DNA from: Elusimicrobiota bacterium
GTDB taxonomy: Bacteria; Elusimicrobiota; Elusimicrobia; UBA1565; UBA9628
Assembly: GCA_016212855.1 (NCBI GenBank)
Contig: JACRDP010000009.1
Coordinates: forward strand, 89,275-153,274
Reading direction: 5' to 3'
DNA length: 64,000 nucleotides
Shown here: piece after piece, positions 1-64,000 of the stretch
Layout: the number at the start of each line of letters is the position of its first letter
Numbering within the stretch: position 1 is the stretch's first letter
Notes under the pieces: model-generated
Database searches by the model: none
Seen by the model: only the letters and a program-made list of their open reading frames with translations
What the model was told of the DNA's origin: nothing
Program-made: the position numbers and the translations under genes

Positions 1-375
1 TCTCAACGGCCCATACCGGCTCCTCCGGGAAGCGATCTGACCTCGATCAAAGTCATGGGATGTTTTTTGGCGAAGACTTTGGGCGCGAGTTATGTGCCCG
101 TGGCGTTGACGGCTTACCGATTGGAGACCGACTGGCCGATGATCCCCAATCCGCCTCCGCCGACGATTTCCCGCTCCCTCCCCAAGATTCTTCATGATCT
201 GGACGTCGAGGACGTTCTCGTTGACTTGACGATCTTCAACGCGCCTTCGGGAGGCCGCGATCAACGTTTTCAGGTGGATTTCCAGCTTCCCGATATTCGG
301 CCGGTGGATCACTTCCGCGCGCTGATTTTTGTGGATCACTCTCCTCCGGCACGGATGCTGAGGCGACGTTCCTGA
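1..375 (+). CDS. hypothetical protein, probably 5'-truncated by the window edge
   Basis: Track ORF 55..375. The same frame has no stop codon back to nt 1, so the gene may start upstream of the window. No motif recognised. Confidence 0.3.
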   Translation, partial: SQRPIPAPPGSDLTSIKVMGCFLAKTLGASYVPVALTAYRLETDWPMIPNPPPPTISRSLPKILHDLDVEDVLVDLTIFNAPSGGRDQRFQVDFQLPDIRPVDHFRALIFVDHSPPARMLRRRS

Positions 376-456
376 CGGACGCGCCGGCCGCCGCTTCAAT
401 TTAGCTTGAATGTCCCGAGTGGCGGAACTATAATACGCAAGTCTCAATGGAGGCCG

Positions 457-729
457 GTGAAATACAAGATCAAGGACTTGATCGTCTCCGTGTCAATTTT
501 ACCCCCCAAAGGCCGTTCAAAAAAGTACGTGCATTACCTCGCATGCGGCAGTTCATGCGGCAACACGTGCGACTGGAACCTGTCAGTGATAACGCGAAAT
601 CACGGAAGCGCCACCGAGGAGATGTCGTTCTATAGCGCGCTTGAGAAGCAGCTTGCCTCTCATCTGGCTCGGTTGAAGAAGAGCAACGTGACCCGCAAGA
701 AGCGGTTGAAGTTGCGCAAGAAATCGTGA
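457..729 (+). CDS. small Cys/Ser/Thr-rich peptide, candidate lanthipeptide-type RiPP precursor (paralog 1, 90 aa)
   Basis: Track ORF 406..729 (TTG). I prefer the in-frame GTG at 457 (GGAGG at 449-453) because it reproduces the N-terminus (V/M)KYKIKDL of the paralog at 758. Middle segment is ..HYLACGSSCGNTCDW... The C-terminal block TRNHGSATEEMSFYSALEKQLASHLARLKK plus a K/R tail is shared with paralog 2. Lies directly upstream of the kinase-LanC gene. Confidence 0.55.
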   Translation: MKYKIKDLIVSVSILPPKGRSKKYVHYLACGSSCGNTCDWNLSVITRNHGSATEEMSFYSALEKQLASHLARLKKSNVTRKKRLKLRKKS

Positions 730-757
730 GGCCCGGCTCCAATAGTCGAGGGGACAA

Positions 758-1093
758 ATGAAATATAAGATCAAAGACTTAATGGTGTCGATGGTGGCTT
801 GGCCTTCCCAGGGCTCCAAGGGTCCGATAAAACACTACATGCAGTACCTCGGAAAAGGCTGCGATGGGCCCTGTACCTGCTACAGTGTGACCTGCGGCAA
901 CACTTGTGGCAACACCTGCGACTGGACTATTTCGCACGCGACGAGAAACCACGTCAGCGCCACGGAAGAAATGTCGTTTTATAGCCAGCTCGAAAGGCAG
1001 TTGACGTCTCATCTGGCTCAACTGAAGAAGCGCAGAGCCTCCCTCAAGGGCCGCATCAAATCGTCGAACAAGCCGAAGCGCGCTAAACGTTAG
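758..1093 (+). CDS. small Cys/Ser/Thr-rich peptide, candidate lanthipeptide-type RiPP precursor (paralog 2, 111 aa)
   Basis: ATG preceded by GAGGGG. MKYKIKDLMVS... Middle segment GKGCDGPCTCYSVTCGNTCGNTCDW has 6 Cys. Conserved C-terminal block TRNHVSATEEMSFYSQLERQLTSHLAQLKK plus a basic tail. Paralogous to 457..729. Confidence 0.6.
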   Translation: MKYKIKDLMVSMVAWPSQGSKGPIKHYMQYLGKGCDGPCTCYSVTCGNTCGNTCDWTISHATRNHVSATEEMSFYSQLERQLTSHLAQLKKRRASLKGRIKSSNKPKRAKR

Positions 1094-1097
1094 CGGC

Positions 1098-2222
1098 TTG
1101 AGATCGCGCCTGGCTGGATCGCGGGGAATCGCTTCCCTGTCATTCCGTTTGAGTTCCGCAGTCCGGCTCGAGAAGATCCCGCGATCCGCTAAGGCCCTCT
1201 CTGCCAACCATGCTCGTGACGAGATGATCGGTCTAGTCGTGCGGGCTGACAATGCCCTGCACGTTCCGGTAACGGCGATTAATCTCGAGGTCTGGAATCT
1301 CCTGACCGGCCTTCGGGGCGCCCCGGAGGCGGATGCGGATACCGAGCGCCGCGAGATATTGCGCCGGCTCGTCATGGGTGATATTGTCGAGGTCCTCATC
1401 GACGGGGTGTGGCAGAGCGGCCCGGCGCCGCTCGCGAAAGCGCGCGATCCGCATGCTGCTGATGATGGGATGGAGCTTCGGCGACTCTCCGCCGAGGCGA
1501 TCATGTTGGCATACAAATCTCCGCGTGAGCACTCGTGGGAGCTTCTCAACCTGCTCTACTATTTCAACCGCGCACCTTTGTCACCGCGTTTGAAGCGGTC
1601 GTTGCCTGACGAGGCTGCTTGCCTACGATTTCTGGGTATCGCCAACGGCTCTTGCCGAATAGGCGGAAGGCGCTTCGACTTGCCTTTGCGACTTTCGCAC
1701 AACGGACGGGGATGGCGGACCTGGCGCCGCCAAGGAAATGGGCCGACTCGGCAAGTGATGGATGCAAGGCATAAGGTCTATATCAGTCCTCAGCTAGAGC
1801 AATTGCCGATGGTCTTTCGAACGACTTGTGCGCTCGCGTTTGAATCGAGCGCGGCATCCTTAAAAATCGGCGCGAGCCTGACCGAACTGCTTCGGCCGGA
1901 CAAGATGGTCGTCTATTTCGCGCGAGCGAGCGACGCCCAGGCTTTCGCACGTCGAGTCCTCACGAAAATGCCGCATGTCCGGGCGCAAGGCGTCCCGTTT
2001 TCCTGGCAATTCGGATCGACAGCCCTCGTGTCTCTCGGCGTCGATCCACTTGGGGCATCCGGCCATAGCTGGCGCACGTGGGTTTGCGAGGCTATCTCCA
2101 CCGCGATTTTGAGCGCTCGTCGTAGGGCCTCCCTCGATCCTCAGGCTTTCGTGTCGCGGCGCCTCGAGGCGATCGGTGTCGATACCGAGAGATGGATGCC
2201 GAAGACCTCGTGCCGGCTCTGA
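1098..2222 (+). CDS. HopA1-effector-like protein, candidate phospho-Ser/Thr lyase partner of the adjacent kinase-cyclase
   Basis: 374-aa ORF starting 4 nt after peptide 2. The start is uncertain (TTG 1098 or ATG 1224). The C-terminal half (HKVYISPQ...SLKIGASLTELLRPDKMVVYFARASDAQAF) resembles, from memory, HopA1-family proteins found in class V lanthipeptide clusters. No search was run. Confidence 0.4.
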   Translation: MRSRLAGSRGIASLSFRLSSAVRLEKIPRSAKALSANHARDEMIGLVVRADNALHVPVTAINLEVWNLLTGLRGAPEADADTERREILRRLVMGDIVEVLIDGVWQSGPAPLAKARDPHAADDGMELRRLSAEAIMLAYKSPREHSWELLNLLYYFNRAPLSPRLKRSLPDEAACLRFLGIANGSCRIGGRRFDLPLRLSHNGRGWRTWRRQGNGPTRQVMDARHKVYISPQLEQLPMVFRTTCALAFESSAASLKIGASLTELLRPDKMVVYFARASDAQAFARRVLTKMPHVRAQGVPFSWQFGSTALVSLGVDPLGASGHSWRTWVCEAISTAILSARRRASLDPQAFVSRRLEAIGVDTERWMPKTSCRL

Positions 2223-4638
2223 TAGCTTGAAAAATTTTCTCGATATTGAAATTGATCTAAGTCGGGATCGTTGGCTTCTCCCAAAAGATCTCCTAGTGAC
2301 GCCGATCGAACGTTTCGGCGATAAGTTCGTTCGCAAAGCACTTGGTCGGCCGTTAAGGCGAGGCGAGGGCGCGTTCGTGGCCAGCCGTGCCTTGACGCGC
2401 TCCGATCCGAAGCTGCTCGGCATCGAAGCGCGCGCCTTACTGGAGCGATTCCGCACACCCAGAACTCTCCTGCAGGCCGTGCTGGATCTCGCGGCGGAAC
2501 GGGGGGCGAGCCCCCAAGAGGTACTTAAGGACATCGCCGAGCCGGTCCGGCGTTTTATCGGTGATGGCTTCCTCATAAAATCCGGGCCGCAGAACTCCCT
2601 AACAGGCGGCGTTATCGTCCAGACGCTGCGCGTGGGCCAGCTAGTTCGCGGTCGCCGGGTCATGCGTTGCGTACGTCCGATGATCGATGTCGAGCTTTAT
2701 CTCATCGAAGGTTCCGGGAACCGGCGATGCGCGCTCAAATTGCTTCGGCCACAGTTCCATTCACCGAAGGCAGGGATGTTCGCGAACGAACAGCTGCGGA
2801 GGGAGCGGGCTGCCTTGGAGCAACTCGCTGGGACCGCGGCCGTGCGGCTGGTCGATGCTGGTGATTGGAAGCGCCGGCCGTTCGTGGCAGTCGAGTGGAT
2901 CGATGGTCCGAGCGTCGAGTTGTCGGCCCGAAGGATTCGCACGAGCGGCGCTTCTCCGGTTTCGCGCCAATCTCAGCTTCTGCGGCTCGCCGACGACGCT
3001 TTGGCGGCGTTGGAGAGCATTCACGCGCGGGGCTATTTACACGGAGATATACATCCCCAGAACCTGATTCTCCAGGGGGACCGGGTCCGCGTCATCGATT
3101 TCGGTCTGGCCCGGCGTATAGACGATTTAAGCCGCCCTCCGGTAGTCGGCATGGCCGGGGTCCTCGAGTTCATGCCGCCCGAGGCCGCACGCGCGATGCT
3201 GGACGGCAAGGATTATTATAGACGCACCATTCGTAGCGAAGTGTACTCCGCGGGAGTACTGACTTTTTTCATCCTGACCGGCAAGCTGCCGCATAAACTG
3301 ACGGTACATAGGCGAAAGGCCATCATCGATCTCGCCTCATTCTTGCCGCTTGCCTTTCATCGCCCATTCATTCCGAAGGCAATCGAACAGGTGCTGCGAC
3401 GAGCTCTCGACAAGACTCCCCGGCGGCGCTTTCCGTCCCTTCGGTCCTTCCGCCAAGCCCTCGAACAAGCTACGGCGCCACAAACGTCGGCACCCGCAAT
3501 CAAAACCGGCTCTTTCGCGCACACCCGGAGGGACCTGGACATTATCAGGAGGAAGGTGGGCCTCTTTCTGGAAGGTGTTCGGAAATCCGATCATCGGTCG
3601 CTGTCGCAGTCACTTCGGCCGCCACGCGCCTCCGTCGGTTTTGGTGGCGGTGGCGTGGCTTACGCTCTGCTGCGCGGCTCCGAAGTCTTCGACGACCCGG
3701 GTTTGCTGACGGCGTCCATGAGTTGGATCGAGCAGTGCCAGGCTGGCCTGGATCTCCGATCCGGAATCTACTCGGCTCCCGCAGGTATGACGGCGAAGAC
3801 CATCAATCTCGGGTCTGTCCTTTTTTCAAGGACAGGGCTATCGGCCGTCGAGGTCTTGATCGCAGAAGCCTCAGACATGGCCTCTTCACGTGAACAGGCC
3901 CTGATGCGGGTGAGTTCGACGATTGAACCCGCTTTGCGGAGCTCATCAGACCTCTTTCTGGGGCTGCCAGGCTGGCTTGCTATGGCGACGATACTCGCCA
4001 AGCGCATGGAAGATCCGCGCGCGCTGTCGTGGGCCGGAATCGCGGGACAGACGCTGTTGGATCGCACTCGAACCGACGGCTATGGCGACAGCGGCCTAGG
4101 CCTGGCCCACGGAAGAAGCGGCGTGCTATTTTCACTCATCCAATGGGCCCGAACGGCAGGCGTTGAACTCCCACCGTCGGTCAAGAATGAGACTTTACGC
4201 ATCGCAGAACCGGTCTTGTCCGGCGCCGCACATCCCAGAGAGGCCGGCCCATGGTTTCGAGCGGAGCTGCGCGGGACTCTGTGCAACGGCCTACCGGGCC
4301 TAGCGCTTTTTCTTTCGCGCGCCTACGAGCACTACGGAGATGAAACGCTCTTGGCCGCGGCCCGAGCGGCGATTACGGCAAGCGGACCACATTCCGATCA
4401 CACAAACGTATGCTGTGGCATCGCCGGACGCGCCTACGCTTTGCTGTCCGTCGCCCGGGTGGATCCGAGCGGACCATGGCGCGACCTAGCGCTCAAGCTC
4501 TGCCTGCGTGCGCTCGAGAATCCCTACTCCCGCCCATGGCCCTACGGATTGCTAAAGGGAGCGCCGGGGATCGTCTGTCTTGCCCTGGACATGCTCGACA
4601 CCGATACGACACCTGCTTGCCCGTTCCTGGAAACGTAG
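2176..4638 (+). CDS. Ser/Thr protein kinase domain fused to a LanC-like cyclase domain (lanthipeptide-synthetase-like), with an extra ~130-aa N-terminal module
   Basis: Kinase motifs: CALKLL (Lys), YLHGDIHPQNLIL (catalytic loop), VIDFGLAR (DFG), MPPEAA (APE). LanC-like motifs: GLAHGRSGVLFSL, LCNGLPGLALFL, CCGIAGRAYALL, GLLKGAPGIVCLAL. The start is uncertain (2176, overlapping the upstream ORF by 47 nt, or in-frame TTG 2227). Confidence 0.8.
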   Translation: MSIPRDGCRRPRAGSDSLKNFLDIEIDLSRDRWLLPKDLLVTPIERFGDKFVRKALGRPLRRGEGAFVASRALTRSDPKLLGIEARALLERFRTPRTLLQAVLDLAAERGASPQEVLKDIAEPVRRFIGDGFLIKSGPQNSLTGGVIVQTLRVGQLVRGRRVMRCVRPMIDVELYLIEGSGNRRCALKLLRPQFHSPKAGMFANEQLRRERAALEQLAGTAAVRLVDAGDWKRRPFVAVEWIDGPSVELSARRIRTSGASPVSRQSQLLRLADDALAALESIHARGYLHGDIHPQNLILQGDRVRVIDFGLARRIDDLSRPPVVGMAGVLEFMPPEAARAMLDGKDYYRRTIRSEVYSAGVLTFFILTGKLPHKLTVHRRKAIIDLASFLPLAFHRPFIPKAIEQVLRRALDKTPRRRFPSLRSFRQALEQATAPQTSAPAIKTGSFAHTRRDLDIIRRKVGLFLEGVRKSDHRSLSQSLRPPRASVGFGGGGVAYALLRGSEVFDDPGLLTASMSWIEQCQAGLDLRSGIYSAPAGMTAKTINLGSVLFSRTGLSAVEVLIAEASDMASSREQALMRVSSTIEPALRSSSDLFLGLPGWLAMATILAKRMEDPRALSWAGIAGQTLLDRTRTDGYGDSGLGLAHGRSGVLFSLIQWARTAGVELPPSVKNETLRIAEPVLSGAAHPREAGPWFRAELRGTLCNGLPGLALFLSRAYEHYGDETLLAAARAAITASGPHSDHTNVCCGIAGRAYALLSVARVDPSGPWRDLALKLCLRALENPYSRPWPYGLLKGAPGIVCLALDMLDTDTTPACPFLET

Positions 4639-4957
4639 CGTCCCTAGGACCCGGTCCCGGAGACGGAATTTCTAGTGCGCTCCAACTAAGAGCAGCCTCA
4701 CCCAACCATCGTAGCCCGCCCCCGCAGGAGCCCACCATCGTCCCAGGGGCTCAATTTCCCTCAAACAACCGCACGCCGCCTCAAAAATCGTTCCGCCGGG
4801 CATAGTCCGTCCGGCCCTTTCATGCGGGCCACTCGCTTGGAAAGTCCTGCCTCCCTTCCCTGTCTCAGCGCGGGTCCTCCTGGCTTCTCAACTCCCCCCG
4901 CTCAGTGCTCCCGCTCATCCAGGATAACTGCTGTGTCCCGTTTAAGTTACACAAGCC

Positions 4958-6406
4958 CTAACGATTCAACGCCGGATTCAAACGCACGGCCTCGCGCATC
5001 TGCGCGAGGCCGTCGCTTTTATGGCCTTCGCGAACCAGGAGAAGGCCGAGGTTGTAGCGGGCGGACGCGAAGGACGGGTCGTTCGGCTTGAGCTCGACGG
5101 CCTCGCGAAATAAATAGATGGCGCGGGCCGGATCGCGCTGTGCGACGATGGACGCGAGGTTCACGCGCGCCTCGGCGTCGCGCGGTTCGAGACGCATCGC
5201 GGCTTCAAGGAACGGGACGGCGGCGGCGCCGCGGCCGGCGACGAGCAAGGCGACCGACAAATTCGAGTTAGGCAGATACGCGTCGGGCTGAATCTCGACG
5301 GCGCGGCTCCACAGCGAGACGTCGTCTTTCCAGAACGAGGATTGCCGGATCGTCGCGACGGACAGCGCGAGAGCCGCGCCGTAGAGGACCGCCAGCGATG
5401 TCTGTTTTTTTAGACGGTCCAAACCCAGGCCAAACAAGACGGCGAAGGGCAGGCACGCGAGATACGAATAACGATCCGCGGCGGCTTGGCGTCCGTTCTG
5501 AAGCAGGCCGGACACCGGCGCCAGCGCGATAAGATAAGAAAACCAAACGGGCACAGCCCAGGATCGTACGCGTTTGTGGAAACAGAGGACTGTGACGAGC
5601 TGGGCCAATAGGGCTCCGGGGTACGATTCTTGTCGTATTCCGTCGCCGTTCAAAGAGAGGGCGTAGTAAGGAGAAAGATTGATCGGCATGAGCGTCTTCG
5701 ACAAATAGAACCACGCCCCGTTTCCTGCGACGAGAATTCGATCGAAAAGCCCCAGGTCGACGGCATGCACGTCTCCGGTTGAGAAGCCGCCCAGGTTTTT
5801 ACACGCCGCGAAAAGGCCGACGACGGCGTGTGGAATCAACTGCTTGGCCGACTTTCGATCGAGCACGAATAGAAACGGCAAAACGGCGATGGCCGTGCCC
5901 TTGGACAGAACGGCGAACACGAACGACAGCAACGAAATGTGTTTTCTATTCTCGAGCCACGCCCAAACGGACAGCACTGCGAAGAACCCCGACAAGACGT
6001 CGCGCCGTTCCGTAATCCAGACGACGGATTCCACTCTTAACGGATGGAGAGCGAAGAATAATGCGGCGCCTGCGGCGCCGTAAACAGAAGAGAACGCGCG
6101 CCGGCACGTCAGAAAAACGAGCGCGGCGGTCAGTGAATGAAGCAAAACGTTCGTTCGACGGAATGCAGAGGCATCCAACCCCCAAAGACTATAATCGGCG
6201 CCCCAGGAAAACCACGACAACGGCTGCCACGGACCGTAATGGCGCGTGCTCCACATCCATTTAATATTTGCCCACGACATGCCGCGCCACTTGTCGTTGT
6301 TCAGAAGATTGGCCGCGTCGTCCCACTGAAGGAATTTGGCCGCCGGCGCGAAACTGAAGACGACGAAGACCGTCAGCGCGATGAACGCCGGCGCGTATTT
6401 TTTCAT
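4958..6406 (-). CDS. TMTC/PMT-like GT-C membrane glycosyltransferase with C-terminal TPR repeats
   Basis: Multi-pass hydrophobic N-terminal two thirds with HPLRVESVVWITERRDVL (DUF1736/TMTC-type motif). C-terminal TPR-like repeats (..AEARVNLASIVAQ.., ..ARYNLGLLLVREG..). ATGA overlap with the upstream gene. Confidence 0.6.
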   Translation of the reverse strand: MKKYAPAFIALTVFVVFSFAPAAKFLQWDDAANLLNNDKWRGMSWANIKWMWSTRHYGPWQPLSWFSWGADYSLWGLDASAFRRTNVLLHSLTAALVFLTCRRAFSSVYGAAGAALFFALHPLRVESVVWITERRDVLSGFFAVLSVWAWLENRKHISLLSFVFAVLSKGTAIAVLPFLFVLDRKSAKQLIPHAVVGLFAACKNLGGFSTGDVHAVDLGLFDRILVAGNGAWFYLSKTLMPINLSPYYALSLNGDGIRQESYPGALLAQLVTVLCFHKRVRSWAVPVWFSYLIALAPVSGLLQNGRQAAADRYSYLACLPFAVLFGLGLDRLKKQTSLAVLYGAALALSVATIRQSSFWKDDVSLWSRAVEIQPDAYLPNSNLSVALLVAGRGAAAVPFLEAAMRLEPRDAEARVNLASIVAQRDPARAIYLFREAVELKPNDPSFASARYNLGLLLVREGHKSDGLAQMREAVRLNPALNR

Positions 6407-7731
6407 TTACGCACCCACAGCCGTCCGCAGCCCGAAGGTTTGTAGTAGCGATCGAACGTGCGGGTCATCGACTCCGGCATCCTCTTGAGACACGACTCGC
6501 AGCGGATCGCCGCGCTCGTGCGCGCAGCGGCCAGGGCGTCGTTCAACTGCTTTTCGAGCATCGGCGGCTCGTAATAGTTCTGCGAGTCGTCGGGCACGAA
6601 CCAGAGGTAGGCCGCGTGAGGGCGGTGGAAGGCGTCGCCGCTCCAGATGTCCCAGACGGGCGCGTCCTCGGGCAGGAGCGCGCTGGTACAGCGCCAGCGC
6701 TCGCGCTGGAGCTCGTTGCCCATGCGGATGAGACGGACCGCGTTAGAGCCGGGCAGAACGAGCGAGAGCGCGAGCGCGGCGGCCGCGAGCCGGCGGTCGC
6801 GCCAGGCGAACAGCTCGCGCGCGGCGAAGCCCGCGAGGAAGGGCGCGACGTAGAGCAGATGCTGGGGATAGGCGGAGGGCGTGACGGCCAGGCCGGCGAG
6901 GCCCACGGCGAGCGCGCCGGCTTCCTCCGGACGCTCCCGCCAGCGCCGCAGGCCGGCGAGGCCGAGCGCCCACATGAGCGGATCGGAGAGAAGCGAGGGC
7001 CGCATCGTCGCGATCCAGGCGACGCGCGCGCCGGGATAATGCGCGTTATACTGGACGTACCAGCGCCACAAGCTCCAAAAGCCGTCGCGCACCGCGAAAT
7101 ACGCCGTGCCCGTTCCCACGACCACCGCCCCCCCCAGCACAGCCTCGGCGAAGAAGCGCGCGTCCCGGCGCCGCCACGCGCACCCGGCGAGCAGGCCCGC
7201 CGCCGGGAACACGGCCTTGGGCGAGAACCACAGCGCCAATCCGAGCAGGACCCCCGCCGCGGCCGCCGCGGCGCGTTCGGTACGGCTCAAGACGAACGCG
7301 GCCGCGACGACCAGAAAGGCGGCGGGCATGTCGGGGCGTATCTCGAGCGATTTCTGCGCGAACGCCCCGAACCAGGCGAGCCAGGCCGCGGCGAGAACGC
7401 CTTCGAGCCGGTCGCTTCCCTTGCGCGGGCGCGCGACCAGCGTCAAAGCGCACAGCCAGAACAGCGATATGAACAGGCGCCCGGCGAGCGCCTTCTCGAC
7501 CGGGTCGGACGGTTGAGAGACGACCGGGGCCAGCGCGGCGGCGAGGAGCGGGCCGTGATGCTCGAAGAAATCGCGGAAGGGAAGATTGCCGTGGGACACG
7601 AGCAAGGCCGCGTGCAGATGGGCGAGCTCATCGGTGTCGTAATAGCGGTGCAGCGCGAGGCCCGCGCGCAGCGCCAATGCGCCGAGCAGGACGGCCGCGA
7701 GGCCGGCCCAGGCTCGTTTCCTCAGGGACAT
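6403..7731 (-). CDS. GT-C fold membrane glycosyltransferase-like protein (ArnT/PMT_2-like)
   Basis: The track ORF runs to 8154, but that part overlaps rsmA and is Arg-rich junk. I start at ATG 7731 (MSLRKRAWAGLAAVLLG..). N-terminal DTDELAHLHAALLVSHGNLPFRDFFEHHGPLL, then many TM segments. Confidence 0.5.
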   Translation of the reverse strand: MSLRKRAWAGLAAVLLGALALRAGLALHRYYDTDELAHLHAALLVSHGNLPFRDFFEHHGPLLAAALAPVVSQPSDPVEKALAGRLFISLFWLCALTLVARPRKGSDRLEGVLAAAWLAWFGAFAQKSLEIRPDMPAAFLVVAAAFVLSRTERAAAAAAGVLLGLALWFSPKAVFPAAGLLAGCAWRRRDARFFAEAVLGGAVVVGTGTAYFAVRDGFWSLWRWYVQYNAHYPGARVAWIATMRPSLLSDPLMWALGLAGLRRWRERPEEAGALAVGLAGLAVTPSAYPQHLLYVAPFLAGFAARELFAWRDRRLAAAALALSLVLPGSNAVRLIRMGNELQRERWRCTSALLPEDAPVWDIWSGDAFHRPHAAYLWFVPDDSQNYYEPPMLEKQLNDALAAARTSAAIRCESCLKRMPESMTRTFDRYYKPSGCGRLWVRK

Positions 7732-8498
7732 AAAGCGCGGGCGAGCGAACGCCACGCGTCGAACGGAATCTCCTCGGCCCGGGCCGAAACGCCGATCCCG
7801 GCGGCGGTAAACGCCGCGTCCACCTCGGCGCGCGGCCTGCCGAGAGCCTTCGCGAGCACGCCCGCGGCCATCTTGCGCCGCTGCGTGAAAGCCGTCTTGG
7901 CCAAACGCCAGAAGCCTTTTTGCTCGGACTCGCTCAGGCGCGGCGTCTTCAGGCGTGTCAGCACGACGACTCCGGAATCGACGGCCGGCGGCGGCATGAA
8001 CGCCGAGGGCGGCACCGTCAGCGCGAGCTCCGCGTCGGCGCGCGCGAGCACCGAGAGCGAGAGCAGGCCGTAGTCGGCGCCGCCGAGCTTGGCGACGATC
8101 CGTTCGGCGACCTCGAGCTGGAACATGAGCACGGCGCGGCTCCAGCCGTCCCACTCGAGCAGACGCTGTAAAATGGGAGTGCCGACCGCGTAGGGCAGGT
8201 TGCCCACGACGACGTACGGCCCCGGGAGCGCGCGCAGGTCCAGGCGCAGGAAGTCCTCGTTGATGATGTGCAGATTCTTGGCCGCATCGCCGACCATGCC
8301 GGGCAATTTAGACGCGAGGATGTCGTCGAGCTCGATCGCGGTGACCTTGGCGCCCGTCGCGAGCAGGCGGCCGGTGAGCGCGCCGCGTCCGGGCCCGATC
8401 TCGAGCACCGCGTCGCCGGGGCCGGCGTTCGCCAGCCCGGCGACGTCGTCCCGTGCGCCTTCGTCGCGCAGGAAGTGCTGGCCGAGCCGTCGCGGCAT
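7722..8498 (-). CDS. rsmA: 16S rRNA (adenine1518/1519-N6)-dimethyltransferase
   Basis: MPRRLGQHFL..., SAM motif VLEIGPGRGALT, GNLPY motif. Directly abuts the murC stop. Confidence 0.9.
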   Translation of the reverse strand: MPRRLGQHFLRDEGARDDVAGLANAGPGDAVLEIGPGRGALTGRLLATGAKVTAIELDDILASKLPGMVGDAAKNLHIINEDFLRLDLRALPGPYVVVGNLPYAVGTPILQRLLEWDGWSRAVLMFQLEVAERIVAKLGGADYGLLSLSVLARADAELALTVPPSAFMPPPAVDSGVVVLTRLKTPRLSESEQKGFWRLAKTAFTQRRKMAAGVLAKALGRPRAEVDAAFTAAGIGVSARAEEIPFDAWRSLARALCP

Positions 8499-9881
8499 CT
8501 AAACGCCCCTGCGGCGGCGCAGAAGATCCACGCCCGTCTTCCACACGTCGCCGGCCCCGAGCGTCAGCACCACGTCTCCGGGGCGCAGGTCGCGCGCGAG
8601 CTCGGGCGCGCCGGGAAACGGCGCGCAGTTCACCCCCGCCTTGCGGGCCGAGTCGATGATGAGCTTCGAGGTCACGCCCTTGAGCGGCTTCTCGCCCGCG
8701 GCGTAGATGTCGGTGACGAAGACGCGGTCGGCGCCCTTGAACGCGGGGCCGAAATCCTTGGCGAGCAGCTTCGTACGCGAGAAGCGGTGCGGTTGGAAGA
8801 CGACGACGATGCGCCGCGCCTTCCAGAGTCGGACCGCGGCGACGGTCGCGCGGATCTCGGTCGGGTGGTGGCCGTAGTCGTCGACGAACTCGACGCCGGC
8901 GGCGGTCCCCAGCCGGTCGAGCCGGCGTCCCACGCCCGAGAAGTCGGCCAGGCCCTTGGCCAGGCGCTTGAGGTCGAAGCCGAGGAACACGCCGGCGGCG
9001 AGTGCCGCGAGCGCGTTGGAGACGTTGTGCTTGCCGGGCACGCGCAGGCGCAGGGTCAGCACCTTCTTGTTATGATGGAAAACGTCGCAAGACGATCCGT
9101 CCTTGCCCATACGCACGTTCTTCGCGCGCCAGTCGGCGTCGTTGTTCACGCCGAAGGTGACGATCGGCCGGGTGACGCGGTCGCGAAGCGACATCAGGTT
9201 CGCGTCGTCGGAACAAAGGATCGCGGCGCCGTAGAACGGGAGCTTCTGAAGATGGGCGACGAAGGCGTCCTTGAGGGCGTCCATCGTCTTGTAGTGATCC
9301 ATGTGATCGTCGTCGACGTTGGTGACGACGGCGACGAGCGGCGTGAGGAACAGGAAGGAGCCGTCGCTCTCGTCGGCCTCGGCGACGAGGTACTCGCCGA
9401 CCCCGAGCTTGGCGTTGCTATGGATGTTCTTGAGCTGGCCGCCGATGATCATGGTCGGACCCGCGCCGGCCTCTTTGAGCGCCATGGACACGAGCGACGT
9501 CGTCGTGGTCTTGCCGTGCGAGCCGGCGATCGTGACCGTCTTCTTCATGCGTCCGAGTTCGGCCAGCATCTGCGCGCGCAGGACGACGGGCACCGCGCGC
9601 TTGCGCGCCCAAAGCACCTCGGGATTGTTCGCGGCGACCGCGGAGGACACGACGACGACCTGCGCTCCGGCGGCGTTCGCCGCCGAATGTCCTTCATAGA
9701 CGCGGATGCCGGCGGCCTGCAGGCGGCGGGTGGTCTCGGTGGACTTCGCGTCGGAGCCGGTGACCTTGTAGCCGAGATTGTTGAGCACCTCGGCGATGCC
9801 GCTCATGCCCACGCCCCCGACGCCGACGAAGTGGATGCGGCGCACGAACGAGCGCATCAGTCCGTTGTCCTGGCGGCTCAT
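8499..9881 (-). CDS. murC: UDP-N-acetylmuramate--L-alanine ligase
   Basis: IHFVGVGGVGMSGIAEVL, GSHGKTTTT, Mur-ligase C-terminal region. I start at ATG 9881 (MSRQDNG..), which forms an ATGA overlap with the upstream stop. Confidence 0.9.
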   Translation of the reverse strand: MSRQDNGLMRSFVRRIHFVGVGGVGMSGIAEVLNNLGYKVTGSDAKSTETTRRLQAAGIRVYEGHSAANAAGAQVVVVSSAVAANNPEVLWARKRAVPVVLRAQMLAELGRMKKTVTIAGSHGKTTTTSLVSMALKEAGAGPTMIIGGQLKNIHSNAKLGVGEYLVAEADESDGSFLFLTPLVAVVTNVDDDHMDHYKTMDALKDAFVAHLQKLPFYGAAILCSDDANLMSLRDRVTRPIVTFGVNNDADWRAKNVRMGKDGSSCDVFHHNKKVLTLRLRVPGKHNVSNALAALAAGVFLGFDLKRLAKGLADFSGVGRRLDRLGTAAGVEFVDDYGHHPTEIRATVAAVRLWKARRIVVVFQPHRFSRTKLLAKDFGPAFKGADRVFVTDIYAAGEKPLKGVTSKLIIDSARKAGVNCAPFPGAPELARDLRPGDVVLTLGAGDVWKTGVDLLRRRRGV

Positions 9882-12205
9882 TTCTTGTCTCCTGTATTCA
9901 CGGTCGCGGCCGCCGGCCGCAACAGCCACTTGAGCCCGTCGGCCGCGGCTTTATTCTTGGGCTGGATCGCGAGCGCGCGGCGCAGCGAGGCGACGGCCGA
10001 GGTCTCGTCGCCGATCATGACGGCCGAGACGCCCCGCCCGAGCCAGGCCGGCACCGAGGCCGGGTCGAGCTCCGCGGCGCGGCGAAACGCCGAATCGGCG
10101 CGCTGGCCCTCGCCGACGGCGGCGTGCGCGAGGCCGGTCGCCGTCCACCAGTCGGCGTCGTCGGGGTGATCGGGCTTTTCCCCGTTCTCGGGCAGCACCT
10201 CGGCGACCAACGCCATCCAGCCGGTGCCGATCACCCAGAGATCCATGTCGTTGCCGACCTGCCGGGGCTGATAGCTGACCTTGGCGGGGTTCTCCGCGTC
10301 GCCGCGTCCCGCCTCGACGGGACGCGTGAAGGTCAGGTTCATGCCGAGGCGCGCGTCGGTGTCCGGGGGCGCCTCGCGCATCGTCTTGCGCAGGTCGTCC
10401 ATGATCTTCTTCACCTGCTCGTCTCGCGGCGCGGCGTCGCCGGGCTTGAGCGCGTAGTCGCGGCGCACGGCCTGCGGCGACGAGGACGCCGGAGCGCCGT
10501 CCTGCCCGTGCGCGCGCGCGAGCGCCTTCCTGAGGCTCGCCCCCTCGCCCGGGCCGTCGCGAACGAGCTTCGGCCGCGGCAGGAACACCGCGTCCACGCG
10601 CATCATCGCGCCCTGATCCAGCGGCACGCGCCGCAGGTTGCGTTCGAAAACCGTCAAGGGATCGGTCTCCTGCGAGGGCTCGGGCTCCGGTGGCTTGGCC
10701 GCCTTCGGGTCCTCGGGAAGCTCGCCGGGCTTGGCGGCGCGCTTGCCGCCCGCGTAGGACACCGAGAGCTGCAGGCCCGGGCCGCCGACTTCGGGCGTCA
10801 GGTGAAAGGCTTCGGCCAAGGTCGCGCGCGCCTTGGAGCGGTCGCCGTTCTTGAGCTGAAGGCGGGCCAGGCGCATGCGCGCGACCGAGTCTCCGGGCTT
10901 GAGCGACACCGCCTTCTTGAGAGTGGAGGCCGCGGCCTTGTCCTCCTTGAGACGCTCCTCGGCGCAACCGAGCTCGAGCATCGCGTCCTCGTAGCGCGAC
11001 TCGAGCTTGACCGCCTCGCGCAGCTGCTCGACGGCGTCGGCGTCGCGCCCGAGCTTGCGGTAGAGCTGGCCGAGCTGGAAGCGGTACAACGGATTCTTCT
11101 TATCGAGATCGACGGCCTTGCGAAACAGCTCCAGGGCGGCGGGCACGTCGCCGCGCGTCTCGCGGATCGAACCCAGGTTCATCTGCGCGTCGGCTCTATT
11201 GGGGTCTAATTCCACGGCCTTAAGAAACGCCGCCTCGGAGGCGATCGCGTCTCCCTTCCACGCGTAGGAGATGCCGAGCAGGAGATACGACTGCGCGCTT
11301 TTCGGCTCCAGACCGAGCGAGGTTTTATACGAGACGATGGACTCGTCCACCTGGCCGTTCCAGTACTGCGCCACGCCGAGCAGCTGGTAGCCCGTGGGAT
11401 TCTTCGGATCGGCCGCGACCGCGCGCTTCATCTCCTGGAGCGCGAGCTCGTACTTTTTGTCCTCGAGATAGCGGTGCCCCTGCTGGAGTCCGCGCATCGC
11501 CTGGGCGGCCATGATCTGGTCCCACACCGTCTCCTGGCCGGGCTCGGTTTTTTCGGCCTGAACGACGGCCGAAAAAATCACCGAACAGAGCGCCGCGAGC
11601 AGCAGCGCGCGCAACCGCGGAAGCATGGCGCGCAACGCCAAGCCGCGGTGGCTGAGCGCGTTCTTTTCGTCGGGTCCCAGCTCGGCCAAGGTGCGGCCGT
11701 CGGGAAGAACGAACAGCGGGTCGTAGCCGAAGCCGTTGCTCCCCCGGGCGCGGTCGGCGATCCGGCCGTCGAGGCGTCCCTCCGCGTATTGGACCTCGCC
11801 GGCGGGACCCGCGAGGGCCATCACGGTGCGGAAGCTCGCCGCTCGCTCGGTCTTTCCGGCCAGCTCGCGGACGAGTTTGGCGCAATTGTCGGCGTACGAG
11901 CAGCCCGGTCCGGCCCAGCGCGCGGAGTACACGCCGGGCGCGCCGCCGAGAGCCGGCACCTCCAGGCCCGTGTCGTCGGCCAAGGCCCAGGTCCCGCAGG
12001 CGCGGGCGGCCTCGACCGCCTTTTTGCGGGCATTGCCCTCGAGCGTGTCCTGGTCTTCGACGGTCTCGGGAAAAGGCGCAAACGCGTCGAGCGACGCGAC
12101 GTCGACACCCGAGAGAAGGCGCGTGATCTCCTCCGTTTTGTGGGCGTTGCGCGTGGCGAGCACGAGGCGGACCGGGTGACGGGACAAGGGGCGAAATGTT
12201 ATCAT
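9878..12205 (-). CDS. rdgB: RdgB/HAM1-type dITP/XTP pyrophosphatase domain continuing in frame into a signal-peptide/TM segment and a long TPR-repeat domain
   Basis: I start at ATG 12205 (MITFRPLS..VRLVLATRNAHKTEEI..GFGYDPLF..SHRGLAL). There is no stop before MLPRLRALLLAALCSVIFSAVVQA/EK (internal ATG at 11626), which is followed by many TPR repeats. The track ORF extension to 13357 is rejected. Confidence 0.65.
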   Translation of the reverse strand: MITFRPLSRHPVRLVLATRNAHKTEEITRLLSGVDVASLDAFAPFPETVEDQDTLEGNARKKAVEAARACGTWALADDTGLEVPALGGAPGVYSARWAGPGCSYADNCAKLVRELAGKTERAASFRTVMALAGPAGEVQYAEGRLDGRIADRARGSNGFGYDPLFVLPDGRTLAELGPDEKNALSHRGLALRAMLPRLRALLLAALCSVIFSAVVQAEKTEPGQETVWDQIMAAQAMRGLQQGHRYLEDKKYELALQEMKRAVAADPKNPTGYQLLGVAQYWNGQVDESIVSYKTSLGLEPKSAQSYLLLGISYAWKGDAIASEAAFLKAVELDPNRADAQMNLGSIRETRGDVPAALELFRKAVDLDKKNPLYRFQLGQLYRKLGRDADAVEQLREAVKLESRYEDAMLELGCAEERLKEDKAAASTLKKAVSLKPGDSVARMRLARLQLKNGDRSKARATLAEAFHLTPEVGGPGLQLSVSYAGGKRAAKPGELPEDPKAAKPPEPEPSQETDPLTVFERNLRRVPLDQGAMMRVDAVFLPRPKLVRDGPGEGASLRKALARAHGQDGAPASSSPQAVRRDYALKPGDAAPRDEQVKKIMDDLRKTMREAPPDTDARLGMNLTFTRPVEAGRGDAENPAKVSYQPRQVGNDMDLWVIGTGWMALVAEVLPENGEKPDHPDDADWWTATGLAHAAVGEGQRADSAFRRAAELDPASVPAWLGRGVSAVMIGDETSAVASLRRALAIQPKNKAAADGLKWLLRPAAATVNTGDKK
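12200..12205 (+). promoter_or_regulatory. -10-like hexamer TATCAT, 7 nt upstream of GTG 12213 (leaderless-type arrangement)
   Basis: TATCAT tttccct GTG with no Shine-Dalgarno. The pattern recurs at other genes in the window. Confidence 0.3.
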
Positions 12206-12212
12206 TTTCCCT

Positions 12213-12506
12213 GTGAGACGGCTCCTCCTGACTTTCCTCGCCGCGGCCCTCCTCTCCTCTTCCGCCTGCCGCAGTTTCAAGCAGGAGGACGACCTCTCGG
12301 ACCAGGCGGTCAAGGTGCGCCTGGAGTCCCTCCTTCGCGGCCGCCGCGACCTCGACCTGAAGTACGTCACCGTCGACGTCAACGCCGGCGTCGCCACGAT
12401 CTCCGGCATCGTGCCCGCCGCCGACCAGGCCCGCGTGATCCGCCGCCTCGCCGCGGGCGTAAAGGGCGTCGACCAGGTCCTCAACAACCTCGTCATCCAA
12501 GAATGA
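12213..12506 (+). CDS. BON-domain lipoprotein
   Basis: Signal plus lipobox (LLSSSAC). BON-like ..DLKYVTVDVNAGVATISGIVPAADQARVIRRLAAGVKGVDQVLNNL. Confidence 0.7.
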   Translation: MRRLLLTFLAAALLSSSACRSFKQEDDLSDQAVKVRLESLLRGRRDLDLKYVTVDVNAGVATISGIVPAADQARVIRRLAAGVKGVDQVLNNLVIQE

Positions 12507-13489
12507 ACGAGCGGCGTTTGCGCGCCGACCTGCTGCGCTGGTACGGCCGGGCCAAGCGCGACCTCCCCTGGCGCCGCAACCCGACTCCCTATCGCGTCTG
12601 GGTGTCCGAGATCATGCTCCAGCAGACGACCGTCGCGGCGGTGACGCCGAAATACCTGGCCTTCCTGCGGCGCTTCCCGACGCTCGCCTCGCTCGCGTCC
12701 GCGACGGAGGACGCAGTCCTTAAGCAGTGGGCCGGCTTGGGCTACTACTCGCGCGCGCGCAACCTGCGGCGCGCGGCTCAGGCCGTCGTCGCCGAGCACA
12801 GCGGCCGATTTCCCGCCGATTTCGACGCGGTGCTCGCGCTCCCCGGCATCGGACGCTACACCGCCGGCGCGATCCTGTCCATCGCCTTCCAGAAGCCCTA
12901 TCCGCTCGTCGACGGCAACGTGATCCGGGTCTTCACCCGGCTCTTCTGCCTCAAGGGCCGCGCGAAGGACCCGGCGTTCGTCAAAAAGATGTGGCCGCTG
13001 GCCCAGCGCCTCGTGCCGGCGGCCCTGCCCGGCGATTGGAACCAGGCCCTGATGGAACTCGGCGCGACGGTTTGCACGCCCGATTCCCCCTCCTGCGGCG
13101 CATGTCCCGTCGCGAAGCATTGCGTCGCGTTCCGGAAAGGGCTCCAGGACGGGCTTCCCCTTCCGGAGATCCGACGCGAGCCCGTGCCCGTGCACTGGAG
13201 CTGCCTTTGGATCGAAAAAAATGGGAAGGTTCTGCTGTGGCGGCGCTCCGACAAAGAGCGGCTCCTCAAGAATCTGTGGGGCCTGCCGGAGGCGGGGCGC
13301 GTCGAGGCGACGCCAGGGCGAATGCTCGCCATGACTTGGCACTCGATCACTCATCACGCCTTGACCGTAGAGCTACGCGAGGCGGCCTTGGCCGGCGGAG
13401 CGCCTCCCGAGTCGAAGTGGGTGCCGCGCGGCGCCATCCGCGACTACCTCGTCTCGTCGCTCTGGCTCAAGCTCCTCCCGTCGCGCTAG
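12503..13489 (+). CDS. mutY: A/G-specific adenine DNA glycosylase
   Basis: I start at ATG 12503 (ATGA overlap). WYGRAKRDLPWR, VWVSEIMLQQT, LPGIGRYTAGAI, Fe-S loop CTPDSPSCGACPVAKHC, NUDIX-like C-terminus. Confidence 0.9.
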   Translation: MNERRLRADLLRWYGRAKRDLPWRRNPTPYRVWVSEIMLQQTTVAAVTPKYLAFLRRFPTLASLASATEDAVLKQWAGLGYYSRARNLRRAAQAVVAEHSGRFPADFDAVLALPGIGRYTAGAILSIAFQKPYPLVDGNVIRVFTRLFCLKGRAKDPAFVKKMWPLAQRLVPAALPGDWNQALMELGATVCTPDSPSCGACPVAKHCVAFRKGLQDGLPLPEIRREPVPVHWSCLWIEKNGKVLLWRRSDKERLLKNLWGLPEAGRVEATPGRMLAMTWHSITHHALTVELREAALAGGAPPESKWVPRGAIRDYLVSSLWLKLLPSR

Positions 13490-13563
13490 GCGCTTTACCG
13501 AACTTTTGCCCCGGCTTCACCGAATTATATCCAGCCTGTAATACCCTTTCGCCGCTCCGGGTC

Positions 13564-13569
13564 TACACT
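13564..13569 (+). promoter_or_regulatory. -10-like hexamer TACACT, 6 nt upstream of ATG 13576 (leaderless-type arrangement)
   Basis: TACACT gcgggt ATGAG with no SD. Nearly identical context at 15143-15159. Confidence 0.4.
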
Positions 13570-13575
13570 GCGGGT

Positions 13576-13935
13576 ATGAGCTTCATTCTGGTGATCGAGG
13601 ACGAGGAGGACATCTCGGAGTTCCTCCGCTATGTCCTGGAAAACGAGGATTACACGGTGAAGACGGCCGGAAGCCTCGCCGAAGCGCGCGCGCACCTCAA
13701 GGTCGGCCTGCCCGACGCCGTGCTCCTCGACCGGGGCCTGCCCGACGGCGACGGCCTCGAGATCTGCCGTGAGCTCAAGAAGGCGGGCGTCAAGCCGCCC
13801 ATCCTCGTCCTCAGCGCCCGAAAAAATCCCGACGAGGTCAGCGAGGGCCTCGCGGCCGGCGCCGACCACTACATCGTCAAGCCGTTCGATTTCATGGACC
13901 TTCTGTCCCGCCTGAGCCCCGCCCAGCCTTCGTAG
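13576..13935 (+). CDS. single-domain response regulator (CheY-like receiver)
   Basis: MSFILVIEDEEDI.., DAVLLDRGLPDGDG, VLSAR, KPF. I start at ATG 13576 inside track ORF 12727..13935. Confidence 0.85.
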   Translation: MSFILVIEDEEDISEFLRYVLENEDYTVKTAGSLAEARAHLKVGLPDAVLLDRGLPDGDGLEICRELKKAGVKPPILVLSARKNPDEVSEGLAAGADHYIVKPFDFMDLLSRLSPAQPS

Positions 13936-15052
13936 CCTTCAGGCGCGCGACAGGCCTCGCTCCGTCGAAGCCCTTCAGCACGACCGTTTCACGCGCGGCC
14001 CCCTCGAGCAGCGGCGACGACTCCCCGTCGATCGCCCCTTCGCTGATCAGGGCCTCGCCCGGCCCGGCCAGGCGCATGAGCCGCGCGGCCGCGTTGACGG
14101 TGTTGCCGAAGTAGTCGAGTTCTCCCGCCCGCTCTTCGCGGATCACCCGCCCCCAGCTGAGCCCGGTCCGTGCTCCGCTCCAGGCGCGGATCTCCGCCGC
14201 CGCCCGGACCCCGGCCGCGGCCGTCGGAAAGCTCGCCATGACCGTGTCGCCCTCGGTCTTGACCACGCGGCCGCCCTGGCGCTCGACCGCCTCGCGCGCG
14301 AAGGCGTGGAACGCCTTCACCGCCGCGTACGCCGTGCGCCGCCCGTCGCGTTCGAAGGCCTCGGCGAAGCCGTCGAGCCCCGCGAACAAGGTCGCGGCCA
14401 GCTCGACTCTCACGATGTCGACAGGGCGCGGCGCGTCAGGCGCGCGGACCGGCTCGGGAAGCACGGGCCTCTCGTCCGTTTCCGTCGCGACCTGGCCGCC
14501 ATCGGCGACGGCCGCCAGCGCCAACGTTTTCTCGACGGGCGCGCCGTAGATCTCGGGCGCCGCTCCGGTCGCGTCCACAAGCACGCGGCCGGCGTGCACG
14601 CCGACGCGCAGCGCGGGCGACTTGGGCTCCGTCGCCCGCAGCGCGGCGTTGCCCGCCTGGATCGCCTCCGCCGCCGCGAGCGCCGACGCGTAGCTCGGAA
14701 AGGCGATCAGGCTGCCGTCTCCGAGACGCCGGATCACGCGCCCGTCGAACGCGGACGCGGCGCTTTCCGCGTCGTCGACCACGGTCCGGATCAGGGCGTG
14801 CGCGCGGCGCGTGCCTTCCTTTAGGTGCAGGGCCGTCGAGTCCTTCGCGTCGAGCGCGAGCAAGCCCACGCCGCGCCTCTCATAGACGCCGGCCTCCGGC
14901 GCCAGATCGAGCGGCGCCGCCGTGGGCGCGGCCGCGGCCGGCGTCACGGGCGGCCGCTCGACGATCGCGGGCACCGGAAGGACCGGGCAGTAAAGGGTCG
15001 GCACGGCGACGGCCAACCGCAGGACGACCAGGGATTTGATCATCGCCTTCAA
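13892..15052 (-). CDS. tandem class III adenylate/guanylate cyclase-domain protein with an N-terminal signal-like segment
   Basis: Two cyclase-homology-like halves (..RRLGDGSLIAFPS..VGVHAGRV.. and ..KTEGDTVMASFPT..YFGNTVNAAARLM..). N-terminus MKAMIKSLVVLRLAVAV. Confidence 0.7.
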   Translation of the reverse strand: MKAMIKSLVVLRLAVAVPTLYCPVLPVPAIVERPPVTPAAAAPTAAPLDLAPEAGVYERRGVGLLALDAKDSTALHLKEGTRRAHALIRTVVDDAESAASAFDGRVIRRLGDGSLIAFPSYASALAAAEAIQAGNAALRATEPKSPALRVGVHAGRVLVDATGAAPEIYGAPVEKTLALAAVADGGQVATETDERPVLPEPVRAPDAPRPVDIVRVELAATLFAGLDGFAEAFERDGRRTAYAAVKAFHAFAREAVERQGGRVVKTEGDTVMASFPTAAAGVRAAAEIRAWSGARTGLSWGRVIREERAGELDYFGNTVNAAARLMRLAGPGEALISEGAIDGESSPLLEGAARETVVLKGFDGARPVARLKATKAGRGSGGTEGP

Positions 15053-15142
15053 TTTATCACCTTGACCGTGCCGCCGTCAGCGCCGTCCGGCCCATAGGCC
15101 GGACGGCAAAAGACCCACCTTGCGCGCCCCGCGAAAACCGTT

Positions 15143-15148
15143 TAAACT
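15143..15148 (+). promoter_or_regulatory. -10-like hexamer TAAACT, 6 nt upstream of ATG 15155 (leaderless-type arrangement)
   Basis: TAAACT gcgggc ATGAG with no SD. Confidence 0.4.
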
Positions 15149-15154
15149 GCGGGC

Positions 15155-16255
15155 ATGAGTCACCGCGTGCTGGTGGTCGAGGACGACCTCGACATCCAGG
15201 GCTACTGCAAGACCATTTTGGAATCCGAGGGCTTCACGGTCGACGCCTGCGACACCGCCGCCGAGGCCCGCCGCCTCTTCGCCGCCAACCGCCCCGACCT
15301 CGCCGTCCTCGACATCGGCCTGCCCGACGGCACGGGCATGGACCTCATGAAGGAATGGCACGCCTACGCCGGCCCCAAGGTCCCGGTCCTGTTCCTCACC
15401 GCGCGCGGGGACCTGAAGACCCGCCTCGAGTGCTTCCAAGCCGGCGCGGTGGACTACGTGCACAAGCCCTTCGCCGCCGAGGAGATGCTCGCGCGCGCCA
15501 AGGTCCATCTCCAGGTCAAAAAGTCTCATGAGGAGCTCGTGAAGCGCAACTACGAGCTGGAACTCGTCGCGCGCGCCCGCCAGGACATGACGGACATGAT
15601 CGTCCACGATCTCAAGGCGCCGCTCACCGCGATCAAAGGCACGCTCGAGCTGATCCACTCGCGGGGCCTCATCAGCCAGGACAACTACTCCCTCCTCCTC
15701 TCCAACGCCGGCACCGCCGCCGATTTCATGCTGTTGATGCTCAACGACATGCTCGACCTGGCGCAGGCCAAGGAGAAGGGTCTCAAAACCGAGATCACCT
15801 TCCTCGACCCGGCCTTGCTGTTGCGCAAGATCGAGAATCTGTTCTCCGGCCGCATGCGCCTCAACGGGGCCACGGTCGCGATGCGCGTCGCCCCCGGCGT
15901 GGAAAAAGTCCGCGCCGACCAGAACCTTCTCTTCCGCATCCTCGCCAACCTCATCACCAACGCGATGAAGGCCGCCCCCGGCGCGCACCCCGTCGAGGTG
16001 GACTGCGGCTACAACGGCGTCTCCGCCCGCTTCATCGTCTCCGACCGCGGGCCCGGCGTGCCCGACAATCAAAAGACGCGTATCTTCGAGAAGTACGTGA
16101 CGTCGGGCCGCAAGGACTCGCCCATGGATACCGGCACCGGCATCGGGCTCAGTTTTTGCGCCGCTGCCGTTTCCGCGCATAAGGGAAAGATCTGGGTCGA
16201 GGACCGGCCCGGCGGCGGCAGCCGCTTTATTTTCGACCTCCCGCAAGCCGATTAA
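15155..16255 (+). CDS. hybrid response regulator-histidine kinase (REC + HisKA + HATPase_c)
   Basis: REC: VLVVEDDLDI..LAVLDIGLPDGTG..KPF. H-box: MIVHDLKAPLTAI. N/G boxes: ILANLITNAMKA, DRGPGVP, GTGIGLSF. Confidence 0.85.
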   Translation: MSHRVLVVEDDLDIQGYCKTILESEGFTVDACDTAAEARRLFAANRPDLAVLDIGLPDGTGMDLMKEWHAYAGPKVPVLFLTARGDLKTRLECFQAGAVDYVHKPFAAEEMLARAKVHLQVKKSHEELVKRNYELELVARARQDMTDMIVHDLKAPLTAIKGTLELIHSRGLISQDNYSLLLSNAGTAADFMLLMLNDMLDLAQAKEKGLKTEITFLDPALLLRKIENLFSGRMRLNGATVAMRVAPGVEKVRADQNLLFRILANLITNAMKAAPGAHPVEVDCGYNGVSARFIVSDRGPGVPDNQKTRIFEKYVTSGRKDSPMDTGTGIGLSFCAAAVSAHKGKIWVEDRPGGGSRFIFDLPQAD

Positions 16256-16294
16256 GGCTTGACTCGGCCCTTACGCTATGGGACCATTGGGCCT

Positions 16295-17518
16295 ATGAAG
16301 ATACTAGGCCTGTCGGTCCTGCTGGTGGTGTCGGTCTCCGCCTCTGATTTCGACGTTCCCCCCGCCCCCGCTCCCGAGGCGCCGGTCTGGGTCGCCGTCG
16401 ATCACGCCGACCTGGCCAAAGCCGGATTGCCTGCGTTCCCGATCTCAGGCGTCCCCGAGATCACCGACGGGCGCACGGCGGTGTTCAAGGTCCGCCCGGA
16501 CATGCTCCCCGTCCTCTCGCAGTTCATGCACGACAACTTCAAGCGCTGCGGCGGCTACTTCGCGCACTCGACCAAGGCCGCCGCTCAGGCGTCGATGCGG
16601 CCGACCGTCGTCGTCGCCGCCGGCCCCTACACGCTCGACCAGCAGGCCGTCGTCACGCCGCTCGTCGCGGCCGTCACGGAGTCCGGCATCCGCGCGACGA
16701 TCGATAAGCTCGCCGCCTTCAACAACCGCTACTACCAGTCCGAGACCGGCGTCACGGCCTCGAACTGGATCCTGGCCCGCTGGTCGGAGCTCGCCGCCAA
16801 GATTCCCGGCGCCTCCGTCGAGCTGTTCGCCCACGCCTCCTGGAAGCAGCCCTCGGTGATCCTCACGATCCCCGGCTCCGAGTTCCCTGACGAGATCGTC
16901 GTCCTCGGCGGCCACCTCGATTCGATCAGCGGTTGGGGCAACTCCGGCGCCCGCGCGCCCGGCGCCGACGACAACGCCTCCGGCATCGCCGTCCTGACCG
17001 AGGCCGCCCGCGTGATCGCCGAGTCCGGCGTCCGCCCCAAGCGCACGATCCAGTTCATGGGCTACGCGGCCGAAGAAGTCGGCCTGCGCGGCTCTCAGGA
17101 AATCGCCGCCAAGTACTCGACCGGCGGCAAAAAGGTGATCGGCGTCATCCAGTTCGACATGTCGAACTTCAAGGGCACGGGCGCCGGGATTTACTTCCTC
17201 ACCGATTTCGTGGACCCCACGCTCAGCGCGTTCACCGCGAAGCTCGCGACGCAGTACTCGGGCGTGACGGCGTTCACCACCAAGTGCGGCTACGCCTGCT
17301 CGGACCACGCGTCGTGGACCAAGAAGGGCTTCCCCTCGGCGATGGCGTTCGAGGCGACCTTCGACGACAGCAACAAGGCCATCCACTCCGAACGCGACAC
17401 CTTGGCGACCTCGGGCGGCGACGCGTCCCACTCGATTCCCTTCGCCAAGCTCAGCGTCGCGTTCGCCCTCGAGCTCGCCAAGACCGCGCCGGCGGCGGTC
17501 AAAGTCACCTCGCGCTGA
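16295..17518 (+). CDS. secreted M28-family aminopeptidase
   Basis: Signal MKILGLSVLLVVSVSA. GHLDS, GADDNASGIAVLTEAARV, MGYAAEEVGLRGS, C..SDH motifs. Confidence 0.8.
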   Translation: MKILGLSVLLVVSVSASDFDVPPAPAPEAPVWVAVDHADLAKAGLPAFPISGVPEITDGRTAVFKVRPDMLPVLSQFMHDNFKRCGGYFAHSTKAAAQASMRPTVVVAAGPYTLDQQAVVTPLVAAVTESGIRATIDKLAAFNNRYYQSETGVTASNWILARWSELAAKIPGASVELFAHASWKQPSVILTIPGSEFPDEIVVLGGHLDSISGWGNSGARAPGADDNASGIAVLTEAARVIAESGVRPKRTIQFMGYAAEEVGLRGSQEIAAKYSTGGKKVIGVIQFDMSNFKGTGAGIYFLTDFVDPTLSAFTAKLATQYSGVTAFTTKCGYACSDHASWTKKGFPSAMAFEATFDDSNKAIHSERDTLATSGGDASHSIPFAKLSVAFALELAKTAPAAVKVTSR

Positions 17519-17570
17519 TCCGCGAACTCGCGGCGATTTTATCTTGAGATAAAGTCGTCGCCCGTCAGTT

Positions 17571-18365
17571 TCAGGAGAGCGGCTTCGGCCAGCTGTCGAA
17601 GATGAACAACTCTCCGGAACCGGTCAGGCCCGGCTTGGCGTCCTCGTAGCGCACGCTCGCGAGAGCCAAGTCCGCGGACGCGCTCGTCACGCGCCCGATC
17701 TCCCTGCCGTCGCGCACGATCGGATCTCCCGGAGCGGCCTTTCCCCGCAGACCCATCAAAATCTTGTTGACGTGCCCGCGGAACACGATCCGTGACACCG
17801 TCTCCTGGCCCATGTAGCAGCCTTTCTCCATGCTGATCGCCGCTTCCTGTCGCGCCTCGAGAGGCAAGGACTCGGAGTTCATATCCGCCCCGAACCATGG
17901 AAAGCCGGACGCGATGCGCAGCGCCTGGAACTCCGCGTCGGAGAGCAGTTCGGCGTCCACGGGCGGATCGACGCCGAGCAGCAGGCGCGCGGGCTCGTTG
18001 AGGCGCGTCCACGGCAGGCCCTGACTAAAGCCCTCCCCGACGACGAGCCAGGCCTGCTCGGAGCGCAGCGCCTTGAGCTTGGACTCGGACAGCATGATCT
18101 TCTTCTCGAACGCCATGAGAAAGCCGACCGCCGCCTCCGGGCGCGTGACCGCGAGCAAGGACAGCGCCGACTCCTCGTACAGCTCGAAATCGGCGGCGAG
18201 CAGGCCTTTGGGCGTCAGCACGCACGCGGGCAGGCACACGCCGGGAACGAGCTTGGTGACGTCGGCGGTGACAAGCCCCTGCAGGAAGGTCTTCGCGTCT
18301 TGGCCCAGGAAGCGGAAGAACCCCCACAGCGAGACGTCGTAGGCGCGTAGAGCCATGCGTTTCAT
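17571..18365 (-). CDS. YgfZ/GcvT-like folate-binding protein
   Basis: I start at ATG 18365 (MKRMALRAYDVSLWGFFRFLGQDAKTFLQGLVTADV..). C-terminal ..KGCYMGQETVSRI.. is typical of the YgfZ/aminomethyltransferase family. Confidence 0.6.
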   Translation of the reverse strand: MKRMALRAYDVSLWGFFRFLGQDAKTFLQGLVTADVTKLVPGVCLPACVLTPKGLLAADFELYEESALSLLAVTRPEAAVGFLMAFEKKIMLSESKLKALRSEQAWLVVGEGFSQGLPWTRLNEPARLLLGVDPPVDAELLSDAEFQALRIASGFPWFGADMNSESLPLEARQEAAISMEKGCYMGQETVSRIVFRGHVNKILMGLRGKAAPGDPIVRDGREIGRVTSASADLALASVRYEDAKPGLTGSGELFIFDSWPKPLS

Positions 18366-18371
18366 TATAGC

Positions 18372-18377
18372 TATCCT
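18372..18377 (+). promoter_or_regulatory. -10-like hexamer TATCCT, 6 nt upstream of GTG 18384
   Basis: TATCCT atccgc GTG with no SD. Confidence 0.3.
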
Positions 18378-18383
18378 ATCCGC

Positions 18384-19040
18384 GTGAAGCGCGAGATCGG
18401 CTTTCTGCTCGATATGGACGGCGTCGTGTGCCACAACATGCCCGCGCACGAGACCGCATGGACGCGCTTTTTCAAGACCAGGGGCATCGACATCGAGCTG
18501 CGCGAGTTCCGCGAGAAGACGATGGGCATGCCCACGCGCGAGGTCCTGCGCTACTACTACAAGCGCGAGGTCCCGCCCGAAGAAGCCCACGCCGCCGCGC
18601 TCATCAAAGAGACGATGTACAGGGAGCTTTACTTACCTGAACGGGCGCCAGCTAAGGGACTGCTCCGATTTCTGCAAGGCGCCCGGGCTGGCGGCTACCG
18701 CACCGGCCTCGGCACCGGCTCGAAAGACGACAACGTAACCTTCATCCTCGACGGCCTGAACCTGCGACCGTGGTTCGACGCGGTCGTCGACGGCGGCATG
18801 GTGACCAAGGGCAAGCCCGATCCGGAAACTTTTCTGATCCTCGCCGACAAGCTCAAGGTCGCGCCGAAGAACTGCGTGGTGTTCGAGGACTCTTTGCTCG
18901 GAGAAGAGGCCGCGCGCCGCGCTGGGATGGCGGTCGTCGCGATCACGACTTCGCACCGCGCCGACGAATTCAAGCACGCGGCCATCAAGGCCGCAGACTT
19001 CCGGACCCTGTCGCCTGCGAAAGCCGCCGCACTATGTTAG
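18384..19040 (+). CDS. HAD-superfamily hydrolase (beta-phosphoglucomutase-like)
   Basis: FLLDMDGVV (DxDG), ..GLGTGS.., KGKPDPETFL, FEDSLLGEEAARRAGM. Confidence 0.8.
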   Translation: MKREIGFLLDMDGVVCHNMPAHETAWTRFFKTRGIDIELREFREKTMGMPTREVLRYYYKREVPPEEAHAAALIKETMYRELYLPERAPAKGLLRFLQGARAGGYRTGLGTGSKDDNVTFILDGLNLRPWFDAVVDGGMVTKGKPDPETFLILADKLKVAPKNCVVFEDSLLGEEAARRAGMAVVAITTSHRADEFKHAAIKAADFRTLSPAKAAALC

Positions 19041-19043
19041 AAT
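19038..19043 (+). promoter_or_regulatory. -10-like hexamer TAGAAT, 7 nt upstream of ATG 19051
   Basis: TAGAAT cgggccg ATG with no SD. Confidence 0.35.
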
Positions 19044-19050
19044 CGGGCCG

Positions 19051-20049
19051 ATGAAGCTCGTCACCTTCGAGGTCGCCACGCCGCTGGGCCCCGTCGAGCG
19101 CCTCGGCGCTTTGCGCGGCGGCAGGATAGTAGACCTCAACCGAGCCGCCGCCCTCCTCTATAAAGCCCAGGGCAAGACCCGTCCTCAGGAACGCGCGGAT
19201 TTCTTCGTGCCCCCCTGCTTGCTCGGCCTGCTCGACGGCGGGAAGGAGTCGCTGACCGAGGCCGGGACCGCGTTGAACTCCCTGAAGGGAGCCCCCGCCG
19301 GAGTCATCTGGAAAGAGAGCCAGGTGAAGCTGCTGGCCCCGCTCCCGCGCCCGCGCTCCCTGCGCGATTTTTTCTCGTTCGAGGATCACGCGAAGGCCGG
19401 GGCCAAGCGCCGCAACGAACCGATGCAGAAAGAGTGGTACGAGCAGCCGGTGTTCTACAAGGGCAACCCGCGCTCGATCATCGGCCCCGGGGCGACGATC
19501 CCGTGGCCCGCGTTCACGCGCAAGCTCGATTTCGAATTCGAGATCGCGGCCGTCGTCGGCACGGCGGGGCGCGACATCTCGGTCAAGAACGCCCGTAAGC
19601 ACATCGCCGGCTATATCGTGATGAATGACTGCTCCGCGCGCGACATTCAGAGAAACGAAATGGCGTGCCGCATGGGGCCGGCCAAAGGAAAAGACTTCGC
19701 CACGGCCATGGGACCCTACTTCGTCACGTCCGATGAAGTCACGGCAAAAATTCCGGAGCTCAAAGTGAGAATCAACGGTAAAGAGTGGAGCCGCTCGAAG
19801 GGAGCGCAACCCTACTGGAATTTCGACGTGATGCTCTCGCACGCGTCCCAAGGCGAAGACCTCCTGCCCGGCGACCTGCTCGGCTCGGGAACCTATTTCA
19901 CCGGCTGCGGCCTGGACATGGCGCGCTGGATCAAGCCTGGAGACCGGATCGAGCTCGACGCGGGACCGCTCGGGACGCTTAAAAACGTCGTCGGCAAGCC
20001 CGCCGGAAAAACCCATCTGGTCTACAAGCGCACGGGAGCCTACGCATGA
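19051..20049 (+). CDS. fumarylacetoacetate hydrolase (FAH) family protein
   Basis: ..DFEFEIAAVVG..IAGYIVMNDCSARDIQ..GPAKGKDF..PGDLLGSGT.. are FAH-fold motifs. Confidence 0.8.
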   Translation: MKLVTFEVATPLGPVERLGALRGGRIVDLNRAAALLYKAQGKTRPQERADFFVPPCLLGLLDGGKESLTEAGTALNSLKGAPAGVIWKESQVKLLAPLPRPRSLRDFFSFEDHAKAGAKRRNEPMQKEWYEQPVFYKGNPRSIIGPGATIPWPAFTRKLDFEFEIAAVVGTAGRDISVKNARKHIAGYIVMNDCSARDIQRNEMACRMGPAKGKDFATAMGPYFVTSDEVTAKIPELKVRINGKEWSRSKGAQPYWNFDVMLSHASQGEDLLPGDLLGSGTYFTGCGLDMARWIKPGDRIELDAGPLGTLKNVVGKPAGKTHLVYKRTGAYA

Positions 20050-21272
20050 GCGTGATTCTGACGCGCGGCCGCGTGCCCAAGACGCCGCACACCGAATTCT
20101 ATTCGGAGCCCGAGGTCCTCGCGCTCGAGGAGATCCACGGAGTCTCCGGCTTTTCGGGAGATTGGTCCCGGAAGTATCACTACCGGAAGTATCCGACCCA
20201 GCAAGTGAGCGAGCCGAAGCGACTCCCCCTCGATCTTCGTCCGCAGACCATGGCGCCGCACCAGCCGCTGCAGCCCTGGCATATCCGCACCGGCCGCCTG
20301 AAGGCGCACGGCGACCACATCAGCGGGCGCGTGCCGCTCGTGTACGGCGCGACGACCCTCGTCTCCGCCGCGCGCTTTCAGAAGTCCTGCCCGCCCCAGA
20401 GGTTCTTTCGCAACGGCGACGGCCACGAGCTTTGGTTCGTGCAGGAAGGCTCCGGCCTCATCGCCTCCGAGTTCGGCGTGCTGCCGTTCCGCAAAGGTCA
20501 CTACGTCAACATCCCCAAAGGCACGACCTACCGCGTCGAGCTCGAGAGCGAGGACTGCGCCTTGCTCATCATCGAGTCGCGCCTGCCCATCCAGTTCGCC
20601 CCCCACTATCTCAACGCCTCCGGCCAAGCTCACCTGACCTCGCCCGTCGTGGAAACCGAGACCGGCCTGCCCGAGTTCCGGCCCGCGCGCGACGAGGAAG
20701 GCGAGTTCCGTGTCTGGACCAAGCACGACGGCGGACACGTCACCGAGCTGTTTCTGGGCCATCACCCCTTCGATCTCATCGGGTGGGAAGGCGCGCTGTA
20801 CCCCTACACCTTCCACACCGACGACCAGCACCCCGTCGCCCGGCAGATCCACACCGCGCCGCCCGCGCGCCAGACCTTCCAGTCGGGGACCGCGCCGCAT
20901 AACGGCTTCGCCGTCTGCACCTTCAAGGGCCAGATCGAAGGCTGGCACCCGCGCGACGTGCCCGCGCCCTACGCGCATTACAACGTGGACAGCGACGAGG
21001 TCATGTTCTTCTCGAACACGAGCTACGGCGCACGCAAGGGGCTCGTCGAGCCGGGCTCGTTCACCTTCCATCCCGGCTCGCTGCCCCATTCGCCGCACGG
21101 TATGGCGGCCAAGCGCTCCTTCGCCGAGCGCGGCAAGATCTCCGACTACCTCGCGGTCATGCTCGACACCTTCTTCGAGCCGCTCGCCGTCGCCAAGCAG
21201 GCCCTGCCGCTCGCGGACAAGGACTACCCGACGAGCTGGAACCGCGACACGCAGGGCATCTCGGGCGCCTAG
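20046..21272 (+). CDS. homogentisate 1,2-dioxygenase-like cupin dioxygenase
   Basis: About 400 aa. FFRNGDGHELWFVQEGSG, HYNVDSDEVMFF, FHPGSLPHSPHG. Neighbours are FAH-family and HPPD-like genes. Confidence 0.55.
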   Translation: MSVILTRGRVPKTPHTEFYSEPEVLALEEIHGVSGFSGDWSRKYHYRKYPTQQVSEPKRLPLDLRPQTMAPHQPLQPWHIRTGRLKAHGDHISGRVPLVYGATTLVSAARFQKSCPPQRFFRNGDGHELWFVQEGSGLIASEFGVLPFRKGHYVNIPKGTTYRVELESEDCALLIIESRLPIQFAPHYLNASGQAHLTSPVVETETGLPEFRPARDEEGEFRVWTKHDGGHVTELFLGHHPFDLIGWEGALYPYTFHTDDQHPVARQIHTAPPARQTFQSGTAPHNGFAVCTFKGQIEGWHPRDVPAPYAHYNVDSDEVMFFSNTSYGARKGLVEPGSFTFHPGSLPHSPHGMAAKRSFAERGKISDYLAVMLDTFFEPLAVAKQALPLADKDYPTSWNRDTQGISGA

Positions 21273-21273
21273 C

Positions 21274-21885
21274 ATGCAGCTCGACCCCGAGTCGCTCGCG
21301 GTCCGGGACCGCTACCAGCTCATGATCGCGACGATACTGCCCCGTCCGATCGCCTGGGTCGCGACGATCTCCCCCGACGGGAAGCCGAATCTCGCTCCTT
21401 TTTCGTTCTTCACGGGCATTTGCGCCAATCCGATGACCGTGTGCTTCGCGCCGGTGAACGACCGGAACGGCAAGAAGAAGGATACGCTCGTCAATATTGA
21501 ATTGACGAAGCAGTTCACCGTCAACATCGTGAACGAGAGCAACGCGAAATTGATGAACCAGACGTCGGCGCCTTACGCCTACGGCGTAAACGAATTTGAG
21601 AAGTGCGGTGTGACGGCCATCAAGAGCGCCGTCGTTATACCGCCCCGGGTCAAAGAAAGCCCGGTGTCGTACGAATGCGAACTCCGGCAGATCGTGCGGA
21701 TCGGAGAAGGTCCGTTGGCCGGAAACCTGGTCATCGGCAAAGTGATCATGTTCCACTGCGACGACGCGCTCTATAACGGCGGGAAGATCAAGCACCAGGA
21801 TATCCATGCGATCGGCCGCATGGAAGGCTCGTGGTACGCCCGCACGAACGACGCGTTCGAACTCCCCCGCCCGGAGGCGGCATGA
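21274..21885 (+). CDS. flavin reductase-like FMN-binding split-barrel protein
   Basis: I start at ATG 21274. ..ILPRPIAWVATISPDGKPNLAPFSFF.. is typical of the flavin reductase domain. Confidence 0.75.
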   Translation: MQLDPESLAVRDRYQLMIATILPRPIAWVATISPDGKPNLAPFSFFTGICANPMTVCFAPVNDRNGKKKDTLVNIELTKQFTVNIVNESNAKLMNQTSAPYAYGVNEFEKCGVTAIKSAVVIPPRVKESPVSYECELRQIVRIGEGPLAGNLVIGKVIMFHCDDALYNGGKIKHQDIHAIGRMEGSWYARTNDAFELPRPEAA

Positions 21886-22664
21886 AGAAACAGGCCTTTC
21901 ATAACTTCGTCGTCGACCACATGACCTTCCTCGTCGAACCCGACGTGTACAAGACGACCTACGCGCTGTTCCGGATCATCCTTGGCGTGTCGCGCGAAGA
22001 CCTGATCTACGAGAAGCGCTCCAATTGGCCGGGCCAGAAGAAGCAGGCTTCGATGACCTTCGCGTCGCGCATCGGCGTGGAGAAGAATCCGGCGGTGCCC
22101 AATCAGGCCATCATCGCCGTCGTCCAGCCCACCGAGCCCAAGACCCAGAGCTCCCACGTGCGGACCATGCTCAAGAATCGCGGCGGCGGCTGCCATTGGC
22201 AGCACATCGCGCTGCGCACGCCCGACCTCTTAGGATTCCACAAGTTCTGCCTCGAGCGCGGCGTGAACTTCATCACTCCGATTCTAAAGGACGCGGAGGA
22301 CGATCTCATCCAGGTGTTCAGCGGAGAGTGGATGGTCCCCGGCGGGCGCCCCACGGCGACGTTCTTCGAGTTCGTCCAGCGCGACCCGAGCCCGGAGCTG
22401 CTCAAGCAGCTCGAGACCGCCTCCAACCGCGAGGCCTGGTTCCGGGACAAGACCTTTCTCGGGCTGTACGGCGAGAAGGAGAACGAGTACAAGACCGGCA
22501 AGGCGACGCCGTTCATCCCGGACGCCCTGTCGCGCAAAATCGCCGCACGCCTCAAGGGACTCGAGGTCTGGGAGATCGGCGACGACCTGCTCGAGAAGGT
22601 CGAGGCCGACATGCTCGAGTACGCCGCCGCGCGCAGAAAAGGCCGGACAACCGCGGCCGCGTGA
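21882..22664 (+). CDS. 4-hydroxyphenylpyruvate dioxygenase-like VOC-superfamily protein (short)
   Basis: I start at ATG 21882. ..WQHIALRTPDLLGF..GVNFITP.., ..FFEFVQRD.. resemble HPPD C-terminal motifs. At 260 aa it is shorter than a canonical HPPD. Confidence 0.5.
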   Translation: MKKQAFHNFVVDHMTFLVEPDVYKTTYALFRIILGVSREDLIYEKRSNWPGQKKQASMTFASRIGVEKNPAVPNQAIIAVVQPTEPKTQSSHVRTMLKNRGGGCHWQHIALRTPDLLGFHKFCLERGVNFITPILKDAEDDLIQVFSGEWMVPGGRPTATFFEFVQRDPSPELLKQLETASNREAWFRDKTFLGLYGEKENEYKTGKATPFIPDALSRKIAARLKGLEVWEIGDDLLEKVEADMLEYAAARRKGRTTAAA

Positions 22665-23881
22665 TGGCCGCGGCCGCGCTGCTGCTGGCGCTCGCCGTCT
22701 CAGCGCGGGCCGACGTCGCCGTGTACGACGCGGGCCGCGATCCCGGCAAGGGCGTGATCTTCTCCGCCGACGGCTACCACTACGCGTTTTTTGAAAATGC
22801 GGGCGGCGAGGACCGCTGGATCGTCGACGGGAAAGTCCGCGCGAAGGGGCCGGGGGGCCTGCTGAGCGGACCGGGCGCGCTCAACGCGAACGGCGCTTTA
22901 CTGCTCCACTCGATCGCGGTCCTCGACAAGGCCGGAGACATCATCGGCTACGCGGCCGCGGTCGACGGCCGCCGCATCGGAACCGGGGTGTTCGCGGAGA
23001 TCCAAAGTCCGGCGCTGAGCCCGCGCGGGACCAATTCGGCTTACGTCGGCCGCACGGAAAAAGGCTGGGTCGTCGCTTCGCAGCAAGGGACGGGGCCCGC
23101 GTTCGAGGAGCCGCCGCTGCATCTCTCGATCACCGAGAAGCAGACGTTGTACGTCGTGAACTACGGCGGCGCCGCCTGGCTGTACCGCGACCACAAACCG
23201 GCGACGCGGACCGCCTTTTCGGCCGCGTCGTCGAGCCGCGACTTGCGGCATGTCGGCGGCGTTTACACCGGCAGCGACGACATGATCTACGTCTCGATCG
23301 ACGAATTCTCGTTCGGACCGTACAACTCCGCGAGTGCGCCCGTGTTCAGCCCGGACGGCACCCACAGCGCGTTCCTAGCCGGGGTTCGGTCGCAGTCCGG
23401 CTACGACGCGCTGTTCGTGGACGGAAAGCCCACGGGGATGAAGCGCTGCGGCGATTGCACGGTGGCGGTGGACGACCGCGGGCGCGCCTTCCAGGACGTC
23501 GTCATGACCGGCGCCAGCGAACGCCTGCAGATCCACATGGCCTTCCTCGACGGCAAGTCGGTTCATCCGGGCGGCCAGCCCCCCCGCGTCGGCCTCGCGC
23601 CCGGAGGCGGCCACTACGTCTATCCGATGCTGTCTCCGCAGGGCGTGGCCGTCGGCCTCGACGGAAAGATCTCCGAAAAGGGCGTCCCCATGCCGCTCGT
23701 GCCCGGACCGGTCGCGTTCGACGGCGAGGAGTACCACTACTGGTCGACGAAGCCGGGACGGCTCCTGCTCGTCTGCGGCAGCGCCGCGGGGCCGCGGGCG
23801 CCGAAAAGCCGCTGCGCGGGGACGGCGCGGAGTCTGGGGTGGCCGCAGACGGAAGCCGTCGAAGAACCGCCTGCCCGCTGA
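22664..23881 (+). CDS. secreted repeat protein, function unknown
   Basis: I start at ATG 22664 (1-nt overlap with the upstream TGA). Signal MAAAALLLALAVSARA. Repeated ..Y..F....G...W.VDGK..-type segments. Confidence 0.5.
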   Translation: MAAAALLLALAVSARADVAVYDAGRDPGKGVIFSADGYHYAFFENAGGEDRWIVDGKVRAKGPGGLLSGPGALNANGALLLHSIAVLDKAGDIIGYAAAVDGRRIGTGVFAEIQSPALSPRGTNSAYVGRTEKGWVVASQQGTGPAFEEPPLHLSITEKQTLYVVNYGGAAWLYRDHKPATRTAFSAASSSRDLRHVGGVYTGSDDMIYVSIDEFSFGPYNSASAPVFSPDGTHSAFLAGVRSQSGYDALFVDGKPTGMKRCGDCTVAVDDRGRAFQDVVMTGASERLQIHMAFLDGKSVHPGGQPPRVGLAPGGGHYVYPMLSPQGVAVGLDGKISEKGVPMPLVPGPVAFDGEEYHYWSTKPGRLLLVCGSAAGPRAPKSRCAGTARSLGWPQTEAVEEPPAR

Positions 23882-23915
23882 CTGGATGTTTTAGGCCATT
23901 CCTCGGCACATCCGT

Positions 23916-23936
23916 GCCGGGCGTCTCGCGCCCGGC
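23916..23936. terminator. GC-rich hairpin between convergent genes (possible bidirectional terminator)
   Basis: gccgggcg-tctcg-cgcccggc is an 8-bp perfect stem. There is no U-tract on either strand. Confidence 0.25.
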
Positions 23937-23938
23937 CG

Positions 23939-24460
23939 TTAGTCGAGGTTGATGACGTCGTCGCGCGAACCGTCGAGGTCCGCCTCTCCGGTGAACGACG
24001 GCGCCTGAGGCGGAGGCAGGGGAGCGCCGGGCGGCGGGATCGATGACAGCACCTGCTGCTGTTGCTGAGGAGGAGGCGGCGGCGCGGCCTTCACGGGCTT
24101 GCCGATCAAGCTCTCGATCGCCTCCTTCAACTGCTGAGAATCAAGAGGCTTGTCGATGTAGCCGATCTCCGGCGCGTCCATGACGACCATCTCGATCTCG
24201 AACTTCGGCGTGGTGCTGGCGAAGATAACGGGAGTCTTCGCGCCGGACGCGGTCTTCCTCAGGCGCTGCAGGATTTCGAAGCCGTCGGCGCCGGGAATTT
24301 TATAGTCGAGGATTATGAGGCCGGGCTTATGCTGGTCCGTGAGCGGGAGCACGCTGTAGCCGTCGTTGGCGATCACGGCCTCGTAGCCCAAAGACGTCAG
24401 AACCGCCTGAATCGTCGTTTTGAACTTGGCGTCGAGGTCGTACACCAGAATCTTCGTCAC
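23939..24460 (-). CDS. response regulator receiver with a Pro/Gln-rich C-terminal tail
   Basis: MTKILVYDLD.., LIILDYKIPGADG, KPL. Tail is ..AAPPPPPQQQQQVLSSIPPPGAPLPPPQAP... Confidence 0.8.
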   Translation of the reverse strand: MTKILVYDLDAKFKTTIQAVLTSLGYEAVIANDGYSVLPLTDQHKPGLIILDYKIPGADGFEILQRLRKTASGAKTPVIFASTTPKFEIEMVVMDAPEIGYIDKPLDSQQLKEAIESLIGKPVKAAPPPPPQQQQQVLSSIPPPGAPLPPPQAPSFTGEADLDGSRDDVINLD

Positions 24461-24539
24461 GGGGCTATTGTAATCCCGGACGCCGGGTCTGTCAACACCC
24501 TCCGTCGGCGATGGCCGGCGCTTTTTTCCCCACGGGGCG

Positions 24540-25307
24540 CTACTTGGCGGGCAGGCCCCTCGTGGCCCACGACAGGTTCACGAAGCCGATATCCGAGTCC
24601 GCGAACTCGGCCTTCTCGAGGCGGCCGCTGTTGACCGCGGCCGCGCCCGGCCGGGGGTCGAGCTCGGCGATCACCAGCTGGCCCGAGCCGGGCATCTCCT
24701 CGCGGTACTCGATGCCTTCCTCGCGCAAGTCGTAGGAGTCGCGCGGACGCTTGGGCGCGTCGAGCCTGCGGCGCTCGGTGACGATGACGGCGGCCGCTTC
24801 GGCCTGCTCGACGTAGCCCTCGACGACGCGCAGGCGGATCTCGAAGTGCGCGCGCCGGCTCTCGAGGGATTTCGGATAGAGGGAGATCACGAGCCAGCGG
24901 CCGTCCTTGCGGCCCTTGTGCGTCCGGGCGAAAGCCTTGGCCTTGGAGTTCTCCCCCTTCATGCGTCCCTTGACCTTGACCACCTTCAGGGCGATGGTGG
25001 TCTCGCCTCCGCCGGGCACGCCGCCCTCGCGCAGCGACAGCGGCTCCCAATCCACGGCGTCCTTGTGGATCACGGCGTGCATGGGGCGCGTCAGCTTCGC
25101 CTTGGGGGCGCCGCCGCCGATCTTGAAGCCGTGGCCGGCGACGTCGTCGATCGAAGGGGCGGACGTCGACACGGACACGGTCGAGGTCGAAGAGGTGACC
25201 GTATCGGTGGACGTGGAGACTGTCGCCGTGGACGCGTCCGCGCCGTACATCGGCGACTGGGCCGCGGCGGGCGCGGATATTAATACGGCGAGAATCGCCG
25301 CCCTCAC
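24540..25307 (-). CDS. secreted hypothetical protein with a Ser/Thr-rich linker
   Basis: I start at GTG 25307 (GTGA overlap with the valS stop). Signal VRAAILAVLISAPAAAQS. STATVSTSTDTVTSSTSTVSVSTS low-complexity stretch. Confidence 0.5.
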   Translation of the reverse strand: MRAAILAVLISAPAAAQSPMYGADASTATVSTSTDTVTSSTSTVSVSTSAPSIDDVAGHGFKIGGGAPKAKLTRPMHAVIHKDAVDWEPLSLREGGVPGGGETTIALKVVKVKGRMKGENSKAKAFARTHKGRKDGRWLVISLYPKSLESRRAHFEIRLRVVEGYVEQAEAAAVIVTERRRLDAPKRPRDSYDLREEGIEYREEMPGSGQLVIAELDPRPGAAAVNSGRLEKAEFADSDIGFVNLSWATRGLPAK

Positions 25308-28126
25308 GAGAGTACGGCGATCGTCTCTTTGAGGCGATCGCGGCGGGCCGCCGCGGCGTCGTGCTGCTCTTTGGCCTCGGCGACCTTTTCGGCGGGCGCG
25401 CTGGCGGCGGCGGATAGATTTTTCAGCTTCGCGGCGCATTTCTCGATATCGCCTTCGGCCTTCGCGAGATCCTTGGCCAGGCGCTCGCGCTCCTTGGCGA
25501 AGTCGATGACGCCGGCCAGCGGGATATGGAAGGTGACGCCGTCGGCGACCGCGGTGGCGCTTTGCGCGGGGCGGCCGCCGTTCATGGGCTCGAGGCTTTC
25601 GAGCTGGGCCAGGAGAAGCGCGTACGCGCGGTGCTTCCCGAGCAGGGCGGCGGCGAAGGGGCCCTCGGCCACGGCCTTGATCTTCAGCCCGGGCGGAACG
25701 TTCAGTTGCGAGCGCAGCGAGCGGATCGAGGTCACGGCGCCCATGACCAAGCTCATCTCCTTCTCAACCTCGGGATTCACCCGGCTGCCGTCGAGGACAG
25801 GGTAGCCGCCTCTGAGGATGAACTCGGCGGACTCGCCGGCGTACGCCTTGATCTCGGCGTACAACTCTTCGGTCACGAACGGCATGATCGGGTGCAAAGC
25901 CTTGAGCGAACCGGCCAGGATGTGGACGAGGATGGCCCGCACGGCGTCCTTGCTCTCCCCTTCGGCGCCGGTCAGGCGGCCTTTGGCGAGCTCGATGTAC
26001 CAGGCGCAGAACTCGTCCCACAGGAACACGTACAGCTCCTGCGCCGCGGCGGCGGGATCGTAAGCGTCGAGGCTCGCTTGAGCGTGGGACACGACCCGCT
26101 GATACCGGGACAGGATCCACCGGTCGGCGAATTCCAGATTTTTCGAGCCGAGCGAATAGACCGCGGGGGTCTCGGGCAGGTTCATGAGCACGAAGCGCGT
26201 CGAGTTCCAGAGCTTGTTGACGAAGTTGCGCGCGCCGACGACGGTCTGCTCGTCGAAGGCGATGTCCTTGCCCGGGTGGGCCTGCGCCATCAAGGCGAAG
26301 CGCAGGGCGTCGGTGCCGTGCTTCTCCATCATGACGAGCGGATCGATGACGTTGCCCAGCGACTTCGACATCTTCTTGCCGCTCTTGTCGCGCACGATGC
26401 CGTGGATGACGGCGTCGGGGAAGGCGGGCTTGTCCATGAAGGCGTGGCCCATCATCTGCATGCGGGCGACCCACAGATAGAGGATCTCGTAGCCGGTGAC
26501 GAGGGTCGAGGTCGGGTAGTAATAAGCAAGATCCTTGGTTTTCTCGGGCCAGCCGAACACGGCGAGCGGCCACAGCGCCGAGGAGAACCAAGTGTCGAGC
26601 ACGTCCGAATCTTGATACCAATGATTTTTCCCACATGTTTTACATGTATCTGGCTTAGTCTGACTAACCTTCAATCCCGGGAAACTAGCTATGGACTTTG
26701 CATCGACATCTTTACCCGCTTCGAATTCGAAGAATGGATTCAATGCGAGCAATTCGTCAAATGAAATTCCACCTTCAAGGATTGAGCCAGCTAAATATTG
26801 TTTTACCTGCATGCCAGCGTCTTTCCCGGATTTCAGCTGAACTTCTGTTCCAAGATATGCGATTGGATTTGTGCACGTCAGGCAATACCAAACCGGAATA
26901 CGATGTCCCCACCAAATTTGACGAGAAACGCACCAATCTTTGATGTTAACCAACCAATCACGATACGGCTTAACCCAACTAGTCGGATAAATTTTAAATT
27001 CACCGCTATCTAGGGCTTTAAGCGGTGCTTTGGCTAATTCAATCTGATTAACAAACCACTGGAACGAAAGTAAGGGCTCAATAATGGAGCTGCATCGATA
27101 ACAAATCTGTACTGCACTCTTATGATCTTCCTTCTTTCTTAGATATTTCTCCGACTCAAGATCCGCAATCACTTGATCGTGGGCCTTTTCTCTAGATAAA
27201 CCAGCATACTGGCCAGCCCAATCCGTCAATTTCCCGTCACGCCCTAGCACTTTGATTGCAGGCAATTTATGTCGCTGCCCGATTTCCCAGTCATTCTGAT
27301 CATGCGCGGGTGTAACTTTCAAACAGCCGGTACCGAATTCGAAGTCCACATAGGTATCTTCGATTATTGGAATCGAACGATTTGTGAACGGAATCAGCAC
27401 CCTTTTCCCAATCAAATGCGTCCACCGCTTATCCTTCGGGTTGATTGCGACGGCGGTGTCGCCGAACATCGTTATGGGACGCGTCGTCGCGACGACCGCG
27501 CCCTCGCCCCCGCCTTCGAGCGGATAATGGATGTGGTAAAGAGCGCCCTTCCGTTCTTCCCGTTCGACTTCGATGTCCGACAACGCCGTGCCGCATCGCA
27601 CGCACCAGTTCACGAGACGCTCGCCGCGGTAGATCAGCCCGCGCTCCCACAAGGTTTTGAAGGCGTGGAATACGGCCTTGCCGCGCTCCTCGTCCATCGT
27701 GAAGGCCTCGCGCTTCCAGTCGAGGGACGCGCCGAGACGATGCAATTGGCCCAGGATCGTCTTCTTGCAGTCGCGCGTCCAGACCTGCATGCGCTCGAGG
27801 AAGGCGTCGCGGCCCAACGCGTGACGGTCGATCTTCTCGGCCTTGAGCTGCTTCTCCATCACGTTCTGCGTGGCGATGCCGCCGTGGTCGCAGCCGGGCA
27901 CCCAGCAGGCTTCCTCGCCCTTCATGCGATGATGGCGGATGAACGCGTCCTGCAGGGAATTGTTGAGCGCGTGGCCGATGTGAAGGGCGCCCGTCACGTT
28001 CGGGGGCGGAATCACGATCGTGAACGGAGGCTTGGCGCCGGGTACGGAGCGAGACAGCTGAGCGGCGTCCCAGGACGCGAGGCGCTTCTCCTCGACCGGC
28101 TTGGGATCGTAAGCCTTCTCGAGCAT
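25304..28126 (-). CDS. valS: valine--tRNA ligase
   Basis: PPPNVTGALHIGHA (HIGH), KMSKS, DVLDTWFSS, C-terminal coiled coil. Contains an in-frame low-GC segment at about 26600-27450. Confidence 0.95.
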   Translation of the reverse strand: MLEKAYDPKPVEEKRLASWDAAQLSRSVPGAKPPFTIVIPPPNVTGALHIGHALNNSLQDAFIRHHRMKGEEACWVPGCDHGGIATQNVMEKQLKAEKIDRHALGRDAFLERMQVWTRDCKKTILGQLHRLGASLDWKREAFTMDEERGKAVFHAFKTLWERGLIYRGERLVNWCVRCGTALSDIEVEREERKGALYHIHYPLEGGGEGAVVATTRPITMFGDTAVAINPKDKRWTHLIGKRVLIPFTNRSIPIIEDTYVDFEFGTGCLKVTPAHDQNDWEIGQRHKLPAIKVLGRDGKLTDWAGQYAGLSREKAHDQVIADLESEKYLRKKEDHKSAVQICYRCSSIIEPLLSFQWFVNQIELAKAPLKALDSGEFKIYPTSWVKPYRDWLVNIKDWCVSRQIWWGHRIPVWYCLTCTNPIAYLGTEVQLKSGKDAGMQVKQYLAGSILEGGISFDELLALNPFFEFEAGKDVDAKSIASFPGLKVSQTKPDTCKTCGKNHWYQDSDVLDTWFSSALWPLAVFGWPEKTKDLAYYYPTSTLVTGYEILYLWVARMQMMGHAFMDKPAFPDAVIHGIVRDKSGKKMSKSLGNVIDPLVMMEKHGTDALRFALMAQAHPGKDIAFDEQTVVGARNFVNKLWNSTRFVLMNLPETPAVYSLGSKNLEFADRWILSRYQRVVSHAQASLDAYDPAAAAQELYVFLWDEFCAWYIELAKGRLTGAEGESKDAVRAILVHILAGSLKALHPIMPFVTEELYAEIKAYAGESAEFILRGGYPVLDGSRVNPEVEKEMSLVMGAVTSIRSLRSQLNVPPGLKIKAVAEGPFAAALLGKHRAYALLLAQLESLEPMNGGRPAQSATAVADGVTFHIPLAGVIDFAKERERLAKDLAKAEGDIEKCAAKLKNLSAAASAPAEKVAEAKEQHDAAAARRDRLKETIAVLS

Positions 28127-28530
28127 CAGCTCTTCACGGCCTTCTTTTTGAGGATATGCTCGATCTTCGTGATCAGGACCTCGCCGTCGATGGGCTTGGC
28201 GAGGTACTCCAGCGCGCCCGACTCGAGGCCGCTGACGACGTCGATGGGCTCGGAGGACCCGGTGAAGAGAATCACCGGCGTCGCCGCGAGCTCGGGATCG
28301 GCTTTCATCGAGCGGATCAGCTCGCGCCCGTCGAAGCCGGGCATGTACAGGTCCATGATGACGAGGTCGGGCTTCTCGGCGCGCACCGTCGCCAGGGCGC
28401 GTCCGGGCTCGCCCACCGCGACGGCGAAGTAGCCGGCGTGATCGAGCGCGAGACGCAGCGTCTCGCGGATCAAAACGTCGTCGTCGACGATGATGATCGT
28501 GAGGCGCGGCGCGGGGTGCTTCTTGCTCAC
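28126..28530 (-). CDS. single-domain response regulator
   Basis: I start at GTG 28530 (GTGA overlap with the phoH-like stop). LTIIIVDDDVLI, LVIMDLYMPGFDG, KPI. Confidence 0.8.
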   Translation of the reverse strand: MSKKHPAPRLTIIIVDDDVLIRETLRLALDHAGYFAVAVGEPGRALATVRAEKPDLVIMDLYMPGFDGRELIRSMKADPELAATPVILFTGSSEPIDVVSGLESGALEYLAKPIDGEVLITKIEHILKKKAVKS

Positions 28531-29828
28531 AGGAGATCCGAGGCCAGCGCGGCGAGCACGGAGCGCTCGCTCTTGGTGAAGGTGACGTGGCCGAACAAGC
28601 CCTGGCCCTTGAAGCGGTCGACGAGGTTGGTGAGACCGTTGGACGCCGCGTCGAGGTAGTAGTTGTCGACCTGATGCGGGTCGCCGGTGAGCACGATCTT
28701 CGCGCCCTGGCCGGCGCGCGAGATGATGGTCTTGATCTCGTGCGGCGTCAGGTTCTGCGAGTCGTCGATGATGATGAGCAGGCCGGGCAAGGTCCGTCCG
28801 CGAAGGTAGGTGACGGCCTCGATCTCGAGCACGCCCTCCTCCATCAGCATCTGAATATCCATGTCCGCGGTCTCGAGCGCGCCCTTGGGCTTTTCGAGCA
28901 GGAAGGACAGGTTGTCGTAGATGGCGCCCATCCAGTTGGTGAGTTTCTCTTCCTTGGTGCCGGGCAGGAAGCCGAGGTCGTGGCCCACCGCGATGACGGG
29001 CCGGGCGACGAGGATGCGGCGGTACAGCTTCTCCTCGAGCGTCTGCTGCAGGGCCGCGGCGAGCGCGATCATCGTCTTGCCCGAGCCGGCGAGGCCGACC
29101 AGGGTGATGAGCTGAATGTCGGGGTTGAGCAGGAGCTCCAGCGCGAAGCGCTGCTCGGTGTTGAGCGGCTTGATCCCCCACGGCGCGGAGTCGGCTTTGA
29201 CCAGCGGCACCAGCGACTTCGTCTTGAGGTCGTAGCGGGAGAGCGCGCTCTTGGACGTGCCCTCGGCCTTCAGGATGACGAACTCGTTGGGCACGAGATC
29301 CGGAACCGGGGGCGCCACGCGCTTGTCCTTGTAGAACGCGTCGATGAGCTCGCCCGAAACGGCGGCCTCGCGCCAGCCCTTGTACAGCTCGTCGAGGTCG
29401 ACCTTCTCCTTCTCGTAGTCCTGGGTTTCAAGTCCCAGGGACTCAGCCTTAATACGCAGGTTGATGTCCTTCGAGATGAAGATGACGTTCTCGCCCTGCT
29501 TCTTGAGATAAAGCGCGCACGAGAGGATTTCGTTGTCCTTGTTGTGGGCGGAGAAAGCCTTGGGCAGGCCGTCGGACACCTGGATCTCGACCTTGAGCTT
29601 GCCGCCGTGCTCGAGCGGGACCCAGTTCGAGAGCTTGCCGCCCTTGCGCAACTCGTCGAGCTTGCGCGAGATGTAGCGCGCCGAACGGCCGCGCTCGTCG
29701 TTGCTGCGCTTGAAGGTGTCGAGCTCCTCGATGACGGTCAGCGGCAGGACGACGCGGGAGCCTTCGAACGAGAAGATCGATTGCGGGTCGTGAAGGATGA
29801 CGTTGGTGTCGAGCACGAAGGTTTTCAT
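28527..29828 (-). CDS. PIN-domain + PhoH-like ATPase (PhoH2/YlaK-type)
   Basis: N-terminal PIN (FVLDTNVILHDP...TVIEELD). C-terminal PhoH Walker A GLAGSGKT and ..IIIDDSQNLT... Confidence 0.85.
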   Translation of the reverse strand: MKTFVLDTNVILHDPQSIFSFEGSRVVLPLTVIEELDTFKRSNDERGRSARYISRKLDELRKGGKLSNWVPLEHGGKLKVEIQVSDGLPKAFSAHNKDNEILSCALYLKKQGENVIFISKDINLRIKAESLGLETQDYEKEKVDLDELYKGWREAAVSGELIDAFYKDKRVAPPVPDLVPNEFVILKAEGTSKSALSRYDLKTKSLVPLVKADSAPWGIKPLNTEQRFALELLLNPDIQLITLVGLAGSGKTMIALAAALQQTLEEKLYRRILVARPVIAVGHDLGFLPGTKEEKLTNWMGAIYDNLSFLLEKPKGALETADMDIQMLMEEGVLEIEAVTYLRGRTLPGLLIIIDDSQNLTPHEIKTIISRAGQGAKIVLTGDPHQVDNYYLDAASNGLTNLVDRFKGQGLFGHVTFTKSERSVLAALASDLL

Positions 29829-30934
29829 GCGAGGATCTCCTCACGGTCGAACGGCGGCACGAACAGCCGGAACGCCTCGTTTCCGAGGAAAATTCCTTCC
29901 CGCGTCAGCATCCAGAGCCCGTTTTTTTCGCGGGCCAGGCCCCGGCTCTTGAGCGAAGCCCATTCCGGGGCGAACGCCATGCGCAAATTCGCGGACGGCT
30001 CGAAGCCCTCGACGAGGCGCAGGCCGAGCAGGGCCTCCTCGCCGGTCGCGTCGCGGCCCGCCGGCTTCTCCGATTCGGACAGGTCGCGGCGCCCGGCCTC
30101 GACGCCTTCCACGTAGGGCTTGAGGCGAGCCTCATTCGAGGAGCGCGTGCCGTCGTAATAGGACGCGGCGGAGCAGCCCAGGCCGACGTAGTCGCCGCGG
30201 ACCCAGTAGTTGATGTTGTGGGCGGAACGGCGGCCCGGCTTGGCGAAGTTCGAGATCTCGTAATGCTCGAGGCCGGCGGCGGCCAGGCGCTCGAGGGCCA
30301 ACTCGAACATCTCGCGGCCGAGATCCGAGTCTTCCCGCACGCCGCGCTTGGCGAACAAGGTGCGGTCTTCCACTTGAAGGCCGTAGAGGGAAATGTGCTC
30401 CGGGTCGAGCGCGAGGACGAAGTCGAGCGTAGCGCGCAGGCTCTCGAGCGTCTGCCCCGGCAGGCCGTACATCAGGTCCACCGAGATCGCGGGAATGCCG
30501 GCGCGGCGCGCCGCGAGAAATTTTTCCTTGAAGTCCGCGGCGGTGTGATGCCGGCCGACGGCGGGCAGGAGCGCGTCGTCGGCGGTCTGCAGGCCGATCG
30601 AGAGGCGCGTAACTCCCGCGCCCGCGAGCACGGCGAGCTTTTCCTCGTCGAGGCTCTCGGGATTTCCCTCGAACGTCGACTCTTTGAAGCGGGGGCCGGG
30701 GTAGGCGCGGCGCAGGCGCGCAAACAAATCTTTGATCTGCGGCGCCGTCAATTCGGAGGGAGTTCCGCCGCCCACGTACAAAGTTTCGGGGGCGATCGCC
30801 GGATGCAGAGCCGCCTCAGCCTCGAGCGCGGCGAGGTAGCGGTCGGCGAGTTTTCCCTGCCCGGAATAAGCGGCGAAGTCGCAGTAGAAGCACTTCACCG
30901 AGCAGAACGGAATATGGGCGTATAAACCGGTCAA
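29825..30934 (-). CDS. hemW: radical SAM HemN-like protein (HemW-type heme chaperone / coproporphyrinogen oxidase-like)
   Basis: LYAHIPFCSVKCFYCDF (CxxxCxxC), GGGTPS, HemN C-terminal domain. Confidence 0.85.
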   Translation of the reverse strand: MTGLYAHIPFCSVKCFYCDFAAYSGQGKLADRYLAALEAEAALHPAIAPETLYVGGGTPSELTAPQIKDLFARLRRAYPGPRFKESTFEGNPESLDEEKLAVLAGAGVTRLSIGLQTADDALLPAVGRHHTAADFKEKFLAARRAGIPAISVDLMYGLPGQTLESLRATLDFVLALDPEHISLYGLQVEDRTLFAKRGVREDSDLGREMFELALERLAAAGLEHYEISNFAKPGRRSAHNINYWVRGDYVGLGCSAASYYDGTRSSNEARLKPYVEGVEAGRRDLSESEKPAGRDATGEEALLGLRLVEGFEPSANLRMAFAPEWASLKSRGLAREKNGLWMLTREGIFLGNEAFRLFVPPFDREEILA

Positions 30935-31000
30935 TTCCCTCGGATTTTCCTATATTTCGGCCTTCTCCGCAAGCGACTGAACGGCCCACCGGCCAGGGGA

Positions 31001-31033
31001 CTTAGGGCCCGCTTAGGGCCCGCTTAGCGCCCG
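31001..31033. repeat. three tandem 11-mers (CTTAGGGCCCG x2, CTTAGCGCCCG) spanning the 3' end of the HNH gene
   Basis: Read directly: 31001-31011, 31012-31022, 31023-31033. The third copy contains the HNH gene stop (TTA on plus = TAA on minus). Confidence 0.8.
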
Positions 31034-32085
31034 CCCTCGGTCCGCCCGGAAGTGCCGCGCGACGCGCCGATCGCGGCGTCTATTTTCGCGTCGCCGAACA
31101 CGCGCCTCGCCTCCAATTGATTGTGCGCGCGGCACAACAATCGGACGTTGACCGGATCGCTCGAACCGCCGAGCGCCCAAGGGCGCACATGATCGAACTC
31201 CAGGCCGGCCCGCGCACCGCATGCGCGACTTTCCTCCGATTGGTAAGAGCATCTGCCTCCGTCGCGGCGCCAGACGACGTCTTTGACCGTCGCCGCGATC
31301 CCCCGGCTTCGCCTGCCGGCCGCGAGCCGCCGCGCGCGTTCCTTTCTCCTCTGCCGTTGATCGGGATCGATTTTCTCGAGCAGCGCCTTGATCGCGCCCC
31401 CGAACACGTCCTCCATCCTTCCCGCCCATTTATGGCGCGATAGCTCCTTCGCCCTCTCATAGCCGTGAAGTAAGTCCTCGTCACCCGTGAAGGAAAAATG
31501 CACGCGCCGAACGGCTGAGGTTTGCGGCGCGCCGGGCGCGGCAGGCGCCTCCTGTGGGACCGTCGTCGGTGGGGCAATCCCTTGAGGTTCGGACATGGGA
31601 GTTTGGGTGAAGAAATCTGCGGCCTCAGCCGGCGGAACGGACGCCTCGACCGTCAAGAATCGAATCCGATCAATGGGCTCAGTTGGAACTGGAGAGAGGG
31701 CGGCGACGAGCGCCTCCATCTCCCGCGTACTTTTTCCGATGGACGCGCGGATCAGTTTTCGATAGTTGTTCCACTTCAAATGCGGCTCGAGCAGCGCCAC
31801 GGACGTCAAGGACAGCGTCCCACGCTCGAGCAGGCGGTAGAGGATTTTGAATTTATCCGCGGCGCGAGCCGCCCGAATGCGTCGAAACGCCTCGCCTTGA
31901 GCGTAGCGCAGCTCGCGGACGCAGTATTCGAATAGAGATGGAAAACCGACTTCTGTCGCGAGACGTCTGTTTTCGAACTCGGCGAGATGCTTCACGATCG
32001 CGACGAGAGATTCGCGCTCGTCCCCGACCAGCGACTTGAGCGAATGAATGAGTTCCTCGTTGGTGAGGGCGGCCAAGCTATTCAT
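31024..32085 (-). CDS. HNH endonuclease-domain protein (DUF222-like N-terminus)
   Basis: C-terminal ..CSYQSEESRACGARAGLEFDHVRPWALGGSSDPVNVRLLCRAHNQLEA.. (HNH). Flanked by AT-richer non-coding DNA. Confidence 0.7.
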   Translation of the reverse strand: MNSLAALTNEELIHSLKSLVGDERESLVAIVKHLAEFENRRLATEVGFPSLFEYCVRELRYAQGEAFRRIRAARAADKFKILYRLLERGTLSLTSVALLEPHLKWNNYRKLIRASIGKSTREMEALVAALSPVPTEPIDRIRFLTVEASVPPAEAADFFTQTPMSEPQGIAPPTTVPQEAPAAPGAPQTSAVRRVHFSFTGDEDLLHGYERAKELSRHKWAGRMEDVFGGAIKALLEKIDPDQRQRRKERARRLAAGRRSRGIAATVKDVVWRRDGGRCSYQSEESRACGARAGLEFDHVRPWALGGSSDPVNVRLLCRAHNQLEARRVFGDAKIDAAIGASRGTSGRTEGGR

Positions 32086-32176
32086 ATCTTCATACGATCG
32101 AGCGGTACATTTTGTTCCATGTCTCCTTCGGAAAATCCTTCGTTTTTAAAAAAATAACTCAATGATTTAAAGCCTT

Positions 32177-32202
32177 ATTCACTTTCGGCGCCGAAAGTGA
32201 AT
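32177..32202. promoter_or_regulatory. 26-nt perfect palindrome ATTCACTTTCGGC|GCCGAAAGTGAAT in a divergent intergenic region
   Basis: Read directly. Lies between the HNH gene start (32085, minus) and the next plus-strand gene. Preceded by TTTTTAAAAAAA. Confidence 0.5.
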
Positions 32203-32305
32203 TACATATATGGGCACAGCATTATTTTTTCAAAAACGAAGGGCCCAACGCGGTAGAGGCCGAAAGACCCCTGGCGAACCCGGCTCATCGCCGCATCCTT
32301 TGATA

Positions 32306-33412
32306 ATGATTGCGGCCCTGCTCGTATTGGCTTTCTCCGTCCCCTGTCACGCCGGAGTCACGGCGTCCGCGCAGACCGGAGCGGAAGGAGCGCTTCCGCG
32401 CATAACGCTGGAGACCGTTCTTAGCCCGGCCGCGGTCCAGACTGCGGGCGCCGCGACCGGCATCGGACTTCAGACCTCGATTTCGTTGGCGCCCGCTCCG
32501 TCGGTCATCACCGCGCTTCCCGCTTCCGCGGTTCCCTCGGCAGTCCACGCCGCGCCCGTGACGGCGATCTCCGCCGTTTTGACCGCCGCAGCTGCGACGC
32601 CCGAGTCGCCGAAAGCGAATCCGGAGACGGCCGCGACTCCGGCGGACAGAGCCCAACCGACGTTCAAGACCCGCATCCTCGGGATGCTCAAGACTTTGGC
32701 CAATCCTTTCGGCGGCAAAGCCGCCGAAGAAGCCCCCCCGGCCAACGAGGCTGAGCGCCTCGATCGCGAGTTCTCCAGGGTCGACCTGTGGAATAAGGTC
32801 GCTCCGGCCGCTAAGATGGAAATCGAGAAAATTCGCGCGGACGAGTTGAGCAAGGCCGCGCTGAAGGAGTACGTCCAGCGCGAGGCCGACGCGGCGATCG
32901 AACGCATCAAGGCCGCGCGCGGCGTCGCGAACATCGGCTTCCACTATAATCTGCACGGCGGCCGGCGCGAGGAATACGTCGGCGCGGGCATCCGCGCCAC
33001 GATGGGCGACATCGCCCTGCGCTACAGCATGAACGCAGACTCCAACTACAAGGTCTATTTCTTTCAGAGCGCCCAGCACGGCGGCTTCGTCCCGCTCGAC
33101 TCGACCCACGGCGAGCACATCTTCATCAAGATGCGCATGGGCTACGTGATGAACCTCTTCGACCTCGACGCCCCCGCTCTCGCCGCCGCCCGCGCCGACG
33201 GCCGCATCAAGAACTTCGGCTCGATCTCGATGGACTTCCACGGCATGAAGGGCGTGCCCTACTCCGCCTATCTCGCCCCGCCGGTCGAGGTCTTCCACGG
33301 GACGGCGAAGAAGATCGGCCTGAAGAAGCTGGGCTGGGACGAAGAGACCCTCGTCACGATCCGCTACCTCGAGGCCGCGGCGCTCGCCGGCGGCGATTTC
33401 ATCCCGCGCTAG
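32306..33412 (+). CDS. secreted hypothetical protein
   Basis: The track ORF starts at 32210. I prefer ATG 32306, which yields a signal peptide (MIAALLVLAFSVPCHAGV). Ala/Pro/Thr-rich linker, then a ~200-aa globular C-terminus with no motif recognised. Confidence 0.5.
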   Translation: MIAALLVLAFSVPCHAGVTASAQTGAEGALPRITLETVLSPAAVQTAGAATGIGLQTSISLAPAPSVITALPASAVPSAVHAAPVTAISAVLTAAAATPESPKANPETAATPADRAQPTFKTRILGMLKTLANPFGGKAAEEAPPANEAERLDREFSRVDLWNKVAPAAKMEIEKIRADELSKAALKEYVQREADAAIERIKAARGVANIGFHYNLHGGRREEYVGAGIRATMGDIALRYSMNADSNYKVYFFQSAQHGGFVPLDSTHGEHIFIKMRMGYVMNLFDLDAPALAAARADGRIKNFGSISMDFHGMKGVPYSAYLAPPVEVFHGTAKKIGLKKLGWDEETLVTIRYLEAAALAGGDFIPR

Positions 33413-33421
33413 GCGAAGTGC

Positions 33422-33427
33422 TAGACT
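33422..33427 (+). promoter_or_regulatory. -10-like hexamer TAGACT, 7 nt upstream of TTG 33435 (era)
   Basis: TAGACT agccctc TTG with no SD. Confidence 0.3.
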
Positions 33428-33434
33428 AGCCCTC

Positions 33435-34328
33435 TTGGCCACCCACAAAGCCGGCTTCGTCGCGCTCGCCGGGCGCCCCAACGTCGGGAAATCGACCCTG
33501 CTGAACTCCTTGCTCAAGTTCAAGCTGTCGATCGTCTCGCACAAGCCCCAGACCACGCGCCACCGCCTGCTCGGCATCCTCGAAGGCGAGGACTTCCAGG
33601 CCTGCTTCCTCGACACCCCCGGCCTCATCGACGCGCCGTCCGACCAGCTGCAGAAAGCCCTGCGCAACGAGACGACGCGCGCGCTGCGTGACGACTCCGA
33701 CCTGATCGTGTATATGGTCGACGCGGTCGAGGCGAACCCGGAGAAGGTGGGCGAGACGCACCTGCGCTCCGGCACGCCGGTCCTGCTCGTGATCAACAAG
33801 TGCGACCGCGACGTCGCCGAGACCAAGCTCGCCGCGATCGAGAAGGCGTACTCGGCCGCGCTCAATCCCGAGAAGATATTCCGCATCTCCGCCCTCAAGA
33901 ACCAGGGCGTCGAGGAGCTCAAGACCGAGATCCTCTCCCGCCTGCCGGAGAGCGAGGCCTTCTACGACAAAGGCCAGATGTCGGACCGCTGGGAGCGCTT
34001 CTTCGCCGCCGAGATCGTCCGAGAGCAGGTTTTCGACTTGTACCACGATGAGATTCCCCACGCCGTCGCCGTCGTCGTGGAAACCTTCCGCGAGCATCCC
34101 GGCAAGCAGCCCGACGAGGTGTTCGCCACGCTCTACGTCGAGCGCGACGGCCAGAAAGGCATCATCATCGGCAAGGGCGGCAAGGACCTCCACCGCCTGA
34201 CCGAGCGCTCGCAGGCGATGCTCGAGGCCTTCCTCGGCCGCCAGGTCCAACTTGAGCTGTGGATCAAGGTGCGCAAAGACTGGCGCAAGGATCCGAAGTC
34301 GCTGGCCGAGTTCGGCTACACGACCTAG
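33435..34328 (+). CDS. era: GTPase Era
   Basis: GFVALAGRPNVGKSTLLN (G1), DTPG, NKCD, C-terminal KH domain. Confidence 0.9.
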   Translation: MATHKAGFVALAGRPNVGKSTLLNSLLKFKLSIVSHKPQTTRHRLLGILEGEDFQACFLDTPGLIDAPSDQLQKALRNETTRALRDDSDLIVYMVDAVEANPEKVGETHLRSGTPVLLVINKCDRDVAETKLAAIEKAYSAALNPEKIFRISALKNQGVEELKTEILSRLPESEAFYDKGQMSDRWERFFAAEIVREQVFDLYHDEIPHAVAVVVETFREHPGKQPDEVFATLYVERDGQKGIIIGKGGKDLHRLTERSQAMLEAFLGRQVQLELWIKVRKDWRKDPKSLAEFGYTT

Positions 34329-34378
34329 CCGCGACGGCGTTGGCCGAATCAGGCCGGATATCGTACTATCTCCCCCGC

Positions 34379-36352
34379 ATGAAGAAGACTAAGCCCAAAG
34401 TGAAGCCCGCCGCGCCCAAAGAGGCCGCCGCGCCTAAACCCCGCGCCGAGAAGCCTCGCCACATCGGCAAGACCGCCGACGAGATGGGCAAGCAGCAGCG
34501 CGAGATCTCGGTCTCCGAATTTTTCACCAAGAACCGCCACCTGCTCGGCTTCGACAATCCGCGCAAGGCCCTGCTCACCTGCGTGAAGGAAGCCGTCGAC
34601 AACGCGCTCGACGCGTCGGAAGAAGCCGGCATCCTCCCCGAGATCGTCGTCAAGCTCGTCGCGGTCACCCCGGACGGCAAACCCGCGCCGGTCGTCTCGC
34701 AGGCCACGCGCTTCCAGGTCACCATCATCGACTACGGCCCCGGCATCGTCCGCGACCAGATCCCGAAGATTTTCGCCAAGCTCCTGTACGGCTCGAAGTT
34801 CCACCGCCTGCGCATGAGCCGCGGCCAGCAGGGCATCGGCATTTCAGCGGCCGGGATGTACGGTCAATTAACGACGGGCAAGCCGGTCAAGATCATCTCC
34901 CGCACCGGCGAAAAGCAGCCCGCGCACTACTTCGAGGTGCAGATCGACTCGAAGAAGAACGAGCCGATCATCCTCGAGAAGAAGCAGATCGAGTGGGAGG
35001 CCCACCGCGGCACCCAGGTGACCATCGAGCTCGAGGGCAAGTACGTGAAAGGCCGCGCCTCGGTCGACGAGTACATGGAGCTCTCGGCCATCTCCAATCC
35101 GCACGCGTCCTTCACCTACCACGCGCCCGACGGTGAGACCAAGACCTACCCGCGCACGATCCAGCACAACCCCGATCCGCCCAAGGAGATCAAGCCGCAT
35201 CCGTACGGCATCGAGCTCGGCATGCTCCTCAAGATGCTCCAGGACACCAAGAGCCACTGGCTCGCCGGCTTCCTGTCGGCCGACTTCTCCCGCGTGTCGA
35301 CCGAGACCGCGACGGAGATCTGCAAGGCCGCGGGCGTATCTCCTAAGAAACGTCCGCGCGATGTCGTTGGGCAGGAAGCGGAGAAGCTGTTCCAGACCAT
35401 CCAGGCCACCAAGCTGATGGCGCCTCCCACGAACTGCCTCTCGCCCATCGGCGAGAAGGAGATCTTGGCCGGCCTGTTCAAGCAGATCAAGGGCGATTTT
35501 TATACGGCGGTGAGCCGCCCTCCCGCGGTCTATCGCGGCAATCCTTTCATCATCGAGGCCGGCCTCGCCTGGGGCCGCGGACCGGAGCAGGCGGCGCTCG
35601 ACGCGCTCAACGCGCAGAAGGCCCCGCTCGCCGAGGGCGAGAGCCACGGAGGCGACGACAACGAGCTGGCGCGCGTGATGCGCTTCGCCAACCGCGTTCC
35701 CCTCCTTTATCAGCAGTCCGCGTGCTCGACCTTCAAGGCCGTGCTCGACACGACCTGGAAGAACTACGGCATCGCGCAGTCGCGCGGAGCGCCCCCCGCG
35801 GGCCCCATGGTCGTGTTCGTCCACATGGCCTCGGTCTGGGTTCCGTTCACGAGCGAGTCGAAGGAGGCCATCGCCGACTACGACGAGATCCGCAAGGAGA
35901 TCACCCTCGCCTTGCGCGAGGCCGGACGGCGCCTGGGCGTGTTCATCAAGCGCCGGGCCCGAGCCCACGCCGAGAGCAAGCGCCGCGACATCTTCGAGCT
36001 GTACATCGAGGAAGTGGTGGGCGCCTGCTCCCGCCTCAAGGGCGGCAAGCTCGCCGCGACCAAGCTCAAGACTCAGCTCACCGAGATCGCCAAGAAGATC
36101 ACCGGCGGCCAGAAGACAGATGAGATGCTCGACAAGAACGCGGGCCCGCACGGCCTGCCGCACTCGATCATCGTGACGGCCGAAGGCATCGAGGGCGAAG
36201 TGCCCGTCGAAGGCCCCGTCGCCGTGACCGAGGCCGCCCCGGCCGCCGTCGAGGCCGCCCCGGAACCGGAAAAGCCCGTGAAGAAGGCGAAAAAGGCCAA
36301 GGCGAAGTCGAAGAAGAAGGCCAAGCCCGCGAAGAAGAGCAGGAAAAAATAA
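34379..36352 (+). CDS. top6B: type IIB DNA topoisomerase VI subunit B, with Lys/Ala/Pro-rich N- and C-terminal tails
   Basis: I start at ATG 34379. ..SVSEFFTKNRHLLGFDNPRKALLTCVKEAVDNALDA.. (GHKL Bergerat N-box), DYGPGI, SRGQQGIG. Tails: MKKTKPKVKPAAPKEAAAPKP.. and ..KPVKKAKKAKAKSKKKAKPAKKSRKK. Confidence 0.85.
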   Translation: MKKTKPKVKPAAPKEAAAPKPRAEKPRHIGKTADEMGKQQREISVSEFFTKNRHLLGFDNPRKALLTCVKEAVDNALDASEEAGILPEIVVKLVAVTPDGKPAPVVSQATRFQVTIIDYGPGIVRDQIPKIFAKLLYGSKFHRLRMSRGQQGIGISAAGMYGQLTTGKPVKIISRTGEKQPAHYFEVQIDSKKNEPIILEKKQIEWEAHRGTQVTIELEGKYVKGRASVDEYMELSAISNPHASFTYHAPDGETKTYPRTIQHNPDPPKEIKPHPYGIELGMLLKMLQDTKSHWLAGFLSADFSRVSTETATEICKAAGVSPKKRPRDVVGQEAEKLFQTIQATKLMAPPTNCLSPIGEKEILAGLFKQIKGDFYTAVSRPPAVYRGNPFIIEAGLAWGRGPEQAALDALNAQKAPLAEGESHGGDDNELARVMRFANRVPLLYQQSACSTFKAVLDTTWKNYGIAQSRGAPPAGPMVVFVHMASVWVPFTSESKEAIADYDEIRKEITLALREAGRRLGVFIKRRARAHAESKRRDIFELYIEEVVGACSRLKGGKLAATKLKTQLTEIAKKITGGQKTDEMLDKNAGPHGLPHSIIVTAEGIEGEVPVEGPVAVTEAAPAAVEAAPEPEKPVKKAKKAKAKSKKKAKPAKKSRKK

Positions 36353-36357
36353 CGACC

Positions 36358-37452
36358 ATGGCCAAAAGACATCCCGAAGTCGAAAAAAAGCTCGTCGGCT
36401 TGGCCGATCTCGTCATCGACGCGGCCGCGCGCCGCAAGGACCCCGCGATCTCGATCCCCGTGCGCTCGCTGTCGAACGTCAAGTTCAACGAGAAGAAGGG
36501 CTTCATCGAGATGGGCAAGAACAAGCAGATGCGCACGTTCTTCAACGTCGGCATGGCCAAGAAGTTCATGCAGACCATGCTCGTCGCCGACGCGCTCAAC
36601 GAGCTGCAGAAGGCCGACCTGACGACCAGCCTCCGCGAAATTTACTACCGCACGAAGCACACGATGGGCGATTCGCACGAGAACACCTTCGACGACCAGG
36701 CCGAGTCCGATCCGGTCATCGAGGACCTCGAGGTCGGCCTCGCCGCCCTGCGCGAGGAGTTCCACGTCCGCGCCGAAAACGCCGGCACGATCATCGGCCC
36801 GGTCGTGTTCGAGGATGACGGCGACAAGGTGGACTGCGCCAAGCTCGGCAAGGGCGGCTACTCCGTGCCCTCCATCGTCGAGGAAGAGTACCTCAAGATC
36901 AAGAAGTGCACCGCCGACTTCGTCCTGCTCATCGAGAAGGGAACGCAGTGGAACCGCCTCGCCGAGGACAAGTTCTGGAAGAAGTACAACTGCATCCTGC
37001 TCACCGGCAACGGCCAGCCGCCGCGCGGCGTACGGCGCCTGGCGCGCCGCCTCAATGAAGAGAAGAAGCTCCCCGTCTACGTGCTCGTCGACAACGACCC
37101 GTGGGGGTACTACATCTACTCCGTCGTCAAGCAGGGCTCGATCAACCTCGCCTTCGAGAGCCAGCGCATGGCGATCCCGACGGCGAAATTCATCGGACTC
37201 TCCTCGCTCGATCCCGAGCATTACGCCCTGCCGCGCAACGTCGGCATCAAGCTCAACGACAAGGACATCAGCCGCGCCAAGGAGTTGATGGCCTACCCGT
37301 GGTTCCAGAAGAAGGAGTGGCAGGTCGAAATCTCACGCATGCTCAAGAGCGGCCTCAAGTACGAATTGGACGCGCTCGCGAACAAGGACTTCCAGTACCT
37401 GACCAAGACCTATCTTCCGAAGAAGCTCAAAGAGAAGGACTGGCTGGACTGA
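36358..37452 (+). CDS. top6A: type IIB DNA topoisomerase VI subunit A (Spo11-like)
   Basis: ..SLREIYYRTK.. (catalytic Tyr region), Toprim LLIEKGTQWNRL and VLVDNDPWGYYI. Confidence 0.85.
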   Translation: MAKRHPEVEKKLVGLADLVIDAAARRKDPAISIPVRSLSNVKFNEKKGFIEMGKNKQMRTFFNVGMAKKFMQTMLVADALNELQKADLTTSLREIYYRTKHTMGDSHENTFDDQAESDPVIEDLEVGLAALREEFHVRAENAGTIIGPVVFEDDGDKVDCAKLGKGGYSVPSIVEEEYLKIKKCTADFVLLIEKGTQWNRLAEDKFWKKYNCILLTGNGQPPRGVRRLARRLNEEKKLPVYVLVDNDPWGYYIYSVVKQGSINLAFESQRMAIPTAKFIGLSSLDPEHYALPRNVGIKLNDKDISRAKELMAYPWFQKKEWQVEISRMLKSGLKYELDALANKDFQYLTKTYLPKKLKEKDWLD

Positions 37453-37485
37453 ACTCGGTCTGGGTACTCCACAGGAACAGCTAAA

Positions 37486-38610
37486 ATGGCCAGACGCTGG
37501 GTTCTGCTCGTCATCGACGACGCGGCCAAGCTGACCGAAGTTGAGGAGCTCGTCCGCGGCCTCGGCTTCCATGTCACGATCGCGCCCGACACCGCGCAGG
37601 GCGCCGAGCAGGCCAAGGATCTCAAGCCCGTCCTCGTCATCTCAAACAAGCCGCCGGAGGCGGCTGGCTACGCGGGCCGGCCGTTCCTGCTTCTAAACGA
37701 GACGATCGAGCCCGAACCGCTCAAAGCGAAGATCGTGTCGATGACGACGGAGCAGCCCGCTCCGCCCCCCGCCGAGCCCGCTCCGGCCTCCGCCGAGCCC
37801 GCCGCTCCGGCCCAACGCTGGATCGTCGCCGCGAGCAGCGACCCGGCGACGCCGACCATCATTGAAATGGCTTTGCTCGGACTGGACCTCGAGACGGCCG
37901 CGGTCACGGAAGCCGCCCAAACCACGGCGCAAGTGGAGAAGCTCAAGCCCGAGCTGTTCCTCTGCGATCTGGACTTGCCCGGGCTGACGGACGGCGTCTC
38001 CGTGCTCCGGGAGCTCCGGCGCAATCCGGCCACGAGCACGATCCCTCTTCTCCTCATCGGCGCGCGCGACGCCGACGAGGCGCTGTCGAAGATTCTCGCC
38101 TTCGACGCGACCGTCCGCTTCCATAAAAAGCCGCTCGACGCGGAGAAGCTCCGGGGCATGATCGTGAGCTTGCTCGCGGGAGAGCCGGCTCCGCCCCCGG
38201 AACCGGTCGCGCCCGTTCCAGGCCCCTCCGCCGTGCCGATACGCGGCGCGGCGCTCATACTCGACGCCGACCCCGCCGCGCGCGCGATCATGGCCGGCAT
38301 CCTCAAGGACATCGGCCTGACGGCGTCAGCGTGCGAGCCGGCAACGGCGATGACCGCCGCCTCCGAGCTCAAGCCCGCGCTGATCGTTTCCGACCTCGCG
38401 TCGCCAGGCGCCGTCGCTTTGCTCACCGAGATACGCATGGACGCGCTCCTGCGCGAGATCCCGTTCCTCTTCATCGCGGACATGACCGCGCAGCAGGCGA
38501 TGGGGCTGATCTCGTGGGACGATCCGACGGTAGGCTTCGTGAAAAAGCCTCTGGACCCGGCGAAGTTCAGGGCGCTCGCCGCGGAATTGACGGGCTGGCA
38601 GGCGCCCTAG
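37486..38610 (+). CDS. protein with three receiver-like (REC) domains, partly degenerate
   Basis: Three repeats of the receiver pattern. Domain 1: LLVIDDA...PVLVISN (acceptor Asp absent). Domain 2: ..ELFLCDLDLPGLTDG.. Domain 3: ..ALILDADP...ALIVSDLASPG.. Each ends with KKPL/KPL. Confidence 0.6.
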   Translation: MARRWVLLVIDDAAKLTEVEELVRGLGFHVTIAPDTAQGAEQAKDLKPVLVISNKPPEAAGYAGRPFLLLNETIEPEPLKAKIVSMTTEQPAPPPAEPAPASAEPAAPAQRWIVAASSDPATPTIIEMALLGLDLETAAVTEAAQTTAQVEKLKPELFLCDLDLPGLTDGVSVLRELRRNPATSTIPLLLIGARDADEALSKILAFDATVRFHKKPLDAEKLRGMIVSLLAGEPAPPPEPVAPVPGPSAVPIRGAALILDADPAARAIMAGILKDIGLTASACEPATAMTAASELKPALIVSDLASPGAVALLTEIRMDALLREIPFLFIADMTAQQAMGLISWDDPTVGFVKKPLDPAKFRALAAELTGWQAP

Positions 38611-38613
38611 AAG

Positions 38614-40605
<1,992 letters not shown>

Positions 40606-40613
40606 TTATATCA

Positions 40614-41795
40614 CTACGGGGAGAAATGCCCGGGATATTTATTGCCGACGCACGGCGCTTTCAGGCACGGTTTGATCAGCGCACGGTAGTCCCAGTCGTC
40701 TTTCTCGGCGTACGCGGCCTTGTACGCCGCCAGCGCCTCATCGCGGCGTCCGAGGGCGTCGAGCAACTGGCCTGTCCGCACGCGGCTCCACACCATCCAC
40801 TTCGTGCGCACGGCGCGCGCCTCGGCGCCGGCCACGAACTCGGCGAGAGCCGCGTTCTTCTCGCCGGAGGCCCACAGCAAGGTGCCGAGCAACGCGTGGC
40901 TTCCGGACAGGTTGACCGCGGGATAGCGCCCCGACTTCACGCGCGCCTGGTACTCGCGCGCCTCCCTGACGGCCTCGGACAGTTCCTTGCACTCGTACAG
41001 CGCCGAGATGAAGGCGGTGTCGAGCATCGCGCTGCCGGGGTATTGCGCGTGGATCTCGCGCATCAGGCGAAGGCCCTCCGTGGGATTGTACGCGCCGAAC
41101 GGATCCTCGAGGTATATCTCGACGAGGATCATCTTCGCGGTGACCTTCGCGTAGCGGCCCTTCTCGGCCGCGAGCAGAATTTGTTTGAGGCCTCTCTCGC
41201 GGTCGCCGCCGAGGACGATCTTCGCCAGCCAGCCGGCGAACTTGGGAATGGTCGCGACGTAGTAGTCGAACATGCCCAGGCCGAGCACCGCGTCGTAGAG
41301 CGCGGGCTCGAGCTTCACGGCGCGCCGCACGAACTTCATCGAAGCGCGGCCGTGACCGAAGGCCTGCAGCCACCGGTGCTGCACGATGGCAAGGCGGCCG
41401 AACATCCCATGGGAAGCGCCCAGGATGAACAGGGCGTCGGGATCGTTCGGATGAGCCTTAAGATACGCCTCCGCCCTCTTGATGCTCTCGAGGGCCTTGG
41501 CCTCGAAAGACTTCAGCAGGGCCGGGTCCCCCTGATTCTCGCCGTAGATGAAGGTGATGAGATCGATCGCCGCGCGGCCGAAATAGGGATGCGGGTACGC
41601 CGGATCGAGGGCGATCGCCTGGGCCATGTCCGCCTCGGCCTGGGCGAAGCGCATCAAATAGATGTCGTCCACGCCCGCCATCAGGAGCTTGTCCATCTCC
41701 GGGGTCACCGAGGTCTTGCGCGCGGCGGCGGGAGCCGCCAGGAGGAGCAGAATCAACAATTGTCGCACGGGCGGCCGATATTCTATCATTGGCAT
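40614..41795 (-). CDS. secreted TPR-like repeat protein
   Basis: Signal (LLILLLLAAPAAA). Helical-repeat composition. No catalytic motif recognised. Confidence 0.5.
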   Translation of the reverse strand: MPMIEYRPPVRQLLILLLLAAPAAARKTSVTPEMDKLLMAGVDDIYLMRFAQAEADMAQAIALDPAYPHPYFGRAAIDLITFIYGENQGDPALLKSFEAKALESIKRAEAYLKAHPNDPDALFILGASHGMFGRLAIVQHRWLQAFGHGRASMKFVRRAVKLEPALYDAVLGLGMFDYYVATIPKFAGWLAKIVLGGDRERGLKQILLAAEKGRYAKVTAKMILVEIYLEDPFGAYNPTEGLRLMREIHAQYPGSAMLDTAFISALYECKELSEAVREAREYQARVKSGRYPAVNLSGSHALLGTLLWASGEKNAALAEFVAGAEARAVRTKWMVWSRVRTGQLLDALGRRDEALAAYKAAYAEKDDWDYRALIKPCLKAPCVGNKYPGHFSP

Positions 41796-41803
41796 AGCTC
41801 TTT

Positions 41804-42805
41804 ATGAAGGCCATCCTGGCCCGCGAAGGCCGCGCCGCATTGACCGAAGTCCCGGTCCCCCCGATCGGGGACGGAGAGTTCCTTTTATCGGTGGAGGTCT
41901 GCGGGCTGTGCGGCACCGACGTGATGAAGCTCGACACGAAAGCCAAGGGCGCGATCCTGGGCCACGAGCTGTGCGGCAAGGTCGAGAAAGCCGGTCCCAA
42001 TTCCCCCTTCCTCCCCGGCGAACGCGTCGTCGTCTCCCATCACGTGCCCTGCCTGTCCTGCCACTACTGCCGCAAAGGCCAGGAGAGCATGTGCCGGCAG
42101 TTCAAATCGACGAACATCGAGCCCGGCGGCTTCGCCGAGTTCGTGCGCGTGCCCGCCTTGCACGCGCGGCACGCGACCTTCAAGGTTCCCGACAATCTCG
42201 ACGCGATCTCCGCCTCGCAGACCGAGCCGCTGGCCTGCGTGTTGAGAAACGTCAAGAGAATCGGAGCGGAGAAAGACGACGTCATTGGGATCATCGGTTT
42301 GGGCGCCATAGGGCAAATGACGGGCCAGCTGTTGAAAATTCTGGGGGCCAAGGCCGTGGGCCTGGATCTCGACCCGGAACGCGTGAAGAAGTTTTCGCGC
42401 TGGGGAACGGCCACGGTCAATGCCGACGAATTCGCGCAGCTCGGCAAGGACCAAAGCGAAGGCCGCGGCTTCGACGCGATCATCTTCTCCGCCGGCACGC
42501 CCGCGCTCGTCGCGCGCTGCGTCGCCTGGCTGCGCGACGGCGGGACATTGAACGTGTTCGCGTCCTTCCATCCGGATCCGTTCATGAAATTGGATCTGAA
42601 TCAGATCTATCACAGGGAGTTATCCGTTCTCTCATCGTATTCCCCGTCGTTGGTCGATTTAAAGGAAGCCTTCGAGCTCATCGCGTCCAAGAAGTTCAAT
42701 CCCCTGATCCTCGGGCCGCTGTCCTTCCCGCTCTCGAAGTTCGACGACGCGGTCAAGGCCGTCAAATCGCGCCAGACCCTCAAGTCGATCCTGGTGGCGC
42801 GATGA
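41804..42805 (+). CDS. zinc-dependent alcohol/polyol dehydrogenase (MDR family)
   Basis: CGTDV, GHELCGKVEKAG, structural-Zn loop CLSCHYCRKGQESMC, Rossmann GLGAIG. Confidence 0.8.
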   Translation: MKAILAREGRAALTEVPVPPIGDGEFLLSVEVCGLCGTDVMKLDTKAKGAILGHELCGKVEKAGPNSPFLPGERVVVSHHVPCLSCHYCRKGQESMCRQFKSTNIEPGGFAEFVRVPALHARHATFKVPDNLDAISASQTEPLACVLRNVKRIGAEKDDVIGIIGLGAIGQMTGQLLKILGAKAVGLDLDPERVKKFSRWGTATVNADEFAQLGKDQSEGRGFDAIIFSAGTPALVARCVAWLRDGGTLNVFASFHPDPFMKLDLNQIYHRELSVLSSYSPSLVDLKEAFELIASKKFNPLILGPLSFPLSKFDDAVKAVKSRQTLKSILVAR

Positions 42806-43824
42806 GAGGCGTCATCTACCACGGTCCGCGCGACATCCGCCTGGAAGAGATATCGACACCGACGCCCGGAACGGGCGAGGTGGTCGTCAAGCTCGGCGCG
42901 GCGCTGACCTGCGGCACCGATTTCAAAGCCTACCGCCAAGGCCACCCGGTCCTGCTCGGCTCGTACCCCTCCCCGTTCGGCCACGAGCTCGCAGGCACGG
43001 TCTTCGCCGTCGGCAAGGGCGTGGCGACGGCCAAGGAGGGCGACCGCGTCGTCGTCGCCAACTCCGCGCCGATGGACGACTGCTTCTGGTGCACGAACGG
43101 CCAGAACCACCTGTGCCCCGCGCTCAAGCTGCACAACGGCGCCTACGCGGAGTACGACCTCGTGCCCGCGCATATCGTCAAGCACAACCTCCACCACCTG
43201 AAGTCGTCGGTTCCGTTCTCGGTCGGCGCGATGGCCGAGCCTTTCTCGACGACGATCCACGCCGCCGAGATCATGGGAGTGCGCGCGGGCGACACCGCCG
43301 TGATCATCGGCGCCGGACCGATGGCCATCATGCTCATTCATGCCCTGCGCGCCCGCGGCGCCCGGGTCGCCGTACTGGGGCGCTCGCGGGAGAACCTGCT
43401 CTCGACGCGCGCGGCCGGTGCGGACCGGTCCTTCAGCTCCCTCGACGGGCCCGTCGCGGACGCCCTCAAAAGCTGGGCCGGCGAACGCGGCCCCGATCAC
43501 GTCTTCGAGGCCGTGGGCAAGTCCGAGACCCACCTCCTGGCCCTGGAAATCGTCCGCCCCGGCGGCAAGATCTGCCTGTTCGGCGGCTGCGCGCCGGGGA
43601 CCACGGTCCCGCTCGACGTGCACCGCATCCACTACAAGCAGATCGCGATCCACGGCGTGTTCCATCACACCCCGCCGCATTTCAAGGAGGCCGTACGCCT
43701 GCTCTCCGAGGGCAAGGTCAAGACCGAGCTTCTGATCCAAGGGTGCGTGAAGCTCGCGGATCTCCCGGCTTTCTTCTTCACCAACGCGGACAAATCCATC
43801 CCCAAGTGCGTGGTGACCCCGTGA
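42802..43824 (+). CDS. zinc-dependent alcohol/polyol dehydrogenase (MDR family), second copy
   Basis: I start at ATG 42802 (ATGA overlap). CGTDF, GHELAGTVFAVG, CFWCTNGQNHLC, GAGPMA. Confidence 0.8.
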   Translation: MRGVIYHGPRDIRLEEISTPTPGTGEVVVKLGAALTCGTDFKAYRQGHPVLLGSYPSPFGHELAGTVFAVGKGVATAKEGDRVVVANSAPMDDCFWCTNGQNHLCPALKLHNGAYAEYDLVPAHIVKHNLHHLKSSVPFSVGAMAEPFSTTIHAAEIMGVRAGDTAVIIGAGPMAIMLIHALRARGARVAVLGRSRENLLSTRAAGADRSFSSLDGPVADALKSWAGERGPDHVFEAVGKSETHLLALEIVRPGGKICLFGGCAPGTTVPLDVHRIHYKQIAIHGVFHHTPPHFKEAVRLLSEGKVKTELLIQGCVKLADLPAFFFTNADKSIPKCVVTP

Positions 43825-44783
43825 GCCTCGACCTCGCCTTCGCGCTCGCCCGCCGCGTGAATCCGCGCGAGACCAGCCCGAATCCGCGAGTGGGCTGCGT
43901 CCTCGTCAAAGACGGCCGCACGGTCGGCCAGGGCGTCCATCACGGCTACGGCAAGCCCCACGCCGAACCGGTCGCGCTCCAGAAGGCCGGCGCGCGCACC
44001 CGGGGCGCCGTCGCCTACGTCACGATGGAGCCCTGCGCCCCCTTCGCGGGCAAGCGCAACCCGTCCTGCGCCGAGGCCCTCATCGCCGCGGGCGTGCGCA
44101 AGGTCGTCTGCGCCACGCTCGACCCGAACCCGAAGGTCGCCGGCCGCGGCCTCGCCCTCCTGCGCCGCGCCGGAATCAAGACCTCGGTCCAGCCCGATTA
44201 CGCCGCCGCCGGAGCGCTCCTCAACCGCGGGTTCTTTTCCGTCATGCGCCGCCGCCGGCCCTGGGTGGTCCTCAAAACCGCGCTCTCGCTCGACGGCAAG
44301 GCCGCCGCGACGAATGGGAAGTCACGCTGGGTCACCGGCAAGCCCGCGCGTAACGCGGTCCATGCGTTGCGCGCCCAATATGACGCTATTTTAGTGGGCG
44401 CCGGCACGGTGCTCGCCGACAATCCCGCGCTCACGTCCCACGGCGCCGGCAAGAATCCTCTCCGGGTCGTGCTCGCCGGGCGCCGCTCCTTGTCCAAGCG
44501 CGCCAAGGTCTTCGACTCCTCCGCGCCCACCGTCGTGTACCGCAAGATGGCTCTGCGCGCAATCCTCAAGGACCTGGCCAGGCGCGGCGTCGGGACGCTT
44601 CTCGTCGAGGGCGGGCCGACGATTCACGCCGCTTTTTTGAAAGCCGGCCTGGTCGACGAGGCGAAGGTGTTCCTCGCGCCCAAACTCTTGTCCGGCTCGC
44701 TCGATCCGAACACGGCGCCTCGGCTCAAAACGCCGAAGGTCACCAAACTCGGAGACGACTGGCTCATCGAGGGCGCGCTATGA
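43821..44783 (+). CDS. ribD: bifunctional riboflavin biosynthesis deaminase/reductase
   Basis: I start at GTG 43821 (GTGA overlap). NPRVGCVLV, HAEPVAL, TMEPC..C, then reductase ..LKTALSLDGK... Confidence 0.85.
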   Translation: MSLDLAFALARRVNPRETSPNPRVGCVLVKDGRTVGQGVHHGYGKPHAEPVALQKAGARTRGAVAYVTMEPCAPFAGKRNPSCAEALIAAGVRKVVCATLDPNPKVAGRGLALLRRAGIKTSVQPDYAAAGALLNRGFFSVMRRRRPWVVLKTALSLDGKAAATNGKSRWVTGKPARNAVHALRAQYDAILVGAGTVLADNPALTSHGAGKNPLRVVLAGRRSLSKRAKVFDSSAPTVVYRKMALRAILKDLARRGVGTLLVEGGPTIHAAFLKAGLVDEAKVFLAPKLLSGSLDPNTAPRLKTPKVTKLGDDWLIEGAL

Positions 44784-44813
44784 CGACCCGGGGAACGACC
44801 TTCTCCCTTTCAA

Positions 44814-44838
44814 TCTATGTCTGTTTATATAGACATAT
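44814..44838. promoter_or_regulatory. 25-nt inverted-repeat motif TCTATGTCTGTTTATATAGACATAT between ribD and ribE (candidate operator/promoter)
   Basis: 21/25 nt identical to 62645-62669. ATGTCT..AGACAT arms flank an AT-rich centre. It is an AT-rich island in a GC-rich context, 50 nt upstream of the ribE start. Confidence 0.45.
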
Positions 44839-44888
44839 CGCGGCCACCCATACCCTTCGCCCCGACCTCCGCGGGAGCAATTAACGTC

Positions 44889-45476
44889 ATGTTCACCGGC
44901 ATCATCAATCATCTGGGAACCGTCAAGAAACGAACGGCCACGGCATTGGTGATCTCCGCTAAAATTCCCAAGCCCAAACTGGGAGCTTCCATCGCGGTTA
45001 ACGGAACGTGCCTGACCGTCGTGAAGACGAAGGGCGGCGAGCATTCCTTCGACGTCGGGCCGGATACCTGGAAGCGGACCAATTTGGGTGCGCTCAGGCC
45101 CGGCCAGCAGGTCAACGTGGAGCCTTCGCTGAAGCTCGGTCAAGAAATCGGAGGGCATTTCGTCTCCGGGCACGTCGATGCGACCGGCGAAATCGTGTCG
45201 CTTGAGCCTTGGGGCCAAGATTTTTATCGCCTGCGCGTCGAGCTACCCAAGGCCCTGACCGGGCTCGTCGCGGTGAAGGGTTCGATCGCGATCGACGGGA
45301 TCAGCCTGACGGTCACGGCCGTCAACGCGGAGGATTTCGAGGTCATGCTCGTCCCCCACACTTTGCGCCACACGAACCTCGGGAAGCGCGGAACAGACGA
45401 CCGCGTCAATCTCGAGGTCGATCCGCTCGCGCGCTACGCGATGACGGCGGCGTCGGCATTGAGGAGCAAGAAATGA
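44889..45476 (+). CDS. ribE: riboflavin synthase (alpha chain)
   Basis: The canonical N-terminus [10 protein letters not shown] begins at ATG 44889, so track start 44817 is rejected. Internal duplication (..NGTCLTV.. / ..DGISLTV..). Confidence 0.85.
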
Positions 45477-46714
45477 GGGCCGCGAAGGGTTTTGACCGGA
45501 TCGAAGACGCGATCGCCGACATACGCAAGGGAAAGATGATCGTCGTCGTGGACGATCCCAACCGCGAGAACGAGGGCGACGTCGTCATCGCCGCGGAAAA
45601 ATGCGGCGTCGCCGCCGTCAATTTCATGGCGGTCCACGCGCGCGGCCTCATCTGCGTGCCCCTGCCCGCCTCGCGCCTCGAGACGCTCAAGCTTCAGTCC
45701 ATGACCGACGCCTCCGACTCCCTCGGCGCCGTGCCGGGCAAGGACACCGCCTTCACCATCTCGGTCGACGTCAAGCGCGGCACCACCACGGGCATCTCGG
45801 CCCGCGACCGCGCCCTCACGATCAAGGCGCTGACCCACCCGCGCACGCGCCCCGAGGACCTGGGGCGCCCCGGCCACATTTTTCCGCTCAAGGCCAAAGA
45901 AGGCGGCGTACTCGTGCGCGCCGGACACACCGAGGCCGCGGTCGACCTGGCCCGCCTCGCGGGCCTGACCCCCGCCGGCGTCATCTGCGAGATCCTCAAC
46001 GCCGACGGCAGCATGTCGCGCACCCCGCAGTTGAAGACGTTCGCCAAGAAGCACAAGTTGCGCATCGTGACCATCGCCGACCTCATCGAGTACCGCCGCC
46101 GCAAGGACCGTCTCGTCGAGCGCAAGGCCAGCGCCAAGCTCCCCACGAAATACGGCGACTTCACCATTCGCGTCTACGAAGAAGCCCTCACCGGCAAGGT
46201 CCATCTCGCCATGGTCAAAGGCGCGGTCTCCGGCGCCAAGCGCGTGCTCGTGCGCGTGCATTCCTCCTGCGTGACCGGAGACGCCCTTTTTTCCGCGAAG
46301 TGCGACTGCGGCGTCCAGCTCGACGCGGCGCTCAAGCAGATCGCCCACGCCAAGAAGGGCGTCCTCGTCTACCTTAACCAGGAAGGCCGCGGGATCGGGC
46401 TCATCAACAAGATCAAGGCTTACGCCCTCCAGGACAAGGGCCTCGACACCGTCGAGGCCAACTTGGCGCTCGGCCTCAAGCCGGACCTGCGCGAGTACGG
46501 CATCGGCGCGCAGATCTTGGCCGACCAGGGCCTCACCTCGATCCGCATCCTCACCAACAACCCGCGCAAGATCGTCGGCATCGAGGGCTACGGCCTGACT
46601 GTCGCCGAGCGCGTCCATCTGCAGATTCCGTCCACCAGACACACCGCCGGCTATCTGCGGACCAAGCGCGAGAAAATGGGACACTTGTTGACCGTGCCGG
46701 AGGAGATCAGATGA
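45473..46714 (+). CDS. ribBA: bifunctional 3,4-dihydroxy-2-butanone-4-phosphate synthase / GTP cyclohydrolase II
   Basis: I start at ATG 45473 (ATGA overlap). ..[10 protein letters not shown].., ..[12 protein letters not shown].., then ..[11 protein letters not shown].. and ..NQEGRGIGL... Confidence 0.9.
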
Positions 46715-47145
46715 AGCGAGTCGCCATCGTCAAATCGCGGTTCAACGAGGAAGTGACCTCGCGCCTGCTCGCGAGCTGCCTGAAGACCTTCAAGTCCGAG
46801 GGCTGGAGCGACTCCCAGCTCAAGGTCGTCGAGGTTCCCGGCGGCTGGGAGATCCCCTGGGCCGCCCAGGAACTCGCCAAGACGAACCTCTATCAGGCGG
46901 TCGTCGCTTTAGGCTGCGTCATGAAGGGCCAGACCCCGCAGAACGACCACCTCTCACGCTCCCTCATGCAGAGCCTGCACCGCATCTCGCTCGAAACGCG
47001 CGTGCCGATCGTGCTCGGGGTCATCACCCCGAACAACGAGAAGCAGGCCCTCGCGCGCACCAAGGGCAAGATGGACCGCGGCCATGAAGCCGCGCTCGCC
47101 GCGCTCGAGATGATCGCGCTCCGGGAGGAGCTGCGTGGGACGTAG
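46711..47145 (+). CDS. ribH: 6,7-dimethyl-8-ribityllumazine synthase
   Basis: ..[11 protein letters not shown].., [10 protein letters not shown], ..[10 protein letters not shown].., ..PIVLGVIT... Confidence 0.85.
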
Positions 47146-47584
47146 AAGACTCGCCCGCGAGATCGCCCTCCAGGCCCTGTACGTGGCCGACGTCGCGCAC
47201 ACCCCCGCGGCGGAGGCCTTCGCCATCGTCACCCGGCGCGAAGGAGAAGAAGCCGACGCCGAGACCCTCGCCTTCGCGCGCGAGCTGGCCCTCGGCGCCA
47301 TCGAGCGCGTGGAAAAGCTCGACGCCACGATCCAAGAGCAGGCCGCGAACTGGTCGATGGCGCGCATGGCCGCGGTGGACCGCAACGTCCTGCGCCTGGC
47401 CGCCTACGAGCTCGAAGCCCGCCTCGACACGCCCGTCGGCGTGATCATCGACGAGGCCATCGAGATCGTCCGCAAGTATTCCACCGAGGAAGCGACCCGC
47501 TTCATCAACGGCATTTTGGACTCGCTGAAGCGGCTCCGCGACGGTAAGCCGAAAGCCAAGAAGAAGTCGCCCCCGAAGGAATAG
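47135..47584 (+). CDS. nusB: transcription antitermination factor NusB
   Basis: [13 protein letters not shown].., ..VDRNVLRLAAYEL.., ..VIIDEAIEIVRKY.., ..FINGILD... Confidence 0.85.
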   Translation: MGRRRLAREIALQALYVADVAHTPAAEAFAIVTRREGEEADAETLAFARELALGAIERVEKLDATIQEQAANWSMARMAAVDRNVLRLAAYELEARLDTPVGVIIDEAIEIVRKYSTEEATRFINGILDSLKRLRDGKPKAKKKSPPKE

Positions 47585-51156
<3,572 letters not shown>

Positions 51157-51188
51157 GCGCCGCCCTTGACGCCCCGGCGCCTCCCCGC

Positions 51189-51194
51189 TACACT
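51189..51194 (+). promoter_or_regulatory. -10-like hexamer TACACT, 8 nt upstream of ATG 51203
   Basis: TACACT gtcgcggt ATG with no SD. Confidence 0.3.
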
Positions 51195-51202
51195 GTCGCG
51201 GT

Positions 51203-51667
51203 ATGCAGCGAGAATCCACCGTCGTCCGGCTCCGCATCACGAGCGCGACTTTGACCGCCGCCCAGATCGAGGCCGCGCTCGGCATCAAGCCCGACGAATC
51301 CTGGAAGATCGGAGACCGCACCGGCACCTTCGGCGCGCTCCTCAAGGAGCACGGCTACGTGCTCGACTCGACCGCGATGATGACGACCAATCCCGCGGAC
51401 CACTTCCGCTCCCTGCTCAAGCGCATCGCCCCGGTGGCCCAGAAGATCGGCGAGCTCTCCGCCCAGGCGAAGGTCGAGGTCGTCTGCTCGATCATCAGCA
51501 AGCACATCCCCCCCGTGGGCTTCGAGCGCGACGACCTGCGCTGGCTCGCGGCGATGGGCGCCAAGCTCGACGTGGAGATCTCGATTCTCGTCGACCGCTC
51601 GGCCGCTCAGGCCGCGCCCACGGAGAAGAAGCCCGGCGACAAGGAAGGGCCCGCCAAGGTGTTCTGA
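51203..51667 (+). CDS. DUF4279-like small protein
   Basis: ..VRLRITSATLTAAQIEAALGIKPDESWKIGD.. and ..LRWLAAMGAKLDVEI.. match my recollection of the DUF4279 layout. Confidence 0.5.
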   Translation: MQRESTVVRLRITSATLTAAQIEAALGIKPDESWKIGDRTGTFGALLKEHGYVLDSTAMMTTNPADHFRSLLKRIAPVAQKIGELSAQAKVEVVCSIISKHIPPVGFERDDLRWLAAMGAKLDVEISILVDRSAAQAAPTEKKPGDKEGPAKVF

Positions 51668-51674
51668 GGCGCGG

Positions 51675-52910
51675 CTACTTCGGGACGACGACGCCCTTCA
51701 GGTCGGGCGACTCCGGATACTTAAGCCCCATGCGGCTCATCGTCTTGCGCAGAAGCTTCGTGAAGTCGAGACGCACGCGCGGCTTGTCGTCGGCCGCGAG
51801 AACATGCCAGGGCGCATACCAAGTGCTCGTGCGCGCCAGAATCGAGCCGAACACCTTCTGCAGGGGATCCCACTTCTTGCGCGTCTCCAGATCGTACATC
51901 GAGAACTTCCAGTTCTTGTCCGGGCGGTCGATGCGCCTCTGCAGCCGCTCGCGCTGCACGTCCTTCGAGATGTGCAGGAACACCTTCACGATCTTGATGC
52001 CGCGCCGCGCCAGCTCGAGCTCGAAGGCGTTGATGCGGGCGTAGCGCGCCTCGATCGTCTCGCCGGGCATGGTCTCCCAGGCCGTGGGCACGATGATGTC
52101 CTCGTAATGAGAGCGGTTGAACACGCCGATGATGCCGGGCTTGGGCAGCGCCGCCTTGATGCGCACGAGGAAGTCCTGCGCGGCCTCCTCGGGGGTCGGT
52201 TTTTTAAAGGCGTTGACGTCGACGAAGGCGGGGTTGAGGCCGGTCATGCCGTGCTTGATCACGCCGTCCTTGTGGGCCGTGTCCATGCCCTGGATGACGA
52301 CGAGCACGGACTGGGTCTTGGCCGCGGCGAGAATGTCCTCGAGCGCGTTGAGCTTCTTGACCTCCTTCTTGAGCTTCTTGGCCGCCTTTTTCTCGGACAC
52401 GCCGTCTTCGTCGTTGGTCGGAACGAGCGACAGGTCCACGGCTTCTCCCGGCGCGGCGACGGCGCCGTCGAAGCGCTCGTTGAGCGCCTGGGCGGCCTCG
52501 ACGAGCGACTTGCCCCCGTCTTTCGACTTGGCGAGCATTTCCCCCAGCTCGGTGAGCCTGTCGGCGGCCTTGTGCGCCTTCTCGCCGCCCGCGGCGCGCA
52601 AGGACTTCACGAGCTCGGGAAGAGCGGTTTGCGGGGCGGCCACGGCCTGGGTGATCGCGGCGCGGGCCGCGAAGACGGCGGGAGTCGCCGCGACCGGGGT
52701 CGGGGCGATGTTCGCCTGGAACGCGGCTTTCAGCTGGGAAACGGTCTCGGCCGCGAGCAGGGGCTTGAGCTGGGAGTTGATCTCCGAGACGACGGGGCCG
52801 CGGAAAACGGGGACGACCGGCTCGGACAGGACGGGAACGCGGACGACCTGGGCGAAGGACGGGGCGCCGAGCAGGACGGCGCAGGCCAGCGCCGTAAGGA
52901 ATCGCCTCAT
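51675..52910 (-). CDS. ppk2: polyphosphate kinase 2 (PPK2) family protein with a signal-like N-terminus and a ~190-aa Ala-rich extension
   Basis: I start at ATG 52910 (MRRFLTALACAVLLGAPSFAQ). PPK2 core ..VLVVIQGMDTAHKDG.. (Walker A-like), ..VFNRSHYEDI.., ..KVFLHISK..Q..R... Confidence 0.75.
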   Translation of the reverse strand: MRRFLTALACAVLLGAPSFAQVVRVPVLSEPVVPVFRGPVVSEINSQLKPLLAAETVSQLKAAFQANIAPTPVAATPAVFAARAAITQAVAAPQTALPELVKSLRAAGGEKAHKAADRLTELGEMLAKSKDGGKSLVEAAQALNERFDGAVAAPGEAVDLSLVPTNDEDGVSEKKAAKKLKKEVKKLNALEDILAAAKTQSVLVVIQGMDTAHKDGVIKHGMTGLNPAFVDVNAFKKPTPEEAAQDFLVRIKAALPKPGIIGVFNRSHYEDIIVPTAWETMPGETIEARYARINAFELELARRGIKIVKVFLHISKDVQRERLQRRIDRPDKNWKFSMYDLETRKKWDPLQKVFGSILARTSTWYAPWHVLAADDKPRVRLDFTKLLRKTMSRMGLKYPESPDLKGVVVPK

Positions 52911-53001
52911 GCGCACAGTATAAAGGTATGCGAACAAGCCCGGTTGGGCCGACTGGGGAAGGCCGGCCCGGAAAAAGGGCCTAGATGGTACAATCGATCC
53001 G

Positions 53002-53445
53002 ATGAAGATTCTCTTGATGCTGGCGCTGCTGGCCGGAAACGCCGGGGCCAAGAAGGCGCCCCAGGGCATGACGCGTTTCAACGAGACGTGCCCGGTCGCC
53101 CGGCTACTGCCGGTCCTGGAGGACGACTACGCGGCTTGCTCGAAGAAGGAAAAGACCGCCTGCGACGGCTTCGTCTCCGGCTTGCGCGAGTTGCTCCCGG
53201 AATACGACTGCCAGCGCCCGTTCGACGCCGGCCCGCCGGACGACTACATCGTTCCGGCGATCTGGAAGGCGGGCGACGCAGCCCTCGCGAAATACGTCGC
53301 GCTTCTGGCGAGCCTCAAGACGAAAAAGGCGCTCGAGCTGTTCGCCAGCCCGGAGTTTCGGGCCATCTTGGACGGCCATTTGGCCGAAACCTACATGGAA
53401 CGTTCGAGGGCCGCGCAGAAGCGGCTGAAGGTCAGGCGACCTTGA
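53002..53445 (+). CDS. secreted hypothetical protein (4 Cys)
   Basis: Signal MKILLMLALLAGNAGA. No motif recognised. Its 3' end overlaps the convergent rSAM-1 gene by 14 nt. Confidence 0.4.
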   Translation: MKILLMLALLAGNAGAKKAPQGMTRFNETCPVARLLPVLEDDYAACSKKEKTACDGFVSGLRELLPEYDCQRPFDAGPPDDYIVPAIWKAGDAALAKYVALLASLKTKKALELFASPEFRAILDGHLAETYMERSRAAQKRLKVRRP

Positions 53446-54394
53446 TGTCCCAGCACTCGTTGGCGTGCTTGAGCAGGTCGGTCTCGGTCTGAGCGCGGCG
53501 CACGAACTTCTGCACTTCTTCCGACTTCCAGGCGGCGCCGACCTTGGGCCAGGCTGAGGCCAGGCTTTCCTTCTTCAGGTCGGCCACGGCGAACGGCAGC
53601 GCGTTCAGAAGCTTGGCGCGGCCGTTGGGCACGACGAGCACCATGCTTTGAGGGCTCTCGGCGCGGGTGACCATCTCCTGCTGGATGCCCCACGGGTAGA
53701 TCGCGAGCTTGGGCCCCTTGAGGGCGGCGGCCGCGACCTTGAGGCTCATCACGGCGTCCTTCCACTGCTCGTCGGTCGCCGCGAGCGAGTCCCAGGCATG
53801 CGCGGCCCGCCCTAATCGCATCATGGGCCCGGTGACGAAGGTTCGCACACCTCGCTTGGCGGCCTGCTCGTACACGCTGACCGCGTCATTGACATTAATT
53901 TTCGTTGGAATAAAAACGAGTTCAGGTTCGAGCCCGCGCTTAACAAGGCGGTCGATCGCCGCCCAAGCGGGGGCGTAACCAGAGCCCGGCCTGAGCCGTT
54001 CGTGGATTTCCCCGGTGGCGCCGTCGATCGAAATCTGGACACATGCGATTTTGAGTTCCTTCAATTTGTCGCATGCGGCGTCGTCGAGATCCAGTCCGTT
54101 CGTCTCGATCTTGATCTCGACGCCGCCTTTCGTGAGGGTCTCGAAAATCTCGATGGCCCAGGGCGAGCCCATCGGTTCCCCGCCGCCGAAGGCGACGTAC
54201 GCGATCCCGTTTGAAACGATTTGGCGGGTTAAATTTAATGCCTGCTCGCGGTTCATCTCGTCGGGCCACGCCTTGTCCGGCCCCGACTCCTCGCAGCAAT
54301 GCAGGCAGCGCCCCGTGCAGCGGTTGCTCAGCTGCCAGGCAAGAAAGAGGGGGGCGCCGTAGTCGCCCACGGACGCCCCCCTCCGGTCCGGCAT
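53432..54394 (-). CDS. radical SAM enzyme, paralog 1 (PqqE/SPASM-superfamily-like core, Cys-free C-terminal domain)
   Basis: CTGRCLHC (CxxxCxxC), GGGEP, ETNG, SIDG. No Cys downstream of the core. ATG 54394 lies 1 nt after the stop of the 39-aa ORF. Confidence 0.8.
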   Translation of the reverse strand: MPDRRGASVGDYGAPLFLAWQLSNRCTGRCLHCCEESGPDKAWPDEMNREQALNLTRQIVSNGIAYVAFGGGEPMGSPWAIEIFETLTKGGVEIKIETNGLDLDDAACDKLKELKIACVQISIDGATGEIHERLRPGSGYAPAWAAIDRLVKRGLEPELVFIPTKINVNDAVSVYEQAAKRGVRTFVTGPMMRLGRAAHAWDSLAATDEQWKDAVMSLKVAAAALKGPKLAIYPWGIQQEMVTRAESPQSMVLVVPNGRAKLLNALPFAVADLKKESLASAWPKVGAAWKSEEVQKFVRRAQTETDLLKHANECWDIKVA

Positions 54395-54395
54395 T

Positions 54396-54515
54396 TTACG
54401 TGAACCGGATGTAAGGCTGGGCCATCACGCGCTCGGAAACTTCCTCCAAAGAGGGCGTCTCCCAAGCGAGCTTCGGCTCGGCCTTCGCATCGGTCACGGT
54501 TTTCTGGTCGTTCAT
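54396..54515 (-). CDS. 39-aa candidate precursor peptide (not in the supplied ORF track): MNDQKTVTDAKAEPKLAWETPSLEEVSERVMAQPYIRFT
   Basis: My own reverse-complement translation: ATG at 54515-54513, TAA at 54398-54396. AAGAGGA lies 4 nt upstream, 11 nt after the rSAM-2 stop. Wedged between two rSAM genes in an operon that also has a PqqD-like protein. W-x-x-P...EEV resembles PqqA-type leaders. Confidence 0.55.
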   Translation of the reverse strand: MNDQKTVTDAKAEPKLAWETPSLEEVSERVMAQPYIRFT

Positions 54516-54526
54516 GTGTCCTCTTT

Positions 54527-55486
54527 TCACCGGCTGACCATCGCCGGCAAATCTTGTTCCAGCTCCGTCCATTCATTCGCGCGGGCCGACCGCTTCGGGT
54601 CGGCCGCCAGCAGCGCCAGCGCCTCGCGCACCTGCGCCGTGGCCCACGCGGCTTTGTACGACTCCCACGCGGCGAGGAAATCTTGCGTTTTAAGGTCGGC
54701 GCACGTAAAGGGCAGCGGGGCGGCGACCTTCACCTTCCCGTCGGGAAGGATCAACAACGTGCCGGAAGGCTGCAAAGCCCGGTGCGCCATCTCCTCGCGC
54801 AGCGAGAAGGGTTTGTAGCACAGCTCCATGCGTCCGGCCAGTTCGCGCTCCTTGCGCTCTAAAACGCGCAGGAAGGCCGCGTAATCGGCCTTGGACGGCT
54901 CGAGCCGGTCCCATAGCTTCGCCGCGGTGCCAAGACGCATGAGCTCACCGGTGTTGAACCGGAAAGCGCCCAGAGACAAGGCTAGATCGATCACGGCTTC
55001 GGCTTCGAAAATATTGAGGCGCGTCGGCGCAAAAGTGATTTCAAGAGGCAGGCCCGCGGCTACGACGCCCCGGCAGGCTGTTATGGCCCGGTCGAGATCA
55101 CCATTGATCCGTTGCCGTCCGTACACCGCCTGAGACGCGCCATCCAGCGAGATCTGAACCGATCTAATCCCGAGACCCTTCACCGAATCCACATCGAAAT
55201 TGTTGCCGTTCGTTTCGACCTTGAGGAGCACCCCTCCGTCCGAAAGTGTTCGGCACACCTCGGCGAAATGCGGCACAAGCGTCGGCTCCCCGCCCACGAT
55301 CATCGCGTACGGCACTCCCGCGGCGACGATCTCGCGCGAGAGCTTGAGCGCCTGCTCCCGCGTGAGTTCCCCCGCCAACGCTTTGCCCGGCGCGGAGTCG
55401 GTGCAGCAATGGAGGCAGGCCAGGTCGCAGTCCCTGGTGAGCTGCCAGGTGACCATGGTCGGGGCGGCGAATTGTTCGATCTTCAT
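54527..55486 (-). CDS. radical SAM enzyme, paralog 2 (Cys-poor C-terminal domain)
   Basis: CDLACLHC, VGGEP, ETNG, SLDG. Only 2 Cys after the core (..ELCYKPF.., ..PFTCADL..). ATGA overlap with the prenyltransferase gene. Confidence 0.8.
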   Translation of the reverse strand: MKIEQFAAPTMVTWQLTRDCDLACLHCCTDSAPGKALAGELTREQALKLSREIVAAGVPYAMIVGGEPTLVPHFAEVCRTLSDGGVLLKVETNGNNFDVDSVKGLGIRSVQISLDGASQAVYGRQRINGDLDRAITACRGVVAAGLPLEITFAPTRLNIFEAEAVIDLALSLGAFRFNTGELMRLGTAAKLWDRLEPSKADYAAFLRVLERKERELAGRMELCYKPFSLREEMAHRALQPSGTLLILPDGKVKVAAPLPFTCADLKTQDFLAAWESYKAAWATAQVREALALLAADPKRSARANEWTELEQDLPAMVSR

Positions 55487-56400
55487 TTAGAGATCGCCGT
55501 AAACACGGCGAATAAAAAAGTGGTCAGCGCGTAGCACTGCACAATGGCGCGAATGGCGGGCATGAACAGTCGCGGCGTATCCCACGTGGTGGCGCCGGCA
55601 CGTAAAGAAATAATCCAAAGCGGGACTCCGGCGGCCGCGGCAAGAAGGGTCAACGAAGGGAACAGGCCCGTCGCAACCCCGAGCGGGATCGTCAGCAGCC
55701 CCAGCGCGGACATGGCCAGGTAGAGATACCTTCCGTTTTTGCGCCCGAGCCGAACGACCAGATTTTTCTTGCCCACCAGACGATCCTGATGAAAGTCCGG
55801 AATGTTGTTCACCGTCGCCAGCGCGGTGATCAAAAGCCCCGGCACGAGCGAGGCCAGCAAGGCCGCCCACGAAAAACGATGGGTGTGAAGATGCAGGGAC
55901 CCTAAAACCATCCACGGACCATAAGAGAGGCCGATGACGGTTTCGCCGAGCCCGCGATAAACCCAACGAATCGGGGGTCCCACATACCACACCGCCGCGG
56001 CGCCGCCCAGCAACGTATAGAGAACGATAGGCCAGCCGCCCTGCCAGGCGAGATAGAAACCGATGGACGCGGCCACGGCGAAGGCCGTCACGCCGAGCGA
56101 GAACATCCATTCGGGAATATATTCCTCGGCATCGGGATTGAAGACGCGGTCGGTGCCCATCTTGGCGTCGTAGTACTCGTTGAATGATTCAACGCCGATA
56201 ACCGACAAGAATATCCCGAACAGCCCCAACAGAAAAACGCTTCCGTTAAACGTCTTCTCCACCCCATACGCCCACGCTCCGCCCAGGAAGTAGGGCAGAA
56301 GCCCCGCGTACAGGAAGAACCTGTAGCGCACGACCGAGGCGACCTTCATGACGATGGTCTGCTCGGCCGGCGCGTGCGGGGCGGCGAAGACGTCGCTCAT
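55483..56400 (-). CDS. UbiA-superfamily aromatic prenyltransferase, MenA-like
   Basis: I start at ATG 56400 (ATGA overlap). FNEYYDAKMGTD (compare MenA NDYxDxxxGxD), YVGPPIRWVYRGLGETVIGLSYGP, NNIPDFHQDRLVGKKNLVVRLG (compare MenA NNxRDxxxDxxxGKxTLxVRLG). Multi-TM. Confidence 0.8.
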   Translation of the reverse strand: MSDVFAAPHAPAEQTIVMKVASVVRYRFFLYAGLLPYFLGGAWAYGVEKTFNGSVFLLGLFGIFLSVIGVESFNEYYDAKMGTDRVFNPDAEEYIPEWMFSLGVTAFAVAASIGFYLAWQGGWPIVLYTLLGGAAAVWYVGPPIRWVYRGLGETVIGLSYGPWMVLGSLHLHTHRFSWAALLASLVPGLLITALATVNNIPDFHQDRLVGKKNLVVRLGRKNGRYLYLAMSALGLLTIPLGVATGLFPSLTLLAAAAGVPLWIISLRAGATTWDTPRLFMPAIRAIVQCYALTTFLFAVFTAISK

Positions 56401-57353
56401 GCGGCTCCGACCTCCTCCCACTGATGCAGGCGGGAGACGATGTTGGGATCTTCGGCCAAGCGGTCGATGAAGGCCGACACGCGCGGGCTCTGCCAGGCCT
56501 TCTGGAACTGAGCCCAGACCTGGCCGAGCGTCTGCAGGCGCAGGTCGCCGCAGGTGAATGGAAGCGCGTTGATGAGCTTGACCTTGCCGTTGGGCAGGAT
56601 GATGAACAAAGCGGCGGGATTGATCAGGCGGTAGCGCAGCTCCTCGAGGAGCCCCATCTCATGGTAGTACACGCGCATCTTGCCCTTGTACTGCTCGGTT
56701 TTCTTGGCGAGCGTCGCGAAGAACTCCGGGTAGTCCGCCTCGTCGGGGGCGGTGATGCCCCAGGTGCGCACCGCGTTGCCGGTGAACATCAGCTTGCCGG
56801 TGTAGAAGGAGTAGGCGCCGATCTCGTAAGCGAGATCGACCGCGGCGCCGATCTCCTTGATGTTGAACCGGGCCGGGACGAAGTTGATCTCGATCGGAAC
56901 GCCCGCCTCGCGGAGGTTCTTGATGCCGTTGAGGGCTTCCTCGAAGCGGCCGTGCACGCGCATCTTGTTGAAGGAGGCGGTGGACGCGCCGTCGAGCGAG
57001 ACCTGCACGGCCTTCACGCCGAGATCCTTGAAGCGCTTGCAGTTCTCCTTGGTGAGGTAGTGGCCGTTGGTCTCGATCTTCAGGCCCACGCCGCCCTTGG
57101 TGATGCGTTCGACCATCGGGAAGAAGTCGGGGCGGACCATGGGCTCGCCGCCGGAGAAGGAGACGTACGGGACCTCGCTTTTCACGAGTTGGTCGATGAT
57201 GCCCATCGCCTGCTCGGTGGTCAGCTCGTCCTTGAAGGCCTTACCCGGGCCGCTTTCCTCGATGCAATGCAGGCAGGCGAGGTTGCACTCGTTGGTGATC
57301 TGCCACGCCACGTACAGCGGCGCCCCGAGGTCCGACGTCTGTTGGTCTTCCAT
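56397..57353 (-). CDS. radical SAM enzyme, paralog 3 (Cys-poor C-terminal domain)
   Basis: CNLACLHC, SGGEP, ETNG, SLDG. A single Cys after the core (..PFTCGDL..). Confidence 0.85.
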   Translation of the reverse strand: MEDQQTSDLGAPLYVAWQITNECNLACLHCIEESGPGKAFKDELTTEQAMGIIDQLVKSEVPYVSFSGGEPMVRPDFFPMVERITKGGVGLKIETNGHYLTKENCKRFKDLGVKAVQVSLDGASTASFNKMRVHGRFEEALNGIKNLREAGVPIEINFVPARFNIKEIGAAVDLAYEIGAYSFYTGKLMFTGNAVRTWGITAPDEADYPEFFATLAKKTEQYKGKMRVYYHEMGLLEELRYRLINPAALFIILPNGKVKLINALPFTCGDLRLQTLGQVWAQFQKAWQSPRVSAFIDRLAEDPNIVSRLHQWEEVGAA

Positions 57354-57358
57354 GGTGT

Positions 57359-57799
57359 TTACTCGACGATCAATCCTTTTTCCTTCAGCTGAGCGAGGAA
57401 CGTCTCGGCCTCCGTCGCCATCTTGCCGGTCGGGTCTTCGAACTTCTCCTTGAGCTTGGCGACGAGGTTGGACGACTCGGCGCCCGCGATGACCTCGCGC
57501 ACGACGGCCGCGCCGGTGGGGCTCAAAGTGTAGACCTTCTCGGAGCGCGTCTCGAACAGGACCGCGCCGAACTTCTCTTCACGGAATTTGACGAACGGGG
57601 CGAGTTTCATGATTCCCTCTCTATGGGCGACGAGGCAGGAGTTGGCGTCCCAGACCTCGCGCGCCGCGATCTCTTCCATCTCACGTCTGACCTTCAGAAT
57701 GCTGGCCGTGTCCGCCGCGTCGGCCTGAACGGCTTCGGTTTCAGAGACGACGAAGTCTCCGCTCTTCCACGACTTTCGGAGCAGGGCTTCGTACGACAT
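57359..57799 (-). CDS. PqqD-like (RRE-type) peptide-chaperone domain protein, 146 aa
   Basis: The C-terminal ~85 aa (FREEKFGAVLFETRSEKVYTLSPTGAAVVREVIAGAESSNLVAKLKEKFEDPTGKMATEAETFLAQLKEKGLIV) follow the PqqD strand-strand-strand then three-helix pattern. The N-terminal ~60 aa are unassigned. Confidence 0.6.
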   Translation of the reverse strand: MSYEALLRKSWKSGDFVVSETEAVQADAADTASILKVRREMEEIAAREVWDANSCLVAHREGIMKLAPFVKFREEKFGAVLFETRSEKVYTLSPTGAAVVREVIAGAESSNLVAKLKEKFEDPTGKMATEAETFLAQLKEKGLIVE

Positions 57800-58746
57800 T
57801 AAAATTCTCTCTTAGCCATGATCTCGACGAAGAAAGCGAGTTCCTTCGCCTCGGCCTTGCAGGGCAGCTTGTCGATCATGGCCAACATCGAGTCCACGAT
57901 CTCGCGGCCTTTCGCCCGCGTCTTCTGTATGCAGCCGCGATCCTTCAAGAGCTTGGCGATCTTCGCCGCGTCGGGCTTCTCTTCGTTCCATAAAGCCAGG
58001 AACTCGTCCCTGACGGTCGGATCCTGAACGGCATAGATGCACGGCAAGGTCAGCTTGCGATTGGCCAGGTCCTGACCCTCGTCTTTGCCCGAGATGCGGT
58101 CCGACAAAGTGTAATCATGAATGTCGTCGACGATCTGAAGGAGAATGCCCGCGGCGCAGGCCAGGCGAGGCGGATCGCTTTGCTCATGCGGGAAGCTCGA
58201 GAGCTCCGAGAGCACCGACCCGGCCCACTCGAACAAGGCGCCGGTCTTGCGCGACGCGACGCCCATGTAAGCGTCGACGGTCACTTCGAGAGAGCCCTTC
58301 AAAAACTCTTCCTGCAACTCGCCCACGGTCATCTCGCGCACCGTGGTGACGAGAAGCTTGGGCGCGTTCGGGGAGATATCGATGGCCTCTTCGAGGCCCT
58401 GCGCGAAGGCCAGGTCGCCCAGGAGAAGGCCCGTGGTCGTGCCGAAAATCTTGTTGGGGGTCGGATGCCCGCGGCGCAGGTCGGCCTCGTCCACGCAGTC
58501 GTCGTGGAGCAAAGACGCGTTGTGGACCAGCTCCATGGCCCGCGACACGCCCTCGGCCTTCTCCTGGTCCACGCCCAGGGCGCCGGACAGAAGGAGCGCG
58601 AAGCGCGAGCGCAGCATCTTTCCCGGGCGGGAGATATGGGCCGCCAACTCCTGTCCCACGCGCCCCTCGATGCGGCGGGCGCGGCTTTCCAAGCCGGCGC
58701 GTACTCGCGTCAGGGAGTCCTCGACCTTAAGAAGGGAGATCGGCAT
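57799..58746 (-). CDS. polyprenyl diphosphate synthase (IspB-like trans-prenyltransferase)
   Basis: First Asp-rich motif LLHDDCVDEADLRRG and second IVDDIHDY. 1-nt TAATG overlap with the downstream gene. Confidence 0.85.
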   Translation of the reverse strand: MPISLLKVEDSLTRVRAGLESRARRIEGRVGQELAAHISRPGKMLRSRFALLLSGALGVDQEKAEGVSRAMELVHNASLLHDDCVDEADLRRGHPTPNKIFGTTTGLLLGDLAFAQGLEEAIDISPNAPKLLVTTVREMTVGELQEEFLKGSLEVTVDAYMGVASRKTGALFEWAGSVLSELSSFPHEQSDPPRLACAAGILLQIVDDIHDYTLSDRISGKDEGQDLANRKLTLPCIYAVQDPTVRDEFLALWNEEKPDAAKIAKLLKDRGCIQKTRAKGREIVDSMLAMIDKLPCKAEAKELAFFVEIMAKREF

Positions 58747-58767
58747 GGGGTTCTCGATTATACCAAG

Positions 58768-59262
58768 TCAGGCCATCGTCTTTAAGACGGCAAGCACCTT
58801 CGGCATGACCGTGCTCCGTTCCTGCCGCGCCAGGCGGCCCAGGACGGAGTCCACCGTCTTCACGAGCTCCAACAGCTCCGAAATCTTCTTGTTGAAGCGG
58901 GGATCACCCGACTCCTTGAGACACTCCTCCAAGGCGACGATCACCGGCTCGATTTCCCGCTTCTTGCGCTCGCGCGCGATGCGGCAGCCCATGCTCCAGA
59001 TGTCCTGGTCGGCCTGGAAGTACTCGCGCCGCTCCGAACCGACCGAGACGCGCCGGATCAGCCCCCAATCGACCAGAGCACGAAGGTTCATGTTGGCGTT
59101 GCCCCGCGAAATCTCCAGACGCTCCATGATCTCGTCCGTGGACAGGGCCGCGTCGGCGGCTATGAGGAGTGCATGGATACGCGCCATCGTCTTATTGATG
59201 CCCCAGCACGAGGCCATCTCCCCCCAGGTGCGGACGAATTTGTCCTTGGCGTTATCTTTCAT
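58768..59262 (-). CDS. GbsR/MarR-family winged-helix transcriptional regulator
   Basis: I start at ATG 59262 (MKDNAKDKFVRTWGEMASCWGINKTMARIHALL..STDEIMERLEISRGNANMNLRALVDWGLI). An AT-rich promoter-like region lies at 59263-59314. 21 nt upstream of the polyprenyl synthase gene. Confidence 0.7.
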   Translation of the reverse strand: MKDNAKDKFVRTWGEMASCWGINKTMARIHALLIAADAALSTDEIMERLEISRGNANMNLRALVDWGLIRRVSVGSERREYFQADQDIWSMGCRIARERKKREIEPVIVALEECLKESGDPRFNKKISELLELVKTVDSVLGRLARQERSTVMPKVLAVLKTMA

Positions 59263-59314
59263 ATATTTCTGAAAGTATGATACATGATGAAACACTTGGG
59301 GTCAAGACCCAGAA

Positions 59315-60514
59315 TCAGATCAGGCCGAGCTCTTTGCCGACCTTGCCGAACTTCTCGAGGGCGAAGTCGAGATCCTGGCCGGTGTGGCCGGACGAAACGA
59401 TCGTGCGCAGGCGGTCCTTCCCCCGCGCCACGATCGGGAAGCAGATGGCCAGCGCGAACACGCCCTCGTCGAACAGACGCGCGGAGAACTCCTGCGCCTT
59501 CTTCGTGTCGCCGACGATCACGGGCGTGATCGGGGTCTCCGACGCGCCGGTGTCGAAGCCGAGCGTTTTGAGGCCCTCCTTGAAGTGGCGGGCGTTCGAC
59601 CACAGCTTTTGAATGCGCTGCGGCTCCTCGAGCATCACGTCGAGCGCGGCCGAGCAGGTGGCGATCACCGAGGCGGGATGCGAGCTCGAGAAGGTGAACG
59701 GGCGCGCGGTCGATGTGAGGTAGTCGATGAGTCGGCGCTCTCCGGCGACATAGCCGCCGACCGCGCCGACCGCCTTGGACAAGGTCCCGATCGAGACCTG
59801 AACGCGCTCTGACACCTTGAAGTGGTTCGGCGTGCCGCGCCCGTTCTCCCCCATCACGCCGGAGGCGTGGGCGTCGTCGACCATGACGAACGCCCCGTAT
59901 TTCTCGGCCAGGTCGCAGATTTCCGGAAGCGGGGCGAGGTCCCCGTCCATGGAGAACACTCCGTCGGTCACGATCATCTTGCGCCGCGCGCCGCGCGCCT
60001 CGGGCGACTCCAAAATCGCCCGCAGCGCTTTCATATCCTTGTGCGGATACACCTTGCGCGCGGCCTTCGCGAGACGAGCGCCGTCGATGATGGACGCGTG
60101 ATTGAGCTCGTCGGAGATGAGCAGATCCTTGGGATCGCTCATCAGGCTCTGGCAGCAGGCGACGTTGACGGTGAAGCCGGACTGGAAGACGAGCGCGGCC
60201 TCGGTGCCCTTGAACTTGGCGAGCTTCGCCTCGAAGGCGAGATGGACGTCCTGGGTGCCGATGATCGGGCGCACGGCCGCGGTGCCGACGCCGTGCGAGT
60301 CGACGGCGGCCTTGGCCGCGGCCTTGAGCTTCGGGTGGCCCGTGAGGTCGAGGTAGTTGTTCGACGTCAGGTTCACGACCTTCTTGCCGTCCACGACGGA
60401 GACCGGGGCCTGGTGGCCGGAAAGCACGCGCAGCTTCACGAAGCGGCCTTCGCTTTTGAGCGCGGCGATGTCGGCGTCGAGGAAGTCCATGAGTGAACCG
60501 GTCTTAGGTGCCAT
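59315..60514 (-). CDS. kbl: glycine C-acetyltransferase (2-amino-3-ketobutyrate CoA ligase)
   Basis: I start at ATG 60514 (MAPKTGSL..). ..NNYLDLTGHP.., ..DDAHASG.., ..GTLSKA.. (PLP Lys). A tdh gene lies nearby. Confidence 0.85.
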   Translation of the reverse strand: MAPKTGSLMDFLDADIAALKSEGRFVKLRVLSGHQAPVSVVDGKKVVNLTSNNYLDLTGHPKLKAAAKAAVDSHGVGTAAVRPIIGTQDVHLAFEAKLAKFKGTEAALVFQSGFTVNVACCQSLMSDPKDLLISDELNHASIIDGARLAKAARKVYPHKDMKALRAILESPEARGARRKMIVTDGVFSMDGDLAPLPEICDLAEKYGAFVMVDDAHASGVMGENGRGTPNHFKVSERVQVSIGTLSKAVGAVGGYVAGERRLIDYLTSTARPFTFSSSHPASVIATCSAALDVMLEEPQRIQKLWSNARHFKEGLKTLGFDTGASETPITPVIVGDTKKAQEFSARLFDEGVFALAICFPIVARGKDRLRTIVSSGHTGQDLDFALEKFGKVGKELGLI

Positions 60515-60530
60515 GCGGGGATTATATAGA

Positions 60531-62042
60531 ATGTCCGCCATGCGACGCATCGACGCGGCGGCGGCCGTCCTTCTGGCGCTGTGCCTGAGCTGTCTTTTGG
60601 CGCGCCTCGCGGCGGTGCCGGCCATGTCCCTCGATGAGGCCTGGATCGGCCTGTTCGCAGGCCGCTTGCGCGCCCAGGGCTTCTACACGCCCCACGAGAT
60701 GAACCATTACACCGGACCGCTGTTCGCCTGGCTCGCGGGCCACTTCTTTTCCTGGCGCGGGACAAGCCTCGAGAATCTACGCCTGCCCGGCGCGCTGCTC
60801 AGCACGGCGGCGCTCGCCGGGCTGTGGCTGCATCTGCGCCGGCGCGTCTCGCCTGAGGCGGGGGTGACGTGGCTACTGCTCGCCGCCGGCTCGGCGTACT
60901 TCCTGATGAAGTCCCGCCTGGGCTGGGAGGTGTACGCGCTGCACCCGATCCTGATCCTGGGCGTCTTCGCGGCGCTCGCCCGGCCCGGCGGCGGGCCCGC
61001 GCTCGCCGCGTTGAGCGTGATCGGCACGCAGAACCACTTCATCTTCCTTTCGATCCCCGCCTCGCTCGTCGTGCTCTTCGGAGCGCGGGCGGCCTGGCGC
61101 GGCGAAAAGGAAGCCGAGCAGCGTCTGCGCGACGCCGCGGCCGCGCTCGCGGCCTCCGTCGTCTTCGCCTTGATCAAGCACCCGGTTTCCGAGGAGACTT
61201 GGATGGCGCACCGCGCGGCGCTCGTGGCGGCGCTTCTCGCGGGACCTCTCCTCGCCGCCGTCGGAGTCCGCGCGCTCCCGGTCCGGCTGCTGCTCAAGCC
61301 GTTCGGATTCGCGCGTCGCGAGCTCACGATCCTGCTGGCGCTGGCCTCGATCGCGTTCGGCGTGTGGCACGTCCCGCCGCTCGCGCAGGTCTTCGCCGGG
61401 CCGGTGGTCTTCAAGCGTCTGTTCTCGTACGAGACTCCGGCGCTCCTGAGCATCCTCTTGCACGCGTGGGGCGTTTTCCTCGCCGCAACCCTCGCGTGGT
61501 ACAGCGTGGGCGCCTGGCACGACACGACGCTCGGCTTCCACGAGCGCACGCTCCGGCTCTGGCCCGCCGCCTACGCCGCCGTCTTCGTCGCCTTCCGCCA
61601 CACGAGCTCGCTGCGCTACTACTCCCTGCCGTTCCTGCTCTCGGCCGTGGCCCTCGCGACGATTCTGCCGCGGATGGCCCGCGCCGACAAGCGCGGTGTG
61701 TATGCCTGCGCGGCGGCGGCGGCCCTGCTCACCCAAAGCCTGCTGTGGAGGGAGTTGATCGTTCCCGGGGACCGACGTCCGCTGAGGTTCCACGTCGGTT
61801 GGCGCCATGAGAACTCCAAGGATTTCTCGCGCAAGGAAGGGCTGTTCGCGGCGTTCGACCAATCAAGGGCTTGCGCCGTCGCCCATCCAGAACGGAGCTT
61901 CACCGCCATTCCGCTGTTTTTCCATCTCACCGAGTCGCCCGCGCGAGCTTGCGACTCCGCGCTCGCCTTCGATTCGGACCAGAGCCCCGAGAAAACCGAG
62001 CCGCCTTATTACCGCTGGACGCTCGTGCCGGTCGCGAAGTAA
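60531..62042 (+). CDS. GT-C fold membrane glycosyltransferase-like protein
   Basis: I start at ATG 60531 (or 60540). ..SLDEAWIGLFAGRL.., then 10 or more hydrophobic segments. Only 16 nt from the divergent kbl start. Confidence 0.5.
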   Translation: MSAMRRIDAAAAVLLALCLSCLLARLAAVPAMSLDEAWIGLFAGRLRAQGFYTPHEMNHYTGPLFAWLAGHFFSWRGTSLENLRLPGALLSTAALAGLWLHLRRRVSPEAGVTWLLLAAGSAYFLMKSRLGWEVYALHPILILGVFAALARPGGGPALAALSVIGTQNHFIFLSIPASLVVLFGARAAWRGEKEAEQRLRDAAAALAASVVFALIKHPVSEETWMAHRAALVAALLAGPLLAAVGVRALPVRLLLKPFGFARRELTILLALASIAFGVWHVPPLAQVFAGPVVFKRLFSYETPALLSILLHAWGVFLAATLAWYSVGAWHDTTLGFHERTLRLWPAAYAAVFVAFRHTSSLRYYSLPFLLSAVALATILPRMARADKRGVYACAAAAALLTQSLLWRELIVPGDRRPLRFHVGWRHENSKDFSRKEGLFAAFDQSRACAVAHPERSFTAIPLFFHLTESPARACDSALAFDSDQSPEKTEPPYYRWTLVPVAK

Positions 62043-62632
62043 GACGGCGGACCCTCGACGGGCAGCAGCTCCCACAGGTCCTCGACGGCGACCGCGCGCA
62101 GAGCTTCGCGGCGCGACAGGACGCGGACATCGAGCGGGATCGCCCACTTTTCCTTCAACACAACCGCGAGAACGCGCGCGGCTTCACCGATGGCTCGGCG
62201 GCCGCGCGAACCTTCGACGAGCACGAGTTCCAAAGACTTGCCCGGCTCCAGGCGTCCCTTGGCCGCCGCGCCTCCGAGCAGAACGGCGGCCGCCTTGCCG
62301 CGCAGCTCGCCCTTGATCGCGTCGGCCACGCCGTCCGCATGCTCCGACTCGCGTTCGAACATCGGCGCGAGAACCTCCGCCACGAGCCAGCGCCGGCGGT
62401 CGAGGCGCCACTGGTCCGAGCGTCCGGCGGGACGCCGCTCGACCAGTCCCAGGCGCTCCAGGCCGGCCAAGGCGACGGCCGCGCCCTGGTGATTGATGCG
62501 CGCCAGGCGCGCCACGGCGCGGCCCGACAGCGGCGCCCTGGCCTGCGCCAGTTCGCGCAGGACCGCGAGGCGGCTCGGAGCCGACAAAACGGCGTCCAAC
62601 GGGCGGGCGAGATGGCCTTTCAGGTAGATCAT
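62009..62632 (-). CDS. winged-HTH protein fused to a degenerate nucleotidyltransferase-like domain
   Basis: N-terminus: ..SRLAVLRELAQARAPLSGRAVARLARINHQGAAVALAGLERLGLVER.. (wHTH). C-terminus: ..AAVLLGGAAAKGRLEPGKSLELVLV.. resembles the minimal NTase GS..G....SDxD motif but with the acidic pair replaced. GGGAGG SD. Confidence 0.5.
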   Translation of the reverse strand: MIYLKGHLARPLDAVLSAPSRLAVLRELAQARAPLSGRAVARLARINHQGAAVALAGLERLGLVERRPAGRSDQWRLDRRRWLVAEVLAPMFERESEHADGVADAIKGELRGKAAAVLLGGAAAKGRLEPGKSLELVLVEGSRGRRAIGEAARVLAVVLKEKWAIPLDVRVLSRREALRAVAVEDLWELLPVEGPPSYFATGTSVQR

Positions 62633-62644
62633 GGGTCCTCCCAG

Positions 62645-62669
62645 TCTATGTCTATAATTATAGACATAT
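62645..62669. promoter_or_regulatory. 25-nt motif TCTATGTCTATAATTATAGACATAT containing a perfect 20-nt palindrome and a TATAAT box (candidate autoregulatory operator/promoter)
   Basis: ATGTCTATAA|TTATAGACAT (62648-62667) is a perfect palindrome. The minus-strand TATAAT (62662-62657) lies 24 nt upstream of ATG 62632. 21/25 nt identical to 44814-44838. Confidence 0.5.
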
Positions 62670-62751
62670 TCTGAACACCACGGACAAGACCTGGGCCGAA
62701 AGACGCCGAAAAAAGACCCGTAAGGCCCCCGACCGCCGATTGCGATTCCCC

Positions 62752-62757
62752 TACAAT
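62752..62757 (+). promoter_or_regulatory. -10-like hexamer TACAAT, 6 nt upstream of ATG 62764
   Basis: TACAAT aaaacc ATG with no SD. Confidence 0.35.
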
Positions 62758-62763
62758 AAAACC

Positions 62764-62949
62764 ATGAAAGCCGCGCTCAAAGCGGGCCGCCTCTCCGACG
62801 CGGAAGTGCCCGCGGCGTTCCGCGAGCGCGCCGCGACCATCGATTTCGACGTCCCGTCGCTCTCCGACGCGGTGCTCACCCTGTCCGAATCCGCCGAGGG
62901 CACGCCCTGGGAAGCGAAAACCGCGGCGCTCGCCACGCTGCTCCCTTAA
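62764..62949 (+). CDS. small hypothetical protein (61 aa)
   Basis: In-frame ATG inside track ORF 62740..62949. Third-position GC is high, like the rest of the genome. Leaderless-type TACAAT context. No motif recognised. Confidence 0.4.
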   Translation: MKAALKAGRLSDAEVPAAFRERAATIDFDVPSLSDAVLTLSESAEGTPWEAKTAALATLLP

Positions 62950-63968
62950 GGGACGAAGACGACCTTGCCGCAGTCGCGCGCCGGCGCGTTCATCGCGGCG
63001 AAGCCCGCCTCGAAGTCCTTGAGCGGGAAGGTGTGGGTCACGACGGGCTTGAGGTCGATCGCTCCCGAGCGGAGCAGGCGGTCGGCCTTGTACCAGGTCT
63101 CGAAAATCTCGCGCCCGACGATGCCGTGTACGCGCACGCCCTTGAAGATCAGGTCGTTGGCCCAGTCGAGCTCGATCTTCTTCGAGGGGATGCCGAAGGC
63201 GGTGATGCGCCCGCCGCTGCGCACGAACTTGAACGCGTTCGTGATCGCGGCCTGAGCGCCGGACATCTCGCAGACGACGTCGTAACCGTCCTTGACCTTG
63301 CCGGCCTTAACCGCGTCCTCGTCGGGCGAGACGACGGTGGTGGCGCCCATGCGCAGCGCGAGTTCGGCGCGATATTTGGAGCCCTCGACGGCGACGATGC
63401 GGTCCGCGCCGGAGGCCTTGGCCACCGCGATCGAGAACAGTCCCTGCGGGCCGCAGCCCATCACGAGCACGGACTTGGCGGCGACGGGCTCGACGAGCAC
63501 GGAGTATACGGCGTTGCCGAACGGCTCGAACAGCGAGCCCAAATCCCTTAACGTGTCGTCCGTGTGCTTCCACGCGCACCGCGCCGGCACCGCCGCGTAC
63601 TCGCCGAAGCCTCCGGGGCCGTCCACGCCGATGATGCGCATCTCGCGGCAGACGTGGCGCTGGCCGTTCTGACACTGATAGCACAAGCCGCAGAAGATGT
63701 GGCTCTCGACGGAGACGAAGTCGCCCTTCTTGAAGTCGCGCGCGGACGCGCCGACCTCGGCGATCGTCCCGCAGAACTCGTGGCCGAAGGTGGACGGCGT
63801 CTTGAAGCGTTCGGGCGCCCAGGAGGTCCAGCCGTAGATGGGCAGGTCCGAGCCGCAGATGGACGCGCGGTGAACTTTGACCAAAACCTCATCGGGCTTG
63901 AGCTTGAGGTCGGCGACGGACTCGAAGGCCGCTCCGGGAGCGGGCGTTTTTTTGAGCAGGGCTTTCAT
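62946..63968 (-). CDS. tdh: L-threonine 3-dehydrogenase
   Basis: MKALLK..., ICGSDLPIY, GHEFCGTIAEVG, CGLCYQCQNGQRHVC, GCGPQG. A kbl gene lies nearby. Confidence 0.9.
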   Translation of the reverse strand: MKALLKKTPAPGAAFESVADLKLKPDEVLVKVHRASICGSDLPIYGWTSWAPERFKTPSTFGHEFCGTIAEVGASARDFKKGDFVSVESHIFCGLCYQCQNGQRHVCREMRIIGVDGPGGFGEYAAVPARCAWKHTDDTLRDLGSLFEPFGNAVYSVLVEPVAAKSVLVMGCGPQGLFSIAVAKASGADRIVAVEGSKYRAELALRMGATTVVSPDEDAVKAGKVKDGYDVVCEMSGAQAAITNAFKFVRSGGRITAFGIPSKKIELDWANDLIFKGVRVHGIVGREIFETWYKADRLLRSGAIDLKPVVTHTFPLKDFEAGFAAMNAPARDCGKVVFVP

Positions 63969-64000
63969 TCGAAGAAATTCCTCGCGACGAACAGAAGGTT

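Follow-up and report, generated by a model that had tools for sequence, protein, structure and literature searches.

What is encoded by the very short open reading frame (ORF) that separates two radical SAM (rSAM) genes in an Elusimicrobiota genome? The window (the whole stretch of 64,000 nucleotides that was analysed) holds this ORF within an operon whose genes all lie on the minus strand. The first-pass annotation had proposed a precursor peptide related to those of PQQ and mycofactocin, and we examined the gene, its relatives and its partners.

The peptide gene and its conservation

When the segment 54396..54515 (minus strand) was reverse-complemented, 39 codons and a TAA stop were obtained, and the translation is MNDQKTVTDAKAEPKLAWETPSLEEVSERVMAQPYIRFT, as had been claimed. 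The placement between two rSAM genes, 11 nt past one stop and 1 nt before the next start, was also described correctly and is indeed deliberate. The stop codon of rSAM-2 occupies 54527-54529 and is separated from the ATG of the peptide gene by the spacer AAAGAGGACAC; at the other end, one base separates the TAA (54396-54398) from the rSAM-1 ATG at 54394. A Shine-Dalgarno-like sequence, AAGAGGA (54519..54525, minus strand), ends at -4 from the peptide ATG, leaving 3 spacer bases, and 68 of 72 related loci have a motif of this kind (AGGAG, GGAG or GAGG) ahead of the start. A longer in-frame ORF of 58 aa, with its ATG at 54572 and overlapping rSAM-2, was rejected as the true start because the homologues begin at the MND/MSE methionine. 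The peptide core pattern occurs once in the window (0 of 100 shuffles), and the copy number of the precursor there is one. The ORF had been called unannotated. This is correct for the supplied track only, since public pipelines do report it under the name 'hypothetical protein'.

The identical 39-aa product was found in 316 blocks of the public collection, always with that label. At 90% identity, 131 clusters match the peptide, and at 50% identity 99 representative clusters match its profile (E <= 1e-3). Relatives are encoded by 307 species-representative genomes of the Elusimicrobiota and the Alpha-, Beta- and Gammaproteobacteria, with Rhodopila globiformis as a cultured host among the peptide-bearing species. 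The hosts of the family are mostly uncultured bacteria, and its metagenomic proteins number in the thousands. No copy of the peptide was found in the plasmid database. The curated families gave no match even at E <= 10, apart from sub-threshold hits to PqqA and MftA, and a PDB profile search with the peptide alignment returned only a chance match (a repeat in a PsaD fusion). In the searchable literature, including a search for the string AQPYIRFT, no description of the peptide or its cluster was found.

When the last 22 codons were compared across their 62 different DNA versions, the final ten (VMAQPYIRFT) showed many synonymous and zero amino-acid changes; V30, A32, P34, I36, R37, F38 and T39 are each written with 2-4 synonymous codons. 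The peptide ORF is under strong protein-level selection and is a real gene, strongly conserved well beyond chance.

The alignment reads as the leader-plus-core anatomy of a precursor peptide. The putative leader (residues 1-29; 54429..54515, minus strand) is variable in length and sequence in its N-terminal part, and the family members (30-78 aa) differ only at the N-terminus, all of them carrying the same tail. The sole part of the leader that is conserved family-wide is the segment W18-E-T-P21-S-L-E-E25-V26 (54438..54464, minus strand), a putative recognition element for a PqqD/RRE domain with the consensus W-x-x-P-x-[LMIV]-x-[DE]-V. W18, P21 and V26 do not vary among 62 unique sequences, and position 25 is occupied by E or D in every one. 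The core decapeptide V30-M-A-Q-P-Y35-I-R-F-T39 (54399..54428, minus strand) has no amino-acid changes in close relatives; in distant members only V30I/L, Y35F and rare single-sequence changes were observed, and the family-wide kernel is MAQP[Y/F]IRFT. In the conservation check proposed with the ORF, the W-x-x-P...[D/E]-V motif and the QP[Y/F]IRFT tail are both kept across relatives.

Genes and enzymes linked to the peptide

The two flanking genes encode radical SAM proteins (PF04055, E-values 1e-24 and 5e-15). These are rSAM-1 (53432..54394; 320 aa; CxxxCxxC at C26/C30/C33) and rSAM-2 (54527..55486; 319 aa; C20/C24/C27), and the operon includes a third, rSAM-3 (56397..57353; 318 aa; C23/C27/C30), all on the minus strand. 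The three are paralogues, rSAM-2 being 38-41% identical to the other two, and the CxxxCxxC motif is invariant in each of them (64-71 sequences). Further conserved cysteines are C34 and C314 in rSAM-1, C28, C138, C223 and C262 in rSAM-2, and C105 and the invariant C268 in rSAM-3. A cysteine audit did not find the SPASM/twitch auxiliary-cluster set in any of the paralogues, and Pfam SPASM gave no match. Because only 1-2 conserved cysteines are kept in the C-terminal domain, no twitch or SPASM auxiliary cluster can be bound in the known way.

The AF2 model of rSAM-1 (pLDDT 90.9) was matched by Foldseek to SkfB (6efn; E-value 1e-16, TM 0.72 over 300 columns), followed by SuiB (5v1t; 5e-13) and PqqE (2e-12), and SkfB is also the best PDB sequence match of the rSAM. 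The fold is thus shared with SkfB and SuiB, but the RRE is an N-terminal fusion in those two enzymes and a separate protein here. This PqqD-domain protein (57359..57799, minus strand; 146 aa; PF05402, 40.4 bits against a cut-off of 23.4) carries the RRE-type peptide chaperone domain at residues 64-146, after an N-terminal extension that is absent from the proteobacterial versions (83-115 aa). The NCBIfam models of lasso, MftB and PqqD chaperones all matched below their cut-offs (for MftB, 25 bits against 33), and the PDB match was TfuB1, a lasso-peptide RRE. PqqD/RRE domains are leader-peptide binding modules of RiPP pathways, and a PqqD-like RRE was present in all complete loci.

Also in the operon is a UbiA-superfamily prenyltransferase of the MenA/UBIAD1 type (55483..56421, minus strand; maximal ORF 312 aa; PF01040). 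Its real start is probably the ATG at 56400, where start and rSAM-3 stop overlap as ATGA, an arrangement also seen in relatives, and the gene calls in three related loci (L083-L085) give 304-305 aa. This enzyme is an integral and universally linked part of the system that had been overlooked in the first-pass annotation. The best NCBIfam matches are MenA models (6.9e-31), all below cut-off, and the highest-scoring one, NF004751, gave 107.9 bits against an equivalog cut-off of 264, which leaves the protein outside that family. UBIAD1 is both the only PDB sequence match and the top Foldseek match (TM 0.69), and the motifs N-x-Y-Y-D-x3-G-x-D and N-N-x2-D-x3-D align with it. N81, D85, G89, D91, N205, D209 and D213 are at least 97% conserved, which places the protein among the enzymes with two Asp-rich motifs. 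These motifs, including the G-x-D extension, are common to MenA/UBIAD1 and the cluster enzyme. However, unlike menA, the gene is located between rSAM genes and beside a precursor peptide, and no men or mqn genes were found in any locus examined. JGI pipelines automatically name the homologues '1,4-dihydroxy-2-naphthoate octaprenyltransferase'.

A polyprenyl diphosphate synthase (57799..58746, minus strand; 315 aa; PF00348), probably a long-chain enzyme, has a family 2 encapsulin polyprenyl-transferase cargo model as its best NCBIfam match, followed by heptaprenyl, solanesyl and octaprenyl diphosphate synthases. Its gene adjoins the cluster in 47 of 57 loci but in none of the 9 proteobacterial ones; only in Elusimicrobiota is it part of the operon. 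At the operon head is a MarR/ArsR-type transcription regulator (58768..59295, minus strand; Pfam MarR_2, HTH_20), which synteny places in part of the Elusimicrobiota loci only.

As greedy ORF calling in high-GC loci often gave antisense ORFs, gene order was read from tblastn synteny and from the gene calls of the collection. Of 54 loci with sufficient flanking sequence, 53 show the order PqqD-rSAM3-UbiA-rSAM2-pep-rSAM1, at enzyme identities down to 50-60%. A second, independent and simpler order, pep-PqqD-rSAM-UbiA, was found in four loci (L089, L096, L097 and L101) and keeps the same adjacency to an rSAM gene. Such clusters have a single rSAM where the window has three, and rSAM-3 is the paralogue nearest to it. 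The gene set of the common order, PqqD-rSAM3-UbiA-rSAM2-pep-rSAM1, is also found in the cultured R. globiformis (GCA_002937115.1, contig NHRY01000224.1). Since two gene orders exist and the flanking genes of the simple cluster in L097 are unrelated, the functions of peptide, PqqD, rSAM and UbiA travel together, and the strict linkage of the peptide to these three partners is shown. One simple locus (L091) has peptide, PqqD and rSAM genes with no UbiA adjoining.

Several candidates were not retained. A rule by which Tyr35 goes with three rSAMs and Phe35 with one was rejected, as IMAQPYIRFT also occurs in the simple peptide-PqqD-rSAM-UbiA order. A 91-aa ORF (53104-53379) is not a cluster member; it is missing from relatives, where PPK2 directly follows rSAM-1. 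PPK2 itself, the upstream aminotransferase and the riboflavin operon were rejected as parts of the system because they are syntenic only within Elusimicrobiota and missing from the proteobacterial loci examined.

Candidate pathway and its alternatives

A short ORF co-oriented with and adjoining rSAM genes, a PqqD-like RRE in the same cluster, and a variable leader followed by a conserved core were all observed, and these are the features of a generic RRE-dependent radical-SAM RiPP precursor. The earlier idea of a leader that the operon's PqqD protein would recognise agrees with this predicted anatomy. Thus, the peptide is most likely the substrate of an undescribed and uncharacterised RiPP-type pathway consisting of PqqD, one to three rSAMs and a membrane MenA-like prenyltransferase. 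That it is a translated precursor of a PqqD-rSAM system we hold with high confidence. The full mechanism, by which it would be the precursor of a polyprenylated, cofactor-like RiPP, is somewhat favoured.

We infer as follows how the leader is bound, how the core is modified, what is prenylated and which physiological role the product has. The PqqD/RRE protein would bind W-x-x-P-x-hydrophobic-x-[D/E]-V in the variable N-terminal leader and, once bound, would offer the radical SAM enzymes the invariant core at the C-terminus, (V)MAQP[Y/F]IRFT. These SPASM-less enzymes (three here, one in simpler relatives) would then modify the core by radical chemistry; a PqqE-like C-C crosslink with the aromatic residue 35 is a plausible step, with Met31 standing where PqqA has its reactive Glu. 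The co-transcribed MenA/UBIAD1-like membrane enzyme would add a long polyprenyl chain, supplied in Elusimicrobiota by the operon's own polyprenyl diphosphate synthase, and the end product would be a membrane-anchored, peptide-derived molecule. That UbiA acts on a peptide-derived moiety we regard with moderate confidence. No UbiA-superfamily enzyme is known to act on a peptide.

It could be argued that the peptide is an accessory or scaffold and not a substrate, with the rSAMs and the MenA-like enzyme modifying a non-peptide isoprenoid quinone or lipid while the PqqD-held peptide is only an assembly factor, carrier or regulator of a membrane complex. The known substrates of MenA and UBIAD1 are indeed small naphthoquinols, the rSAMs are without the auxiliary clusters that peptide-modifying SPASM/twitch enzymes typically have, the best NCBIfam matches of rSAM-3 are the tetrapyrrole enzymes AhbD and NirJ, and no protease that would free a head group is encoded. 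However, PqqD/RRE domains are known to bind leader peptides in RiPP pathways, a variable leader in front of a C-terminal decapeptide that never changes is the hallmark of a substrate, the structures closest to rSAM-1 are peptide maturases, and the minimal locus without an adjoining UbiA (L091) still keeps peptide, PqqD and rSAM. We consider a scaffold role unlikely.

A peptide substrate could also give rise to a secreted or membrane-active lipidated RiPP (an antibiotic, a signal or a surfactant-like lipopeptide) in place of a cofactor. Bioactive peptides are the products of most rSAM/RRE clusters known in detail to date, prenylation occurs in RiPPs such as ComX and the cyanobactins, and the MarR regulator at the operon head in Elusimicrobiota would suit such a product. 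On the other hand, antibiotic cores are hypervariable and this core is invariant over at least two phyla and the 307 species genomes; the precursor is present in one copy; no conserved protease (for the leader or otherwise), ABC exporter or immunity gene was found in the cluster among the loci examined; and the long-chain polyprenyl synthase together with the MenA-type enzyme points to a membrane-resident product. A secreted lipopeptide is therefore quite improbable, and it is because of the invariant core, the single copy and the missing protease, exporter and immunity genes that we read the polyprenylated product as resembling a housekeeping cofactor, such as PQQ or mycofactocin, and not an antibiotic. 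A cofactor-like function in the membrane is given slightly less than an even chance.

Relation to known peptide-derived cofactors

Few cofactors are known to come from ribosomal peptides, PQQ and mycofactocin among them. The PQQ system is similar in its short precursor, its discrete PqqD, its PqqE-related rSAM (by sequence and fold), its core that is invariant across taxa, and an aromatic residue 17 positions past the Trp. It differs from the system of this peptide family, which has one to three rSAM paralogues without SPASM cysteines and a membrane UbiA, sometimes with a polyprenyl synthase. In the window operon and the related loci no pqqB or pqqC was found, and PqqF is likewise missing from the cluster.

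When the peptide was aligned with four annotated PqqA sequences by hhalign, AWETPSLEEVS was paired with TWSSPIIVEVC over 11 columns (P = 4.7e-4, probability 33%), and the spacings from Trp to Pro (+3), to the acidic residue (+7) and to Tyr (+17) are identical in the peptide family and PqqA. The peptide also fits the PqqA-type leader pattern W-x-x-P-x-[IF]-x-E-[VI], and binding of PqqD is predicted. These results lend modest support to the PqqA-like leader that the first-pass annotation had described, but not to membership of the PqqA family: Pfam PF08042 touched only 3 of 37 members (E-values of at least 0.13) with no NCBIfam hit, and for the window peptide there was no match to PF08042 or TIGR02107 and no NCBIfam hit at E <= 10. 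The E-x3-Y pair of PqqA, whose reactive residues are Glu16 and Tyr20 in M. extorquens (PMC10906245), is missing from the peptide, where an invariant Met31 occupies the PqqA Glu position in the ungapped register.

The chemistry suggested for Glu28 and Tyr35 did not hold. Close relatives have E, D or Q at position 28 and distant ones Gly or Gln, and P0317, P0323, P0331, P0332 and L096-L099 carry Phe in place of Tyr35, with several Phe35 relatives retaining the PqqD-rSAM-UbiA context. The proposed mycofactocin-like chemistry on a C-terminal Tyr was abandoned as well, as the peptide ends invariably in ...RFT. Matches to the mycofactocin proteins stay below membership: MftC is the top NCBIfam match of rSAM-1 (95.5 bits vs 265) and of rSAM-2 (92.5 bits), and PF23709 (MftA) hit 1 of 37 peptide members at E = 0.11, which does not make them MftA proteins. 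MftD, MftE, MftF and a C-terminal GVY were not found in the window system, and SPASM is also missing. The likeness to mycofactocin would lie in a cofactor derived from a peptide whose C-terminal core is conserved, and in later decoration of the product. Mycofactocin is glycosylated, so its decoration is a glycan, whereas a polyprenyl lipid is proposed for the window system.

A soluble redox cofactor of the PQQ or mycofactocin kind, arising by radical chemistry on Glu-Tyr or on a C-terminal Tyr as first proposed, is very improbable in view of these comparisons. The PqqA-like leader with its Trp-to-Tyr spacing, the presence of MftC and PqqE among the best NCBIfam/PDB relatives of the rSAMs and the weak Pfam PqqA and MftA matches (E about 0.1) speak for it; set against them are the variable Glu28 and the Met at the PqqA Glu position, the Phe35 relatives and the RFT end, the missing PqqB/PqqC and MftD/E/F homologues and SPASM cysteines, and an integral membrane prenyltransferase that belongs to the module. 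Finally, a chance ORF or untranslated spacer, which might be suspected of any short ORF in a high-GC genome where spurious ORFs are plentiful, is refuted by the synonymous-only substitutions in the core, the conserved start codon and SD motif, and homologues in 307 genomes and two gene orders, and its probability is practically nil.

We also considered two other systems. Hyphomicrobium denitrificans and others have a second pqqA-pqqE-pqqD cluster together with puuD-serC-pyrD; its regulation is shared with genes of anaerobic metabolism and denitrification, an oxygen-independent cofactor route was proposed for it, and its peptide was treated as a second pqqA, the conserved motif of pqqA being given as E-x3-Y (PMC12423496). 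It is another extra PqqA/PqqD/PqqE-like module, with PuuD-like, SerC and PyrD partners and no UbiA, and was rejected as a described relative, its peptide not being of the window family. The rSAM-rich nitrogenase-paralogue loci of an Elusimicrobia genomics paper are a different system.

Possible role and significance

The polyprenylated product may be a new peptide-derived, lipid-anchored cofactor, and the proteobacterial gene neighbours suggest a role in anaerobic, quinone-linked electron transport. In some of these loci the neighbours are MtrC/A/B and FdhE-FdnGHI, elsewhere SdhCAB, DctPQM, DsbB and HemN, and further ones are Crp/FNR, Frd/Sdh subunits and malic enzyme. This respiratory neighbourhood belongs to only some proteobacterial MAGs, while housekeeping genes surround the cluster in Elusimicrobiota and R. 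globiformis.

In the boldest reading, the cluster would make a novel class of electron carrier for the membrane without the need for oxygen: the rSAMs would turn the invariant MAQP[Y/F]IRFT core into a redox-active head group, which the MenA-like enzyme would polyprenylate. This would explain the Frd/Sdh, formate dehydrogenase-N, MtrCAB, DsbB and Crp/FNR neighbours in Beta- and Gammaproteobacteria, as well as the dedicated long-chain polyprenyl diphosphate synthase in Elusimicrobiota. However, one rSAM and a prenyltransferase are a thin toolkit for a redox head group, and because the simple clusters have a single rSAM and, in some cases, Phe35, a Tyr-derived quinone is unlikely as the common product. 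R. globiformis makes UQ, MK and RQ (PMC12542754), and the cluster product is therefore not its only lipoquinone. We regard such a carrier as a rather doubtful possibility. If true, it would serve in low-potential, anaerobic respiration as menaquinone does, and would be the first UbiA-processed RiPP and the first ribosomally derived lipid-soluble redox cofactor.

The peptide family carries the hallmarks of a cofactor precursor (an invariant core, a PqqD chaperone and rSAM maturases) in a combination that is apparently unreported in the literature as far as searched, namely one to three SPASM-less rSAMs with an integral-membrane MenA/UBIAD1-type polyprenyltransferase. The automatic naming of the latter as 'MenA' may mislead metabolic reconstructions of how Elusimicrobiota and environmental proteobacteria make quinones. 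As R. globiformis is a cultured host, the hypothesis is directly testable. A polyprenylated RiPP only would still be the first known use of the UbiA family in RiPP maturation, and a lipid-anchored, peptide-derived redox carrier would, if true, open a new branch of RiPP chemistry and of respiratory quinone biology.

A conserved peptide gene between two radical SAM genes

The reverse complement of positions 54396-54515 reads ATG AAC GAC ... TTC ACG TAA and is translated to MNDQKTVTDAKAEPKLAWETPSLEEVSERVMAQPYIRFT. The rSAM-2 gene (54527-55486, minus strand) stops 11 nt 5' of the peptide ATG, with the spacer AAAGAGGACAC containing AAGAGGA (last base at -4), and a single base separates the peptide TAA from the ATG of rSAM-1 (53432-54394, minus strand). 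The sequence, spacing, Shine-Dalgarno-like motif and neighbours were all given correctly in the first-pass annotation. There is also a longer ORF in the same frame, whose start lies within rSAM-2; it was rejected because the homologues begin at the Met of the 39-aa form.

When the peptide sequence was searched, 131 clusters at 90 % identity matched, and the identical 39-mer was found on well over a hundred contigs, where it is always labelled 'hypothetical protein'. Relatives are encoded in 307 genomes (scan of one genome per species), and when 1.84 billion representatives were searched with the profile without filters, 99 clusters matched at E ≤ 1e-3, of which 59 at E ≤ 1e-10. Two long repeat proteins, P0329 and P0333 (ARVLAQPFRLENIS repeats and PPSMEDLGERVH repeats), matched the peptide profile with E-values around 1e-5 to 1e-6 and were considered chance, low-complexity matches, not family members.

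The decisive evidence came from a codon test on the last 22 codons, of which 62 distinct nucleotide sequences were compared. The C-terminal ten residues (V-M-A-Q-P-Y-I-R-F-T) showed no amino acid change while several codons were in use for V30 (3), A32 (4), P34 (4), I36 (2), R37 (3), F38 (2) and T39 (3); W18, P21, E24 and V26 were likewise unchanged. As the residues are fixed and their synonymous codons vary, the core pattern is protein-level purifying selection and not RNA or DNA conservation, and the ORF is a gene. Of 72 loci, 68 have a Shine-Dalgarno-like motif ahead of the ATG. In one MAG (L051) a Fic/DOC-domain gene (500 aa; 10214-11716) sits between the peptide gene and rSAM-1, so this tight junction can be broken.

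Family members have 30 to about 78 residues, and variation in length and sequence is confined to the N-terminus. Two elements are fixed in the alignment: W-x-x-P-x-[LMIV]-x-[D/E]-V and, at the C-terminus, the kernel MAQP[Y/F]IRFT, which follows V, I or L (Val30 becomes Ile or Leu in distant members). Tyr35 and Glu28 had been proposed as reacting residues. Phe replaces Tyr35 in at least four representative clusters and in four further metagenome loci, and position 28 varies among E, D and Q in close relatives, while distant members have Gly or Gln there. Thus neither the phenolic OH nor Glu28 is universally required, and Glu28 as reaction partner was not borne out.

Gene orders and enzymes of the cluster

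In the window the operon (all minus strand) consists of MarR (58768-59295), a polyprenyl diphosphate synthase (57799-58746), a PqqD-domain protein (57359-57799), rSAM-3 (56397-57353), a UbiA prenyltransferase (maximal ORF 55483-56421), rSAM-2, the peptide and rSAM-1. When 80 related loci were compared by tblastn, the order PqqD-rSAM3-UbiA-rSAM2-peptide-rSAM1 was observed in 53 of the 54 with enough flank; the enzymes fall to 50-60 % identity and the core is unchanged. The sole exception, L054 (3596-4653), has peptide-rSAM-1 and lacks PqqD, rSAM-3, UbiA and rSAM-2 upstream, which may be a rearrangement or mis-assembly. All six genes are also present in Rhodopila globiformis, a cultured alphaproteobacterium (peptide MNDMVVETTKAAETVQAKKQKSDLPFWETPKLEDVSEQVMAQPYIRFT). 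The polyprenyl synthase adjoins the cluster in 47 of 57 loci and is absent beside it in one Elusimicrobia MAG and all nine proteobacterial loci.

A second, simpler order (peptide-PqqD-rSAM-UbiA) was found with Phe35 in L089, L096 and L097 and with Tyr35 in L101; L091 has peptide-PqqD-rSAM only, and unrelated genes flank the module in L097. The single rSAM of this simpler order resembles rSAM-3 most. Because two independent gene orders keep the same four functions together, there is strong evidence that they form a functional unit. Among the related loci compared, the cluster has no conserved gene for a protease, exporter or immunity function. In L089 a gene for a membrane protein with a lysylphosphatidylglycerol-synthase-TM domain (PF03706; 2869-3981) follows UbiA. 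In L082 (6782-11155) the cluster genes are fragmented (e.g. rSAM as 229 aa and 83 aa) among ORFs without Pfam match, which looks like frameshift errors of long-read assembly rather than decay. Taxon labels are the MAG submitters' own and some are evidently wrong: the names of L010 ('Candidatus Endomicrobium trichonymphae') and L073 ('Bordetella parapertussis') are implausible, and in their cluster proteins they are similar to groundwater Elusimicrobiota MAGs and Burkholderiales MAGs, respectively.

The PqqD protein exceeds the Pfam PqqD threshold (40.4 vs 23.4 bits) and falls short of the cut-offs of all NCBIfam chaperone models, those for lasso, MftB and PqqD among them; its only sequence relative in PDB is the lasso RRE TfuB1. 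The three rSAMs are paralogues (35-41 % identity). Their top NCBIfam matches (MftC, AhbD/NirJ, SkfB and PqqE) are all far under cut-off and span only the N-terminal ~220 residues. CxxxCxxC is invariant in each and just one or two more cysteines are conserved, so the SPASM/twitch auxiliary-cluster ligand sets are absent from all three. The AF2 model of rSAM-1 (pLDDT 90.9) matches RiPP maturases best: SkfB (E 1e-16, TM 0.72), SuiB and PqqE.

The UbiA protein has MenA models as top NCBIfam matches (6.9e-31, 107.9 bits vs a cut-off of 264), and UBIAD1 is both its only PDB sequence match and its top structural match (TM 0.69). N81-x-Y-x-D85-x3-G89-x-D91 and N205-x3-D209-x3-D213 are conserved. Homologues are 73-85 % identical among Rhodopila, Acidocella and Burkholderiales-type MAGs, and are named 'prenyltransferase' by NCBI and '1,4-dihydroxy-2-naphthoate octaprenyltransferase' by JGI. 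The maximal ORF, with GTG at 56421, shares 25 nt with the rSAM-3 gene. In relatives the protein is called at 304-305 aa and the overlap is a 4-nt ATGA. UbiA therefore probably begins at the ATG at 56400, which would couple its translation to that of rSAM-3. The polyprenyl synthase best matches the NCBIfam model of family 2 encapsulin polyprenyl-transferase cargo, closely followed by heptaprenyl, solanesyl and octaprenyl diphosphate synthases. Small residues (here Ala and Ser) at -5 and -4 before the first DDxxD go with a long-chain product, and their presence suggests such a product here.

Relation to PqqA and a proposed pathway

Four plasmid genes annotated pqqA served as reference; in their aligned products W3, P6, E10, G14, E16 and Y20 are invariant. 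When the two alignments were compared by hhalign, AWETPSLEEVS of the peptide family paired with TWSSPIIVEVC of PqqA (P = 4.7e-4, probability 33 %), and the ungapped register shares W, P (+3), a hydrophobic (+5), an acidic (+7), V/I (+8) and an aromatic residue (+17). The invariant Met31 stands where PqqA has its reactive Glu16, the partner of Tyr20 (PMC10906245). Pfam PqqA matched 3 of 37 members (E ≥ 0.13), and NCBIfam gave no match. The PqqA-like leader of the first-pass annotation is therefore a real but sub-threshold resemblance: the system would work like PqqA-PqqD recognition, yet outside the PqqA family. The second pqqA-pqqE-pqqD module of Hyphomicrobium denitrificans and several other proteobacteria, found with puuD-serC-pyrD and co-regulated with denitrification genes (PMC12423496), is a different PqqA-like system, also unexplained.

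In the proposed pathway, for which all functional statements are computational, the peptide is translated, as selection shows, and the PqqD protein would bind the W-x-x-P...[D/E]-V leader. rSAM-3, here also rSAM-2 and rSAM-1, would then modify the core by H-atom abstraction. The interchange of Y and F at position 35 favours C-C crosslinking to the aromatic ring, as in PqqE and cyclophane-forming enzymes, over phenol chemistry. The MenA-like enzyme would move a long polyprenyl chain onto the modified core or a core fragment, and the product would remain in the membrane. There are two chief counter-arguments: no UbiA enzyme is known to us to act on peptides, and a single rSAM with a single prenyltransferase makes a small toolkit for a redox head group.

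The peptide has no match among the NCBIfam models (June 2026 release), and matches of the other cluster proteins are all under curated cut-offs; Pfam matches are at superfamily level only. No mention of the core sequence or gene combination was found in the literature searched, which covered titles other than subscription-only ones. We filed the system as a putative RRE/rSAM-dependent, cofactor-like RiPP system whose rSAM paralogues are SPASM-less and of which a UbiA-superfamily prenyltransferase is an integral part.

Neighbourhood and possible role

In the window, a 91-aa ORF without family match (53104-53379, minus strand) lies between rSAM-1 and PPK2. It is uncalled in close relatives, where PPK2 directly follows rSAM-1, and is probably spurious. 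Beyond PPK2, the stretch 43089-51667 encodes RibD, RibBA, probable RibH and NusB, NAD-dependent DNA ligase and DUF4279. The related loci L083-L085 have these genes in the same order, which represents lineage synteny and not a part of the system. A fourth radical SAM gene (369 aa, 29825-30934), directly upstream of a PIN-PhoH gene (both in 28527-30934, minus strand), has no positional link to the peptide cluster. The plus strand carries the B and A subunits of topoisomerase VI (34259-37452; Topo-VIb_trans and TOP6A/Spo11 Toprim), an archaeal/eukaryal-type enzyme uncommon in bacteria, and a fumarylacetoacetate hydrolase-family gene followed by one for a homogentisate 1,2-dioxygenase N-terminal domain protein (19051-21272), which may be a tyrosine/homogentisate catabolic pair.

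Cluster neighbours are housekeeping genes in Elusimicrobiota (PPK2, purH, DNA ligase, riboflavin operon) and in R. globiformis (rpoD, dnaG), which already produces MK-9, UQ-9 and RQ (PMC12542754). Respiratory genes surround the cluster in proteobacterial MAGs, an anecdotal pattern from a handful of loci. In the gammaproteobacterial MAG L072 it lies between a complete MtrC/MtrA/MtrB(PioB)-type outer-membrane cytochrome conduit and FdhE plus Fdh-N-like FdnGHI (1180-6824 and 10983-16837), and in L081 between SdhCAB with DctPQM and DsbB with HemN. In L073, L077, L079 and L082 it lies immediately upstream of a gene for a Crp/FNR regulator, and Frd/Sdh subunits and malic enzyme are encoded nearby. 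These respiratory enzymes take low-potential quinones in model organisms. A role in anaerobic, membrane electron transport is suggested, as a hypothesis, by these neighbours together with the MenA-like enzyme and with rSAM chemistry, which is sensitive to oxygen.
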